Shown here piece by piece: positions 1-64,000 of a stretch of 64,000 nt of DNA. The notes under the pieces were generated by a model. That model was not told the DNA's origin and did no database searches. It was given only the letters and a program-made list of their open reading frames with translations. Origin of the DNA: a bacterium (GTDB taxonomy: Bacteria > UBA8248). The first letter of the stretch is position 1; every line of letters begins with the position of its first letter. A program made the translations under genes and the position numbers. The DNA lies in assembly GCA_965207065.1 (NCBI GenBank), contig OZ242260.1, positions 1,248,001-1,312,000 on the forward strand, in the 5' to 3' direction.

Positions 1-282
1 TAGGGAGAAATCCTGCGCCATTCGCGCCAGCGCCGGGTAGACCACCGCTTCGCCGTGGGGGTGATAGTTTCCGCTCACGTCGCCTGCTATCTTCGCGCAC
101 TTTCGAAACGGCCTGTTGTGCGCGAGGCCCAAATCATTCAGCGTTGTGAGGATGCGCCTTTGTACGGGCTTCAGTCCGTCGCGGACGTCGGGGAGCGCGC
201 GCGCGATGATGACGCTCATCGCGTAATCCATAAAGGACGCGCTCATCTCCTGCTCAATGCTGACCTCATTCAGGTTGTCCAT
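1..282 (-). CDS. gyrA: DNA gyrase subunit A, N-terminal part (runs off window)
   Basis: Manual translation from ATG at 282: [45 protein letters not shown]...[24 protein letters not shown]. Not in the ORF track. Confidence 0.95.
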
Positions 283-588
283 GCTATCGAATTTCTCCTG
301 CTGACGGCGCGAGTCAGAGGCCGTCCCAAAGGTGTGATGACCAGGCAGGGGCGAACCTAGGTGGGCGGAACGCAAACACTATCTTATACCACAAAAAGGG
401 TTGCGTCGGCAAACCAAAGCAACTACTTGCGCTGCTTTTCCGGAGGGCGCAAGCGCCCTTTTTTCAAGGGTTTCAGGACTTGCGTTTTACTCGCCCGCCA
501 GATTGCCCAAGAGGCTTCGTTCGTGGACAATAAGGCCACAACGCCTTAGTCAATTCCCGGTTTCTCCCTCTTGTCTTGGAGGAAAATC

Positions 589-1056
589 ATGCGGCCTCCC
601 GAGAGATTCAAGCCTTTCGTCTCATTCACTCGCCTTGTTGTGGCCATCATCTTTGCGGTGGCTTTGCTCACCTCCTCGGTAGCGGTGGAAAGTCACAAGG
701 ACGACCAAGAAGGGACTCACTCACCGGAAGTGGGGGACCTGATGGAAAAACTCGACGCGGATTTCGGCGCGCTTGTGAAGGCCGCCCTCATCGCCTCGGT
801 TCAGGAACTCGTGAGCGAGACGCCATATGCGGCCATCGAAAAACAGGCGGTGTCCATCGCCGCCACGGCGAAAGTCCTGCCGAACGTAGAAGAATTCCGA
901 GGGGATAATTCGATGCTCGTCCTCTCACGCCAACTCGAAGCCGCCGCCGATGGCCTTGCGAAGGCGGCAAGGAACAAAAACCTGGACGCGACCGTCAAGG
1001 CGCTGGTGGCAATACACGGCGCATGCGTACGCTGTCACGAGGACGCGCGCTTCTAG
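589..1056 (+). CDS. Exported class II (cytochrome c'-like) c-type cytochrome
   Basis: N-terminal hydrophobic signal/anchor, helical body, C-terminal CxxCH (ACVRCHEDARF). Start uncertain (571 or 589). Confidence 0.75.
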   Translation: MRPPERFKPFVSFTRLVVAIIFAVALLTSSVAVESHKDDQEGTHSPEVGDLMEKLDADFGALVKAALIASVQELVSETPYAAIEKQAVSIAATAKVLPNVEEFRGDNSMLVLSRQLEAAADGLAKAARNKNLDATVKALVAIHGACVRCHEDARF

Positions 1057-1100
1057 GTTTCGTGGGACCATCAGGCCTTCGCGCGCAGCGGGAGAGAGCG

Positions 1101-3608
<2,508 letters not shown>

Positions 3609-4724
3609 TCAATCTACCCTTTCAACCGTTGCGTCTCGAACCAGAAAAATTCTTCCGTCTATCTCATTTTCGTTTAACCGCGGCTCCTCGGTCGACGTGA
3701 TGAACGTCTGCGCTCCCAGGGAACCCAGGAACAACAACACCCTCTTTTTCCTGCCCGCGTCGAGCTCCGAGCCCAAATCATCGAGCAGCACGACGGGAGC
3801 TTCCTTTCTCCTTCTCTTGTATTCCTCAGCGTTCGCCGATACCAGCAATATCGTGATGAGACGCTGCTCTCCCTGGGAAGCGACCTCTTTCGCCCGGCGC
3901 CCGTCCCACGACAGGTGAAAATCATCGAGCTGCGGCCCCCAAAGCGTCGTCCTTCTCGCCATTTCCTCCTTTGCGAGTCTCTGCGCCGTCGCTCGCAAGC
4001 CCTCTCGTATTTCTCCTTCCGCGTCTTCGTCTCCACTCTGGAAACCCCTGGCTTCATACGAAACGGAAACCCTGGCTTCTCGCGTTTCTCCAAATAAATT
4101 CTCCAGGTGGTTCAGCCGGTTTTTCAGAGAATGTATATAACTTTTCCTGCGGACGATAATGCGGGCGGCCATCTCGATTAGTCGCTCTTGCCACACCTGA
4201 ATCATAGCAGATTCGCCCCCGTTTCTCAAAAGGTGATTCCTCTCGGAAAGCAGTTTCAAATACCCTCTGGAATCCTCGATATGCTGCGGTTCGACAGCCG
4301 CTATCGCTTGATCGAAAAACCGCCTTCTCGCTCCGGGGCCCTCCTTGATGACTTGAGGCGTTTCGGGGAAAAAAACGATAACGTGCGAACTATCGAGATA
4401 GGGCAGCAGGCCCCGCAGTTCCTGGCCATCTTTCTTGTATTTTCTCTCGCGTCCGTGGAACGCTGCTTCGAGCCTCGTTTCTTTCGCGCTCCCCTCATCG
4501 ATGAACACGCCGGACGCATACATTCCCTCGCCGCCGTGCAACACCATCTTCTCTCTTGATATCCGGCGGAAAGAACGAAGGTGTGAGAGATAATAAATGG
4601 CTTCCAGCAAGTTCGTCTTGCCCGATCCGTTGTTGCCGTAAATATAGTTAAATCCGGGGTGTGGCCTGATATCGAGTTTTGGATAGTTCCTGAAGTTTTT
4701 GAGAGTAAGTTTAGCGAGGCGCAA
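3609..4724 (-). CDS. recF: DNA replication/repair protein RecF
   Basis: NFRNY, Walker A GNNGSGKTNLLEAI, ASQGEQR, LLDDLGSELD; located between dnaA and gyrB. Confidence 0.95.
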   Translation of the reverse strand: MRLAKLTLKNFRNYPKLDIRPHPGFNYIYGNNGSGKTNLLEAIYYLSHLRSFRRISREKMVLHGGEGMYASGVFIDEGSAKETRLEAAFHGRERKYKKDGQELRGLLPYLDSSHVIVFFPETPQVIKEGPGARRRFFDQAIAAVEPQHIEDSRGYLKLLSERNHLLRNGGESAMIQVWQERLIEMAARIIVRRKSYIHSLKNRLNHLENLFGETREARVSVSYEARGFQSGDEDAEGEIREGLRATAQRLAKEEMARRTTLWGPQLDDFHLSWDGRRAKEVASQGEQRLITILLVSANAEEYKRRRKEAPVVLLDDLGSELDAGRKKRVLLFLGSLGAQTFITSTEEPRLNENEIDGRIFLVRDATVERVD

Positions 4725-4959
4725 AGGATATCCTCAGACACGGGTTCTTTTAAGACTATATAGATCATTTAAAAAGTAGTGGTAGTAGGAACGGTGATAT
4801 TGTGGATAACCTCGCAACGCATTCAAAAAAGAGTTCTTGTCCGGTCGGGAAGGTGTGCGGTAATTTGTGATTCGGGGCAGATAAACGGGAGTTCCCTCCC
4901 AGGACATGAAAAAGACAGGGAGTTCAACGGTTTTATCCACAATTGTTACCACGAGTGTT
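4725..4959. promoter_or_regulatory. oriC: Replication origin oriC (unwinding sub-region)
   Basis: AT-rich stretch 4748-4776, DnaA-trio-like TAG-TGG-TAG-TAG at 4777-4788, perfect DnaA boxes TGTGGATAA at 4801-4809 and TTATCCACA at 4933-4941. Confidence 0.85.
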
Positions 4960-6321
4960 TCAAGAGAGGTCTATTTTTTGTTCGAGCGCTTGGATGGTGG
5001 GAGGGAGGGACGGGTCTGTCTTGAGCAGGTTCTCGATTTTATTTGTGGAGTGGATAACCGTGGAGTGATCCTTGCCGCCGAAGCGACGGCCGATTTCCGT
5101 GGTCGAGGCGCGCGTGAGCTTCCTCGCGAGATACATGGCAATCTGGCGGGGGACCGCGAATGAGCGTGAGCGGTTTTTTGATTTCAGATCGGTGACCCGG
5201 ACCTGGAAGTGTTCGGCGACGATCTTCTGGATGTTGTCCACCGAAGAATTCCGGGAGGGGTCTCGAATAATGCCTCGCAACACTTCCTGTGCGACAGGAA
5301 GATCGATCTCCATGTCGTGCAAAGAGGCATGAATGCCGAGTCTTATAAGGCAACCCTCGAGTTCCCGGACGTTGGAGCGGACTTTCTCCGCGATGTAGTG
5401 GGCGACCTCCCTGGGGAGGGTAAGCCCCTGCTCATCAGCTTTTTCCTGCAGGATGGCGACCTTGGTCTCGAAATCCGGCGCGCCGATATCCGCTATCATC
5501 CCCGAGACGAAGCGCGACCTGAGGCGTTCCTCCAGCCCAGGCGTATCTTTGGGCATGTTGTCACTCGTAATGACGATCTGCTTTCTTGCATCCTGCAAGG
5601 CGTTGAAAGTGAAGAAAAACTCCTCCTGGGTGCGCTCCTTCCCGGCAATAAACTGGATGTCGTCTATCATCAGGATGTCCACTTTCCGGTATTTGCTCCT
5701 GAAAGCAGCCATCTGGTTCTGCCTGATTGAGGAAATGAGATCGTTGGTGAAACTTTCGGATGAGGTATAGAAGACGCGCGTCATCGGGAGTCGATCGAGA
5801 ACATGATGGGAGATGGCATGCATCAGGTGCGTCTTTCCGAGCCCCACCCCGCCGTAAATGAACAGAGGGTTGAGGGCAACTCCTTTGCCTTCCGCCAGGC
5901 GGAGGCTGCAGGCGTGGGCGAACTCGTTCGAACGACCGACCACAAAGTTCTCGAAACGGTACTTGGGATTGAGGAAATCCGGTCGCTTTACAAGAGGCTG
6001 GGATCTCTCCTTGAGAGCCCCGCCTTCTCCTGCCGGAACCACTCCGGCTGGGATATGCGATGGATTGGCCCCGTTGATCGGCAGATCGCTCGCTGATACG
6101 GTAAGTACGATGTTGGGCCCGGCTACCTGTTCAAGCACGTCCGTGATAATACCCCAATAGCGCGATCGCAAAGTGTTCGCCGTGAACGGATCAGGGACCT
6201 CAATCGCGAGTGTAGATTCGCTTGCATCGAGTTGTTTGATGCCCGCAAACCAGCGGGTGAACGTCTGGGGGGAGACTTCCTGTTTTATTTGGTCCGCGCA
6301 ACGATGCCAGAGAGTCGTCAT
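4960..6321 (-). CDS. dnaA: Chromosomal replication initiator DnaA
   Basis: LNPKYRFENFVVG, YGGVGLGKTHL, IDDIQF, NVRELEG, GGKDHSTVIH. Probable start MTTLW at 6321. Confidence 0.97.
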   Translation of the reverse strand: MTTLWHRCADQIKQEVSPQTFTRWFAGIKQLDASESTLAIEVPDPFTANTLRSRYWGIITDVLEQVAGPNIVLTVSASDLPINGANPSHIPAGVVPAGEGGALKERSQPLVKRPDFLNPKYRFENFVVGRSNEFAHACSLRLAEGKGVALNPLFIYGGVGLGKTHLMHAISHHVLDRLPMTRVFYTSSESFTNDLISSIRQNQMAAFRSKYRKVDILMIDDIQFIAGKERTQEEFFFTFNALQDARKQIVITSDNMPKDTPGLEERLRSRFVSGMIADIGAPDFETKVAILQEKADEQGLTLPREVAHYIAEKVRSNVRELEGCLIRLGIHASLHDMEIDLPVAQEVLRGIIRDPSRNSSVDNIQKIVAEHFQVRVTDLKSKNRSRSFAVPRQIAMYLARKLTRASTTEIGRRFGGKDHSTVIHSTNKIENLLKTDPSLPPTIQALEQKIDLS

Positions 6322-6384
6322 TTGGTAAACCAATTCATAACGTTCTTTGCGTGACGGGGCTCCCATCGCCACGAAAAAACATAG

Positions 6385-6464
6385 TTTTCCACAGGGCGAG
6401 ACAAGAGCCAATCAGATAAGGCATTTTTCCACAAACGGCTGGCAGGGGCAAGGGGTTTTCCACA
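6385..6464. promoter_or_regulatory. Cluster of three DnaA boxes upstream of dnaA
   Basis: TTTTCCACA (1 mismatch to TTATCCACA) at 6385-6393, 6425-6433 and 6456-6464, all in the same orientation. Confidence 0.8.
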
Positions 6465-6601
6465 AAAAATCGCAAGATCGCTTGTTTTTTGTTCTTTTTA
6501 TTGACGAAAACACGCAGCTTTTATAGGTTATGGGGCCGTACGCAAAGAGAATGCCTGGGCACCTGAACCCTTTGGATTCAGACGCTCCCTGCATGTGGTT
6601 C

Positions 6602-6630
6602 TTGACAATCATGGATTTGGTGGCTACTTT
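6602..6630 (+). promoter_or_regulatory. sigma70-type promoter of the rpmH operon
   Basis: TTGACA (6602-6607), 17-nt spacer, TACTTT (6625-6630). Confidence 0.65.
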
Positions 6631-6714
6631 ACGCTCGGCTTCTCGGGAAGCCTTTTCTATTGTTTATATGGCGGTTTGCGTATCCGGCCTTTGGGCCGGC
6701 AGATGGAGTCTTTG

Positions 6715-6855
6715 TTGAAAAGGACTTACCAGCCGAACAGAAGAAAACGGGTGAAGACACACGGGTTTCGTCGCCGGATGAAGACCACTGGCGGACGCGC
6801 GATCATCAGGCGCCGCCGGGTAAAGGGCCGAAAGCGTCTCGGCGTTTCCGCCTAA
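6715..6855 (+). CDS. rpmH: 50S ribosomal protein L34
   Basis: TTG start; (M)[23 protein letters not shown]. Confidence 0.97.
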
Positions 6856-6899
6856 GCGTCTCGCCGGGCTTGCCATTCCTCGACCGGAAGGGCGCAGGC

Positions 6900-7247
6900 A
6901 TGGACGTTAGCCTCCCGCCGGAGCGTCGAATCCGCAAAGGGAGCGAGTTCGCCGCCGTTCTCAGAAAAGGGCGCAAGCGCAGGTGTCCGTTATTCACGCT
7001 GTATATCCTGCCGGCTCCTTCGCGGGATCGCGCGCGGCTCGGCATTATCGCGTCACGCAGGGTGGGCGGCGCCGTTCAGAGAAATCGCGCCAAGCGGCTT
7101 CTCCGCGAAGTGTTTCGGCTTCATGGCTCTCAATTACCTGCGGGAGTGGACCTTGTGGCCGTGGCGAGGAACTCGATCGTCAGGGCGAGGCTAGAGGATG
7201 TTGAAAGGGCGTTCCGCAACGCTTTCCACGGAAAAACGAATTCCTGA
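6900..7247 (+). CDS. rnpA: Ribonuclease P protein component
   Basis: RLGIIASRRVGGAVQRNRAKRLLRE (RNR motif); follows rpmH. Confidence 0.95.
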   Translation: MDVSLPPERRIRKGSEFAAVLRKGRKRRCPLFTLYILPAPSRDRARLGIIASRRVGGAVQRNRAKRLLREVFRLHGSQLPAGVDLVAVARNSIVRARLEDVERAFRNAFHGKTNS

Positions 7248-7485
7248 AAGAGAGATTGCTCCCATCTCCCGGGCGATCTGTGTTCTGGCAACGGCTTTGA
7301 TTCGGGGGTATCAGCTCATTTTGTCTCCCGTGATGCCGGGCAGTTGCCGATTTTCACCCTCTTGTTCTTGTTATGCGCTCGAGGCGTTTCGGCGCCACGC
7401 TCCCGCGCGGGCCTTGTGGCTCACCGTGCGACGCATCGGGCGTTGCCATCCATTTCACCCCGGGGGAAACGATCCGGTTCCCTGA
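7198..7485 (+). CDS. yidD: Membrane protein insertion efficiency factor YidD
   Basis: YQLILSP, CRFSPSCS, RIGRCHPFHPGG. True start probably further downstream. Confidence 0.92.
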   Translation: MLKGRSATLSTEKRIPEREIAPISRAICVLATALIRGYQLILSPVMPGSCRFSPSCSCYALEAFRRHAPARALWLTVRRIGRCHPFHPGGNDPVP

Positions 7486-7511
7486 GGGGTCCGGCGGAGG
7501 CACTTTACATC

Positions 7512-9155
7512 ATGGAAAGAAACGCGATTATCGCCGCCGTATTATCGATGGCGATACTGATCGGCTGGCAATACCTCATCGTAAAGCCGATGGAGGACGA
7601 GCAGGCTCAGAAGGAGAAGGTGGCCAAGGCGCGCACGGCGGCCCGGAACAAGGAGCGATCGAGCGCCGCGAGCACGCCGCTCAAAGCGCCCGCCTCCGTC
7701 GCCGGCCAGCCGTCCGCACCCGCCGCTCCTTCTTCGCCGACGGCAGCCGCTCCCGGCCGGCGTGTTCGGGTGGACGTGGGCGACGCGGTGTATGAGCTGA
7801 CCAACCGGGGCGCGGGCTTCTTGTCCGCGCGTCTTCTGAAATACAAACAGGGCGAGAAGAACTTCGTCCAGCTCGTGCCCCCGGGCCGCCCGGACGTGCG
7901 GCCTCTTTATTTCTGGGGCGGCCAGACGGCGCAGAAGCTCAACGAGGCCTCCTACCAGGTCGAGGGCGGCGACCTCTCGCTCTCAAGGGCGAATCCGGAA
8001 GGAACGATTCGCTTCATCTACCGCGGCGCCGACGGCCTCTCGGCGGAAAAGGCGCTCACTTTCCGCCACAACGAATACAACATCCGCACGAAAATCAGCG
8101 TCACCCGGCCCTCCGGGACCGAGGCGATGGGAGTTGTCTGGGGCCCGCGTGTGGGCGGAAGCGACGGCAACACTTATGGCGGCGTCATCGAGGGGCCGAT
8201 GAGCTTCGTGGGCGATGAGCTCGAATATGACTATCCCGAGGAAGGAAAGTCCGTCACCCACGGGGAGAGCCTCAAGTGGACTTCGCTCCAGTCGAAGCAC
8301 TTCATCGCGGCCCTTATCCCCCGGGGCGGTGCGGGCGGAGCGGAGATTCGCCTCCTCTCCAAGACGGACGACCTCAGCGATTACGCCGCCATCGTGCCCT
8401 TCGCGCGCGGGAAGAACGTCGATGCGGACTTCGACGTCTACGTGGGGCCCAAGGCGTTGGCCCACCTCGAAAAGCTCAAGGTCAACCTCGAGGATTCCCT
8501 GGACTACGGGATGTTCTCGTTTATCGCCAAGCCGCTCATGTCGATTCTGAGGTTTTTTCACGCGTTCGTGGGCAACTGGGGGGTTGCCATCATCCTGCTG
8601 ACGATCGTGGTGAAGATTATCTTCTACCCTCTCACCCACGTCAGCATGCGCAACATGAAGGAGATGCAGAAGCTCCAGCCGCGCATCACGCAGCTGCGCG
8701 AGATTTACAAGGACGACAAGAACAGGCTCAACGAGCAGACCATGGCCTTATATAAGGAGCACAAGGTCAACCCGATGATGGGCTGCCTGCCGATGCTGAT
8801 ACAGATTCCCGTCTTCTTCGGGCTGTATGAAGCGCTCCTGGTGTCGATAGAGCTTCGCAACGCGCCCTTTTTCGGCTGGGTTCAGGACCTCTCGGTGCAG
8901 GACCCCTACCACGTGTATACGATACTCATGGGAGCGTCGATGTTCCTGCAGCAGAAGATGACGCCCACCGCGGGCGACCCCACCCAGGCGAAGATGATGA
9001 TGTTCATGCCCATCGTCTTCACGGGCATGTTCATCTTCTATCCCGTGCCCGTGGGGCTGGTGATCTACTGGCTCGTGAACAACCTGCTCTCCATCGCGCA
9101 GCAATTCTACGTGAACCGTTCCGTGCAGCCGCCCAAGCTGGCCGAGGAGAATTGA
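7512..9155 (+). CDS. yidC: Membrane protein insertase YidC
   Basis: GNWGVAIILLT, GCLPMLIQIPVF, IYWLVNN; synteny. Confidence 0.97.
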   Translation: MERNAIIAAVLSMAILIGWQYLIVKPMEDEQAQKEKVAKARTAARNKERSSAASTPLKAPASVAGQPSAPAAPSSPTAAAPGRRVRVDVGDAVYELTNRGAGFLSARLLKYKQGEKNFVQLVPPGRPDVRPLYFWGGQTAQKLNEASYQVEGGDLSLSRANPEGTIRFIYRGADGLSAEKALTFRHNEYNIRTKISVTRPSGTEAMGVVWGPRVGGSDGNTYGGVIEGPMSFVGDELEYDYPEEGKSVTHGESLKWTSLQSKHFIAALIPRGGAGGAEIRLLSKTDDLSDYAAIVPFARGKNVDADFDVYVGPKALAHLEKLKVNLEDSLDYGMFSFIAKPLMSILRFFHAFVGNWGVAIILLTIVVKIIFYPLTHVSMRNMKEMQKLQPRITQLREIYKDDKNRLNEQTMALYKEHKVNPMMGCLPMLIQIPVFFGLYEALLVSIELRNAPFFGWVQDLSVQDPYHVYTILMGASMFLQQKMTPTAGDPTQAKMMMFMPIVFTGMFIFYPVPVGLVIYWLVNNLLSIAQQFYVNRSVQPPKLAEEN

Positions 9156-9239
9156 CGCGGAAAATGCGCTTTCGACTCCGGAATCAACCCGGCCTGCCTG
9201 CCAGGCGTAGTTCTCCCCGGAAGTCCTGGAGACGAGAAA

Positions 9240-10331
9240 ATGAATTTTAGCGGCGATGGCTGGGCTGATGGCGGCATGGGAGGTCCGGGCTTTCATTACT
9301 TCTCCCCCGGCGAGAATCCCGACCTGAGCCCCTTCGCGGAAATGACAGGCCGTGCGCTCAGGCGCGTCATCGAGCGCATGGACCTGGAGGTCCTCGTCCT
9401 GGCGCTTCGCGATGCGCAGCCGCGCGTGGTGGAGCGGGTGCTCAGGAACGTATCCTCCAAGAACGCGGCTCATATCCGCGAGGAAATCGAGCGCTCGGGC
9501 TCCGGGGAGAGCGAGCGGAGCGTCGAGGCGCGCCAGATGTTGATGCAGACCGCCTACGCCATGAAACACCACGGCGACATTACTTTCGACGGCCCTGCCG
9601 ATGACGCCATTCCCCCGTTGGACCGGGCGCTCGAAGAGGGGCTCGCCGCGTTTCACTCTTCCGAGAGCAAGGCCGAAAATGCCGTATCGCTCATTGTCGC
9701 TCTGGCCGCGCGGGCGGAGCAGCACGGGTTGCTCTCTCTGGAACCGGCCCTCGAAAGGAGCCCGGACGGGATTTTCTCCACCGGTCTTCGAATGCTTGTG
9801 GATCAGGCGCCCTGGGATGAGGCCGAGATGATCCTCGCCCGGCAAATCGAGTCCTCCCTCGCAGCAATGGTAAGAAACAATGAGGTTGCCATTGAGGGCG
9901 CGCTGGCGATACTCGAGGGTGTAAGCGAAGGTCGCGCCCGCGCGCGACTCGTCGCTTTCCTGCCCGAGGGCGAGGCGGATTATGAACGCTTGCCCGGCGT
10001 CCGCTTTTCTCCTTCGGCCCAGGCAACGGTCGACATCATCAGCCTGTGCGTGGAACTTGCAGGCCTTGCCTCCCGCGATGAGGGCGGAGCGATTGCGGAG
10101 CGACTCGAATGGATTCAGGAACCACTCCTCAAGACGGGGCTCAAGTGGGCGCTCGAGGGCGCCACGATAGAAGACGTCGAAAGGCTCCTCAGCCGAAAGG
10201 GGCAGACGCGCCTTGACAGAGAACGCAGAAAGCTCGAATGCCTGGCGGAGGGCTTCATGCTCATCAGAGAAGGGCACCCCGAGGACTTTATCCGTGAGGC
10301 CATCGGCGGCTATCTCGAGGATGAGGCTTGA
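9240..10331 (+). CDS. FliG C-terminal-like domain fused to two MotA cytoplasmic-domain-like repeats
   Basis: LVLALRDA...VLRNVSSKNAAHIREE...VEARQML (FliG-C-like); GLLSLE...GLRMLVD...IEGALAILEG and a second degenerate copy (MotA-like); no TM helices evident. Confidence 0.65.
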   Translation: MNFSGDGWADGGMGGPGFHYFSPGENPDLSPFAEMTGRALRRVIERMDLEVLVLALRDAQPRVVERVLRNVSSKNAAHIREEIERSGSGESERSVEARQMLMQTAYAMKHHGDITFDGPADDAIPPLDRALEEGLAAFHSSESKAENAVSLIVALAARAEQHGLLSLEPALERSPDGIFSTGLRMLVDQAPWDEAEMILARQIESSLAAMVRNNEVAIEGALAILEGVSEGRARARLVAFLPEGEADYERLPGVRFSPSAQATVDIISLCVELAGLASRDEGGAIAERLEWIQEPLLKTGLKWALEGATIEDVERLLSRKGQTRLDRERRKLECLAEGFMLIREGHPEDFIREAIGGYLEDEA

Positions 10332-10924
10332 GCGAGGCCGCCGCACGCAAGCAGTGGACGCTTCCCGTCCGAAACCGCCACCTCCTGCTTACCAGGGGAA
10401 GGCGGCGGGCCATGCCGCCCGTCAAGACGTTGCGCGCTATTGGCCTTAAGCGCGGCATGCGTTTCCTGGACGTCGGCTGCGGACCCGGATACTTTGCGGT
10501 TCCCGCCTGCGGCGTGGTGGGGAAATACGGCCGTGTGCTCGCCTGCGACGTTTCTCCCGTGATGATCGCCGAACTTCGGGCAGAGGCCGAAAAGCGAGGC
10601 TATTCCAACCTGACGGCGAAGCGAAACCAGGGTTCCCGAATTCCCTTTCCGGATGCGAGTGCGGACTTCGTGCTCATCGCCTTCGTGCTGCACGGGTTGG
10701 CGGACATCCAGCCTCTGCTCGCAGAATCAAGGCGCGCGATGAAAAAGGGCTCCGCCATCACGCTGATCGACTGGCACAAGAAGCCCATGGATATGGGGCC
10801 GCCCCTCGAGGCGCGCTTCGAGCCCGAAGAGCTCGTTGCGCAGTTGCGCGATGCAGGCTTTCGCAATCCGCGCTGGTGGGATTTCGACGGCAACACGTAT
10901 TTCGCTGCCGCGGAGGGGCCCTGA
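10328..10924 (+). CDS. Class I SAM-dependent methyltransferase
   Basis: FLDVGCGPG motif I; IPFPDASADFV. Confidence 0.85.
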   Translation: MSEAAARKQWTLPVRNRHLLLTRGRRRAMPPVKTLRAIGLKRGMRFLDVGCGPGYFAVPACGVVGKYGRVLACDVSPVMIAELRAEAEKRGYSNLTAKRNQGSRIPFPDASADFVLIAFVLHGLADIQPLLAESRRAMKKGSAITLIDWHKKPMDMGPPLEARFEPEELVAQLRDAGFRNPRWWDFDGNTYFAAAEGP

Positions 10925-11050
10925 CGGCTGTCAGGGCGGAGGCGATGCGCTATAATCCGGCCATTGCCGGCGGGCCGTGCGGGACTTCTGCTTGAGTGGC
11001 GGCGGCGTGAGACGATGAGCGGCCCGGGCGTTTCGTCGGGAGGAGGGAAC

Positions 11051-11434
11051 ATGCGCTCGCAAGGGGGTATCCTTGTTCTGGCGGTTGCGCTCGCTCTGAT
11101 GCTCAACAACCTGTATTTCGCGGTCAGCCCCAAGGCGGCCAAAGGTGTTTTTCATTGGCTTGATGCAGCCGTCATCGCCGCGCTGGTTTTCGTTCTTGTC
11201 GCGAACATTCGCGGTTTGATGAGCAACGAAGCCGTATGGCACCGGGTCGTGGCGGCGATAGCGGCTGGTGTTCTGGTGAATTTTTACGCCTATAACTATC
11301 TGGCCAAGATGGCGGACAGCGGGCTGGAGAGCGGGACCCTGTGGCTGGTTCTGGTGCCTTTCACGGTTCCCATGCTCGCCTATGAGGGGTTTTTGATGAT
11401 TCGCACGTCCGGACGGGAGCGAGATGGAAAATAA
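11051..11434 (+). CDS. Small 4-TM membrane protein, unknown function
   Basis: RBS GGAGGG then ATG; four hydrophobic segments. Confidence 0.65.
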   Translation: MRSQGGILVLAVALALMLNNLYFAVSPKAAKGVFHWLDAAVIAALVFVLVANIRGLMSNEAVWHRVVAAIAAGVLVNFYAYNYLAKMADSGLESGTLWLVLVPFTVPMLAYEGFLMIRTSGRERDGK

Positions 11435-12185
11435 ATCCTCGATTCAAGGACACGTGGCGCTCGTCACGGCGGGTGCGGTGGGAATCGGCGAAGCGACCGC
11501 CGAGCGCTTGGCGTACGAGGGCGCGCGCGTCGCGCTGCTCGACCTCGACGAGGCGAAGGGCGAGGCCGCCGCGCGGCGGATACAAGCCGAGGGCGGGGAG
11601 GCGCGCTTCATCAATACAGACGCCACTTCGTCGAACGAGATCAAGGCGGCCGTGGAGGCGGCGCTCCACGCCTGGGGACGCATCGACATTCTCGTGAACT
11701 GCGCCGGCGGTTTCGTGGAGAATCCCGCCATCGAGGATCTGGACGAAGCGCAGTGGCGCCGCGTCGTGGACCTCAACCTGAAGAGCGTCTTCCTGTGCGC
11801 GCGCGCCGTTATGCCCTTTATGAAGAAAGCGCGCTACGGCCGCATCGTGAACATCGCCTCCCAGGCGGGCCGTGACGCCGTCGCGGAGACGGGCCTCGCC
11901 TACGGCGCGGCCAAAGCGGGCCTGTTCGGCTTTTGCAGGCGGCTGTCGGTCGAGGTGGCGCCCCACGGCGTCACCGTGAACACGGTGGCCCCGGGCGTGG
12001 TGCTCACCCCGAGGACGGCCGTGGTCCATAAGGACAGAATACCCGAGATAGTCGCGAAAATACCGGTGGGCCGCGTGGCGGACGCCGCGGACATCGCCGA
12101 CGCCGTATGGTTTCTCGCCAGACCCGAAGCGCGCTACGTTACGGGCGTGACGCTCGACGTCAACGGCGGCAGGTACGTCCACTAG
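11424..12185 (+). CDS. SDR family oxidoreductase (paralog 1)
   Basis: VTAGAVGIG, LVNCAG, NIAS, YGAAK. Confidence 0.92.
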   Translation: MENKSSIQGHVALVTAGAVGIGEATAERLAYEGARVALLDLDEAKGEAAARRIQAEGGEARFINTDATSSNEIKAAVEAALHAWGRIDILVNCAGGFVENPAIEDLDEAQWRRVVDLNLKSVFLCARAVMPFMKKARYGRIVNIASQAGRDAVAETGLAYGAAKAGLFGFCRRLSVEVAPHGVTVNTVAPGVVLTPRTAVVHKDRIPEIVAKIPVGRVADAADIADAVWFLARPEARYVTGVTLDVNGGRYVH

Positions 12186-12198
12186 AAAGGGAATTCAC

Positions 12199-12957
12199 GT
12201 GCATGAGCGATCCTCCATCAAAGACCACGTCGCCATCGTCACCGGCGCGACGGACGGCATCGGCCTGGCGACGGCGATACGCTTCGCGGACGAGGGCGCG
12301 AAGGTGGCCATCCTGGGGAGAGACCCCGAGCGGGGATCGGCGGCTCTGGCCCGGGTGAGTTCGCACGGCGAGGCTATTTACGTTCAGGGCGACGCCGCGC
12401 GGAAAGAGGACATCGACCTTCTTTTCGCTCGCGTGCTCGGCACCTGGGACCGCCTGGACATTCTGGTGAACTGCGCGGGCGGCTTCGTGGAAGTGTCCGA
12501 CATCGAGGACCTCGACGAGGCGGAGTGGGAGAAGATCGTGGACTGGAACCTCACGAGCTGCTACCTCGCCACACGGGCGGCGGCGGTCCCCATGAAGGAG
12601 CGCGGCTACGGCCGCATCGTGAACATATCCTCCATCTCCGCGCGCGACGCCCTGGCGAACGTATCGCTGGTGTACAGCGCCGCGAAATCCGCCATGCAGG
12701 GCTTCACGCGGCGGCTCGCGGTGGAGCTCGCCCCTCACGGCATCGCCGTGAACGCCGTGGCCCCCGGCGTAACGCTCACCAAACGCTTTCGCCTCATCCA
12801 CCAGGAACGCGTGCCGCAGATAGTGGCGAACCTGCCCGTGGGCTTCGGCGGGGAGCCGGAGGACATCGCCGACGCGATATGGTATTTCTCCACTCCCGGT
12901 TCAGGCTACGTCACGGGTGCGACCATTGACGTCAACGGCGGCCAATATGTGAACTGA
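12199..12957 (+). CDS. SDR family oxidoreductase (paralog 2)
   Basis: GTG start; TGATDGIG, LVNCAG, YSAAK. Confidence 0.92.
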   Translation: MHERSSIKDHVAIVTGATDGIGLATAIRFADEGAKVAILGRDPERGSAALARVSSHGEAIYVQGDAARKEDIDLLFARVLGTWDRLDILVNCAGGFVEVSDIEDLDEAEWEKIVDWNLTSCYLATRAAAVPMKERGYGRIVNISSISARDALANVSLVYSAAKSAMQGFTRRLAVELAPHGIAVNAVAPGVTLTKRFRLIHQERVPQIVANLPVGFGGEPEDIADAIWYFSTPGSGYVTGATIDVNGGQYVN

Positions 12958-13069
12958 CGGGCGCCTTCAATCATTTCGGTTCTGAACACCTGAAATTCCG
13001 ATATTTCGCGGATTCGTGGTATCATCTGAGGTCACGAGAGTTCCAAGCCGTCTAAACACCTGAGGAGCC

Positions 13070-13474
13070 ATGCAAATGCGATATCCCCTGCTTATGTTTG
13101 GTTTGGCCTTGCTCGCCGCCGTCCTGGTTTTGCCGCAGGCCGCGACCGCCCTGGAAGGGTGGAAGCCCTATGACGCCAAGGCGTTCGCCCAGGCCCAAAA
13201 GGATGGAAAGACGATTTTCGTAGCCGTCCACACCGACTGGTGAGGGACGTGCAGGCAGCAGGTGCCGCTGCTTCAGTCACTGGTTAAAGAGAAGGAATTC
13301 GCAACCGCCGCCGCGTTCGAGTTGGACTACGACGCCCAGCGCGATTTTGCGAAGGCGCTCGGCGTTCGCTGGCAATCGACGATCATCGTCTTCAAGGGCG
13401 CGCAGGAAAAAGGCCGCTCGACGGGCGACGTGGATATTGCGAGCATCCGGAGCCTCATGGAACGCGCGCTATAG
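13070..13474 (+). CDS. Exported thioredoxin-family selenoprotein (UxxC); in-frame TGA at 13241-13243
   Basis: RBS GAGGAG, ATG 13070, signal peptide, ...VAVHTDW-TGA-GTCRQQ...; frame continues through a thioredoxin fold (VRWQSTIIVFKG) to TAG 13474. Confidence 0.85.
13246..13278 (+). promoter_or_regulatory. Bacterial SECIS-like hairpin
   Basis: Stem AGGCAGC (13253-59) / GCTGCTT (13267-73) with loop AGGTGCC beginning 16 nt after the UGA; extended by TG/CA and GAC/GTC pairs. Confidence 0.7.
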
Positions 13475-13494
13475 AACGGGCGTTCCGGCGCATC

Positions 13495-13518
13495 AAGGGC
13501 CCGCTTCGGCGGGCCTTT
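13495..13518. terminator. Intrinsic terminator between convergent genes
   Basis: AAGGGCCCGC-TTCG-GCGGGCCTTT hairpin. Confidence 0.7.
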
Positions 13519-13523
13519 GCGTC

Positions 13524-14579
13524 TTACCCGAGCGGCGAGACGGAGACCTCCCCGTCCCTGACGGCAATTTCCGTCCCGTAAGGGGCAGAGAATCTCTGCA
13601 TCATCTCCACGATCACGCGGCCCTCTCCTCGCTTCGGCGAAAGAAGCCTAGGCGCGCCGCCCACGCCGCAGTAGCAGGGAATGAGGTGGAGGTCGCTCAA
13701 CCCGTCTTTATCCATCCGCCCGCCCAGCAGAAAAGTCTGAAGCGTCGCATCCGTGAAGAAAGGTTCGACCTCGTCAAAAATCAGATTCCCGCTGCAGTGA
13801 ACAATGGGCCGGCCATCGTAGAACTCGATCGCCGAGAGAACGTGCTGGTGCCCGCCGAAGACGGCGCACGCGCCCGCGTCGATTGCCGCTTGCCCGATCT
13901 CCCTTTGATGCTCATGCACCTCGTGACGCATGCTCGCCCCCCAGTGCTGGTAGACGAAAACCAGGTCGACCTGTTCCTTGAGCCGCACAATGTCTTCTTT
14001 CATCCGCGCGAGGTCCTCCGCTACCGCCCAGGAGTGGATGACGGGTTCAGAAGCCGGGTATTCGTCCAGGTTTCTGAGCGGCGTGTAGGACGTTCTGACG
14101 CGCAGCGGGTTCACGCCGGGTTCGTCCGGCCCGGCCGCGTGGCCCTGCGGCAGTACGGACGAGTAGGCGAGAAGGGCCACCCTCAACCCCCCGCGCTCCA
14201 GGACAACGGGGGCTCTCGCTTCTTCTGATTCCATTCCCGCGCCCGTAAACGGGATGGCGGCGCGTCGCAGGGTCAACATCGTTTCCTCGAGCGAGAGCAC
14301 TCCGTAGTCGAGCAGGTGGTTGTTCGCGATTCCCACTGTATCGAAGCCGGCATCCACGAGTCCCGCCACCAGCGAGGGGTGCCCCCGGTGCTTGGTCGCC
14401 TTTCCCTTCATGAGTTCGCCGCGCGTCGATAGCGCGTTCTCGAGGTTCGCGAAAGAAAAATCTGCGTCACGGAGCAGTTTTCCCAGTTGGCCGAACATTC
14501 CCTTGGCCGAAGCCCTGTCGGGCGCAATGTCGCCTCCCGTGAGAAATGAGGCGGTGTTTTGCGTATTCTTTTTATTCAT
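13524..14579 (-). CDS. CapA family metallophosphoesterase
   Basis: GGD, FANLE, IANNHLLDYG, HWG, GGHQH, SGN motifs. Confidence 0.88.
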   Translation of the reverse strand: MNKKNTQNTASFLTGGDIAPDRASAKGMFGQLGKLLRDADFSFANLENALSTRGELMKGKATKHRGHPSLVAGLVDAGFDTVGIANNHLLDYGVLSLEETMLTLRRAAIPFTGAGMESEEARAPVVLERGGLRVALLAYSSVLPQGHAAGPDEPGVNPLRVRTSYTPLRNLDEYPASEPVIHSWAVAEDLARMKEDIVRLKEQVDLVFVYQHWGASMRHEVHEHQREIGQAAIDAGACAVFGGHQHVLSAIEFYDGRPIVHCSGNLIFDEVEPFFTDATLQTFLLGGRMDKDGLSDLHLIPCYCGVGGAPRLLSPKRGEGRVIVEMMQRFSAPYGTEIAVRDGEVSVSPLG

Positions 14580-15630
14580 GGCTGGGTCCTCTGTGAAAAC
14601 AGGCAGAAAATGATGCGACGTGCTCCCCGGGGTCAAGGCTTCTTAGTCTATCGGCGGCGCACTCTGGAGCCACTTCGTTGATGTGCGCGCCAAGGCCCGT
14701 CTCCAGACCCGCCAGGGGCGTGAGGCGCGGGAAAAGCTCGATGTGCCAGCGATGCGCCTTAAGGTTTTCTTCGGAGCCATTCGCTGCGAGCAGAAACGAG
14801 AGGTTAACGGGCGGGTCGTGGAGAAGCTTCTTATAGCGCCTTAAGGTCCGCGCCAGCGCGGCTCCGACGGTGGCGAGCGTCTCGGGCGCGCTCTCGGTGA
14901 ATAAAGTTTCCGTCGGCCAGGGGGTAATGCAGGTGAGATAGGGAAAGCGCGAGCCCCAGGGGCAGAACACGGCGGCACCTTCTTCCCCCATCTCCACCAT
15001 CCTCTCTTCTTGCGCACGCTCCTCCTCTATCATGCGGCCCAAAAGCGTGCTCTTTCGTTCCTCGTAAAAGACCGCCTCTCGTTCGAGTTTCTTCTCGACA
15101 CCGCCCGTCCCGACCGGGAGGCCGAGTATCTGAAAATGGGAGTGGAGGATGGACGCGCCCGCCTTTGCGCCGTGATTCTTGAAGGCATAGACGCAGCGAA
15201 TGCCGGGGGCCCCGGCGAGCGCCCGCGCCCTCTCCTGCAGCAGGCCGATGACAACACCCGCGTGCGCTTCTCCCAAATCAGCGAGGCTCTTCGTGTGATG
15301 GGGCGAATCGATGAGAACCTCGTGGCGTCCACCGCCGCGCAGGGACGTAAAAAAACCCTCTCCTTCGCGTTCAATCTCCCCGCTTCCCGCGGCGGGAAAT
15401 TTGTTCGCCACGCAGCGCGCGCGCCAGCCGGGCGCGTTCTCCACGCTCTCGTCCCTGATGGCTGCGACCTCGGGCGGTGTTTCGCTCTCGTTGCCCGGGC
15501 AGAAAGGGCAGGCCGGGTCTTCTTCTTTGGGCGTAGCGTTCGCGAAATGCGCCGGATGGGGCCGCGCGCGCCTGCCCGGCGCGATGAGCGTCCATTCCCC
15601 GCGATGCGGATCGTATCTCGACTCGGGCAT
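14572..15630 (-). CDS. galT: GalT-like nucleotidyltransferase (HIT superfamily)
   Basis: RRARP, CPFCPGNE, NKFP, HEVLIDSPHH, KNHGAKAGASILHSHFQ, WHIELFPR. Confidence 0.8.
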   Translation of the reverse strand: MPESRYDPHRGEWTLIAPGRRARPHPAHFANATPKEEDPACPFCPGNESETPPEVAAIRDESVENAPGWRARCVANKFPAAGSGEIEREGEGFFTSLRGGGRHEVLIDSPHHTKSLADLGEAHAGVVIGLLQERARALAGAPGIRCVYAFKNHGAKAGASILHSHFQILGLPVGTGGVEKKLEREAVFYEERKSTLLGRMIEEERAQEERMVEMGEEGAAVFCPWGSRFPYLTCITPWPTETLFTESAPETLATVGAALARTLRRYKKLLHDPPVNLSFLLAANGSEENLKAHRWHIELFPRLTPLAGLETGLGAHINEVAPECAADRLRSLDPGEHVASFSACFHRGPSHE

Positions 15631-16010
15631 GAGCGCCTCGTTTTTTATGGATATAAATACATAAACAATGTAGCATGATTGATGATTATTGAAAGAAAAA
15701 ACAGTTGGCAGCGCAATAAAGACGAAAGCCTGTTCGTCAGGTTGCTGTTTTTAGTCCTGTGCGGTTTTCTCTTTGGTGTGCGATGGTTTCACGCATGTCC
15801 CGGACGTATGCCGGTTTGCGTTTTACCGTTGATTCGCACTAGAATTTTATGCGGCACAAAAATCAGACACGGCGGCTTGAGAGTCGCCACACGTTCAGTC
15901 TGCAGCGAACTCGCAGGGGCCTTGGGAGAGGGGTTGGACTTTCTCTTGCGCGAAGGCTCCATTTTTTCTTCGAATCGACCGGCTTACACAACGAGAACAG
16001 GGGGCCAACC

Positions 16011-17048
16011 ATGAAATCCAGAGTATTGCTTATCTTCGTTTTGACTCTCGCTATCGGGGCGTCAGCGCTCGTATCCCTCCCCAGCAAGGCCGATGCCGCC
16101 TGCAGTGTCCGCATCGGCGACCTGAACTGGGACAGCGCCAACTTTCACGATCAGGTGACCGCGTTCATCCTGAAGCACGGCTACGGCTGCCGGGTGCGGC
16201 TCATCTACGGCGGCACGCTGCCGATCATGACGGCCCACTACGAGGGCAAGAACGACATTGTCATGGAGCTTTGGTACGACAACGTGAAGGCGCAGTATGA
16301 CCCCGCCATGAAGAGCGGCAAGGTCAAACAAGTGGGGGTCAACACGCCCGACAGCATACAGGGCTGGTTCATCCCGCGCTTCGTCCAGAAGGCGAATCCG
16401 GGTCTCAAGTCGGTCTTCGACCTGCCCAAATACAAGTACCTCTTCAAGGACCCCGAAGAACCCTCCAAAGGCCGGTTCGTGAACTGCATCCCCGGCTGGT
16501 CCTGCGAGGTCATCAACACGGTGAAGCTGCGCGCCTACGGGCTGGAAAAACACTTCACCAATTTCCGGCCCGGCTCGGGCGGCGCGCTCGCGGCGGCCAT
16601 CAAGGGCGCGTATCTCAAGAAAAAACCCGTACTCGCCTATTACTGGGCGCCGACGCCGCTCCTGGGACAACTCGATCTCGTCCAGCTCGAAGAGCCTGCA
16701 TGGAACGAGGCCGACTGGAACGTTGTAGTGAAACACATGGACGCGCTCAAGAAGGGCGGAATGGAGGCTTTGGGGAACCCGAAGAAAGCGACAGCCTACC
16801 GGACGGCGGAACTGCCGAAATCGGTCACGACAAAGTTCGCGGCCAAGCATCCCGAGATCGTCGCCTTCATCGAGAAATACACGCTCCCGTCGAAAGAGGT
16901 CTCAAAGATGCTGGCCTATCTCGAGACCAAAGCCGGCGGCGACGCCAAAACCACCGCCATCCATTTCCTGAAGACCAACAAGGTCTGGAAGAAGTGGGTT
17001 CCGGCCGACGTCGCGAAAAAGATCGAGGAGGCGCTCAAATCTGCGTAA
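16011..17048 (+). CDS. proX: Glycine betaine/proline-type ABC transporter substrate-binding protein
   Basis: Signal peptide; LNWDSA, ELW, FKDPEEPSKGRF, CIPGWSC, YYWAPT. Confidence 0.85.
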   Translation: MKSRVLLIFVLTLAIGASALVSLPSKADAACSVRIGDLNWDSANFHDQVTAFILKHGYGCRVRLIYGGTLPIMTAHYEGKNDIVMELWYDNVKAQYDPAMKSGKVKQVGVNTPDSIQGWFIPRFVQKANPGLKSVFDLPKYKYLFKDPEEPSKGRFVNCIPGWSCEVINTVKLRAYGLEKHFTNFRPGSGGALAAAIKGAYLKKKPVLAYYWAPTPLLGQLDLVQLEEPAWNEADWNVVVKHMDALKKGGMEALGNPKKATAYRTAELPKSVTTKFAAKHPEIVAFIEKYTLPSKEVSKMLAYLETKAGGDAKTTAIHFLKTNKVWKKWVPADVAKKIEEALKSA

Positions 17049-17109
17049 GCCGCGCCCGCGCGATGCTTTTCACTCGTGAAGCAGCGTTAAATCCCGGGGA
17101 GGTCCGCCC

Positions 17110-18018
17110 ATGATGAACTTTATCCGCGGACTGTTCCCGGAGTGGGCGGTCGAGTGGCCAAAGAATCTCAACCTGCCGCTCAACAAGTGGACCAACGATT
17201 TCGTGGAGTGGCTGGTCACCGAGTACGGGGTCATCTTCGAGACCGCCTCGGACGCCATACTCGTGGTGCTGGTGGGCCTGGAGCGCTTCCTGCGCGACCT
17301 CCCGTGGGTTGTCGTGTTCCTCGGCGTGGGCGCGCTCACCTTCTTCTCCAGCGGGCGCAAATGGGGCCTGACCGCGCTCGTGGCCGCCTGCATGTTCTTC
17401 ATCGGCCTCACCGATCCCAGGCTTTGGGATTTGTCGATGATGACCCTTTCGGTGATGCTTGTCTCCACCCTCATCTGCATCGGAGTTGGCGTTCCGGTCG
17501 GCATCGCGATATCGAGAAACGACCGGATGCGCGACATGGTGCTGCCCGCACTCGACCTGATGCAGACCATGCCGAGCTTCGTCTATCTCATTCCGGCGAT
17601 CATGCTATTCGGCCTGGGCGCGGTGCCCGCCGTCTTCGCCACGGTGATCTACGCCATCCCGCCGGTGATACGCCTGACCGACCTGGGCATCCGCCTGGTG
17701 GATGAGGACATCGTCGAAGCTTCCGACGCCATGGGCGCGAGCAAGAGGCAGAAGCTCCTTCGCGTGCAGATACCGATGGCGCTGCCCAACATCATGCAGG
17801 GGGTCAACCAGACGACGATGATGGCGCTCGCGATGGTGGTGATCGCCTCGATGATCGGAACGCGGGGGCTTGGCACCGAGGTGCTCATCGGCCTCCAGCA
17901 GCTCAACGTCGGCCGCGCGCTCGAGGCCGGCGTGGCCATCGTGCTGCTCGCCATCGTCATGGACCGCGTCACACAGGCCTACGGCGGGCGTTTCATCCGC
18001 ATGGACGGGAGGGGCTGA
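17110..18018 (+). CDS. proW: Glycine betaine/proline ABC transporter permease
   Basis: LDLMQTMPSFVYLIP, GVNQTTMMALAMVVIASMIG. Confidence 0.9.
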   Translation: MMNFIRGLFPEWAVEWPKNLNLPLNKWTNDFVEWLVTEYGVIFETASDAILVVLVGLERFLRDLPWVVVFLGVGALTFFSSGRKWGLTALVAACMFFIGLTDPRLWDLSMMTLSVMLVSTLICIGVGVPVGIAISRNDRMRDMVLPALDLMQTMPSFVYLIPAIMLFGLGAVPAVFATVIYAIPPVIRLTDLGIRLVDEDIVEASDAMGASKRQKLLRVQIPMALPNIMQGVNQTTMMALAMVVIASMIGTRGLGTEVLIGLQQLNVGRALEAGVAIVLLAIVMDRVTQAYGGRFIRMDGRG

Positions 18019-18022
18019 GCCG

Positions 18023-19051
18023 ATGGCGTTGATCGAGGTGCGAAACGTCTACAAGATATTCGGAACGGGACGCGCGCTGGACACGGCGCTCGACATGGCC
18101 CAAACGGGAGCCGAGAAGAACGACGTGCTGGTCGAGACCGGCTGCACCCTGGGCTTAAAGGACGTGAGCCTCTCCGTCGAGCGAGGTGAGATATTCGTGG
18201 TCATGGGCCTTTCGGGTTCGGGAAAATCGACCCTGATCCGCCACATCAACCGGCTGATCGACCCGACGACGGGCCAGATACTCGTCGACGGGCGGGACGT
18301 TCTCGAATTCTCGACCGAGGAGTTGCTCGCCTTCCGGCGGGGCGCCGTGAGCATGGTCTTTCAGCGTTTCGCGCTCTTTCCGCACTTGACGGTCATAGAG
18401 AACGTGGGCTACGGCCTGGAAGTCCAGGGGGTGGAACCTGCCGAGCGGCGCCGGCGCGCGATGCGGTGGATAGAGGACGTGGGCCTCATCGGCTATGAAA
18501 ACGCCTACCCGGCCCAGCTGTCGGGCGGCATGCAGCAGCGCGTGGGTCTGTCGCGCGCGCTGTGCACGGACCCCGAGATTCTCCTCATGGACGAGCCATT
18601 CAGCGCCCTGGATCCGCTGATCCGCAAGCAGATGCAGGAACACCTCATCGCGCTCCAGCGCGACCTCAAGAAGACCATCGTCTTCATCACTCATGATCTG
18701 GACGAAGCGCTCAAGCTGGGCGATGACGTCGCCATTCTGAAGGACGGCGTGATCGACCAGATAGGCGGGCCGGAGGAGATTCTGCTCAACCCGGCCACCG
18801 AATACGTGCGCGAGTTCGTGCGCGACGTGAAGCGGGGCCGCGTGGTGACGGCGGCCTCCATCATGACGCCGCCGAAAGGCGACGCGAACGGGCCAACCGT
18901 TTCGTACGACACCGTGCTTCAGGACATGCTGCCCAAGTGTATCGATAGCGATGCGCCGCTGCGGGTGGTGGACGAGGCAGGAGCCGTCGTCGGCGCTGTT
19001 TCACGCAGAACCCTCCTTCGCGGACTGGCGGACCATGGCGTGAAAAAGTAG
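18023..19051 (+). CDS. proV: Glycine betaine/proline ABC transporter ATPase
   Basis: MGLSGSGKST, LSGGMQQRVG, MDEPFSALDPLIR. Confidence 0.9.
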   Translation: MALIEVRNVYKIFGTGRALDTALDMAQTGAEKNDVLVETGCTLGLKDVSLSVERGEIFVVMGLSGSGKSTLIRHINRLIDPTTGQILVDGRDVLEFSTEELLAFRRGAVSMVFQRFALFPHLTVIENVGYGLEVQGVEPAERRRRAMRWIEDVGLIGYENAYPAQLSGGMQQRVGLSRALCTDPEILLMDEPFSALDPLIRKQMQEHLIALQRDLKKTIVFITHDLDEALKLGDDVAILKDGVIDQIGGPEEILLNPATEYVREFVRDVKRGRVVTAASIMTPPKGDANGPTVSYDTVLQDMLPKCIDSDAPLRVVDEAGAVVGAVSRRTLLRGLADHGVKK

Positions 19052-19245
19052 GGGCGGGTTCCAGCGTCCGAGATGACGGTGTTCCAAAAAGGTTTGTAGG
19101 GACAGGTCGCGACCTGTCCCTACATATTCCAGACAGGCAGACCGGATTATGCCCCACCTTTGCGCGGGCCGTTCGCGAACGGCCCCTACGGCCTCTCCCT
19201 GATTGCCGGAATCGACCCCACGGGCCGCATGCCTGCGGCCCTCCC
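19049..19245. repeat. Cluster of GTAGGG-type REP-like palindromes
   Basis: Perfect palindrome TGTAGGGACAGGTCGCGACCTGTCCCTACA at 19095-19124; GGGCCGTTCGCGAACGGCCCCTAC near 19166-19189. Confidence 0.8.
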
Positions 19246-19361
19246 CCCATACGCCTACGCCCGCGCGGCCTTGCAATAAAGCCGCAAATCCGCTTCATTA
19301 CGGACGAATGCGGCCCATGAGGGCCAGCGTGCACCCTCAAGCGATGGAGACAGTAAGGCGG

Positions 19362-20786
19362 ATGAGCGATTTCAAGAGAGAGACCATCGTCGCGCTCTCG
19401 ACGGCTCCCGGGCGCGGGGCCATCGCTGTCGTCCGCCTGAGCGGGGCCAAGTCGCTCTCCATTCTCACGGGTATTTTTCATCCCAACAAGGAAAGAAGCG
19501 CCTTTCCCAAAGGCCGGCCCGTGCTGGGGCGCTTTGTGGATGGGGCCCAGGCGTTCGATGAGGGCCTCGCGCTCTATCATCAGGCGCCTGATTCGGTCAC
19601 CGGCGAGGACGTGGCAGAGATGCACTGCCACGGCGGACCGGCCATTGTGGGGGCGATTCTGCGCCTCGCCCGAGAGATGGGCGCCAGGCCGGCCGCAGAG
19701 GGCGAGTTCACCCGCCGCGCCTTCCTGGAGGGCAAGATAGACCTGGTGCAGGCCGAAGCGGTGGCGGACCTTGTGACCGCACAGACCGAAAAGGCGGCGA
19801 AGGCCGCGCTTCATCACCTGGAAGGACGCCTCTCGAAGGCGCTGGAAGGCGTGTGGGAAAAAATCGTGGAGGCGGGGGCGCACATCGAGGCGGCCATTGA
19901 TTTTCCCGATGAGTTCGAGCCGGGTGCAGGCCCCTCGGTTTCGGGCGCGCCGATGGGAAGCGCAGAGCTGGCCGCGCTTTTCGCGGAGATTGAAGAAGCG
20001 CTCGGGAGGCTCATCGAGAGCTACCGCTACGGCAGAATCCTGAGAGAAGGCGCGCGCGTGGCCATACTCGGCAGGCCCAACGCGGGGAAATCCACGCTTT
20101 TGAACGCGCTTCTGGGGGCGGACCGCGCCATCACGAGCGAGATTCCGGGCACAACGCGGGACACGGTGGAGGAAGTCTGCGACTTCGGCGGCGCGCCGGT
20201 GCGCCTCATCGACACGGCGGGCCTGCGCGACACGGGCGACCCGGTGGAACTCGAAGGCACCGAGCGCGCCCGGAAGGCGGCGGAAGAAGCGGACTTGAGC
20301 CTGATGGTCCTGGACGTCACGGCGGGCGATTCGGAAGTGGCGTGGGCGACCAGGGAGGCGGGCGGGCTGAATAGCGATAACCTTTATATATTCAATAAGA
20401 TGGATAAATCCTCCCTCGAGGTGAAAGAGCGAGCCTGCGCGTTTCTCAGCGAGCTTGCGCCGGATGCCTGTGAGCCGCTCTTCATCTCGGCGCTCACGGG
20501 CGAGGGGCTGCCAAAGTTGCGCGAAGAGGTGGCGCGTGTTCTGATGGATGAGGACAGGCTCTCGGGCGCGGTGTCGGTGCTCACACGGGAGCGGCACCAC
20601 GGCCAGATAGCGAAGTGCCTGGAAGCCGTGAGAAGCGCCAGGGCGGGGGCGGAAGGAGATCTTTCCCCCGAACTGGTGGCGGTTCACCTGAACGAGGCGC
20701 AAACCGCGCTATCGGAACTCCTGGGCCGGGACTACGGGCAAGCGCTTCTGGACAGGATTTTTTCCACGTTCTGCATCGGAAAATGA
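19362..20786 (+). CDS. mnmE: tRNA modification GTPase MnmE
   Basis: TIVALST, GEFTRRAFL, GRPNAGKSTL, GTTRD, DTAG, C-terminal FCIGK. Confidence 0.97.
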   Translation: MSDFKRETIVALSTAPGRGAIAVVRLSGAKSLSILTGIFHPNKERSAFPKGRPVLGRFVDGAQAFDEGLALYHQAPDSVTGEDVAEMHCHGGPAIVGAILRLAREMGARPAAEGEFTRRAFLEGKIDLVQAEAVADLVTAQTEKAAKAALHHLEGRLSKALEGVWEKIVEAGAHIEAAIDFPDEFEPGAGPSVSGAPMGSAELAALFAEIEEALGRLIESYRYGRILREGARVAILGRPNAGKSTLLNALLGADRAITSEIPGTTRDTVEEVCDFGGAPVRLIDTAGLRDTGDPVELEGTERARKAAEEADLSLMVLDVTAGDSEVAWATREAGGLNSDNLYIFNKMDKSSLEVKERACAFLSELAPDACEPLFISALTGEGLPKLREEVARVLMDEDRLSGAVSVLTRERHHGQIAKCLEAVRSARAGAEGDLSPELVAVHLNEAQTALSELLGRDYGQALLDRIFSTFCIGK

Positions 20787-20859
20787 AAATAATATAATTT
20801 ATGGCGTTTCTTGCGACACTTACTCATTGTTAGATGAGGACAACCACGAGGAGAAGGAC

Positions 20860-21525
20860 ATGAAGAACCTGCGCACGATAATGCTGACTCTTCTTGTCAG
20901 TGGGTTGTTTTTTGGATTCGTAACGTCAACATGGGCCGAGGAGACGGCGGCCCGGAGTTTTCACAAGCTCGCATGCGCGGATTATCCGCCGAGCAAGTCC
21001 CCATGGCGCGTCAAAAACATCTACGATTGCAAGACACGCGAATTGTTCGTGCCGTATCAGCTCTGGACCGGCGCAAAGTGGAATGGCCGAAAAGACGGGC
21101 CATGTATGCACAAAGCCGATACCACCTTCACGGTCAACAACAGGAGCGAGACGAGAATATGGGGCCCAAAGAAATGGATGAATCCCAAAACGGACAAGGA
21201 AGAAATGGTTTGGGTCCGGGAAAAGGTTCAAGGGTGGAAGGAGCAGTACTTCACCTGCCACGAAAAGGGGATCGGCAGGCTGTATGACAGCCGGAAGCCA
21301 CGATATTACCGGGTTGGGCGTTGCAAGTTCCCGGCCGGTCATGGCTGGAAAATTGGCGTTAAGACAGACTGCGTCAAGACTTCGTTGAAAATCACCCACG
21401 TCGGTCTGGATGATAAAGGCCACTTGAGTGAGATAAAGTTCGAGTATTGGTCCAGGAGGGAGAGGCTGGATCATATTTATCGCTACGTCCCCAACCAGGG
21501 CATGACGAACGCTTGGAAACAGTGA
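20860..21525 (+). CDS. Secreted basic Cys/Trp-rich hypothetical protein
   Basis: RBS, signal peptide ending TWA, six Cys, AT-rich flanks. Confidence 0.75.
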   Translation: MKNLRTIMLTLLVSGLFFGFVTSTWAEETAARSFHKLACADYPPSKSPWRVKNIYDCKTRELFVPYQLWTGAKWNGRKDGPCMHKADTTFTVNNRSETRIWGPKKWMNPKTDKEEMVWVREKVQGWKEQYFTCHEKGIGRLYDSRKPRYYRVGRCKFPAGHGWKIGVKTDCVKTSLKITHVGLDDKGHLSEIKFEYWSRRERLDHIYRYVPNQGMTNAWKQ

Positions 21526-21683
21526 AGGCGACGTGAATCATAAATGAGCGGCGATAGTTCCAGGGGTTGTATATTTTTCGTTATTCAGGCAAGAGAGCGG
21601 TATCACTTTGGATGGGGCATGCATAAATATAGACAATCCTGTGCTACATTAAAAACAATTTGTGATTTTCTGGAGGTTTTGGG

Positions 21684-23603
21684 TTGAAAGTCAAGTATGA
21701 CGTCATCGTCGTTGGCGGCGGACACGCCGGATGCGAGGCGGCCCTGGCAGCGGCGCGCATGGGCGCTCGGACCATGATGCTCACGATGAACCTGGACACG
21801 GTGGGCCTGATGTCGTGCAATCCGGCTATCGGCGGTCTGGCGAAGGGCGTCCTGGTGCGCGAGGTGGACGCTCTCGGAGGCGAGATGGCCCGCGCCATCG
21901 ACGCCACGGGCATCCAGTTCCGGATGCTCAACACGAAAAAAGGCCCAGCCGTGCAGGCCCTGCGCGCCCAGGCGGACAAGCAGCGCTACCGCGCGTATAT
22001 GAAAAACGCGGTCGAAAGCCAGGCGGGCCTCGATCTCAAGCAGGGGATGGTGCAAAAACTCCTGGTGAAAGACGGGGCGGTAGCGGGCCTTCAGGATCAT
22101 TTTGGCGTTACCTGGGAGGCCAAGGCTGTCGTTCTGACGCCGGGCACCTTCACGCGCGGGCTTCTCCACTATGGGGACAGGAAGGTGGAAGGCGGTCGTG
22201 CGGGCGAGGGTTCCGCGAACGAACTCACGAAGCAACTCGTTTCGTTCGGCTTCGCCATCGGCCGCATGAAGACGGGAACGCCGCCCCGGCTGGACGCGAA
22301 ATCCATTGATTTTCAAATACTTGACGTTCAGCCCGGCGACGAACCCCCGCTTCCGTTCTCATACCGCACAAAGGCCATCGAACAGGAGCAGATACCCTGC
22401 TGGATCACCTACACGAACCCGGCGACGCACGAGGTCATCCGGCAGAACATCGAGCGCGCACCCATGTACAACGGGCAGATCGACGCGATCGGCGTGCGCT
22501 ATTGCCCGAGTATCGAGGACAAGATCATGCGCTTCGAGGGCAAGCAGGAGCACCAGATATTCCTGGAGCCCGAGGGACGCGAGACTTGCGAGATCTACGT
22601 GAACGGGCTTTCCACCAGTCTGCCGGTGGACGTGCAAACCCGTATGTTAAGAACAATCAAAGGCTTGGAGAGAGCCGAGATGATGCGTCCGGGCTACGCC
22701 GTCGAGTACGACCACGTGGAGCCGACCGAACTCGGGCCGAGCCTGATGACGAAAAAGATGCCGGGGCTATTCCACGCCGGCCAGATCAACGGGACGACGG
22801 GTTATGAGGAGGCCGCCGCCCAGGGGATCATGGCTGGGATCAACGCCGTTCACTACCTGGGCGATAAGGAGCCTGTCGTATTGAGCCGTGAAGAGGCCTA
22901 CATCGGCGTTCTGGTGGACGATCTCATCACCAAGGGAACGGCCGAGCCTTACCGGATGTTCACCAGCCGGGCCGAGCACAGGCTCCTGCTCCGCCACGAC
23001 AACGCGGATTTCCGGCTGATGGAGCTCGGCCACAGGGTCGGTTCCCTGGATGAGGCCACCTGGCGCGCCTTTGAAGACAAGTCGAAACAGGCGAAAGAGG
23101 CCATCGCGTATCTCGAAACCACGACGGTGAACCCCAAACCGGACGTGCGGAGCGCGATGGAGACGGCGGGTTCCCGGCCGCTCAAGAAGCCGTCCGCACT
23201 TGCCGATATCCTGAGGCGCCCCGAGGCGGGGCCGGAACTGGCGATCCGGGTCGATTCCATTGATAAAGGCCGTTTCCGGGCGATTTGGGAGGCCCTGTGC
23301 CGCGAATCGCGGCGCTACGTGCTGGCGGAAGTGAAATACAAGGAGTATTTCGAGCGGGAATACCAGCAGGTTCACCACCTGAGGATGGCGGACCGGGTGA
23401 AGATACCCGAGAGCATCTCCTATTCAGACGTGGGCCACCTGACGGCGGAAGTAAGGCAGCGGCTCGAGCAGATACGCCCCAAAACCCTCGGACAGGCGAG
23501 CCGCATCTCGGGCGTGACGCCCGCCGCCGTCGCCGTGCTGGAGGTCTACATCCGCAAACAGAGCGGAAATTCGCGGGAGGAGGCCTCAGCGACTGTTTCG
23601 TGA
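21684..23603 (+). CDS. mnmG: tRNA uridine 5-carboxymethylaminomethyl modification enzyme MnmG
   Basis: [45 protein letters not shown]. Confidence 0.98.
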
Positions 23604-23678
23604 GCGTCGTCGTTTAAAAAAGCATTTCTCCCTGAGCGGGCATCGAAGAAATTCTCCCATTTTTGTCGATATTGCCCC

Positions 23679-23725
23679 GTAGGGACAGGTCGCGACCTCG
23701 GACAGGCACGGGGGCCTGTCCCTAC
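23679..23725. repeat. Composite GTAGGGACAGG REP-like palindrome
   Basis: GTAGGGACAGGTCGCGACCTCGGACAGGCACGGGGGCCTGTCCCTAC. Confidence 0.8.
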
Positions 23726-23768
23726 GAGAGCCCACCCCCCCCCCCCCCGCTTCGCCAAAATTCCTCAC

Positions 23769-23784
23769 TGTTCCACGTGGAACA
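23769..23784. promoter_or_regulatory. parS: parS centromere site
   Basis: TGTTCCACGTGGAACA perfect palindrome. Confidence 0.92.
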
Positions 23785-23811
23785 TTTTCTCCTCTTATTA
23801 GCCGAAAAATA

Positions 23812-23827
23812 TGTTTCACGTGAAACA
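23812..23827. promoter_or_regulatory. parS: parS centromere site
   Basis: TGTTTCACGTGAAACA consensus. Confidence 0.95.
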
Positions 23828-23904
23828 TCCGGTTGTATTTTCAGGTGTGGTGTGAGAATCTTTGTTTATCGGTAGCCATTTTCACCCGCCCTGAAACAGA
23901 ATAT

Positions 23905-24750
23905 ATGGAAATCACACCCGGAGCGACCATCTCCCCGAGCGTTCCCGAGGCCGGAGAAAATGCGGCCCCATGTACGGTCGTGGCCGTCGTGAACCAGAAA
24001 GGCGGCGTCGGCAAGACCACGACGGCCGTCAACCTGGCGGCCTGCCTCGCCGTGGCGGACCAGCCGACACTTCTGGTCGACATGGACCCGCAATCGAACG
24101 CGACGAGTAATTTCGGTATATTTTCGCCTTCGTCTTCTCTCTACCGGGCGCTCGTGCTGGGCGAGCCGGTAGACGAAAATTCCTTGTATAATACTGATAC
24201 TAAAGGCCTTAAGGTTTTTCCTTCCTCCATCGATCTAGCGGGAGCGGAGGTGGAGATCGCGGATTTGCCCCAAAGGGAAAGCCGTTTGCGGAACATTATC
24301 GAGCCGCTCCGGAGCCGGTTCCGCTACATCCTCATCGACTGCCCGCCCTCGCTGGGTTTTCTCACCTTGAACGGCCTGCGGGCGGCGGATGAGGTGCTCA
24401 TTCCCATTCAGGCGGAGTATTTTGCGCTCGAGGGGCTGGCCCGGCTGATGAAGACGGTGGAGCGGATACGCGGGAGCGTTCATCCGGGCTTGAAAATAGG
24501 CGGAATCCTGCTCACGATGTATGATTCGAGGACGAACCTTTCGCGTCAGGTGAGCGAGGACTTGCGCTCCCATCTGCCGGAGTTGACCTACCGGGTCGTG
24601 ATTCCCAGGAACGTGCGCCTCGCCGAGGCGCCGAGCCACGGGAAGCCGGTAATCACCTACGACATCTCCTCGCCGGGCGCACAGGCGTATCTCGCGCTGG
24701 CGAGCGAGTTCATCATGCGCTCGAAGGAAAGGATGAGAAACCAGATATGA
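23905..24750 (+). CDS. parA: Chromosome partitioning ATPase ParA/Soj
   Basis: NQKGGVGKTT, DMDPQSN, IDCPPSLG, IPRNVRLAEAPSHG. Confidence 0.96.
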   Translation: MEITPGATISPSVPEAGENAAPCTVVAVVNQKGGVGKTTTAVNLAACLAVADQPTLLVDMDPQSNATSNFGIFSPSSSLYRALVLGEPVDENSLYNTDTKGLKVFPSSIDLAGAEVEIADLPQRESRLRNIIEPLRSRFRYILIDCPPSLGFLTLNGLRAADEVLIPIQAEYFALEGLARLMKTVERIRGSVHPGLKIGGILLTMYDSRTNLSRQVSEDLRSHLPELTYRVVIPRNVRLAEAPSHGKPVITYDISSPGAQAYLALASEFIMRSKERMRNQI

Positions 24751-25673
24751 CGACCATTCGGAAAAAAGTGCTCGGACGCGGCCTGGACGCGCTCCTGGCC
24801 TCCCAGGACGCGCAAGACCCCGCGCCGGCGGTGCTGGACCCTCCGAGAACCACCGCTGAAGAAGCGGGGATTCTGATGCGGCTCTCTCCCGCCCGCCTCA
24901 CCCCCGGCGTTCACCAGCCGCGCGTTGATTTCGACGAGGAAGACCTGGCCGAACTGGCCGAATCCGTGAAGCGCCACGGAGTTATCCAGCCCCTTCTTAT
25001 CCGGCGTGCCGCGAGCGGGGGATACGAGATCGTTGCCGGGGAGCGGCGCTGGCGTGCCGCGCGGATGGCGGAAGTCGACGAGGTTCCCGCCATCCTCACC
25101 GACGCGGGGGGAGACGAAGCGCTCGAACTCGCCATCGTCGAGAACGTGCAGCGCGCCGACCTGAACCCCATGGAAGAGGCGGCCGCGTACGCGAGCATGA
25201 TGGAGCGCCTCGGCCTCACGCAGGAGCAAGTCGCCGCGCGCGTGGGCAAGGATCGCTCCACCGTAGCGAACTACATCCGCCTGCTCAATCTGCCACCCTC
25301 GGTTCAGGAGAGCGTGGCCGCTGAACTCCTCTCCATGGGGCATGCCAGGGCGCTCCTGTCCTTGCGTACGGATGAAGAAATGGAGGGCCATGCCAGGGCC
25401 GCTACAGAAAAAAGACTCTCCGTGCGCCAGCTGGAGATGCGCGTGAGAAAAGCGCTTGAGGGGAAAAATGAGGCGAAGGAAGCCTTCCGCCAACCCGCTC
25501 CGCAGAACGGGCCGTCGGGGCCGCAGGCGCTTTATCTACGCGAGGCGGCGGGGCGGCTCAGAAGCGCGCTGGGAACGAAAGTCGCAATTACAGGCGATGA
25601 GGAGAACGGAAAGATAGAAATAGAGTATTATACGAGAGAAACACTCGAGGGATTGCTCCAGCGGCTTTGTTAG
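24747..25673 (+). CDS. parB: Chromosome partitioning protein ParB/Spo0J
   Basis: LGRGLDAL, QPR, AGERRWRA, ENVQRADL, HTH. Confidence 0.96.
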   Translation: MTTIRKKVLGRGLDALLASQDAQDPAPAVLDPPRTTAEEAGILMRLSPARLTPGVHQPRVDFDEEDLAELAESVKRHGVIQPLLIRRAASGGYEIVAGERRWRAARMAEVDEVPAILTDAGGDEALELAIVENVQRADLNPMEEAAAYASMMERLGLTQEQVAARVGKDRSTVANYIRLLNLPPSVQESVAAELLSMGHARALLSLRTDEEMEGHARAATEKRLSVRQLEMRVRKALEGKNEAKEAFRQPAPQNGPSGPQALYLREAAGRLRSALGTKVAITGDEENGKIEIEYYTRETLEGLLQRLC

Positions 25674-25712
25674 CTCTGGTTTTTCTATCGGGATTCATGC
25701 GAGGATCGTTGG

Positions 25713-26153
25713 ATGGCGAAAAACTACGAGAAGAGCATTCGCGCCTTTCTGGGAGAAGGCACCGAGTTCAAGGGCGTCATCACCTTCGAGGGAACCGTGC
25801 GCGTGGACGGCATCCTCGAGGGAGAGGTCATCACGGATGACACCTTCATCATCGGGACGGCGGCGAAGGTGAAGGCCGAGGTCAAGGCCGGCGTCGTCAT
25901 CGTGATGGGCCGGATGGAAGGCAAGATAGAAGCGAAGGAAAAGTGCGAGGTGAGGGTCGGCTCCCACGTGAGCGGGGAGATTTACACGCCGAGCATCTAC
26001 ATCGAAGAAGGCGCGGTGTTCGAGGGGACCTGCCACATGACGGGCGACGGCAGGGGCTCGGTTTCGAGCGCCGAGGAAGCGGAGGAGAACTCCGGGGTGG
26101 AGGAGGCTCCCGGGGAGGGTGAACCCCCGGCGCCCGCTCCCGAGGCGGACTGA
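25713..26153 (+). CDS. Bactofilin (polymer-forming cytoskeletal protein)
   Basis: LGEGTEFKG...VRVDG...IEEGAVFEGTCHM beta-helix pattern; acidic tail. Confidence 0.9.
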   Translation: MAKNYEKSIRAFLGEGTEFKGVITFEGTVRVDGILEGEVITDDTFIIGTAAKVKAEVKAGVVIVMGRMEGKIEAKEKCEVRVGSHVSGEIYTPSIYIEEGAVFEGTCHMTGDGRGSVSSAEEAEENSGVEEAPGEGEPPAPAPEAD

Positions 26154-26190
26154 GCGCCCGCTTCGGGACGGCTAAAGAAGGCGGCTGGAG

Positions 26191-26460
26191 ATGGCAAACG
26201 GTCGATCGGCTCTGGGAATTTTAGCAGGGTTTGTTTTCTGGTTGGGCATCGCATACTACTTCTACCAACGAGATTTTACGGGAGCGCTCTGGTTCGTCGC
26301 GGCCTTCGGTCTGATATACGGCGTCTATCGTTTGATCGCCCACCTGCTGGCCTCGAACCCGAAGCCCCGCCACATGCAGGATGAGGACGTCGACCCGCCG
26401 CCCCGCTCGGATCTGCCCGAGTATGATTTCAAAGACGTGGAACCGAAGGATTTCGAGTGA
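26191..26460 (+). CDS. Small 2-TM membrane protein
   Basis: RBS GGAG; two hydrophobic helices and an acidic tail. Confidence 0.6.
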   Translation: MANGRSALGILAGFVFWLGIAYYFYQRDFTGALWFVAAFGLIYGVYRLIAHLLASNPKPRHMQDEDVDPPPRSDLPEYDFKDVEPKDFE

Positions 26461-26490
26461 TGTTCCTCCCGAGAGACTTATAAGGCCCAT

Positions 26491-26865
26491 ATGTCCCAGT
26501 TCGTCATATACGCCCACAGCGGCGAGCCCGAGCGCATCCACCAGATAGCCACCCTGTCGGCGAGCGCCGCCGCGAACGGGGATGAGGCGCACGTGATCCT
26601 CTTCTTCGGTGCGCTCAGGCGATTCGTGGACGACGAGCTGGACTCATGCCTTCCGGCGGGAGAGGGAGCGCGCGGGGCGCATTCGGCGGAGGAACTCATC
26701 GAGTCCGCCAGAAGACTCGGCAAGCTCAAGATATACGCCTGCGCCGCGCAGCCCAAGCTCCTGGGCCTCGCGCCCGAGGACGTGGCGGACGTCGTGGACG
26801 AGGTAATCAGCCTCCCTGAGTTCATGCGGAAAACAAAAGGGGCGGAGACCAAGCTTTTCATTTAA
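26491..26865 (+). CDS. DsrE/DsrF-like family protein
   Basis: ASAAANGDEAHVILFF, KIYAC, C-terminal LFI pattern. Confidence 0.7.
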   Translation: MSQFVIYAHSGEPERIHQIATLSASAAANGDEAHVILFFGALRRFVDDELDSCLPAGEGARGAHSAEELIESARRLGKLKIYACAAQPKLLGLAPEDVADVVDEVISLPEFMRKTKGAETKLFI

Positions 26866-27005
26866 GCAGGTTCCTTCGCAGATTTCCCGCGCCGGTTTTC
26901 TCCCGGTGCATATAATGTGCTAGACAAGGATGAGCGCGGCTGCGTTACATGCCGCAATGCGCATGACGTTTTGAATTTCTTATCCAATCTCGACAGGAAG
27001 ACGAC

Positions 27006-27866
27006 ATGAAATTTCTGGCGGCAGCGGCCCAGATAGGTCCGAGGCTTGGAAATCTCGACGCGAACCGTGAACTGCTGGTCGAAGAAGTGAGAAAGGCAGA
27101 GGCGGAAGGCGTCGACCTCCTCGTTTTTCCCGAACTCTCGCTCACGGGTTATTTCCTGAAGGACATGGTTCCCGAGGTGGCCGTCCGGCGCAACACCTCG
27201 GCGATAAAGGAAATCGCCGCCTTGAGCCAGAACCTCTCCCTGGTGGTGGGCTTCGTGGAGGAATCCGGCAGGCACGGGTTTTTCAATTCCGCCGCTTATT
27301 TCGAAAACGGTGAACTGCTCCACGTGCACCGCAAGGTGTACCTGCCGACATACGGTCTGTTCGACGAGAACCGCTACGTGGGCAAGGGAGACAAGGTGCG
27401 CGCCTTCGACACGCGGTTCGGCCGCGCGGCGATTCTCATCTGCGAGGACGCCTGGCACCCGAGCCTGGCGGGCATCGCCTCGTTAGACGGGGCGGATTTG
27501 CTCATCGTTCCCTCGGCGAGTCCGGCGCGCGGGGTGAGCAAGGCGAACGGCGAGGGCGGCCTCGCGATCCAGCGCGTCTGGCAGTCGCTCACGAGAACCT
27601 ACGCCGCGTCCTACAACCAGCACGTCGTCTTCAGCAACCGGGTGGGCTATGAGGACGGCATCAACTTCTGGGGCGGTTCGGAAATCCTCGCGCCCAGCGG
27701 GGAGCCCCTCGCCCAGGCGGAGCGCGCGAGCGAGCAATTGCTCGTGACCGAAGTGGACACGGCGAACGTGCGCCGCGCGCGCATCGCATCTCCCACCCTC
27801 CGGGATGAGGACTTACACCTCACCCTGCGCGAACTCCGCCGCATCCAGCGCTCGCGCGAGGGGTAA
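27006..27866 (+). CDS. Carbon-nitrogen hydrolase (stand-alone glutaminase-like partner of NadE)
   Basis: E-K-C triad: FPELSLTGY, HRKVYLPTYGLFDE, ICEDAW; SASP, NRVG. Confidence 0.88.
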   Translation: MKFLAAAAQIGPRLGNLDANRELLVEEVRKAEAEGVDLLVFPELSLTGYFLKDMVPEVAVRRNTSAIKEIAALSQNLSLVVGFVEESGRHGFFNSAAYFENGELLHVHRKVYLPTYGLFDENRYVGKGDKVRAFDTRFGRAAILICEDAWHPSLAGIASLDGADLLIVPSASPARGVSKANGEGGLAIQRVWQSLTRTYAASYNQHVVFSNRVGYEDGINFWGGSEILAPSGEPLAQAERASEQLLVTEVDTANVRRARIASPTLRDEDLHLTLRELRRIQRSREG

Positions 27867-27882
27867 GGCCCGAGCGGGGAGG

Positions 27883-28362
27883 GGTTGTTGAAAAACCCTA
27901 ACGCCGTGAGCCAATCCTCTCTACCTTGCAGAGTGTCAATAACCATTCCCCCCGCAGTGATGCGCCCCCGCCGGGTAGAGGGGGCTTTGCTTTTTCTTGC
28001 CCCCCTGACAAGGGGGGGTAGGGGGGGTTGCTTCTGACGAGGAAAATCGGGGGTTCGTGCGGAAGCGGACTTCCCGCTAGAGGTGATGTCCCCAGACAAG
28101 GAATTTTCTTCGGGCATTCCCCTCGGAATGCCCGACCCCCTCAATGAGGAGTGAAAACTCCTTCCTCCCCGGTCGGGTTTGACGCCGGAACGACGATCAT
28201 AACGACACCGATGGGAAAGGTCCGTTCCCAAGAATTCAAGTGTTGATTGAATCCTAGGGACAACCCCTCCTCGGACAGGCACGGGGGCCTTGGACAGGTC
28301 ACGACCTGTCCCTACAAGAGCCTTACGAATCGAGACGGGCGGACACGCGGGTTCGTCCCTAC
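27883..28362. repeat. Mosaic of dispersed repeat modules (MITE left end, CCCCCCTGACAAGGGGGG module, REPs)
   Basis: GGTTGTTGAAAAA at 27883; 27959-28031 nearly identical to 46546-46618; 28101-28144 is an inverted match of 30826-30870; 28165-28198 matches segments near 57142 and 57250; REPs at 28271-28362. Confidence 0.8.
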
Positions 28363-28375
28363 GGATGGTCTCCTC

Positions 28376-29155
28376 TCACGCGTCGCGCCATTCGGTTCTG
28401 GAGGGCAGCGAGCCGCCCCGGAAGTTGAACAAGGTGGCGGGAGCGTCGCTCGCGTTGTGCACGGTGTGCCAAGCGCCGCCGGGCGTATGGACGAGGTCGC
28501 CCACCGACGCCTCGATGGTCTCGTCTTCGATGATGATGTTCATGCGTCCTTCCAGAACGAGTGTTCCCTCGTCAATCGTTTCCTGGTGACGATGGACGTG
28601 CGGCCTCCCGCCGGGCGGGAAGGAGACGATCTGGCATTCCAGGAATTCGGTGGCGATGGCGCGCGTGAGACCCTTCTCCTTCACGGAGCCTGCGTCGAAC
28701 GGCCCCGTGAGCGAGGCGACGTCGCCCTTGATGTAGGGGACGGGAGGCGCCATGGGATTTTCCACCGACTCGGGATCGGGACTGGGGGGCGGATCGCCCG
28801 GCGGCATGAGGAAGCCCGAAGGCATCCGGCCGCCCCTGAAGTTGAACTCGATCAGCTCGTCGTTGCTTATGTTCTTCATGTTGTGCATCGCGCCGCGCGG
28901 GTTCAGGAGCACGTCGCCCTTCGAGACTTCGAACGTCTCCCCATTGTTGAGGATAAGCCCGCGCCCGTTATAGATGAGGTAGCCCTCGTCCATCTCTTCG
29001 TGATGCGCGTGATAGGGAGGGTAGGCGCCGGGCGGAAGGACGATGGCCCGCACTTCCAGGTTCGGCGTATTGATGAGGATGGGCGAGCCTTTCTCTCTCG
29101 CTTCTTCCTCGTCGTAGACCCATTTTACGTCTTCGATGTTTCCCACGTATGGCAT
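28376..29155 (-). CDS. Bicupin protein
   Basis: Two cupin repeats: HAHHEEMDEG...GAMH...FNFRGG and HRHQETIDEG...GAWH...FNFRGG. Confidence 0.85.
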   Translation of the reverse strand: MPYVGNIEDVKWVYDEEEAREKGSPILINTPNLEVRAIVLPPGAYPPYHAHHEEMDEGYLIYNGRGLILNNGETFEVSKGDVLLNPRGAMHNMKNISNDELIEFNFRGGRMPSGFLMPPGDPPPSPDPESVENPMAPPVPYIKGDVASLTGPFDAGSVKEKGLTRAIATEFLECQIVSFPPGGRPHVHRHQETIDEGTLVLEGRMNIIIEDETIEASVGDLVHTPGGAWHTVHNASDAPATLFNFRGGSLPSRTEWRDA

Positions 29156-29307
29156 AAGGACTCCAGATATTCGGTGGATGGATGAGAGAAAGGTATCCTC
29201 AGGCCTCGTGCGGGGTCAATGGCCAGGAGGCGTTGCGCAGCGCGCGGACGGGAGGCATGATAGGGCCTGGTTTGTCACGCGATCACTTTTTGTTCTGGAG
29301 ATACGGT

Positions 29308-30159
29308 TTGCTGGACGAAGGACTCATCGAAGGCGCGATGGCGGAACTGGAGCTCGACGGCGAACTCGCCGCCGGCCTGCTGGCGGGCTTCATCAGGGAC
29401 GAAGTCACGAAAGTAGGCGTGAAGAAGCTCGTCCTGGGCCTTTCGGGCGGGATTGACAGCGCGCTCTCCGCATTCCTGGCCGCACGCGCCATGGGCCCCG
29501 AGAACGTGACGGGCGTCATCATGCCCTACCGCCTCTCGAACCCTCAGAGCGAAGCCGACGCGCGCGCGGTGGCCGAGGCGAGCGGAATCCACATCCGCGT
29601 GGTGGACATCTCCCCCCAGGTGGACGCGTATTACGAGCGCTTCCCGGACGCGGACAATCTCCGCCGGGGCAACAAGATGGCGCGCGAGCGGATGACGATT
29701 CTCTATGATCACTCGGCCTTCCTCGGCGCGCTGGTCGTTGGCACGAGCAACAAGACCGAACTCCTGCTCGGCTACGGGACCTTGTTCGGGGACATGGCGA
29801 GCGCGGTGAACCCCATCGGCGATCTGTTCAAGACGCAGGTGCGCCAGCTCTCGCGCCACGTCGGCGTGCCCGCGCAGGTGGTGGAGAAAGCGCCGAGCGC
29901 GGACCTCTGGGTGGGCCAGACCGACGAGCAGGAACTCGGCTACACCTACGAGGTGGCGGACGCCGTCCTGTACCGGATGATCGACTGCCGCTACACGCGC
30001 GAGGAGCTGCTCGGGGAGGGCTTCCCGCCCGAACTCGTGGACGGCATTCAGCGCCTCGTGCAGCGCAGCCAGTACAAAAGACGCCTGCCGCTCATCGCCA
30101 AGCTCAGCCAGCGCACCATCGACCGCGACTTCCGCTACGCGCGCGATTGGGGGCTCTAA
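29308..30159 (+). CDS. nadE: NAD+ synthetase (synthetase domain only)
   Basis: [39 protein letters not shown]. Start uncertain (TTG 29308 or ATG 29338). Confidence 0.93.
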
Positions 30160-30298
30160 CGCCGAGCGCGCTTGAAGTCTGCTCTCACCTGTGGCATTAT
30201 AATCTTCCGAACGTCGATTACTCCTGCTTTATCTCAAACATGCGGCTCAAAGCGCGTGGTTTTTTTGAACTCTAGGACTGCAACAACAGGAGGGCGAA

Positions 30299-30757
30299 AT
30301 GGCAGCACTCAAAGAAGGAGCAAAAGCCCCCGCCTTCGCCTTGAGGGATGAGAACGGCAAGGTGCACCGGCTCTCGAAATACAAGGGCCAGAAGGTCGTG
30401 CTCTACTTCTACCCGAAGGACAACACGCCCGGATGCACGGCGGAGGCGCAGGACTTCAACAAGCAACTGCAGCGGATACAGAAGAAGAACGCGACCGTAA
30501 TCGGCGTCAGTCCGGACAACGAGGTCAGCCACAAGAAGTTCTCCCAGCAACTGGAGCTGGACTTCACCCTGCTGGCGGACCCCGACGGTTTGATCTCCTC
30601 AAAATACGGGGCCTACGGCGAGAAGACGCTGTTCGGCGAGAAGTTCAACGGCATCTACCGCACGACCTACATCATCGACGAGACCGGCGTCATCGAGAAA
30701 GTCTTCAAGGACGTCAAGGTGGCCGGACATACGAAGGACGTGCTGAAGGCGCTATAG
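30299..30757 (+). CDS. bcp: Peroxiredoxin BCP/PrxQ (1-Cys type)
   Basis: YFYPKDNTPGCTAEA, GVSPD. Confidence 0.93.
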   Translation: MAALKEGAKAPAFALRDENGKVHRLSKYKGQKVVLYFYPKDNTPGCTAEAQDFNKQLQRIQKKNATVIGVSPDNEVSHKKFSQQLELDFTLLADPDGLISSKYGAYGEKTLFGEKFNGIYRTTYIIDETGVIEKVFKDVKVAGHTKDVLKAL

Positions 30758-30776
30758 GCGGGCTTATCAATTCCAT

Positions 30777-30812
30777 ATCGCCTCGCTCTTCCGGGAGCGG
30801 GGCGATTTTTTT
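30777..30812 (+). terminator. Rho-independent terminator after bcp
   Basis: ATCGCCTCGCTC / GAGCGGGGCGAT stem followed by a T-run. Confidence 0.8.
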
Positions 30813-30825
30813 GTGGTACGGAGCT

Positions 30826-30934
30826 GTTGAGGGCCGGGCTTCCCGAGGGGAATGCCCGATGAAAAAGTTCCGATTTCGCAACCAGGCGAATGAAACCAAC
30901 CGGGGGGTCCATAAGGACAGGTCGCGACCTGTCC
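30826..30934. repeat. Dispersed repeat modules incl. GGACAGGTCGCGACCTGTCC palindrome
   Basis: 30826-30870 matches 28101-28144 (inverted); REP core at 30915-30934. Confidence 0.7.
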
Positions 30935-31274
30935 GAGGCAAATGTCTTTCTCGATGAACAGCACCTCGTTGAATCGCGGGTCGCCCGCTCCGCCGCGGCG
31001 GTTCGAGAACCCACGCCCCCGGGCTGCGCCCCGGAACAGGGAATGCCGACAGAACCGGAAGAACTTGACGCGCCATGCCGAAATCCCCCCGTGCAAGCCT
31101 TCTGGCCGCTCCCTCATCTTCTTTGAACGGCTTTCAGCGCGAATCCACCTCCCCCGGTTCCGAATTTCCGAAAAATTAGATAAAATCAGATAAATTCACA
31201 ATGTTTTCTGATAAATAACCGAAAATTCACGATGCTCTAAGTATCTGAATAGTAACCGGATAAGGGGTTTTGGG

Positions 31275-32921
31275 TTGAAAGGTAAGGTGAAGACGGATCT
31301 GGACGCTCTCATCGTCGGCGCGGGTGTCGCCGGTCTTTTCATGCTCTACAGGCTGCGCTCGCGCGGCTTCAGGGCGCGCGTGTACGAGGCGGGCGGCGAC
31401 GTGGGCGGCACCTGGTACTGGAACCGCTACCCGGGCGCGCGATGCGATACGGAGAGCGTCCAGTACTCCTATCAGTTCTCCGAAGAACTCCAGCAGGAAT
31501 GGGAGTGGAGCGAGCGCTACGCGAGCCAGCCGGAGATCCTGCGCTATGTCAACCACGTGGCCGAACGCTTCGATTTGCGGAGGGATGTCGTCTTCAACAC
31601 GCGAATCGTCTCCGCCGTTTTCGATGAGGAGGCGAGCCACTGGGTCGTCGAGACAGACGGCGGCGCGCGAATTTCGGCCAACTTCTGCGTGATGGCCACC
31701 GGGTGTCTCTCCTCGCCCAATATTCCCGCCTTCGAGGGGCTCGACACCTTCGACGGCCCCGTGCACCACACCGGCCTCTGGCCGCACGAGAAGGTGGATT
31801 TCTCGGGAAAACGCGTGGGCGTCATCGGCACGGGCTCATCCGCCATGCAGTCCGTCCCCATCATCGCGCGCGAGGCGGACGACGTGTTCGTCTTCCAGAG
31901 GACGGCGCACTACGCCGTACCCGCGCACAACGGCCCCATCCGTGAGGAGCGGGTGCGCGAGGTGAAGGCGAATTACGCGCAAATCAGGGCGAGAGCCAAG
32001 CGATCTGCCACCGGATTCGACCAGACATTTGGCGAGAAGAAGGCTATGAAGGTCAGCGAAGAAGAGCGCGAGCGCGAATTCGAGAAGCGCTGGGCGCACG
32101 GGGGACTGCCCTTCCTCTCCGCCTTCACGGATTTGCGCTACAGCGAGGAAGCGAACCAGATGGCGGGCGAATTCGTCCGGAACAAGATTCGGGAAATCGT
32201 GAAGGATCCCGAAACAGCGGAACTGCTTTGCCCCACGACGGTCATCGGATGCAAGCGCTTATGTGTGATTACGGAGTATTTCGAGACCTATAACCGTCCG
32301 AACGTACACCTGATCGACGTGAGCGAATCTCCCATCGAGAGGATAACGCCGGAAGGGGTGGTGACCGGGGGGCGGGTGTATGAATTCGACATGCTTATTC
32401 TGGCCACGGGGTTCGACGCCATGACGGGGACCCTGCTCAGAATCGACATCCGGGGGCGCGGCGGGCGCACCATACAAGACAAATGGAAGGAAGGCCCCCG
32501 CACGTATCTCGGCCTCATGACGGCGGGCTTCCCGAACATGTTCACCATCACGGGTCCAGGAAGCCCCTCGGTGCTGACGAACATGCAGACTTCCATCGAC
32601 CATCACGTCGAGTGGATCGGCGCGTGCCTCGTGTATCTACGCGAAAACGGGATGAAATCCATCGAGGCCACGGTGGAGGCGGAGGATGCCTGGGTCGCGC
32701 ACAACAACGAGGAGACCGCCAAGACGATTCGTTACAAGTGCACCTCCTGGTATCTGGGGGCGAACATACCGGGCAAGCCGCGCGTGTTCATGCCCTACAT
32801 CGCCGGGTTCGACGTCTATTCACAAAAATGCAGACAAATCGTGGAAGCGGGATACGAGGGATTTCATCTGATGCCGCACGAAAACGAACGGGTGGATGCG
32901 GCTATCGGCCATTCCGGGTAA
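31275..32921 (+). CDS. Type I Baeyer-Villiger monooxygenase
   Basis: GAGVAG, GGTWYWNRYPGARCD, FDGPVHHTGLWP fingerprint, GTGSS, ATGFD. Confidence 0.95.
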   Translation: MKGKVKTDLDALIVGAGVAGLFMLYRLRSRGFRARVYEAGGDVGGTWYWNRYPGARCDTESVQYSYQFSEELQQEWEWSERYASQPEILRYVNHVAERFDLRRDVVFNTRIVSAVFDEEASHWVVETDGGARISANFCVMATGCLSSPNIPAFEGLDTFDGPVHHTGLWPHEKVDFSGKRVGVIGTGSSAMQSVPIIAREADDVFVFQRTAHYAVPAHNGPIREERVREVKANYAQIRARAKRSATGFDQTFGEKKAMKVSEEEREREFEKRWAHGGLPFLSAFTDLRYSEEANQMAGEFVRNKIREIVKDPETAELLCPTTVIGCKRLCVITEYFETYNRPNVHLIDVSESPIERITPEGVVTGGRVYEFDMLILATGFDAMTGTLLRIDIRGRGGRTIQDKWKEGPRTYLGLMTAGFPNMFTITGPGSPSVLTNMQTSIDHHVEWIGACLVYLRENGMKSIEATVEAEDAWVAHNNEETAKTIRYKCTSWYLGANIPGKPRVFMPYIAGFDVYSQKCRQIVEAGYEGFHLMPHENERVDAAIGHSG

Positions 32922-33021
32922 AAACACCTCGAACAGCTTACATTCTTGATGGATATGGAATAGGATAAGCAGATTACCAATATAAAATCATATTTATCGC
33001 TCTCATGAATAGGACCTCTGC

Positions 33022-34116
33022 ATGGCGGAAGTAGTTGTAAAGGACCTGGTCAAACGCTTCGGTACGGAAACGCTGGCGGTAGACAACGTCAGTTTCACTG
33101 TGGGCGAAGGTGAATTCGTTACCCTGCTGGGTCCCAGCGGTTGCGGGAAAACGACGACGCTTCGCTGCATCGCAGGACTCGAGACCCCGGATGAGGGGGA
33201 TATCCTCATTGCGGACGAAGTATTTACTTCGAGCCACAACGGGGTTTGCCTGCCCCCGGAAAAACGCCGGCTCGGCATGGTGTTTCAGTCTTACGCCATC
33301 TGGCCTCACATGTCGGTTTCAGAGAACGTGGCTTACGGCATTCAGGCCCAGGGGGCGAGCCGCGCAGAAGTCAACGAAAAAGTCGCCAAGGCGCTCGAAC
33401 TCGTCGGCCTGAGCGGTCTTGGGGAGAGAAACGCCACCAAACTCTCCGGCGGCCAGCAACAGCGGGTGTCCCTCGCCCGCGCGTTGGCCTACAACCCCCG
33501 CGTTCTTCTTTTTGATGAGCCGCTCAGCAACCTCGATGCGAAATTGCGCGAGCGCATGCGGGTCGAGCTGGCGAACCTGATAAAAGAACTCAAATTGACG
33601 GCCATTTACGTCACCCACGATCAGGCCGAGGCCATGGTCATGAGCGATCGGATCATCGTCATGAAGGACGGCAGGATACAGCAGGAAGGGGATCCCCACG
33701 CAACTTATAATGAGCCGTCCAACAGTTTCGTCGCCGATTTCATCGGCGTGACGAACATTCTCGAGGGCAAGGCCGGTGAGAGGGAGAACGGAAAAGGCCT
33801 TTGGGTGGAAGTACCGTCCCTTGAGACGAGAATTCTTTGTGCGAAGGGAATCGACCGCGATATTCCAGCCGGTTCTGATTTGCTGGTCACCGTGCGGCCC
33901 GAATACATCGAACTTGGAGAAGAAGGGTCGAACGATGAAAACGTTTTCAGAGGCCAGGTGAGTGACGCGGTTTATCTGGGACAATCCTGGGATTGTCTGG
34001 TCCAATCCGGGAATTTTGAATTGAGGGTGCATGTTCGTGGAGACGCGGATATCCGGACAGGCCAGTCCGTCACCATGAACATATCCCCTTCAAGATGCGT
34101 GGTGTTGAGCGATTGA
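33022..34116 (+). CDS. ABC transporter ATPase (FbpC/PotA type, TOBE domain)
   Basis: GPSGCGKTT, LSGGQQQR, DEPLSNLD. Confidence 0.93.
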   Translation: MAEVVVKDLVKRFGTETLAVDNVSFTVGEGEFVTLLGPSGCGKTTTLRCIAGLETPDEGDILIADEVFTSSHNGVCLPPEKRRLGMVFQSYAIWPHMSVSENVAYGIQAQGASRAEVNEKVAKALELVGLSGLGERNATKLSGGQQQRVSLARALAYNPRVLLFDEPLSNLDAKLRERMRVELANLIKELKLTAIYVTHDQAEAMVMSDRIIVMKDGRIQQEGDPHATYNEPSNSFVADFIGVTNILEGKAGERENGKGLWVEVPSLETRILCAKGIDRDIPAGSDLLVTVRPEYIELGEEGSNDENVFRGQVSDAVYLGQSWDCLVQSGNFELRVHVRGDADIRTGQSVTMNISPSRCVVLSD

Positions 34117-34188
34117 GTGGCGGGTGAGTTGAACGGCCCACCTGCGCGGAACCGGTATTTTGTTTACATTTCTCTGGGAGAAGATTCG

Positions 34189-35331
34189 ATGAAAAAAAGG
34201 TTGAGTTGCTCGGTAGGAATGGCGGTATTGCTGGCGGTTACGTTCACGCTGGGCGGGACCGCCCGCGCTGCAGAGGCGCCTATCCTGAAAGAGTTGAAAG
34301 GCGCGGAAAAAGCCCGCGTCGCGAAATTGATTGAAGGCGCCAGAAAAGAAGGTAATTTCTCCTGGGCCACGAACCTTGCTCCCGTGAAGGCGGCCAAAGA
34401 GATGGAGAAGGCCTTCAAGAAGCTATATGGGCTGCCGAAGGTGAAATTCCGTTTCGCCAACAGGCGCTCGGGTACGCTCATCAAGCGTTTCGAGCAGGAG
34501 ATCAAGGCGAACAAGCTGTCCGTCGACGTGGTCGTGCTAGCCGCAGCCTCCTGGCTGCACTCGATGAAGCGTCGCGGGAATCTGATGAAATACGTCTCGC
34601 CGGAAGACAAGCATTACAGCCTGGCGGAAAAGGCGAACATGAACGGCGACGGGTATTGGGTTTCCGATGCGCAAATCAACACCATGGCGGTCAACCGGGA
34701 TTTGGCGGGCAACGTCAAGCTGACGAGTTGGTATGATTTGCTGAAGCCCGAGTTCAAGGGCAAGGTGCTGGTCGGCGATGCGAGGCCCTCCGAGACGTAT
34801 ACCCTTTGGTACAAGGGACTCCGCGAGCGGCTGCCGAAGAGCTACTTCCAGAAATTAAGCGCTTCGGGCGCGGGCGTGATGGCGAGAGGGTCGGCGCAGA
34901 GGCGCTCCCTCATGGCGGGAGAGTACTGGCTCGGAACGACGATCATGGCCAGGCATAACTGGATTGCCAAAAAAGCCGGCGTAAAAATGGACCCCATCTA
35001 TCCTAAAGAAGGTGTAGTGGCGCTTCCCATCGGTTCCGTGATCATGGCGAAGGCGAAAAACCCCAACATGGCGAAACTTTTCGTCGATTACTGGCGGAGC
35101 GTGAGGGGGCATCACATGCTCCTCAATTACAATCCGCTGAATTCCGGCAGGCCGCTTCCGCCGCACAAGGATGAGAAAATCAACAAGCTCATCCTGGCGA
35201 AAGACGGCATCGCGCCTCCCATCGACAAGATCAACGTCATCCCGACCGACTGGAGCAAAGTCACGCCGGCGGACGTGAAGAAATGGAAGGCGGAATTCAT
35301 CGAAGTTTTCGGATCGGGCACGAAGAAATAA
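34189..35331 (+). CDS. ABC transporter substrate-binding protein (AfuA/FbpA-like)
   Basis: Signal peptide; SWYDLLKPEFKGK, YPKEG, PNMAKLFVDY. Confidence 0.85.
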   Translation: MKKRLSCSVGMAVLLAVTFTLGGTARAAEAPILKELKGAEKARVAKLIEGARKEGNFSWATNLAPVKAAKEMEKAFKKLYGLPKVKFRFANRRSGTLIKRFEQEIKANKLSVDVVVLAAASWLHSMKRRGNLMKYVSPEDKHYSLAEKANMNGDGYWVSDAQINTMAVNRDLAGNVKLTSWYDLLKPEFKGKVLVGDARPSETYTLWYKGLRERLPKSYFQKLSASGAGVMARGSAQRRSLMAGEYWLGTTIMARHNWIAKKAGVKMDPIYPKEGVVALPIGSVIMAKAKNPNMAKLFVDYWRSVRGHHMLLNYNPLNSGRPLPPHKDEKINKLILAKDGIAPPIDKINVIPTDWSKVTPADVKKWKAEFIEVFGSGTKK

Positions 35332-35358
35332 AGATGTGAAATACTCGAGGGTCATGCA

Positions 35359-37119
35359 TTGAGCAGCGTATCGAAATCGGAATTGGAGGCCAGAGGCGAC
35401 GGGGCGAGCCCCGTCGCTTCGGCCGCCACTCCCGGGGGACGTTTTTTCAACTCTGAAAATTCATTGAAACTCGGTTCCCTGGGTCTGCTAACCATTCTCG
35501 CCATTTTGCCTGTATCGGTGTTCCTGTACAGCGCATTCGTGACCCACCCCGAAGCCGGGGACTCCATCTTCACGTTCACGAACTTCACGAAAAATTTTTC
35601 CACCTCCGAGGTGTTCGACGCTACGCTGAATACCCTGGTCATTGCGCTGGGCACGTCTGTTTTTTCATGTCTGACGGGTGTTTCGCTCGCCTGGTTCCAT
35701 GCGCGCACCGATATGCCGTTCCGCAGACCCCTGGAGGCGCTGACCCTGATCCCCTTCTTCCTGTCCTCCTTCCTGGGGGCCGTTGCGTGGTGGGCGCTGG
35801 CCGCCCCGAGAACGGGCATACTGAATCGCTGGATGATCGATCTCTTCGGGTTGTCGGCCCCGCCGTTCAACATCTATTCGATGACCGGGATCGTCATGGT
35901 GATGGCGCTGTTTTATACGCCCTACATGTATCTTTTTACGATAGGCTCCCTGAACCGGATGGATCCGGCCCTCGAGGAATCCGCGCGTGTATGCGGGACC
36001 GGCGTCTTGCGCACCGCCCTGAGGGTGACGATTCCACTATCCACGCCCGCCATGCTCTCCGGCGCGGTGATTATTTTCGTGGTGAGCATGGGTGTTTTCG
36101 GCGTGCCCAGCTTGTTGGGACCCATCGCGCGAATATCGACGCTCTCGACGATCATCTACACGAAGATGGAGGAATATCCGCTGGACATCGGCGGGGCGGC
36201 CGCACTGGGAAGCGTCTTGATGGTGTTCACCGCGTTGGGCCTTTACATCCAGCGTAAGATTATCGCGCCGAGAAGTTACGTGACCGTGACGGGGAAAGGC
36301 TATCGCCCCAGCCGGGTTTCTTTGGGACCCTGGAAATACGTCGCGCTCGCCATCAATTGTTTCTACGTTCTTCTGGCGGTCATCCTCCCGCTGGGAGCGC
36401 TCCTGCTGGCGTCGTTCAACCGCGCCTGGCTGGGCGGTTTCCGCTGGAGCCAGCTTTCCATCTACAACTGGGCGTATGTCTTGTTTGAATACGAATACGC
36501 GGTTCAGGCGACAAAAAACAGTCTCATCCTGGGGCTGGTGGGCGGATTCATCACGGTTGTTCTTTGTACGTTCCTCGCCATGGTGATTCTCAGGGGCAGG
36601 AACAAGAGGCTCAGCGGCGCCGTCGATTACCTGAGCACACTGCCCATCGGCGTGCCGGGCCTCATCATGGGGATGGCTTTTCTCATCACGTGGATCAAGA
36701 CGCCGCTCTATGGATTCCCCATGCTCTTGCTCATGATGGCGTATATGACGCGCTATCTGCCCTATGGCCTCAGGACAATATCTTCGGTGCTTCAATCTTT
36801 GAGTTCCGAACTCGAGGAAAGCGCCAGAATCTGCGGTTCCTCGTTCGTTGCGACGATAAAGAAAATCACGGTGCCGCTCTTGAGGCCGGGCATATTCGCG
36901 GCTTATCTGATGCTGTTCATCATGTTCATCCGGGAATTGCCGGTGTCCGTGCTCCTGGCGACGGAAGACAGCGCCCCCATGGCGGTGGCCCTATACATCC
37001 TGCAGGAAAACGAGGCTTTGGGCGTCGTGGCGGCATTCGCGCTGGTTCAGACCGCGCTCCTCCTGCTGGGCACGATTGTCTTCAGAAAGCTCGGAAGCAT
37101 GGAAGAGCTCTCGGTGTAG
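35359..37119 (+). CDS. ABC transporter fused permease (FbpB type)
   Basis: Two EAA-like loops (LEESARVCG, LEESARICG); about 12 TM segments. Confidence 0.92.
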   Translation: MSSVSKSELEARGDGASPVASAATPGGRFFNSENSLKLGSLGLLTILAILPVSVFLYSAFVTHPEAGDSIFTFTNFTKNFSTSEVFDATLNTLVIALGTSVFSCLTGVSLAWFHARTDMPFRRPLEALTLIPFFLSSFLGAVAWWALAAPRTGILNRWMIDLFGLSAPPFNIYSMTGIVMVMALFYTPYMYLFTIGSLNRMDPALEESARVCGTGVLRTALRVTIPLSTPAMLSGAVIIFVVSMGVFGVPSLLGPIARISTLSTIIYTKMEEYPLDIGGAAALGSVLMVFTALGLYIQRKIIAPRSYVTVTGKGYRPSRVSLGPWKYVALAINCFYVLLAVILPLGALLLASFNRAWLGGFRWSQLSIYNWAYVLFEYEYAVQATKNSLILGLVGGFITVVLCTFLAMVILRGRNKRLSGAVDYLSTLPIGVPGLIMGMAFLITWIKTPLYGFPMLLLMMAYMTRYLPYGLRTISSVLQSLSSELEESARICGSSFVATIKKITVPLLRPGIFAAYLMLFIMFIRELPVSVLLATEDSAPMAVALYILQENEALGVVAAFALVQTALLLLGTIVFRKLGSMEELSV

Positions 37120-37201
37120 GTGAAAACACGAGGCTTGGAAGCAGCCGCAAGGAGCGCATGAGTTTCGGTATCCAATAACCCGCTAAAGGAAGGGAGGCCG
37201 A

Positions 37202-38104
37202 ATGAAGCTCAAGGGCATCATGGGCGCGCCCACGACGGCGTTCAAACCCGGTGGCGGCGTCGATTACGACACATTCGGAAGCCAGGTCGATTTTCTGATC
37301 GAACAGGGATTTCCCTTCATCGCCCATCCCATGCACATCGGCGAGTCCTTGAATCTGAGCGATCACGAGCGCAAGGAGCTGGCGAAGCGCCTGGTGGAAA
37401 CCGCCGCCGGCCGCGTTCCCGCCTTCGTGAACGTGACCGCTTCGGGACCGGACAATTCCATTGATTTGGCGAAGCACTCCGAGGCGATAGGCGCAACGGG
37501 AATCGTCGTGCTCTCGCCCTATCATTGGGCGCCCGAGGACGAAGCCCATCTGGATTATTTCCTGACGTTGGGAAGAAGTACGGATATCGCGATGATCGCC
37601 TATAACAACCCCAGGCTCCAGGTGACCATCTCCCACGACATGCTCGAAGAGATGCTCGAAAAACTCCCGAACTTACACGCTCTAAAAGACGCCAGCTTCG
37701 ACATGAACTACTTTACGGGCGCTTGCCGCATCGCATCCGGCGCCCGAGCGGATTTTTCCGTGTTCACCGGCATCGAGTGGCTCCTCACGTCGATTCCCGT
37801 CGGCGGGTCGGGATCGTTCTCCAATTGCGGCGAGGTCGCTCCGAGGATGGTCCTTTCCCTGTTCGATGCGTGTATTTCCGGGGACTACGAAAAAGCGCGC
37901 TCGCTGCAGTACAAGATGGACACGCTCTTGCACCTGCTGCAGACGAACTACCCGGCGACGGTGAAATATGCGATGGAACTGATGGGCCGGCCCGTCGGCG
38001 AGACGCGAAAACCCATCCTTCCCCTGGATGATGACGCCAAGGCCCACACGAGAAAGACACTCGAATCGCTAGGCATCTTCGAGAACGAGCCGTCAGGCTG
38101 GTAG
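37202..38104 (+). CDS. DapA/NAL-family class I aldolase
   Basis: AYNNP, Schiff-base ALKDAS; atypical MHIGES instead of GTTGE. Confidence 0.85.
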   Translation: MKLKGIMGAPTTAFKPGGGVDYDTFGSQVDFLIEQGFPFIAHPMHIGESLNLSDHERKELAKRLVETAAGRVPAFVNVTASGPDNSIDLAKHSEAIGATGIVVLSPYHWAPEDEAHLDYFLTLGRSTDIAMIAYNNPRLQVTISHDMLEEMLEKLPNLHALKDASFDMNYFTGACRIASGARADFSVFTGIEWLLTSIPVGGSGSFSNCGEVAPRMVLSLFDACISGDYEKARSLQYKMDTLLHLLQTNYPATVKYAMELMGRPVGETRKPILPLDDDAKAHTRKTLESLGIFENEPSGW

Positions 38105-40240
38105 TTCGGAGCGTTCCTGCTCTCGTCCGACACTCCTTTTTTGCCAGGCAAAGATCGATAGCAGCAGAGCCGCTCCCGCCGCGTTGGCGAGGTATGCGGA
38201 GAAACCGCCTGGTAGCTGGAATTTCGCCGGCAGAAAACAGAACACCGAAGCGACGCCCAAGAGCAGCCATTCGGGAGGGGAAGTCTTTCTCTTGAGGTAG
38301 CCCATCGTCCAGGCGGAAAAAGCAATGGTGCCGAACAACGCCGTTCCCATCGTCCAGATTGTGAGTTTCACCGAACCCGTCAGCAGAATGGGCGTATAGG
38401 CGAATAAAATCGGCATGACGTAAAGCATTTTGGCGAACCGGAAACTCGCCCATCCCGTCTGCCAGGGGTCCGCTCTTGCGATGGAGGCGGCGACGTAGGC
38501 CCCCAGGCAGACAGGCGGCGTGATGTTCGAATCCTGACTCAGCCAGAAGACGATCATGTGCGCGGCGATGAGGGGAACGCCGAGGTTCTCGAGGGCGGGA
38601 CCCGCGAGTACGGCCAGGACGAGGTATGAGGCGGTTATGGGCAAGGCCATGCCCAGGACGAGAGACGCCACCGCCACGAGGAACAGGGCGAACAGAAGGC
38701 TTCCGCCCGATAGCGCCACCAGCAAGTAGCTCATTTTGAGGCCGAGACCCGTCAGGGCCACCATCCCGACGATGATCCCCACCGCAGCTGCGGCCGAGCC
38801 GACGACGAGAGAGTTTTGCGTACCCTCCACCATGGCGCCGAAGACGCCTCGTATATTCAACCGCTCTTGCGGGGTTTGGAATTGATCGGGAAAGAGCCGC
38901 GCCAGCGCCATGCGGATCCAGTTGATCGCCAGTATGGAGAAGATGGCCATGACGGCGCACCAATCCGGCGAGTAACCGGCGATGAGGAAAGCCAGGAGAA
39001 TCGCGAGCGGCAGGAGATGGAACCAGCCGGATACGAAAACATCCCTGGGACTCGAAAGTTCATTTTCGGCGATTCCCTGTATTCCCTGTCGCTTCGCTTC
39101 GAAATGAACGATGGCGCTGATCGACAGCAGGTACAACAGCGCGGGCACCGCGGCGATGGCCATGATGCGCACGTAGGGTACGCCGGTTATCTCCGCCATG
39201 ACGAATGCGCCCGAGCCCATGACGGGAGGCAGAAGCTGGCCGCCCAGAGAAGCGCTGTTTTCCACCGCACCCGCCACATGGGGCCGGAAGCCCACCTTTT
39301 TCATGAGAGGGATAGTGAAGGTGCCCGTCGAGACGACGTTTGCGATGCTGCTGCCCGAGATCGAGCCGAATATGGCGGAGGCGATGACCGCCACCTTGGC
39401 GGGTCCGCCCACCGTCCGTCCGGCGAGCGCCATGGGCATTTCGATGAAGAACCTGCCCATCCCGGATTGATTCATGAACGCGCCCAGATAGATGAATATC
39501 AGGACGTAGCTGGCCATGACGGAAGTCATGACGCCGAAGATGCCCTCTTGCGAATAGAAGGTGTAGTTCACGATCTGGTGAACCGTGGAGCCCCGGTGAG
39601 CGAGTGGACCGGGCGCATAAGCGCCGAAATGGGCGAACAATAGCGCGATGACGGCGAGGGCCGGAATCCATAGCCCCAGTCCGCGTCTCGCCGCCTCCAG
39701 GGCGAGTACGATGGCGACGAAGGCCATCCAGAAGTCCGTCTGATGCCAGGCGCCCGGCCTGTCCTGGAGTTCCAGGTAGTTGAAAACGAAATAGCTCAGA
39801 CAAAGGCAGGCCAGGCCCATCAGGGTGAGGTTCAGGGCGCGCGGGCGTGCCAGCGCGACCGCACCCAGGACGATGCAGCCGCTCCACGCAGCCCAATCAA
39901 CCATCAGTGCGCCTTCTTCCGAAACACTTTCCGCGCGGTAGATCGCAACGGCGAGCAGCGCCACGAGGAGGAGGGCTACGCCCCAATCGAGGATTTCCGG
40001 CGGTTTCCAGGTTGTTCCCTTGCGCCAGGGGTAGACGAGGAAGCTCATGATCCACATGACGAGGGTGAAGATGCCCAGGTGCAGATTGTCCTCGGGGATG
40101 CCGGGTCCCGCCGCCCAGAGGGCGAAAAACGCGAAAGCGACGCAGATGGCCTGGTGAAAATACTTCCAGGCTCCGCTCAAGTCCGAAGCGCGACTACCGC
40201 TCGCGTCATGCGCGACTTGGATTTCATCGCTTGCGGTCAT
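38093..40240 (-). CDS. TRAP transporter fused 4TM/12TM permease (TAXI-associated)
   Basis: GGPAKVAV, GSISGSSIANV, GGQLLPPVMG, SNITPPV. Confidence 0.93.
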   Translation of the reverse strand: MTASDEIQVAHDASGSRASDLSGAWKYFHQAICVAFAFFALWAAGPGIPEDNLHLGIFTLVMWIMSFLVYPWRKGTTWKPPEILDWGVALLLVALLAVAIYRAESVSEEGALMVDWAAWSGCIVLGAVALARPRALNLTLMGLACLCLSYFVFNYLELQDRPGAWHQTDFWMAFVAIVLALEAARRGLGLWIPALAVIALLFAHFGAYAPGPLAHRGSTVHQIVNYTFYSQEGIFGVMTSVMASYVLIFIYLGAFMNQSGMGRFFIEMPMALAGRTVGGPAKVAVIASAIFGSISGSSIANVVSTGTFTIPLMKKVGFRPHVAGAVENSASLGGQLLPPVMGSGAFVMAEITGVPYVRIMAIAAVPALLYLLSISAIVHFEAKRQGIQGIAENELSSPRDVFVSGWFHLLPLAILLAFLIAGYSPDWCAVMAIFSILAINWIRMALARLFPDQFQTPQERLNIRGVFGAMVEGTQNSLVVGSAAAAVGIIVGMVALTGLGLKMSYLLVALSGGSLLFALFLVAVASLVLGMALPITASYLVLAVLAGPALENLGVPLIAAHMIVFWLSQDSNITPPVCLGAYVAASIARADPWQTGWASFRFAKMLYVMPILFAYTPILLTGSVKLTIWTMGTALFGTIAFSAWTMGYLKRKTSPPEWLLLGVASVFCFLPAKFQLPGGFSAYLANAAGAALLLSIFAWQKRSVGREQERSELPA

Positions 40241-40320
40241 GGAGATCCCCGAAATCTCCCCGCGCGGGCGGGCAAGCCCGCGCGGAGAGGTTCGTGCGTG
40301 TCACAACAGTGACGAGGAGG

Positions 40321-41310
40321 CTACATGAGTTCTTTCGGAATCTTCTTGCCCGCTTCTTTCCAGAAGCGGATTGCCCCTTTGTGGAGCGGCGCGTTGATGA
40401 GCTTGAGGCCGTTTTTAATGGAGAGTTCCTTCGCCACCTTGCCGGCGGCGGAGACGATGTATTTGCGGCCCTTCTCGGAATACATGGCTTTCATGATGTT
40501 GTAAACCAGATCGGCGGAAACCTTGCTTCCCGCGATCATGACGGTGCCTGTGCCGAATGTCGGGGTGTCCACATTCACGTTCGGGTAGACGCCTGCGGGA
40601 ATCATGGTGGGTCCGAAGAAGGGAAACTTCTTGTAGAATCCGGACTTGCCGGCCGGAGCGTCCATGTTGATGAAGCGAATCTTCATCATGGTGGCCGTAT
40701 CGCGGATCATCGCGTTGCCGAGACCCGGGTGCCAGTTGTATCCGGCGATCTTGCCGTTGCGCATGGCCTCGGGACTCTTGCGGCCCAGATAAACGGGCTT
40801 GAACGTGCCCCAGATGCCCAGGTGCTTGAGGAGCGCCGTCAGGTTTTTGGCCGAGCCCGAACCCGGACCGCCCATCGAGATGGTTTTTCCCTTCAAATCC
40901 TCGATTTTCTTGATATCGCTGTTCGCGGGCACCAGCAGATGACCGACCGAACCGAAAAGGTATGTCATGGTTCGCATGTTCTTCTGGGGTTTCTTGAAAT
41001 GCCCCTGGCCCCGGTAGCCCAGGAAGGAGTCGCTCGAGAACGTCAAAGCCACTTCCACGGAGCCGGAATGGATCGCCCGCACGTTTTCAACAGAGCCTGT
41101 GGAGGACTCGGAGGAAACCTGAACTCCCTTCAATTCTTTTGTCAGGTATACGGCGTACGCGCTGGTCCATCGGTTGTAGGCGCCGCGAATCTGGCCGCCC
41201 TTCATCGTGATGCGTTGCTGTGCCGAAGCGTCCGGCAGCGTTGCGCCGAATTGCGTGAGGAACATGAACGCTGCCGCGCTCAGTAGTGAGGCCCATCGTG
41301 TTCTGGTCAT
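40321..41310 (-). CDS. TAXI-family TRAP solute receptor
   Basis: STGSVEN, DLKGKTISMGGPGSG, IPAGVYP, PLHKGAIRF. Confidence 0.92.
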   Translation of the reverse strand: MTRTRWASLLSAAAFMFLTQFGATLPDASAQQRITMKGGQIRGAYNRWTSAYAVYLTKELKGVQVSSESSTGSVENVRAIHSGSVEVALTFSSDSFLGYRGQGHFKKPQKNMRTMTYLFGSVGHLLVPANSDIKKIEDLKGKTISMGGPGSGSAKNLTALLKHLGIWGTFKPVYLGRKSPEAMRNGKIAGYNWHPGLGNAMIRDTATMMKIRFINMDAPAGKSGFYKKFPFFGPTMIPAGVYPNVNVDTPTFGTGTVMIAGSKVSADLVYNIMKAMYSEKGRKYIVSAAGKVAKELSIKNGLKLINAPLHKGAIRFWKEAGKKIPKELM

Positions 41311-41458
41311 GGTTCTGTTCTCCTTGATGAATGGATGGAATGAAAACTTCTACTGATTGAACCAATTACCTCGAACGTCAGTCGAAAAAACCGGCAAGAT
41401 TCAAATGCAGTGCACCGGACGAAGAGAGAAGTCATCCGCCCTTGGGCGCATCGTCAAA

Positions 41459-41487
41459 TTGACAGGGTTCACATGACTTTCTACAGT
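41459..41487 (+). promoter_or_regulatory. sigma70-type promoter
   Basis: TTGACA, 17-nt spacer, TACAGT upstream of the ThDP enzyme gene. Confidence 0.6.
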
Positions 41488-41539
41488 CTCATCGTATTAC
41501 TCCATATCTTATCTTACAAGGAGATGTATTTTGACCCGC

Positions 41540-43318
41540 ATGAATGGTGGCCAGATCATCGTCGATTATCTCGTTCAGGAAGACGTCCCCTACGTCTTCG
41601 GCCTGTGCGGTCACGGGAACATCAGCTTTCTGGATGCGCTCCATGAGCGCGCCGACGAGATCAAGACGCTCTCGGTGCGCCACGAGTCGCTCTCGGGCTT
41701 CATGGCGGACGTGTATTACCGCGTGGCGGGCAGGCCGGTGGCTACCTTCACCTCCTGCGGGCCGGGTTCGGCCAACATGCCGATTTCCCTGGCGAACGCA
41801 TTTTTCGATTCCGTCCCCTTTCTGGCCGTGACGGGCAACATTCCCACCAACCAGTTCAACCGGGGCGCGTTCCAGGAAACCTACCGCCACTACCAGGCGG
41901 ATTTTCCCTCCACCGTGCAGGCTTACTGCAAGCGGGTGTACCAGCCCACGCGGGCGGAGATGGTGCCGCAGTTCACGCGCCAGGCGTGGAAGACGATGAT
42001 GACGGGCAGGCGCGGCCCCGTCGTGCTCGACGTGCCCTTCGACATCTTCAAGGAGGAAACCGAGGTGGAGATGCCCCAGGCGTCTGAGTGGAACGCGAAC
42101 ATCTCCTGCCGATGCGGGGCGGACCCCGATGGCGTGAAAAAGGCTGCCGAAATGCTCACTTCCGCCGAGCGGCCCGTGATTCTCGTGGGCCAGGGCGCGA
42201 AATACGCCGGCGCGGCGGCGAAGATGGTCGCGCTCGCCGAGAAGCTCAAAATCCCCGTGGCTTGTTCATCGAGCGGGATGGGGGCGGTCGACGCGAACCA
42301 TCCTCTGGCTCTGGGCCTCATCGCGAGAAACGGGACTTATCCTGCGAACCACGCCGCGCGACAGGCCGACGTTCTGCTCGCGCTCGGCGTTCGCTTCGAC
42401 GATCGCACCTCGAGCAGCTGGCTGCCCGGCTATTCATTCAACATCCCGCCCACGAAGCTGATTCACGTGGATATCGATCCCGAGGAGATCGCGCGGAACT
42501 ATCCCGTGGCCTTAGGGTTAATGGCGGACGTGGACGTGTTTCTCGATCAGGTGAGTGAAGCGCTCGGGGCCGGGAAGAGCGTGGATATCCCAGAGGCGCG
42601 GGAGGCGTGGCTCCGCCGGATCGACGGCTGGCGCAACGAATGGGAGGAGTTCACGGCTCCCGGCTACCGCGAGGACACCGAACCCATCCACCCCCAGCGG
42701 GCGGCTTTTGAGATCGACAAGGCCCTGCCCGATAACACTATCCTCATCAGTGACGTCGGCGTCCACCACAACTGGCTGATCCAGTGCTGCCGCCCCAAGG
42801 GGCCGCAATCGCTCATCGGCTCCATGGGGTTCGGCGCGATGGGTTTCGGGGTCGCGGGCGTGCTGGGGGCCAAGCTGGCCGCACCGGAGCGGCCCTGCGT
42901 TGCCGTATGCGGAGACGGCGCTTTCGCCATGCACCTGAGCGCCATCATGACGGCGGTGGAGTACGACATCCCCGCCGTCTGGGTCGTCTGGAACAACTAC
43001 GCCTTCGCCTCCATCCGGGGGCTTCAGCGCGGCTACCTGGGTGGCCGGGAGCTGGCCACCGACTTTCAGGAGCACGCCTCCGCCACGCCGTATAACCCCG
43101 ATTTCGCCGCCATGGCGGAATCCGCAGGCATCACGGGCGTCAGGGTGGACAAGGCGGCCGATTTGAGCGAAGCGGTGGATGAGGCGGTGAAAGCCGGACG
43201 CCCCTACGTGATCGACGCGAACATCCAGGGGGAGCAAAATCCAAGCGGCGCAGGCGCCTGGGAGTTGCCCGGCCTGGGGTATGGAGAGCCAGCTATCGGC
43301 GAGCGGACCATTCTTTAG
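41540..43318 (+). CDS. Thiamine diphosphate-dependent enzyme (acetolactate synthase-like family)
   Basis: FGLCGHGN, RHE, GPG, and the GDGAF...WNN ThDP motif. Confidence 0.92.
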   Translation: MNGGQIIVDYLVQEDVPYVFGLCGHGNISFLDALHERADEIKTLSVRHESLSGFMADVYYRVAGRPVATFTSCGPGSANMPISLANAFFDSVPFLAVTGNIPTNQFNRGAFQETYRHYQADFPSTVQAYCKRVYQPTRAEMVPQFTRQAWKTMMTGRRGPVVLDVPFDIFKEETEVEMPQASEWNANISCRCGADPDGVKKAAEMLTSAERPVILVGQGAKYAGAAAKMVALAEKLKIPVACSSSGMGAVDANHPLALGLIARNGTYPANHAARQADVLLALGVRFDDRTSSSWLPGYSFNIPPTKLIHVDIDPEEIARNYPVALGLMADVDVFLDQVSEALGAGKSVDIPEAREAWLRRIDGWRNEWEEFTAPGYREDTEPIHPQRAAFEIDKALPDNTILISDVGVHHNWLIQCCRPKGPQSLIGSMGFGAMGFGVAGVLGAKLAAPERPCVAVCGDGAFAMHLSAIMTAVEYDIPAVWVVWNNYAFASIRGLQRGYLGGRELATDFQEHASATPYNPDFAAMAESAGITGVRVDKAADLSEAVDEAVKAGRPYVIDANIQGEQNPSGAGAWELPGLGYGEPAIGERTIL

Positions 43319-43362
43319 TGAAGTGATAGATAGCGGGTTATGCCCGCAAAAGGAGAGGATAG

Positions 43363-43983
43363 ATGAACGATGAGGCGAGGCTGCGCGCGGCGGCGGACAA
43401 GCTCGAAATGATGGAGGTGTGCATGTTCTCGCACGTCTGTCGGGACGTTGGCGACTGGGATGGTCTGCTGGATTGCTTTCACCCGGACGCGGACATCACC
43501 ACCTCGTGGTTCATGGGCAACGCGCATGCGTTCATCACCGAATCGCGCGATATGATGGAAGGCCATCACACCGATGACACCCAGAAACACATTGCGGGGA
43601 ACACGCGCGTCCGCGTGAGTGGTGAGCGCGGGGTTTGCGAGTATTACCTCACCCTCCACCAGCGCAGGACGATGGATGGCTATGATTTCGATTTCTCGAC
43701 CTGGAGCAGCGTGGTGGATCTGTTCGAGCGCAGGGACGGGCGGTGGCGCGTCATCAAGCGCACGATGATATACGAGAAAGACAGGATGGACCCCCACAAG
43801 CCCGGCGAGGTGCCCGCGTCCTACTTCGAGGCGATGGACCTGACGCCCTACCCCAGGGCGCTTCGCTACCATTGCTGGCGGAACGAAAAATTCAGCGGCA
43901 GCCCGCCATCCGAGAACCTGGTGATGGAAGGAACCGAAAAGTCGCGGGCGATCCGGGAAGAAGCGCGCAGGTGGGTTTCGTGA
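43363..43983 (+). CDS. SnoaL/NTF2-like protein
   Basis: RDVGDWDGLLDCFHPDA, DLFERRDGRWRVIKR. Confidence 0.8.
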   Translation: MNDEARLRAAADKLEMMEVCMFSHVCRDVGDWDGLLDCFHPDADITTSWFMGNAHAFITESRDMMEGHHTDDTQKHIAGNTRVRVSGERGVCEYYLTLHQRRTMDGYDFDFSTWSSVVDLFERRDGRWRVIKRTMIYEKDRMDPHKPGEVPASYFEAMDLTPYPRALRYHCWRNEKFSGSPPSENLVMEGTEKSRAIREEARRWVS

Positions 43984-44065
43984 TGCGGTACGAGCTTTGA
44001 CAATGCGGCGACTGCCGGACATTTTGATTTAATACCAAATATTACCATATCAGATAGGAGAGCGA

Positions 44066-45253
44066 ATGCGTTTCAAGGTTTATGGTCCGTATGAAATTGG
44101 GGTGGATAAAGGTCAGGGCGACTGGATCGATAAAGAAGACATCAAGGCTTTTTGGGAGGAGGTAGGCGACGAATTACAGAAAGCCTGCGGGGTTTATCTC
44201 TTCGGGATGTATGGCCAAGGGAAAACCGGGATTGCCGGGAAAGATCGGCCTTGGTATGTGGGAAAAGCGGAAAGGCTGAATTTCAAAAGTGAATGCTTCA
44301 ATGGCAAGAATACAACCACGTTTAACAAAATTCTGACGAAATACAAGAAAAAGGGAAAACCGTTTTTGTATTTGCTGGCGCGGGTTGAGCGGGTTGATGG
44401 GAATGATGAATTTTCCGAGCTGGCGACCAAAGATAAACCGTACCGGGATGTGGGATTCGTCGAGGAAATGTTCATTCAACTGTCCCTGTCGATGAACAAC
44501 TCTCTTGAGAATATAAACGCGGTGAAAAAGGCCAAGCAAATTTCCATACGAGGGCTTTTGAACACGAAAAAACATCCATCGAAAAGCGTCGATGATTTCA
44601 AAAGCGCGTTCGGAATAAAAGATCGTGAACCTGCGCAAGTTGTTAAATATGAAGATACCAAGTTTAGATATGGGGTCTACGGACCATACCCAGTTCCATT
44701 CAAACAAGCCCCCAATGCCGTCGACAAAGCCATCAGATGTAAGGACGTCAAAGAGATGTGGGATGACATTCGAAAGAGAGAAAAGGGAATGGACGAGGCT
44801 TGCGGCGTATATGTCGTTGGAATACGGAATGGAGGTAACACGAAACCGTGGTATGTCGGCACGGCTGAGAAGGTTAGTTTTGAAGAAAGATGTTTCGAAT
44901 TTCCGGCTGAAACGAACATCGTTAAAAATAAAGGGACGCCTGTAATCTACTTTCTGCCGAAATTGGCGGAAAAAGGAGTTTCTGGGTTTGCGAAGCCGAG
45001 GCGGACTCTGTCTACGCCCGGTGACATGGACTATGTAACAAGGGTGTTGCTCGAGTATGGCATTCAGGAAAACAAGGAGGGTATCTTGCTCGAACCCGCC
45101 GCGCTCCACCTGAAGATTTTGCAGTCCCTGTCCGTCGAGGGTTTTGTAAACTCCCCAAAAGGGGCAGGAAATAAGACTGCGGTAAAGGGGTTGAAGCAAC
45201 TTCTCGGTCTAATGCCGTCAGCCGCTTTATCCCTTCACATCAACTCCAGATAA
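44066..45253 (+). CDS. AT-rich protein with two tandem GIY-YIG-like domains
   Basis: Internal repeat: F.VYGPY...W....ACGVY...PWYVG.AE...F...CF...KG.P..Y.L occurs twice. Confidence 0.7.
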   Translation: MRFKVYGPYEIGVDKGQGDWIDKEDIKAFWEEVGDELQKACGVYLFGMYGQGKTGIAGKDRPWYVGKAERLNFKSECFNGKNTTTFNKILTKYKKKGKPFLYLLARVERVDGNDEFSELATKDKPYRDVGFVEEMFIQLSLSMNNSLENINAVKKAKQISIRGLLNTKKHPSKSVDDFKSAFGIKDREPAQVVKYEDTKFRYGVYGPYPVPFKQAPNAVDKAIRCKDVKEMWDDIRKREKGMDEACGVYVVGIRNGGNTKPWYVGTAEKVSFEERCFEFPAETNIVKNKGTPVIYFLPKLAEKGVSGFAKPRRTLSTPGDMDYVTRVLLEYGIQENKEGILLEPAALHLKILQSLSVEGFVNSPKGAGNKTAVKGLKQLLGLMPSAALSLHINSR

Positions 45254-46389
45254 ATCCGCTTCATGTCCTCCGCGTCTGCGGGCACGGGGTTCGTCGCCAC
45301 CGTGGTGCTGGCGGCCGCTTCGTGCGCCATGCGGTCGAGGTATTCCTCCTTGGCCCCGATGGCCGCGAGTGATTCGGGGATCTCGATGTCGTCCGCCAGG
45401 GCGCGGACGCGGTCGACCGCGAGTTCCGCGTCCTGCGTATCGTCCGCTCCCTCTTCGGGGTTCGCGAGAAGCGGGGCCAGCCGGGCGTAGGTTTCGCGCA
45501 TGGCGGGCAGGTTGAAGCGCATGACGGGAGCGAGGAGTATTCCGTTCGTGGTGCCGTGGTGACCGCCGAAGAAGTTGAAGACCGGGTGCGTGAGTCCGTG
45601 GACGATGCCGAGGCCCGTGTTCGTGAAGGAAGCGCCCGCGAGGCATGCGCCCAGCGCCACGGGGTCGGCGGCGTCCGGGTCGGCGGGGTCGGCGACGAAG
45701 CGCCGCGCATTCTGTCCGATCAGGCCGATTGCCTGGAAACAGAGCGCCTGCGTCCAGGGGGTCGCGCGCGGGGAGCCGAGCGATTCCACCGCGTGGGTCA
45801 AGGCGTCCATCAGCGCGCCCGCGGCGAAGAATTTTGGAAGTGTGGCGAGCAGGGAGGAATCCACTACCGCCACGTCGGCGTAGAGCGCGTCTGAGTGGAT
45901 GCTCGATTTGGTTCCAAGCTCGATGTCGGTGATGATGGAGGCGCGCGTCACCTCGCTGCCCGTGCCCGCCGTGGTCGGAGCCGTGATGAAGGGCGGAATG
46001 GATTTTTCCACCTTGTCCGCGCCGTAGTAATCGCTTATCTTCCCGCCGTTCGCGATGAGCGCCCCCATCGCCTTGGCGGTGTCGATGGCGCTTCCTCCGC
46101 CCACGGCGATTATGCCGGAACATTGGTTCGCCTCATAAAACGCCTGGGCGCGCATGATGCTCGGGTCAGACGGATTGGGCTCCACATCTTCATACAGGCG
46201 GTATTCCACGCCCGCTGCATTGAGGCCTTTCGTCACGGAGTCGAGCACACCGGCGCCAGAAAGCCCGGGGTCCGCGAGCAGCATGGGCCGTGTCATCTCC
46301 AGTCTCTTCGCCTCATTGCCGATGGAGGCGGCCTCCCCCCTGCCGAAGCGCACGCGCGGCACGGCGGACATGCGGAAAGGATCGATCAT
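45235..46389 (-). CDS. Iron-containing alcohol dehydrogenase
   Basis: GGGSAIDTAK, PTTAGTGSE, DALTHAVE, HG...HHG. Confidence 0.93.
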   Translation of the reverse strand: MIDPFRMSAVPRVRFGRGEAASIGNEAKRLEMTRPMLLADPGLSGAGVLDSVTKGLNAAGVEYRLYEDVEPNPSDPSIMRAQAFYEANQCSGIIAVGGGSAIDTAKAMGALIANGGKISDYYGADKVEKSIPPFITAPTTAGTGSEVTRASIITDIELGTKSSIHSDALYADVAVVDSSLLATLPKFFAAGALMDALTHAVESLGSPRATPWTQALCFQAIGLIGQNARRFVADPADPDAADPVALGACLAGASFTNTGLGIVHGLTHPVFNFFGGHHGTTNGILLAPVMRFNLPAMRETYARLAPLLANPEEGADDTQDAELAVDRVRALADDIEIPESLAAIGAKEEYLDRMAHEAAASTTVATNPVPADAEDMKRIYLELM

Positions 46390-46432
46390 GGCTGGTTTCT
46401 CCTTCTGGAAGTTTTCATTCGGTTCGGCAAGG

Positions 46433-46680
46433 GGCTGTTGAAAAACCCGCCCCGCTCGTCCTCCCCCTGCCTTGAAAACCAACCCCCCCTACCCCCCCTT
46501 GTCAGGGGGGCATAAAAAGGCGAAATCCCCCGCCCTCGTCAGGGCGATGCGCCCCCGCCGGACAGAGGGGGTTTTGCTGTTTCTTGCCCCCCTGACAAGG
46601 GGGGGTAGGGGGGGTTGCCTTTATGGGTTTCCCTCTCAAGGGGGTTGTCTTTACCCTCTCAGGGGACTTTTTCAACAGTC
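46433..46680. mobile_element. MITE-like element with 13-bp terminal inverted repeats
   Basis: GGCTGTTGAAAAA ... TTTTTCAACAGTC; internal 33-bp inverted repeat 46480-46512 / 46585-46617; extra right end at 46748-46760. Confidence 0.75.
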
Positions 46681-46773
46681 CTCAAGGGGGGAGTGTTGTC
46701 TCCTCTCTCATCGCTCGGTTCCATGCCCCGAGTCACGAAATGTGGTCTTTTTCAACAGGCCCGGCGCTGCGGG

Positions 46774-47148
46774 TCATTCACCAGCCGCATCGCTTGTGAG
46801 CGCTTCTCGCGGCGGCCAGTCTCCGGATCGGTTCTTGAAAGAAAGATAGACGAGAACGTCGTTGCCGGGATTCTTTAATTCATGCTCCACCCCTAAGGGT
46901 ATGTGGACCACCTCGCCCGCGCCCAGGGTCTTCTCTTCTTCCCCGACGCGGAACCAGCCTGCGCCCTCCAGTATGTGGATGATTTGCTCGCAGCCGTGGC
47001 TGTGCGGACGGGTCGCCTTACCGGGCGGCTGCTCCTGGCGCGTCAGGGTGGTGAACGCGCCGAGGATCATGCTGCCCTCTGAATCTGTGGTGGAGACGAG
47101 GTTGCGCTTTTTCATGTCGTCCCAGCGGTAAAAGGGCATGGCGGGCAC
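46774..47148 (-). CDS. Cupin domain protein
   Basis: PHSHGCEQ...G...GEVVHIPLGVEH. Confidence 0.85.
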   Translation of the reverse strand: MPAMPFYRWDDMKKRNLVSTTDSEGSMILGAFTTLTRQEQPPGKATRPHSHGCEQIIHILEGAGWFRVGEEEKTLGAGEVVHIPLGVEHELKNPGNDVLVYLSFKNRSGDWPPREALTSDAAGE

Positions 47149-47176
47149 CTTCTCTTATCGGCGAGAGACGTACGGA

Positions 47177-48214
47177 CTAGACCAGTTCGGCGATTTTCGC
47201 CTGTAGAAGTTCGTAGTTCGGGCGGCCCATCTCGATTTCGCCGTCGTCTATCATCCGCGCGATCTCTGTCACCGCGTCGTTGAAGGGAGTCGGGATGCCG
47301 AGCTCCCTGGCCCTGCGCGAGACGAGTCCGTTGATGTATTCCATCTCGCTCTTCCGGCCCTTGATGTGGTCCTGAATCGGGGCGGTGCGCGAACGCGGCC
47401 CCACGTGGCCGAGCAGCGTCTTCATGGCCGTGACGAGCACCTGGTCGTCCGAACCCGCGAAATCATCCGAAGAGAGTCCGAACACGGGCTCCACCCCGTA
47501 TCCCAGGGCTTCGCCCACCGCCATCGCCTCTTTTCCGAGCCCGACCGAAAGGTCGATGACGCCCGGAAGCTCTCTGGTCTCGGCGTTCTTGAGTCCCAGC
47601 AGGCCGAATGGCCCCATGGTCATGCAGTTGGCGATGAGCTTCGTCCACTTGGTGCCCTCGATGTTCGTGCTTACCTCAGTGACCGCGACGTGAGCGAAGA
47701 TGTCGCGCACTTCTTCCGCGCGCGGGGTGACCGAGCCGTCCAGTTCCCCCACGGCGAACCAGGTGCCCTTGCGCGGGGTGTTCCGCTGGATGAGGCCGGG
47801 CGTGAATATCTCCGCCGACAGCTCCACGCAGCAGCCCACCACGCGCTCGCGCCCGATGATGGAGGTGATCATATCGTTGTTCATGCTGTTCTGCGCCCCG
47901 ACGAATATGCCGTCGCTCTTGAGGTAAGGCTTGATGAGTTCGCACATCCAGCGGGTGTCGTAGGATTTGACGATGAGGAGGACGATGTCGAAGGTCGTCC
48001 GGAGCGAGGCCAGCTCGCAGAGATGGTGCGCGCGCAGGGGTGGCGTTTTGAGGTCCAGGTCGGGCATCTGGACGTGCAAGCCGTCTTTTCGCATCACCTC
48101 CACGTGTTCGGGCCACTGGTCGATGACGGTGACGTCCAGGCCTGCGTCGGTCAGATCGGCGGACACGCTGCCACCGATGGCGCCCGCGCCGAGTACGGCG
48201 ATCTTCTTGTTCAT
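47177..48214 (-). CDS. Ketopantoate reductase (ApbA/PanE) family oxidoreductase
   Basis: GAGAIG, VKSYDT, QN, KWTKL, QD...GRKSE...ING. Confidence 0.88.
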   Translation of the reverse strand: MNKKIAVLGAGAIGGSVSADLTDAGLDVTVIDQWPEHVEVMRKDGLHVQMPDLDLKTPPLRAHHLCELASLRTTFDIVLLIVKSYDTRWMCELIKPYLKSDGIFVGAQNSMNNDMITSIIGRERVVGCCVELSAEIFTPGLIQRNTPRKGTWFAVGELDGSVTPRAEEVRDIFAHVAVTEVSTNIEGTKWTKLIANCMTMGPFGLLGLKNAETRELPGVIDLSVGLGKEAMAVGEALGYGVEPVFGLSSDDFAGSDDQVLVTAMKTLLGHVGPRSRTAPIQDHIKGRKSEMEYINGLVSRRARELGIPTPFNDAVTEIARMIDDGEIEMGRPNYELLQAKIAELV

Positions 48215-48285
48215 GCTGCACCTTGCCTTTCGGGGCTTTCGCCCTCAAGAGAATGAGAATCGCGACGAATACATGCGTTTCGTGA

Positions 48286-49461
48286 TTAAAAATACTTCAT
48301 TGTGCGGATGCGCTGCGCCTGGTTGGTGCCGGCCGAGTGGAGGAAGCTGATGACGTCGCGCAGGTATTTCTCCATCGGCGCGTCCGTCATGTAGCCCGTT
48401 CCGCCCCAGACCTCGAGCGCGCGCGTGGCGATGCGGAAACCGGCCTCTGAAGTATAGGCCTTGGCCATGTAGCCGAGCTTGGGGTCGTAGTTATCGCGCA
48501 TCGCCCGCCAGGCGGCGTAATGGAGTAGCTGCCGCGACGCCTCGTACTCGACGAAGCAATCCGCCAGCATGAAGCCCACGCCCTGGTGTTCGATGATGGG
48601 TTTTCCGCCCTGGATTCTCGTTTTGGCGAATTCGAGCGCGTCCTCATAGGCGGCGCGCGCGGGGCCCAGGTTCGTGGCGGCGGACTCGATGACCGAGCCG
48701 CGCGAGAAAGGACCCGAACGGGCCGCCACGCCCCCGCCAATCGGCGTGACGCGGTACTCGTCCGAAACGCGGCAGTTCTCAAAAATGAGTTCCGCGTTTT
48801 GCGAGAGCTGCTGGCCCATCTTCTCGTGGATCTTGCCGATGGAAAATCCTTCCATGTCCGGCGTGACCATGAAGTAGGTGACGCCCTGCGAGACGCCGAC
48901 GGTGGGATCGGTGCGGCAGACGAGCACGTAGAGCTTGGCGACCCCCCCGTTGCTGATGTAGTGCTTCTTGCCGTTGATGATCCAGTCATCCCCATCTCGC
49001 ACCGCGCTCGTGCGGACGCCGAGGTCGGGGCCTTCTTCGGGAATAAAGTTCTCCGAACCCACCTCGGGCTCCGTCATGCCGACGGCGAGGTGGAAGCGGT
49101 GATCCTCCAGGAACCGGGGCAGGAATTTCGCGCGCTGCTCCTCGTTCCAGACGATGTCGAGAAAATGGATGATCTTCCAGGTCTGGTCGAAGGTGACGGC
49201 CACGCCCAGATCCCCCCAGCCGATCTCCTCCCCCACGATGCAGAGCGTGAGAATGTCGGCCCCGCCGCCGCCAATCTCCTCGGGGATGGAGAGGGTTCTC
49301 AGGCCGAGCCTGCTCCCGGACTCGAGGATGTCCCAGGGGAATCTCTCGGTGGGGTCCGTTATCCGCTCGCGCTCGCGAACGTGGGGTTTGAGTTCATCTC
49401 TGGCGTAGTCGTGCGCCAGTTTCTGCAGTTCAAGCTGCCGTTCGGTGAGGGTGTAATCCAT
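48286..49461 (-). CDS. Acyl-CoA dehydrogenase family protein
   Basis: MTEPEVGS, INGKKHYISNG, RIQGGKPI, GGTGYM; C-terminal FLHSAGTN. Confidence 0.9.
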   Translation of the reverse strand: MDYTLTERQLELQKLAHDYARDELKPHVRERERITDPTERFPWDILESGSRLGLRTLSIPEEIGGGGADILTLCIVGEEIGWGDLGVAVTFDQTWKIIHFLDIVWNEEQRAKFLPRFLEDHRFHLAVGMTEPEVGSENFIPEEGPDLGVRTSAVRDGDDWIINGKKHYISNGGVAKLYVLVCRTDPTVGVSQGVTYFMVTPDMEGFSIGKIHEKMGQQLSQNAELIFENCRVSDEYRVTPIGGGVAARSGPFSRGSVIESAATNLGPARAAYEDALEFAKTRIQGGKPIIEHQGVGFMLADCFVEYEASRQLLHYAAWRAMRDNYDPKLGYMAKAYTSEAGFRIATRALEVWGGTGYMTDAPMEKYLRDVISFLHSAGTNQAQRIRTMKYF

Positions 49462-49492
49462 CGCTCGCCTTTACGGTTAGGAGAAAATTCGC

Positions 49493-50527
49493 TCAGTCCA
49501 TCACGATCGCCGCGCGGCCCGTAATCGCGCCCGCTTCGAGGCGTTCGTGCACTTTTTCGGCTTCTTCGAGCCGGTAGGTTTCCGTGACCAGGGGCCAGAC
49601 TTCTCCGCGCGCGCAGAGCTCGAGAGATTCGATGATCTCCTGTTTGGTGAACGAGCGGCTGCCCATGACTTCGAGTTCCCCGTTCAGGAGGCTTCCGGCG
49701 GATAGGCGGAACGGCTTGGGCGTGAAGCCGCCCAGCGTCACCAGGCGGCCGCCCTTGTCGAGAGCCTCGGCGGCGGCCTCGAGCGTGGTGTCGTGGGAGA
49801 CGAAATCGACAGCCACGTTCACGCCTACGCCGCCCGTGAGTTCGAGCAGCGCCTCCTTCACGTCGTCCTTCGAGGCGTCGACCGTGGCTTCCGCCCCGAG
49901 TTCTTTACACTGGGCCAGTTTTTGCTCGGAGACATCCACGGCGATGACGCGCGCGTTCGCCCAGCGGGCGAGCATGACCATGTGGATACCCACGCCGCCG
50001 CCCGCCCCGATGACGGCGACGGTCTCCATCGGCTCGATCCGCGCGCGGCGCACCACCTTGTAGGGGGTGACGATGACGTCGCAGATGACGGCCGCCTCGG
50101 CGGGATGGGCCTTGTAGTCCAGGCTCTCGGGCAGGTGAACGTAAACCTGCGAGGGGAGGTTGATGTATTCGGCATAGCCGCCGTCGCGGTGCCTGCCGAC
50201 GAAGCCGGCCATGTTGTCGCAGAGGGGTTCCCTGTTCACCCGGCACCAGCGGCAATACCCGCAGGTGAGATAGCAGTGGAAGGTGACGATGTCGCCCGCT
50301 TTCACGTTCGAGACCCCGGCGCCCGTCTCGACGATCTCGCCCACCACCTCGTGGCCGATGATCATGGGGTAGTCGATGTCCACGCGGCCCGCGCGCGCGT
50401 GGTGAATCGTGAGGCCCGAGCCGCAGGCGATGACGCGCGCCACGGCCTCGCCCGTCCCGGGCGTCGGGTCCGGCACGTCTTCATATGAAAATGGCGCTCC
50501 TTTTTCCCGCAACACCATGGCTTTCAT
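49493..50527 (-). CDS. Zn-dependent alcohol dehydrogenase (MDR family)
   Basis: GHE, CGYCRWC...C, GAGGGVG. Confidence 0.9.
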   Translation of the reverse strand: MKAMVLREKGAPFSYEDVPDPTPGTGEAVARVIACGSGLTIHHARAGRVDIDYPMIIGHEVVGEIVETGAGVSNVKAGDIVTFHCYLTCGYCRWCRVNREPLCDNMAGFVGRHRDGGYAEYINLPSQVYVHLPESLDYKAHPAEAAVICDVIVTPYKVVRRARIEPMETVAVIGAGGGVGIHMVMLARWANARVIAVDVSEQKLAQCKELGAEATVDASKDDVKEALLELTGGVGVNVAVDFVSHDTTLEAAAEALDKGGRLVTLGGFTPKPFRLSAGSLLNGELEVMGSRSFTKQEIIESLELCARGEVWPLVTETYRLEEAEKVHERLEAGAITGRAAIVMD

Positions 50528-50769
50528 GAGAGTCTCCTTCCGAGAGAACCTCCGCGCGCAATGCGAAGACGCGAGCATGTGTGATTGACGGCGGACAATA
50601 TATCGGGATTGTGAAAAAATTAGTAGTGAAGAAGCGAAGAAGAGAAAGCAGCGAGATTTGTAGTGGAATGGGTGTGGTTGGAAATGCTCCGTGCATACCT
50701 TGTATTGCTTTTATCATAGCAGGTAATGTCTAAGAGTCAGTTTCGTGTATCTCTCAGAAAGGGGAGGAG

Positions 50770-52197
50770 ATGAAACTTCCGGGTATTATTCTTGCGAGCC
50801 TTCTCGTCATCACATCGCTGAATGGCTGCGGCGGCGGTGGAGGTGGCGGCGCAAGTACGCCTCCGCCGATGGTGATGCCGCCAGCCCCCCCGCCAGAAAT
50901 ACCGCCGCCTGTGGTGCCGCCGGCAACGCTGCAACCCTCCGATCTGGCGGCGCAGGCGCCCCTTTTCGATTTCGGCGCTTCCCTGCATATCGGGATGGTT
51001 GCTGCGCCTCCAGCTTATGCACTCGAAAAGACGGGCGAGCGCAACGGGGTGGAAGTCTCGGAGGGGTCGGTGCGGGACGGCTCGAGAGCCGCCAACGTCA
51101 TCGCGTATCTAGAGCCCAGAACAATGCATCCCGAAGTCACGGGACTCGCGACGTTTTCTAGTCCGCCGACAGTCAGCGTCGTCGAGGGCACGAGCGATAA
51201 ATATACCGGCTATGCGATGCGCGCCGTTCAGATCGTCAACGCCGCCCTGCCTCACGATGCGCGCATTTCGTTTGGCGATGCCCCCGTTCCGGATCCGCTG
51301 GACGTCAACGACGTGCCGACCGGCAGCATCTACGTCGAGTTCATCCCGCAGGCGCAATGGCCGGAGGGGAGCGTCAAGGGCGAGAGGGCGGTCGGCCATA
51401 CGCAATCCCAAATCACCTATCATTCCCGGACGCAACGGAACGAAGTCGTGGAAGCCGACTCTTCCCATATATTGATCGACAGCGGAGAAGTTCGAAATTT
51501 CCCTGAAGAAAAAACCGTCTACGTCCTCGTTCACGAACTTCTCCACGCCCTGGGGTTTTCCGGCCATACCGATCCGGCGCGCTTCCCGGACGCCACCCTG
51601 AATCCCTATGTCCCGCGAAATTTGCCGCGGTTTCTGCTTTCCAGGATTGACAGCGATGCGCTGCTCGCGGCGTATGACAGATTCAGGCCCGGCGCGCAGC
51701 CCGAAGAGATATCGGCGGGGAATCTGGGGACCTGGAATGAGGCGTCGTCGCACGTGCGGGGGGATCTGGGGATTCCGTTTGGGGCGGTTTCCTTCGGCGT
51801 CGCTTTGAGGAACGGCCTGGCGCAACCCTGGGCCTCGGGGCCGGAGCCGTCGATAGAGCTGGCGCAAAACAGGGGGTTGTCGGGGACGGCCGCCTGGAGC
51901 GGCGCGCTGCTGGGCATGACGCCCTCGGAGCAAGTGGTCGCCGGCGATGCCAGCCTCGACGTCAATCTGGCGAACCTGAACGGGCAACTCGATTTCACGG
52001 ATATGCAGTACGACGATGGCGGAACCTGGGGGGACGGCGATCTCGGCTACGCAGTTCAAGTGCGCGGCAACACCTTTATTCGTACGGGCGGGGATGACGG
52101 GGTGGTCACCGGCGCCTTCTTCGGGTTCCGGCACGAGGGGATGGGCGGCGTTCTCGAACGCAGCGATATCTCCGCCGGTTTCGGGGGCAAGCGGTAG
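50770..52197 (+). CDS. Surface lipoprotein with metzincin Zn-protease motif and TbpB-like C-terminal barrel
   Basis: Lipobox LNGC, poly-G and Pro-rich linker, HELLHALGFSGH, C-terminal GAFFG..HE.MGG...AGFGGKR. Confidence 0.75.
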   Translation: MKLPGIILASLLVITSLNGCGGGGGGGASTPPPMVMPPAPPPEIPPPVVPPATLQPSDLAAQAPLFDFGASLHIGMVAAPPAYALEKTGERNGVEVSEGSVRDGSRAANVIAYLEPRTMHPEVTGLATFSSPPTVSVVEGTSDKYTGYAMRAVQIVNAALPHDARISFGDAPVPDPLDVNDVPTGSIYVEFIPQAQWPEGSVKGERAVGHTQSQITYHSRTQRNEVVEADSSHILIDSGEVRNFPEEKTVYVLVHELLHALGFSGHTDPARFPDATLNPYVPRNLPRFLLSRIDSDALLAAYDRFRPGAQPEEISAGNLGTWNEASSHVRGDLGIPFGAVSFGVALRNGLAQPWASGPEPSIELAQNRGLSGTAAWSGALLGMTPSEQVVAGDASLDVNLANLNGQLDFTDMQYDDGGTWGDGDLGYAVQVRGNTFIRTGGDDGVVTGAFFGFRHEGMGGVLERSDISAGFGGKR

Positions 52198-52272
52198 GCG
52201 CTCGCCTTAAATCTCGATTCGTCATTCATTCTGCATGAAAGCGGAGTGTCTTGCTCGCTTCCTCTCTATGGC

Positions 52273-52453
52273 GGTTGTTGAAAAAGCCCACTATACGTCC
52301 GGTCGGCGACATGATGATCACGTAGGGACAGGCCTCCGTGCCTGTCCGAGGCCCCCCCGCGCCTGTTTTGATTGCAACCATCCTGCAAAGGACAACCACG
52401 GAGGGTTGTCCCTACAACCGCCATTCCTCCTTCTGCGGACTTCTTCAACAGCC
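52273..52453. mobile_element. MITE-like element carrying an inverted REP pair
   Basis: GGTTGTTGAAAAA ... TTCTTCAACAGCC, flanked by CTCTATGGC / CTCGATGGC (8/9 direct repeat); REPs at 52322-52347 and 52388-52415. Confidence 0.8.
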
Positions 52454-53371
52454 CTCGATGGCGGCCAAGGATTTCGCCGCCCAGTCGCAGCCCACCTGGC
52501 TCGCCCAAAGGTCCATGAGGCGCTTGGTGACGGGGCCGGGCGCGCCGTGCGCCATCTTGGTTCCGTCGACCGAGGAGACCGGGAGGATGCAGATGCTGTT
52601 CCCGGTGTGGAAGGCCTCGTCGGCGATCAGCAGGTCGTAGCGCGTCAAGTTCATCTCGCGGACCGGGATACCGAGTTCTTTCGCCATGTCGATGACGTGG
52701 GTGCGCGTTACGCCGACCAGGCAGTTGTAATCCGTGGGGGTGAGGATTTCGCCGTCTCTCACGAAAAAGCAGTTGTAGCCCGACCCTTCGGCCACGAAGC
52801 CGTTCATGTCGAGCATGATGGGCCAGGCGCCCGCCTCCTGCGCCTGGAAGTCGGCCTGCACGTGGTTCATCTTGTTGCCCACCTTCGCGCGCGGTTCGAT
52901 GCACTCGGGCGGTATGCGGCGCACGCCGGTGACGACCGAGGGCACGCCCTCCCTGTAGCCGTGGGCGTAGCGCGAATAGTCCATCGGCAGGGTGAAGATG
53001 ACCAGCGTGTGCGCGCCGTGCGTGTGGGTGGCGGCGGAGCTGATGCCGCCCCCGCGCGTCACCCAGTGGTTGATGCGGAATTCCTCTCCCTCGGCGTATA
53101 CGCCGCGGTTTCGCTCGATGAGCTCCATCGTTAGGGCTTCCATCTCGTCCGCGCTCATGCCGGGGTCGAGCCGCGCGTAGCGGCACGAAAGATAGAGCCT
53201 GTCGATGTGCGCCCGCAGGTGCCAGGGCTGGCCGCCAAAGGTGCGCGATGCGTCGTACACGCTGTCGCCGTAGAGGAAGCCGCGGTCCAGGATGGACACG
53301 TTCGCTTCGGTTTCCGGCACGAACCGGCCCTTGACGTAGGCGATTCTCTCACTCAATTTCGCATCCTCCAT
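52445..53371 (-). CDS. Class IV PLP-dependent aminotransferase
   Basis: DRGFLYGD, HIDRL, AKVGN, EGSGYN, LVGVTR, ADEAF. Confidence 0.92.
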   Translation of the reverse strand: MEDAKLSERIAYVKGRFVPETEANVSILDRGFLYGDSVYDASRTFGGQPWHLRAHIDRLYLSCRYARLDPGMSADEMEALTMELIERNRGVYAEGEEFRINHWVTRGGGISSAATHTHGAHTLVIFTLPMDYSRYAHGYREGVPSVVTGVRRIPPECIEPRAKVGNKMNHVQADFQAQEAGAWPIMLDMNGFVAEGSGYNCFFVRDGEILTPTDYNCLVGVTRTHVIDMAKELGIPVREMNLTRYDLLIADEAFHTGNSICILPVSSVDGTKMAHGAPGPVTKRLMDLWASQVGCDWAAKSLAAIEGC

Positions 53372-53404
53372 GGTTTGGCATCATCGCGTCGTTCCGGGTT
53401 TGTC

Positions 53405-54559
53405 CTATAGCAGGTCCATTGCAGCGGAGCGCGCGGCGTGGCCCACCCCGAAGGCGTGGGAGAAAGCCACGACGTCGCGCACCAGACGTTCCATGGGCGC
53501 TTCGGTCATGTAGCCCGCACCTCCCCAGACCTCCATCGAGCGGCGCGCGACGCGCTCGCACGATTCCGCCGCGAAGGCTTTTGCGAGAAAGCTCCGCCAG
53601 GGGTCTGCGTCCCCACCCTGCTCCGCCGTCCAGGCCGCCGCCTGGAGGCTTCTCCTGGCGGCGTCTAGTTCCATCAGGTTATCGCAGAGCATGAAGCCCA
53701 CTGTCTGGTGCTCGATGATGGGTTTTCCCCCCTGTACACGCTCGCGGGCGTGGTCGAGGGCGTGATCATGGGATTTCCTCGCCGTTCCGACCGCCGCCGC
53801 CACAGGGAGTATGCGGGTGGCGTGCGTAGCGTCCCGCCAATCCTCCTCCGCGCAATCGAACGGGTGGTCGAGCTTTACGTCATTGAAACCCAGATCGACG
53901 TCCTGGCAGGCGCGCATCCCCATCGGGTCGTGATAACGGGCGACCGTGATTCCTGTGGCCTCGTCGTTTGTAACGAGAAAAACCTGCCTGCCAGTCCCAT
54001 CCGTGGAGCTTGATTCCAGCAGATACAGGCCGGCGGCCGCGCCGTTCAGCACGTGCCGCGCGCCGCCATTGAGAAGCCCCCCGCCCCCATTTTGCGCGAT
54101 GGATGCGCCCTGGCGTTCTTCCGTCGGATAGGGGCTTTTATGCTCGGGAGCGGGCGTATCTGCGATTTTCACGTGGGCCAGATGGAGCGGGTGGTCTTGT
54201 GTGAATTTTTCCGCGAACGCATCGAACCTCACCTCGTCCCACAGGCGGGATACGGCGTTTGCGAGCGCCCAGTCCTGCGCGTAGATGACGCCGACGCCCA
54301 GATCACCCCAGCCGATCTCCTCCGCCACGAAGCAAAGGCTCAGCAGATCAGCCCCTCCTCCGCCGAGGCTCTCCGGGACGGGCAGGGTGCGCAGGCCCAG
54401 CGTGTCGCCTTTTTCCAGAATATCTCCGGGAACACGGTTTTCCGGGGCCTTTTCCTGATCGAGCGCATCCGTGCGCGGAGCGATCTCCAGACGCGCGAAA
54501 TCGCGCGCCAAGCCTTGAAGCGCAAGAGTGGCCTCTGCGGGAGCGAAGTCCATGCGCAA
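53405..54559 (-). CDS. Degenerate acyl-CoA dehydrogenase family protein
   Basis: C-terminal RVQGGKPI, WGGAGYM, ERLVRD; lacks the TEP..GS motif. Confidence 0.85.
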   Translation of the reverse strand: MRMDFAPAEATLALQGLARDFARLEIAPRTDALDQEKAPENRVPGDILEKGDTLGLRTLPVPESLGGGGADLLSLCFVAEEIGWGDLGVGVIYAQDWALANAVSRLWDEVRFDAFAEKFTQDHPLHLAHVKIADTPAPEHKSPYPTEERQGASIAQNGGGGLLNGGARHVLNGAAAGLYLLESSSTDGTGRQVFLVTNDEATGITVARYHDPMGMRACQDVDLGFNDVKLDHPFDCAEEDWRDATHATRILPVAAAVGTARKSHDHALDHARERVQGGKPIIEHQTVGFMLCDNLMELDAARRSLQAAAWTAEQGGDADPWRSFLAKAFAAESCERVARRSMEVWGGAGYMTEAPMERLVRDVVAFSHAFGVGHAARSAAMDLL

Positions 54560-54588
54560 ACCCTTATGACCGCGAGAAGTTCAGCGAG

Positions 54589-55557
54589 CTAGTCGATGAG
54601 ACCCACGCTCTTCAAGTCCGAGGTAAGCTCCGCCTTCTCATCCGTGCTCAGGGGAATCATCGGCGCGCGCGAGGGGCCGCCGTGCATGCCCATCAGGTCC
54701 ATCCAGTCCTTGAGGGCGGCGATGGGGAACGCTCCCCGCGCCCAGGGCTCCCACAGCCATTTGTCGGCCACGCGGCGGATCGGGTTCATGGACTCGCGCG
54801 CGGTCCAGGCCTCCTCGAGGTTCCCCTCGTCGATCAGGTCGGTGTATCTCTGCATCCCGAGGTTGCCGGTGCGCTGTAAGAGAAACGGGTCGGGGCCGCT
54901 CATGTAGGTCTGCTGCTTGTGATATGCGCGGTTGAAGAACCACTGGGTCTCCATGGGGTCGCTCACGACGATGTCATCCCCCACGGCTTCGCGCACCTCG
55001 TCGCAATGATACTTGGGCTGCGCGTTCTTGATGCAGCAGAGGTTCTCGTTGTCCTCGACGATCGCCTTGACCAGGGGCGCCGAGAGGGAATAGCCGGTCG
55101 CAGCCGTGTTGAAGAGCGACACGCCGATATCCACGTTGCTGCAGAATTCCTTGAAAAACGCACGCACGCGCTCGGGAATCCCCTGCGCGCCGAGGTAGGG
55201 ATTCGCCAGAATGGCATAGGTCGCGCCGGCATCTATCGCGGCGTTGGTCAGCTCGATGGCCTCTTTGGCCGAAGTGTGGCCCGTGTGCGCGATGATGGGC
55301 ACGTCCCCCGCCTCGTCGCAGGCGATTTCCTGTCCGCGCAGGCGCTCTTCTTTCGTCAGGCACCAGAATTCACCAATCATCCCGCCGACGAAAAACCCCT
55401 TGATGTCGAGGTTGTCGATGTAATGTCGGATGTCGGCGCGAAAGCCCGCCTCGTCGATGTTGTCGTTCTCATCGAAGGGATAGGGGATGGCGGCCCAGAT
55501 TCCCCGCATGTTCTCCTTGCAGTAGGCGCGTGAGTCCGATTTCCTGTAAGAGGGCAT
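54589..55557 (-). CDS. DapA/NAL-family class I aldolase (hydratase-aldolase-like)
   Basis: GGMIGEFW, IAHTG, CIKNA. Confidence 0.82.
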   Translation of the reverse strand: MPSYRKSDSRAYCKENMRGIWAAIPYPFDENDNIDEAGFRADIRHYIDNLDIKGFFVGGMIGEFWCLTKEERLRGQEIACDEAGDVPIIAHTGHTSAKEAIELTNAAIDAGATYAILANPYLGAQGIPERVRAFFKEFCSNVDIGVSLFNTAATGYSLSAPLVKAIVEDNENLCCIKNAQPKYHCDEVREAVGDDIVVSDPMETQWFFNRAYHKQQTYMSGPDPFLLQRTGNLGMQRYTDLIDEGNLEEAWTARESMNPIRRVADKWLWEPWARGAFPIAALKDWMDLMGMHGGPSRAPMIPLSTDEKAELTSDLKSVGLID

Positions 55558-55605
55558 TGCTGTCTCCTTCTCGGGTGTGTGACGGAAACATCCGTCAATT
55601 TGAGT

Positions 55606-56784
55606 TTACCATTCATCCTCATCGGCGGGGGCGAGAAGCGGCGCGGCCTTGAGCTTCACCGCCTCGTTCGTGCCGAAGCCGTGCAGATAGCTCAGCACGT
55701 CGCGCCAGCATTTCTCGGGCGTCGGCCTGTCGTCACGCCAGGTCGCGCCCGATCTCCCCCAGACCTCCATCGCGGTGCGGCAGACCTTGATGCCCGCCTC
55801 AGACGCGAACACCTTGGACATGAGGCGGCGCTTCGAATCGTCCGTCGGCTTCTCCGCATGCCATGCCGCAGAATACAGGTACGTCCTCGAAGCCTCAATC
55901 AGCATATACATTTCCGTGAGCGCCATCTGCGCCCACTGCTCGCTCGCCGCGCCGCTCTCCTGCGCGGCCGTCCGCGCGAGGTCGTACGCGAGGCGCGAGG
56001 GACCCATCACCGGAATGAGCGCGCCGCTCACCATGCGCTTCAGGATAGAGAGGCCGCCGTTCCATTCGCCGAAGAGATTGTGCGCGGGCACGCGGCAGTT
56101 CCTGAGCACGAGTTCGCCGTTTTGAAGAAGCCGCCTGCCGAGCTTCGAGTGCGCCTCACCGATCTCGAAGCCTTCCGTATCGCGCGGCACGAGGAAGCAG
56201 GTGAGTCCCTCGCTCATCTTTTTCTCGGGCGCCGTCCTCGCGAAGATGAAGTAATACTTGGCCAGGCCGCCATTTGAGATGTAGTGCTTCGTGCCGTTCA
56301 GGATATAGAAGTCGCCCTCTTGTTTCGCTGTCATGCGCGGGCCTGCGCCCGGTTCGTCGTGCATCAAGAAGGTGTCGGTCCCGCTCTGGGGCTCCGTGGT
56401 GGCGAGGGCGAGCAAGGCTCTCGGGTCGTTCATGAAGTCTTCTAAATATAAATCGCGCTGTTTTTGGGTTGTCTCGACCGTGAGCAGTTGGGCGAACTTG
56501 TAGGTCTGGTCCATCGAGACGGCGACGCCCAGATCGCCGTAGGCGAGTTCTTCGGCCACCATGGCCTGCACGAGATGGCGCGCGCCGAAGCCGCCGTATT
56601 TTTCGGGTACGGTGAGCGTTCTCAAGCCCGCGGCGTCGAGCTTATCGGCGATATGCCAGGGATAGGCCTCGCCGGGCGCGTAGTTCCTGTCCCTCGCCGC
56701 GGCGAGGGGCAGGATGTCCTCACGCGCAATCGCACGCGCGCGGCGCACCATCTCGGATTCTTCGGGGGTCAGGTCCGGCATCAT
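55606..56784 (-). CDS. Acyl-CoA dehydrogenase family protein
   Basis: ATTEPQSGTD, LNGTKHYISNG, EKCWRD; C-terminal YLHGFGTN. Confidence 0.88.
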   Translation of the reverse strand: MMPDLTPEESEMVRRARAIAREDILPLAAARDRNYAPGEAYPWHIADKLDAAGLRTLTVPEKYGGFGARHLVQAMVAEELAYGDLGVAVSMDQTYKFAQLLTVETTQKQRDLYLEDFMNDPRALLALATTEPQSGTDTFLMHDEPGAGPRMTAKQEGDFYILNGTKHYISNGGLAKYYFIFARTAPEKKMSEGLTCFLVPRDTEGFEIGEAHSKLGRRLLQNGELVLRNCRVPAHNLFGEWNGGLSILKRMVSGALIPVMGPSRLAYDLARTAAQESGAASEQWAQMALTEMYMLIEASRTYLYSAAWHAEKPTDDSKRRLMSKVFASEAGIKVCRTAMEVWGRSGATWRDDRPTPEKCWRDVLSYLHGFGTNEAVKLKAAPLLAPADEDEW

Positions 56785-57011
56785 GGCGTTTAGGCGCATC
56801 CTTCTGGAAGCGAGACAAGTCAATGGTGATTTGCCCGATTCCGTACCACTACTTGAGACGCTATGTTCTGTCAATCATATTGGGGTATACCGTGAATGCG
56901 TAAACCTTTTGGTCGATGTGGCGTATCGCCGCCCCAGAGTTGGTTGTTGAATAACCCGGCCTTGGGGGCGAGCACATTTGATGCTCGTCTTGGATGGCCA
57001 CCGTATCGACC

Positions 57012-57119
57012 TCATCCTGAGTAGGCGCTCAAGCGCCGTATCGAAGGATGGGAGGTGCTACTCCCTTGGAGGCGAGAACTTCGCCCTTCGATACGCGGCT
57101 TCGCCGCTACTCAGGGTGA
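57012..57119. repeat. Inverted repeat pair of a second REP-like family
   Basis: TCATCCTGAGTAG(hairpin)CGTATCGAAGG at 57012-57047 and CCTTCGATACG(hairpin)CTACTCAGGGTGA at 57085-57119. Confidence 0.75.
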
Positions 57120-57164
57120 AGTAGAGCGGCGCGTTGCTCAGGGGGTCAAACCCGACCGAGGAGG

Positions 57165-57380
57165 GGCTGTTGAAAAACTCCCCCAAGGGGAAGTGATGTC
57201 CCAAAGAGTGTCGCCCAATGCGGAAAGGTGGTTTTGCTCCTCGCTTTTGATCGTCATTCCGGCGTCGGACCGACCGGGAAGGGACAGTTTTTGTAGGTAG
57301 CGCTCCCCTCTTGGGAGCGCTACATATTATGCGACCCCTACACACGAATAAATTTTCTCTCTCCGACTTTTTCAACAGCC
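57165..57380. mobile_element. MITE-like element with perfect 13-bp TIRs and target duplication
   Basis: GGCTGTTGAAAAA ... TTTTTCAACAGCC, flanked by CCGAGGAGG / CCGAGGAGA. Confidence 0.82.
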
Positions 57381-57531
57381 CCGAGGAGAGAGGGTTTGAC
57401 GCGAGTGATGAGCGAGCGTTTGCTGCGACTGGGGCGGCGAATGCACCGCAGGTACCGGTTTTCCTGAGGGGGAAGACCGACCCTTGAGGGGGGCAACAAC
57501 GCCCGGAAGGCAAGGATCGGAGCGTGCGCGT

Positions 57532-58494
57532 ATGAAAATCGTGATTCCGGATGACTACGGGGGCGTCTTCTCGAACTCGGCCCAGCTCGCGCGCCTGGAG
57601 AGCCTGGGCGAGGTGGCCCATTTCACCGGGCGGCCTGCGAGTGAAGAGGACATGGCCGAGCGCATAGCCGATGCGGAAATCATACTGACCGTGCGCTTTC
57701 AGACGGATTTCAAGAACACTGCCCTGCTCAATGCCGCGCGGGAGCTTCGCTTCATCTCCATATGGGGTACGCGCCCCCGTGTGGTGGACATGAAGCGCGC
57801 CGGTGAGCGGGGCGTTTCGGTTTCCGTGACGCCGGGGGCGGGGAGTCCCTCGGTGGCCGAGCACACGATGATGATGGCTCTGGCCCTCGCGAAGCGGCTG
57901 CCCTATCAGGGACCGGCCATGCGGGCGGGGGCGTGGGAGCGCGTACAGGGCGTGGAGCTTCTGGGCAAGACGCTCTCCGTTATCGGCTTCGGGCACATCG
58001 GGAGCAAGGTCGTCCCCATGGCGCGGGGCTTCGGGATGGAGGTGCTCGCGTGGTCGAAGCGCATGACGGCGGAACGCGCGGCGAAAGAAGGAGCGCGCGC
58101 GGCATCGCTCGATGCGTGTATGGGCTGTGATTTCGTGACGATACAGCTTCACGTGACGCCGGAGACCAGGGGCATCATCTCCAGAGAGCGCATCGCGGGG
58201 ATGAAGCCCACCGCATTCCTGATAAACACCTCGCGCGCGGGCCTGGTGGATATGGACGCCCTGCTCGAAGCGCTGCGGAATAAGAGGATCGCGGGGGCGG
58301 GCCTGGACGTGTTCGAACCGGATGAGCCCCTGCCGGAGGATTCTCCGCTCAGAGCGCTCGATAACGTGATCCTCACACCGCACGTCGCCGCGCATACCGA
58401 GGGGGCGGTTGAGCGGGAGGCGCGCATAACTGTGGACAACGTGGCGGCTTTTGTTCGGGGAGCGCCTGAGAACCTGGTGTTCGAGGACGCTTGA
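57532..58494 (+). CDS. D-2-hydroxyacid dehydrogenase family protein
   Basis: GFGHIG, INTSRAG, LDVFEPDEP, TPHVA. Confidence 0.92.
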   Translation: MKIVIPDDYGGVFSNSAQLARLESLGEVAHFTGRPASEEDMAERIADAEIILTVRFQTDFKNTALLNAARELRFISIWGTRPRVVDMKRAGERGVSVSVTPGAGSPSVAEHTMMMALALAKRLPYQGPAMRAGAWERVQGVELLGKTLSVIGFGHIGSKVVPMARGFGMEVLAWSKRMTAERAAKEGARAASLDACMGCDFVTIQLHVTPETRGIISRERIAGMKPTAFLINTSRAGLVDMDALLEALRNKRIAGAGLDVFEPDEPLPEDSPLRALDNVILTPHVAAHTEGAVEREARITVDNVAAFVRGAPENLVFEDA

Positions 58495-58599
58495 GTATTT
58501 CACGCGAGAGGCGTTTTCAAACATTCGGAGAAATTAAAGTGACTTATAGTAAAGTGAAGAAAACTTAAGTCTTCATGCTTTTATCTGAGAGGGGAAAAG

Positions 58600-59319
58600 A
58601 TGAGCTACCGAATCGAGATGACGGAAGTCCAGGGCAGCGAGATGGAGATTTTCCTGTATGAGCCTTCGGGCGACGGCCCCCATCCGGGCCTGGTGCTCTG
58701 CCAGCACATTCCGGGGCACGGGGGAATCGAGGGAGACCCCTTCACGGTGAAATCGGCGGAGCGCTTCCGGGCGAACGGCTACGCGGTGTCGGTTCCGTTT
58801 CTCTACCACTGGTGGTCCAAGAGTGACGACATGCAGATAAAGCGTGACGAGTTCAACGACGCGCAGACGGCGCAGGACTTGAAAGCCGGCTTCGACGCCC
58901 TGGCGGCGATTGAGAGCGTGGACGCGGGCCGGATCGGGGTCGTCGGGCACTGCTGGGGCGGGCGCGTGAGCTGGCTTGCCGCGTGTACGGATTCGCGCTA
59001 CGCCGCGTGCGCCGTGTTCTACGGCGGGGGCGTGAAAGAGGTGCGCGGCGCGGGCAACCCGCCCGCCATCGAGCTGACGGGAAACATCGCGTGCCCGGTC
59101 ATCGGCATCTTCGGAAACGAGGATCAGAACCCCTCGCCCGAGGACGTGGACGACTACGAGGCGGCGCTCAAGAACGCGGGTGCGGAATACGTCTTCCATC
59201 GCTACGATGGCGCGGGCCACGCATTCCAGTGGGAGGACAACCCCGAGCGCTTCCGCGCCGAACAGAGCGAGGACTCCTGGGAGAAAACGCTCGCGTTTTT
59301 CGGTGAGAAGCTGGGGTGA
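58600..59319 (+). CDS. Dienelactone hydrolase family protein
   Basis: GHCWGG nucleophile elbow, FYG, D, YDGAGHAF. Confidence 0.92.
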   Translation: MSYRIEMTEVQGSEMEIFLYEPSGDGPHPGLVLCQHIPGHGGIEGDPFTVKSAERFRANGYAVSVPFLYHWWSKSDDMQIKRDEFNDAQTAQDLKAGFDALAAIESVDAGRIGVVGHCWGGRVSWLAACTDSRYAACAVFYGGGVKEVRGAGNPPAIELTGNIACPVIGIFGNEDQNPSPEDVDDYEAALKNAGAEYVFHRYDGAGHAFQWEDNPERFRAEQSEDSWEKTLAFFGEKLG

Positions 59320-59355
59320 GGGGGGGGGGTGAAGGAGATTACGCCGCAGCGATTC

Positions 59356-60084
59356 TCAGGTCGCATGAACCCCTTGTAAAACCGGTTCGATATCGGCCAT
59401 GACGAATAGCCGTGGATAGGCGGATCGACCGTTTACCCTGAACACGCGGGCGTCCACGCTTCCGCTATTGAGCCACTCGCTAACCGTTTGAGCTTGCAGG
59501 CGGTTGATGTAGCCGAGCCGAACGCCGTCTTGTCGGGTTGCTTCTATCGCATGAGGGTCATACTCGTTGGTCGGGTCGTGTTGGAAAACCACGGGCTCGT
59601 CAACTTCCAAGTCGAGCGCATCATTTCGATAATGCCTGTAACCCGAGACGTCGAAAACGTATCGGAAAGGACGGTCGAAACCCTCGAAAGTCTCGGTGAC
59701 CCCGAAGCTGTCGCTGGTTAAGCGGGCGCCCGTATAGGCCAGCAGGCTGAGATCGGAGAAATCGGTTTGCGGCGAGAGGCCGAACGTCTCCATGAAGTCA
59801 TGGAAATCGGGCCGACCCCGGGGCGGGAGTCGTCGCGCCAGCACGTCAAGCGCGGTATCCGCCCCGTGCGCCTCGCCCAGCGCGAGGCCGGGATAGCCGC
59901 CGAATCCGGTCTTAAGGGCCAGGGCAAGATTGTCTTCATCCAGATACGAAAACGCCACGCCTTCTTCGCATTGCGCCAACTCGGCCACCGCGAACCTGTC
60001 GCGGGAACCGGGCTGCTCCAGAGGGCGTTGCCACGTCAAAATCGCCCGGCGCGTCTGTATGGGGTCAGTGATCAAATCCGTCAT
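59356..60084 (-). CDS. HIRAN domain-containing protein
   Basis: C-terminal VSGYRHY...DPTNEYDPHAI...LGYI; N-terminal LTWQ...RRLPPRGRPDF. Confidence 0.82.
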   Translation of the reverse strand: MTDLITDPIQTRRAILTWQRPLEQPGSRDRFAVAELAQCEEGVAFSYLDEDNLALALKTGFGGYPGLALGEAHGADTALDVLARRLPPRGRPDFHDFMETFGLSPQTDFSDLSLLAYTGARLTSDSFGVTETFEGFDRPFRYVFDVSGYRHYRNDALDLEVDEPVVFQHDPTNEYDPHAIEATRQDGVRLGYINRLQAQTVSEWLNSGSVDARVFRVNGRSAYPRLFVMADIEPVLQGVHAT

Positions 60085-60156
60085 TTTTGGGTCTCGCGAA
60101 GTATGTTTCTGATGCGTTGCGTACCAATTTCCAGAATAGCACAGATGTGGTGTGGA

Positions 60157-62319
60157 TTAGCCGCGACCTTGGTTGCGAGCATCCCATGCATCGAGAAAAC
60201 GTTGGATATCTTTTCTGTCTGCCTCTGGCAGCGTGGCATCATCTACAGCTTCTTCAAGCCTTTCTCGGAAATGATCGACATCCAAGAATCGATCTAGATT
60301 TCCTACTTTAACTTGATCAATTTGTTCAGGTACGAGATCTCCCAAGCCGCCAAAGCCTCCGATATTCTGACTATACGCTTTGCTCAAAAAAACTCTTGCG
60401 AGCTTTACCAATGTTGAGTTTTCTTCGACTATTTCTGCGCACCAAGATCGAACTTCTTTTTCATTATCATTTGTCATGTGACGCCATACGTAAAGTATAT
60501 ATTCGAGATTATCTTTATGTATCAAAGTACCATCTGTATGGGCTTCCCTGATTCGCTTAAGCGTATATTCTCGCATCTTCTGAGTATCGGGTTCGGTCAT
60601 GAGAAAATTTTCGGGAGGTTGTGGGTGCTCGTTCTTGGCTGGGTAATATTCATTATGAGCAAATAAACTGAGGTCGACCAACCATCCCAAAGTTGCGTTC
60701 TCTAATGCAGCCACTAATACAGCTGATCGTTTTTCAATAGTAAAGCGCTCATTGGTCAGTGCTCGTAAAAGCCAATGCAGTCGAAAGAAATTGTCCGATC
60801 GTTCGAAACCACGTCTTTCGTCAGCAGAGTTGTGTAATTTGTCAGCAATCGCAAAAAGTGATGAAAGCAGTGGCTCCACTTTTTCATCCGGAATATCGCC
60901 GCTTCTTATTTTTAATTCGTCAAGCAGAGACGAGGCCTTTGTTCTGCCATTTGTCTGTATAACGGAAAGCGCGTTCTCAAATGTTTTTTGAACAAATTCA
61001 CTATCGGTGGCTCGACTTATTATCTCGTCTATCTCTCTACGTGAGACCGTTTGTGATGAGAGGGAAAAACGAAAATAGGTATCGAAATGCTCTTCCGCGC
61101 AAGCGCGCCTCTGCCGAGACCACGGCTGGGTGTCGCTGTAGTGAGTGTTACTCCAAATGCCCTGAAGACGGGGAAACAATCGCATCATCGCGCGACGCAG
61201 TCGGTCTCTATCTTTCTCTGGTTCGTTGTTGATGAATATTTGGTTGTATTCAGTTTCCGCATTATTCTGGCTATAGTTTGCATCGTTGCTGGCTGTGCCC
61301 ACGAGAAGACCTTTGTTGTTACGGATAGACTGATACAATTTTGGCCTAAATAATCTCAAGGTTTCGAGTGCGATGAAATCGGGTATATCCACTTCTCCTC
61401 TGACTGCTCCCCAAGTGGTTGCGAGTATGTTGGATAGACGGAGGACATCGCGGGGAGTTGTCATCTCGGGTGCAATGGCTTCATGGAACAAGTTTCCGAA
61501 ATGAACTTGATCGGGTGGTTCTGTGTCAGAAAATATCCTGTCGAAATTTTCACTTAACATCGCATGCAGTTGTGAGGACTCCGGCTTAGGCAACTCGAAA
61601 CCGGCTTGGACGATTTTCTCCAGATAATGTGCTCCTTCCGAGGGATATCGCTCGGTGACAGCCTTTTCTAGAACGTCTCTATCGTAGGCCAGAAGATAGC
61701 AGACGTTGGGTAATCTACCCACGGATTTGACTAGGCGGAAGACTACTAGAGCTTCCTCTGGAGAAAGCCGATCAAGATCATCAATGATAACGAGAAATCT
61801 CTGAGCTTGATTCTTCAGCGCTTCGGAGACCTGTTTTTGTAGAGCTTCAGCCCCAGTATCGCTTTGGATGAATCCCTCTAGAATGCTTGTTGCAGATTTA
61901 GTAAATACTCCAGCTAGGGGGCTTACCGTGGCCCCAAGGATAGGTCCGAGTAAGTTTCCAGCACTGGCGGCATGTGCACCTAGCTTAACAAAAGCCTCTT
62001 TGGCTTTTTTTGAACGTGACAAACCTGGTTCCAACCCGGCATAGAGTTCCTTAAAGAACCCGACGGCGAGAGCGTCTTCGGTGCGATAATGCCAACATGG
62101 GAAAGAAATAACTCCAATGTCATGTGACGATATTTTGAGGTGATGCCGAACCAAGTTTATGGCGCTGCTTTTACCCGATCCCCATGGGCCGTAAATTGCA
62201 ACCACACTTCCGATTGGATCAGGAATAGTGTTGATGCAATCTGAAAGGGCTTTTGCGAAGGGTGTAAAGCCAAACTGATCTTGATCGGGATTTTCAATGG
62301 GCAGATCGTTGAAATTCAT
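60157..62319 (-). CDS. KAP-family P-loop NTPase
   Basis: DLPI...DQFG, GPWGSGKSS, IIDDLDRL, YLEKIVQ, TPRDV; AT-richer than flanks. Confidence 0.92.
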   Translation of the reverse strand: MNFNDLPIENPDQDQFGFTPFAKALSDCINTIPDPIGSVVAIYGPWGSGKSSAINLVRHHLKISSHDIGVISFPCWHYRTEDALAVGFFKELYAGLEPGLSRSKKAKEAFVKLGAHAASAGNLLGPILGATVSPLAGVFTKSATSILEGFIQSDTGAEALQKQVSEALKNQAQRFLVIIDDLDRLSPEEALVVFRLVKSVGRLPNVCYLLAYDRDVLEKAVTERYPSEGAHYLEKIVQAGFELPKPESSQLHAMLSENFDRIFSDTEPPDQVHFGNLFHEAIAPEMTTPRDVLRLSNILATTWGAVRGEVDIPDFIALETLRLFRPKLYQSIRNNKGLLVGTASNDANYSQNNAETEYNQIFINNEPEKDRDRLRRAMMRLFPRLQGIWSNTHYSDTQPWSRQRRACAEEHFDTYFRFSLSSQTVSRREIDEIISRATDSEFVQKTFENALSVIQTNGRTKASSLLDELKIRSGDIPDEKVEPLLSSLFAIADKLHNSADERRGFERSDNFFRLHWLLRALTNERFTIEKRSAVLVAALENATLGWLVDLSLFAHNEYYPAKNEHPQPPENFLMTEPDTQKMREYTLKRIREAHTDGTLIHKDNLEYILYVWRHMTNDNEKEVRSWCAEIVEENSTLVKLARVFLSKAYSQNIGGFGGLGDLVPEQIDQVKVGNLDRFLDVDHFRERLEEAVDDATLPEADRKDIQRFLDAWDARNQGRG

Positions 62320-62404
62320 TATTTGAAAAACCTGCTTGTCAAACACCATGGGCGGGTTAGTGCATAGTTACAAAACCCCTAAACCACCTCAACCCCTAAC
62401 CCCC

Positions 62405-63727
62405 CTAAAAGTTAGACTCCAGAATCCACACGCCGGCGCCCAGGCGTTCGCTGATGTAGGCCCTGCCGTCGGCGGCCATGTAGACGTCGTCCACCTGGAC
62501 TTGCAGGAGTTCGTAGTCTCTTCCCCACAGGGGGCGGATGGGGTCACGCCTGGGCGTTTCGGGCACGTAGTGGGCGACTTCCTTAGGCTTGAGCGGGTCT
62601 TCGATATCGAACACGCGCAGGCCCCCGTTGAACCAGGTCATGTAAACCCGGTTGTGATCTATGAGCGAATCCGGGCGGTTCTCGTGCAGGTTGTGCGGGC
62701 CGGAGCGTCCGCCGCGCTCGGCGTAATCGCCCTCGGGGTGCGGGAAGGTGGAGAGCACCTTCGGGTTTTTCTCATCGGTGATGTCCATCACGCGGATTTG
62801 TTTTTCGATGTCCTCCATGTCCTCCGCCGTGCATTCATCCGACACGATGCAGAGGTTCCGCTCCGGCAGGGGCAGTACCGAGTGCGTGGCCGAGCTCTCC
62901 TCGGGCGGCCACTGGGTGTGGCTGATGAGGGTCGGGTTCGTGATGTCGGCGATGTCCAGGATGATGAAGCCCGAATCCCACCACGCGCCGTAGGATCTAT
63001 CGCCCACGTTCATGGACATGTGTACGCAGGCGCGTTTTTTCTGCACGCCCTCGGGCGCCTCGCCGCCGAGCGGGATGTATTCGCCCTGTCTGTTTTTCTT
63101 GAAGCGGAACTGGCCCATCTGGTACCAGTCGCGCTCCTCGTCGTTCCGCATGCCCGGCATCGCCCAGCGGCCCACCTCCCTGGGCCGGGTGGGGTCCTTG
63201 AGATCGATGATCTTCAGGAACTGATCGATGTAATCATCGTCGCCCGCGGTCAGGAACGCGTAGCGCCCGTCGCCGAACCAGAACCGGTGCACCCCGCGAC
63301 CTCCTGTATGGAAATAGCCCAGCGGGCGGAGTTCGGGCAGGTTCGATACGTCGTAGATGTCGATTCCCGCCTTGAAGGGCTCGAAATCGGGGCCGCGTCC
63401 GCCGAACTGCTCGTTGTTGACGACCATGATGTCGCCCACGATCTGGAGCTTGTTGTTGTGCGTGTTGCGCGGGGCGGGAATCTGGTTCACGACTTTGGGC
63501 TTCCGGGGGTCCGAGGCGTCGATGACGCTCGTGCCCGCGCCGGACATGCCCACGTGGCCGCAGAGAATGAAGTCGTCCTTCACGAGAAGCTGCATGACGT
63601 CGCCCTTGTTGCGGCCGCCGAAATCGCAGTGGCCCAGGAGCTTGAAGCCGTTCGCTTCCTCGGGGGTCATCTCCTTGCCCGGTTTCCCGCGCCCCGGCGG
63701 GAGGGCCGGGTCCGGCGTGCATTCCAT
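62405..63727 (-). CDS. LVIVD repeat (beta-propeller) protein
   Basis: Repeats SVIDASDPRKP, IYDVSN, IIDLKDPTRP, ILDIADITNP, VFDIEDPLKP; conserved His residues. Confidence 0.85.
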   Translation of the reverse strand: MECTPDPALPPGRGKPGKEMTPEEANGFKLLGHCDFGGRNKGDVMQLLVKDDFILCGHVGMSGAGTSVIDASDPRKPKVVNQIPAPRNTHNNKLQIVGDIMVVNNEQFGGRGPDFEPFKAGIDIYDVSNLPELRPLGYFHTGGRGVHRFWFGDGRYAFLTAGDDDYIDQFLKIIDLKDPTRPREVGRWAMPGMRNDEERDWYQMGQFRFKKNRQGEYIPLGGEAPEGVQKKRACVHMSMNVGDRSYGAWWDSGFIILDIADITNPTLISHTQWPPEESSATHSVLPLPERNLCIVSDECTAEDMEDIEKQIRVMDITDEKNPKVLSTFPHPEGDYAERGGRSGPHNLHENRPDSLIDHNRVYMTWFNGGLRVFDIEDPLKPKEVAHYVPETPRRDPIRPLWGRDYELLQVQVDDVYMAADGRAYISERLGAGVWILESNF

Positions 63728-63841
63728 GTCATTCCCCTTGCTCGATGAGATGGCGGGATTATACCCGCGCCGGTGGCGAATCGGCCAGCGATGACGAACC
63801 TGTGGAAGAATGCGCCATCGAACGACGCCTCTGCGTCTCGG

Positions 63842-63972
63842 GGCTGTTGAAGATGGCCCCCGAAAGTGTTGTTGCCCCCTCAATGGGGGTATGCACCGGA
63901 ATGACGAGCAAAACCGCACCATCTCTTAAGGGCAGGACGCGACCTCGGACAGGCACAGGGGCCTGTCCCTAC
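63842..63972. repeat. Partial MITE end plus composite REP-like palindrome
   Basis: GGCTGTTGAAGA at 63842; GCGACCTCGGACAGGCACAGGGGCCTGTCCCTAC, nearly identical to 23692-23725. Confidence 0.7.
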
Positions 63973-64000
63973 GGCTCTCTCTCCGGTTGGTTCCAGCCGC

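Follow-up and report, generated by a model that had tools for sequence, protein, structure and literature searches.

Is a thioredoxin gene dead when a stop codon stands exactly where its first redox-active cysteine should be, or is that stop read as something else? The question is raised by a plus-strand reading frame at 13070..13474 of the window (the whole 64,000-nt stretch of bacterial DNA that was analysed, to which all coordinates below refer unless another locus is named), which carries a TGA in frame at 13241..13243. We consider it very likely that this is a genuine gene for an exported, selenocysteine (Sec)-containing thioredoxin-like protein and that ordinary gene callers split it in two.

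Gene structure and fold across the in-frame TGA

Read from the ATG at 13070, the frame spans 134 codons, counting the U, and closes with a TAG at 13472-13474; the first-pass annotation had described it as open to 134 aa, and it is. The gene structure (13070..13474, TAG included) is established by this translation, by a Thioredoxin (PF00085) match and by full-length alignment with 32 Cys-containing homologs. These homologs, of 124-150 residues, came from a near-full-length protein search that also returned one 86-aa piece, the matches being 37-50% identical to the window protein. Codon 58 is the TGA, preceded directly by a Trp codon (TGG-TGA, 13238-13243), and the codon of the second Cys lies at 13250-13252; together they give the redox motif W57-U58-G59-T60-C61 (13238..13252, plus strand). 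W57, C58 and C61 are invariant among the 32 full-length homologs, and the TGA therefore falls, as had been proposed, exactly at the first Cys of WCxxC. Under translation table 11 two ORFs are called in place of the one: the first is 57 aa long (13070..13243) and the second 70 aa (13262..13474), the called start of the latter being a GTG (Val65; 13262..13264, plus strand) that lies inside the loop of the hairpin described below.

A Shine-Dalgarno-like GAGGAG box can be read directly from the sequence at 13062..13067 (plus strand). It lies 2 nt from the ATG at 13070 and 8 nt from another ATG, at 13076, in the same frame. The Met equivalent to 13076 is the start of 14/15 N-terminal fragments found in public protein sets, the lone exception being the window's own fragment. 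Because of the 8-nt spacing and these shared starts, the true start is probably ATG 13076, in which case Sec would be residue 56 of 132. The ribosome-binding site that the first-pass annotation had paired with ATG 13070 is thus present, but the start assigned to it is the less likely of the two.

Residues 1-27 (13070..13150, plus strand) form a probable Sec-type signal peptide, judged by eye from a basic start, a hydrophobic core and A-T-A before L28. Hydrophobic N-termini are also seen among the homologs in the alignment, and AlphaFold gives the leader (residues 1-30) pLDDT values of 53-57. At the other end of the gene, between the convergent trx and PGA_cap genes, direct reading finds a GC-rich hairpin with a short T run (13497..13519, no strand assigned), a possible, weak terminator for which a terminator scan made no call.

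The thioredoxin fold extends across the TGA, as had been claimed from the sequence: PF00085 matches residues 37-131, scoring 40.5 bits where the cut-off is 23.5 (E-value 2.9e-10). Given the family alignment, AlphaFold models residues 31-134 as a single thioredoxin domain at pLDDT 96-98, in the order beta-alpha-beta-alpha-beta-alpha-beta-beta-alpha, with U58 just ahead of helix 59-72, where the attacking cysteine sits. The best Foldseek match is PDB 5ZF2 (TM 0.93, target-normalised; rmsd 0.8 A; 30% identity), and thioredoxins fill the list of matches. The family profile finds 5ZPV and 5ZF2 at E-values of 4.9e-33 and 2e-32, respectively, and P0001 alone does so at 2e-13. On this sequence and model evidence, the protein belongs to the Trxlp-like exported thioredoxin family, with 5ZF2 as its closest solved relative. 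A canonical TrxA identity was considered and rejected, given a TIGR01068 score of 48.7 bits against a cut-off of 96.8 and Ser103 at the position of the conserved proline. Scores also stayed below threshold for PF13098 (23.9 against 27) and PF08534 (25.3 against 26.6) in Pfam, as well as for the NCBIfam selenoprotein models TsoB (NF045694; 20.7 bits against 805), WAxxUGC_long (NF041054; 12 against 300) and Trx7/PDZ (NF041199; 11.6 against 300).

Ser103 occupies the alignment column of the Pro that thioredoxin domains conserve, taken here to be the cis-proline, and S, A or G fills this column in all 33 rows of the alignment. In the window the site is Q102-S103-T104 (13376-13384); Ser, Ala or Gly in place of the pre-strand-4 proline is a family-wide trait, the solved Trxlp included. 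Thioredoxin families that lack this proline are unusual, and its absence might change the way in which mixed disulfides are resolved.

Codon 58 and the downstream frame in relatives

A genome scan with the homolog alignment, taking one genome per species, gave 80 loci in which the codon aligned with residue 58 was read via tblastn. This codon is TGC in 50 loci, TGT in 28 and TGA in 2. With Cys codons in 78/80 loci and TGA in the remaining two, the Cys/TGA pairing for which the first-pass annotation had looked to an alignment of homologs is established. The two TGA loci, L001 (55.6% identity) and L053 (55.8%), are the window's closest relatives among the 80, and the possibility raised earlier, that the TGA is unique to this assembly, falls away with the finding of the same codon in genes for proteins only ~56% identical. 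L001 comes from a MAG titled simply "bacterium" and carries the motif W-U-S-T-C; L053 comes from a Candidatus Tectomicrobia MAG, where the gene is cut at a contig edge. L002, from a Nitrospinota MAG and 50.7% identical, has a TGT codon and the motif W-C-S-T-C ("sister" and "clade," as applied to the TGA genes and L002, refer to identity ranks only). L001 is syntenic with the window over 11.6-16.7 kb, from the second of two short-chain dehydrogenase genes through the PGA_cap, GalT-like and OpuAC genes, and its flanking tblastx segments show 70-81% identity; synteny at this degree of divergence marks the gene as orthologous, in a genome that has plainly diverged.

The 76 codons that follow the TGA contain no gap and no stop in the window, L001, L053 or L002. 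For the pairs among the TGA genes, Nei-Gojobori dN/dS values over this stretch are 0.32/0.78, 0.41/1.35 and 0.34/1.04, a ratio of ~0.3-0.4, and the sequences thus indicate that purifying selection acts on the 76 codons downstream of the TGA. A frame that remains free of gaps and stops at dS near 1 is not what one would expect of an untranslated remnant, and the conservation of both the TGA and the frame behind it can be regarded as established. TGA is otherwise an ordinary stop in this DNA: it terminates 19/40 Pfam-supported genes in the window and is the commonest stop there. The genetic code has therefore not been reassigned across the genome, and read-through, if it occurs, has to be a local event.

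The public protein sets tell a similar story from the side of annotation. A second protein search, limited to shorter proteins, returned 33 matches that are 57-100% identical to the window, the window's own halves being two of them. The 15 N-terminal fragments (54-57 aa) all end at [D/E]-W right before codon 58, and 16 of the 18 C-terminal fragments begin at the GTG of Val65. Some of the fragments lie on contigs of 1.5-4.5 Mb (up to 4.48 Mb), and DNA-level confirmation that the shared stop is TGA comes from L001 and L053 only. No full-length relative more than 50% identical was present in the near-full-length protein search. The ending of 15/15 fragments at codon 58, taken with the lack of any close full-length form in that search, points to a stop that is fixed in the whole clade. 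The Sec reading of the in-frame UGA (13241..13243, plus strand) draws on these fragments as well as on the 80-locus codon comparison. The first-pass annotation had predicted that standard annotation would split the gene, and this is what has happened: the public proteins are fragments only, one of them bearing the name "hypothetical protein [Nitrospinae bacterium]."

A conserved hairpin and the reading of the UGA

A SECIS-like hairpin follows the UGA at 13253..13273 (plus strand), as judged from individual folds, an RNAalifold consensus and fixed-register energies. Folded by itself, the window sequence pairs 13253-13259 with 13267-13273 in its upper stem, around an apical loop of 7 nt (13260-13266); in the register conserved among relatives, 13254-13259 pairs with 13264-13269 around the loop AGGU (13260-13263). 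The predicted lower stem spans 13244-13281. Counted from the UGA, the apical loop begins after 16 nt, the upper stem after 9 nt and the predicted lower stem directly. An earlier description had a hairpin with a GGU-containing loop beginning 16 nt after the UGA; that distance is right for the loop, but the stem itself starts earlier.

Folded singly, the window hairpin does no better than chance against shuffled sequence (z of -1.18 over 66 nt and -0.40 over 45 nt); the corresponding single-sequence values are -2.59 for L001, -1.65 for L053 and -0.85 for L002. Because single-sequence significance is weak, the case for the hairpin rests on the comparison of registers. RNAalifold, applied to the three TGA genes and L002, finds a stem-loop with a 4-base AGGU/AGUU loop 16 nt after the UGA and one compensatory pair, C-G to A-U, in L002. 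When a fixed six-pair register was scored on the window and the 80 loci (81 sequences), ranks 1-4 went to L001 (-10.8 kcal/mol), L053 (-10.6), L002 (-9.5) and the window (-7.6), with the next sequence at -5.3. In this register the window has one A.C mismatch; its favoured fold is a stem displaced from that register, with seven pairs and a seven-base loop (-9.3 kcal/mol), and the MFE of its 45-nt folding segment is -15.2 kcal/mol. That a hairpin is conserved in register after codon 58 is thereby established.

Under the bSECIS model set out in a 2026 review, the apical loop measures 3-9 nt and has a G among its first two bases, most often with G or U next; the upper stem counts 4-16 bp, the loop lies 16-37 nt from the UGA and the MFE is -7.5 kcal/mol or lower (PMC13188914). 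The window hairpin lies within the constraints so quoted (loop of 4 or 7 nt, G at position 2, 7-bp stem, -9.3 kcal/mol), its UGA-loop spacing of 16 nt being the lower limit of the model. The hairpin sits in conserved coding sequence and has only four supporting sequences; constraint on the amino acids could therefore account for some of its conservation. Nor is it exclusive to the TGA genes, since the Cys-containing L002 has the same register. The L002 structure (L002 3166-3210) is a seven-pair hairpin with an AGUU loop and the compensatory A-U pair, and it may be the relic SECIS of a recent Sec-to-Cys change. Rfam returned nothing over the whole window at gathering thresholds; at permissive E-values, 13150-13400 gave five chance-level matches, which lend no support either way.

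None of selA, selB, selC and selD, and no tRNA-Sec, was found within the 64-kb window, where there is no tRNA of any kind. GyrB from the window shares 99% and 90% identity with "Nitrospinae bacterium" proteins and ~71% with Nitrospinota and Candidatus Tectomicrobia entries. Table 2 of BSepDB places three organisms labelled Nitrospinota, Nitrospinaceae or Nitrospinae (GTDB UBA8248) in the top ten for selenoprotein genes, with 48-54 each (PMC13326102); the link between the window and this selenoprotein-rich UBA8248 lineage is one of organism labels only.

A search for a second selenoprotein in the window yielded 200 TGA junctions with an open frame on both sides; in the 30 of these that were Pfam-scanned (stretches without a Pfam-supported gene), no domain extended across the TGA. 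At 26176-26862 (plus strand), two protein-like frames are joined in frame by a TGA at 26458 (E-TGA-C), the first encoding a small two-helix membrane-like protein and the second having its own ATG and no Pfam match. We take the stretch to be two neighbouring genes, a Sec reading at this TGA being the less likely one, and regard the minus-strand ORF at 26478-26858 as spurious. Two further observations concern other parts of the window. Flanked by the CN-hydrolase and NAD synthase genes, a spurious plus-strand ORF masks a shorter, two-domain cupin gene on the minus strand (28376-29170; Cupin_2, E 1.1e-27). At 59356-62349 (minus strand), a gene for a KAP-family P-loop NTPase adjoins a HIRAN-domain gene; its GC3 is 0.42, against 0.7-0.9 for most neighbours, and composition suggests that the KAP NTPase/HIRAN stretch is an acquired island.

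Several other accounts of the thioredoxin locus have to be weighed against decoding of the UGA as Sec. A single substitution, TGC or TGT to TGA, is all that a pseudogene or an assembly error would require in a gene whose homologous loci have Cys codons in 78/80 cases, and the window, in which no Sec machinery was seen, would suit a dead gene. Such a gene would hardly, however, have the same TGA in both L001 and L053, or be matched by relatives whose N-terminal fragments stop there in 15/15 cases with no close full-length Cys form found, or retain 76 downstream codons without stops or indels at dS of ~0.8-1.35 and dN/dS of 0.3-0.4, and we give this account next to no credence. The TGA could instead be a true stop that separates two products, a secreted peptide of 55-57 residues and a cytoplasmic protein of 70 residues from GTG 13262. 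Table 11 gene calling and the public protein sets look just like this, and the window, L053 and L001 all have GTG or TTG as codon 65; but neither half is a folding unit, both the Pfam domain and the high-confidence model span the break, and the codons between the TGA and GTG 13262, that of the second Cys included, are conserved, all of which makes two separate proteins highly improbable.

The remaining account accepts the full-length product and changes only the amino acid: a near-cognate tRNA for Trp or Cys, or local recoding of another sort, would carry translation through the UGA and give a W-W/C-G-T-C thioredoxin. No Sec machinery was seen in the window, after all, and a hairpin could stimulate other kinds of read-through. 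The recoded site, though, is the nucleophilic Cys of a CxxC motif, and Cys and Sec at that site make up the classic Cys/Sec pair. The hairpin, moreover, fits the bSECIS constraints, TGA terminates 19/40 window genes, and organisms with the same labels are reported, in the BSepDB table, to be rich in selenoproteins (PMC13326102). We consider read-through without Sec unlikely, with a small chance of being correct.

Decoding as Sec is the reading that we prefer. The UGA at 13241-13243 would be read as selenocysteine, the hairpin at 13253-13273 recruiting SelB with its Sec-tRNA(Sec); the signal peptide would then carry the product of ~132-134 residues across the inner membrane, where the mature domain of ~107 residues would serve as a thiol-disulfide oxidoreductase. 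Sec58, at the N-terminus of helix 2, would attack and would cycle with Cys61 via a selenenylsulfide bond. Periplasmic reductant is the likeliest role for the family; the direction of electron flow, the donor and the substrate are inferred. The recoding proposed in the first pass thus finds support in the Cys/TGA pairing, the recurrent TGA, the purifying selection and the in-register hairpin, and we hold with considerable confidence that SelB and Sec-tRNA(Sec), drawn in by the hairpin, insert Sec at the UGA to give an exported Sec58/Cys61 periplasmic reductant, both Sec insertion and export being inferences.

Neighbourhood and comparison with known systems

A gene of ~240 aa lies ~19 nt 3' of trx, on the same strand, in 41/80 family loci, and its DsbD_TM/CcdA identity was confirmed by Pfam for the four downstream genes tested; carriers of this ccdA-type gene are L003, L005, L011, L070 and 37 other loci. 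No ccdA/DsbD_TM gene stands beside trx in the window, L001, L002 or L053. The ccdA-type neighbours of the Cys members make it most likely that the family serves as a periplasmic reductant in a trans-membrane electron pathway; with that neighbour lost, the Sec enzyme may draw its electrons from, or act on, a different partner. Directly upstream of the window gene (11424-12957) are tandem short-chain dehydrogenase paralogs, the second of which is ~79% identical in L001. The chromosomal origin region occupies 1-9155 and 21684-25673, with gyrA (cut at the window edge), gyrB, recF, dnaA, rnpA and yidC, then mnmG, parA and parB. Three GyrB matches agree with trx fragments in the length of their longest contig (17072, 2970891 and 2145923), which points to a gene order preserved among relatives.

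From these comparisons, we read the gene as the Sec form of the Trxlp-like exported subfamily, present in the searched public protein sets as fragments only. This amounts to an annotation correction: a conserved envelope redox enzyme has been invisible across a lineage, known there only as orphan fragments of 55-57 and 70 residues. UxxC thioredoxin-fold selenoproteins are the commonest predicted kind of selenoprotein. Real as it is, the finding is nothing out of the ordinary for this field, and it leaves the understanding of selenoprotein function unchanged.

A Sec-containing thioredoxin (Trx, PF00085, UxxC) is listed among the experimentally supported prokaryotic selenoproteins (PMC13188914). 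The window protein shares with it the PF00085 fold and a UxxC motif with the attacking Sec at its N-terminal position, and in both a SECIS hairpin follows the UGA directly. The window protein differs in that it scores below the TIGR01068 cut-off, has a hydrophobic leader, is Trxlp-like and lacks the cis-proline. The same review also catalogues predicted exported selenoproteins with a thioredoxin fold: the PF13098 thiol:disulfide interchange, DsbG-like and DsbA-like proteins, the UGC-containing TlpA family and Redoxin PF08534 (PMC13188914). These, too, are thiol-disulfide oxidoreductases of the envelope with Sec in the redox motif, most of them recognised computationally, but they belong to other Pfam/NCBIfam families, and for PF13098 and PF08534 the window protein scores below threshold.

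The CcdA-linked periplasmic thioredoxins, the Cys-containing majority from Alpha- and Betaproteobacteria, are homologous over their full length, 38-51% identical, and alike in leader and motif position. Theirs is a Cys, mostly in WCPTC, with DsbD_TM downstream in 41/80 loci, whereas the Sec clade has no adjacent ccdA and carries W-U-[GS]-T-C. It is possible, though on balance doubtful, that we are dealing with an uncatalogued Sec form that is lineage-wide, fixed in the Nitrospinae-labelled clade (as defined by identity ranks) and its Tectomicrobia-labelled relatives, with a relic SECIS in L002 and a partner other than that of the rest of the family. If true, a natural Cys/Sec pair would be available in a family whose structure has been solved, and the L002 hairpin would make a small case study of Sec/Cys exchange.

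That structure is Trxlp (TRX3) of Edwardsiella piscicida (5ZF2, 5ZPV), which has a WCxxC motif and disulfide-reductase activity and which its authors describe as an effector that is delivered to the host cell and binds ASK1 (PMC6636751). Trxlp and the window protein have in common the sequence family and fold, a WCxxC-type motif and a Ser in place of the cis-Pro. They differ in the residue that attacks, Cys in Trxlp and, by our reading, Sec in the window protein, for which nothing suggests an effector role. A Cys/Sec pair within the 5ZF2 family would be useful for asking what selenium brings to a periplasmic thiol-disulfide oxidoreductase.
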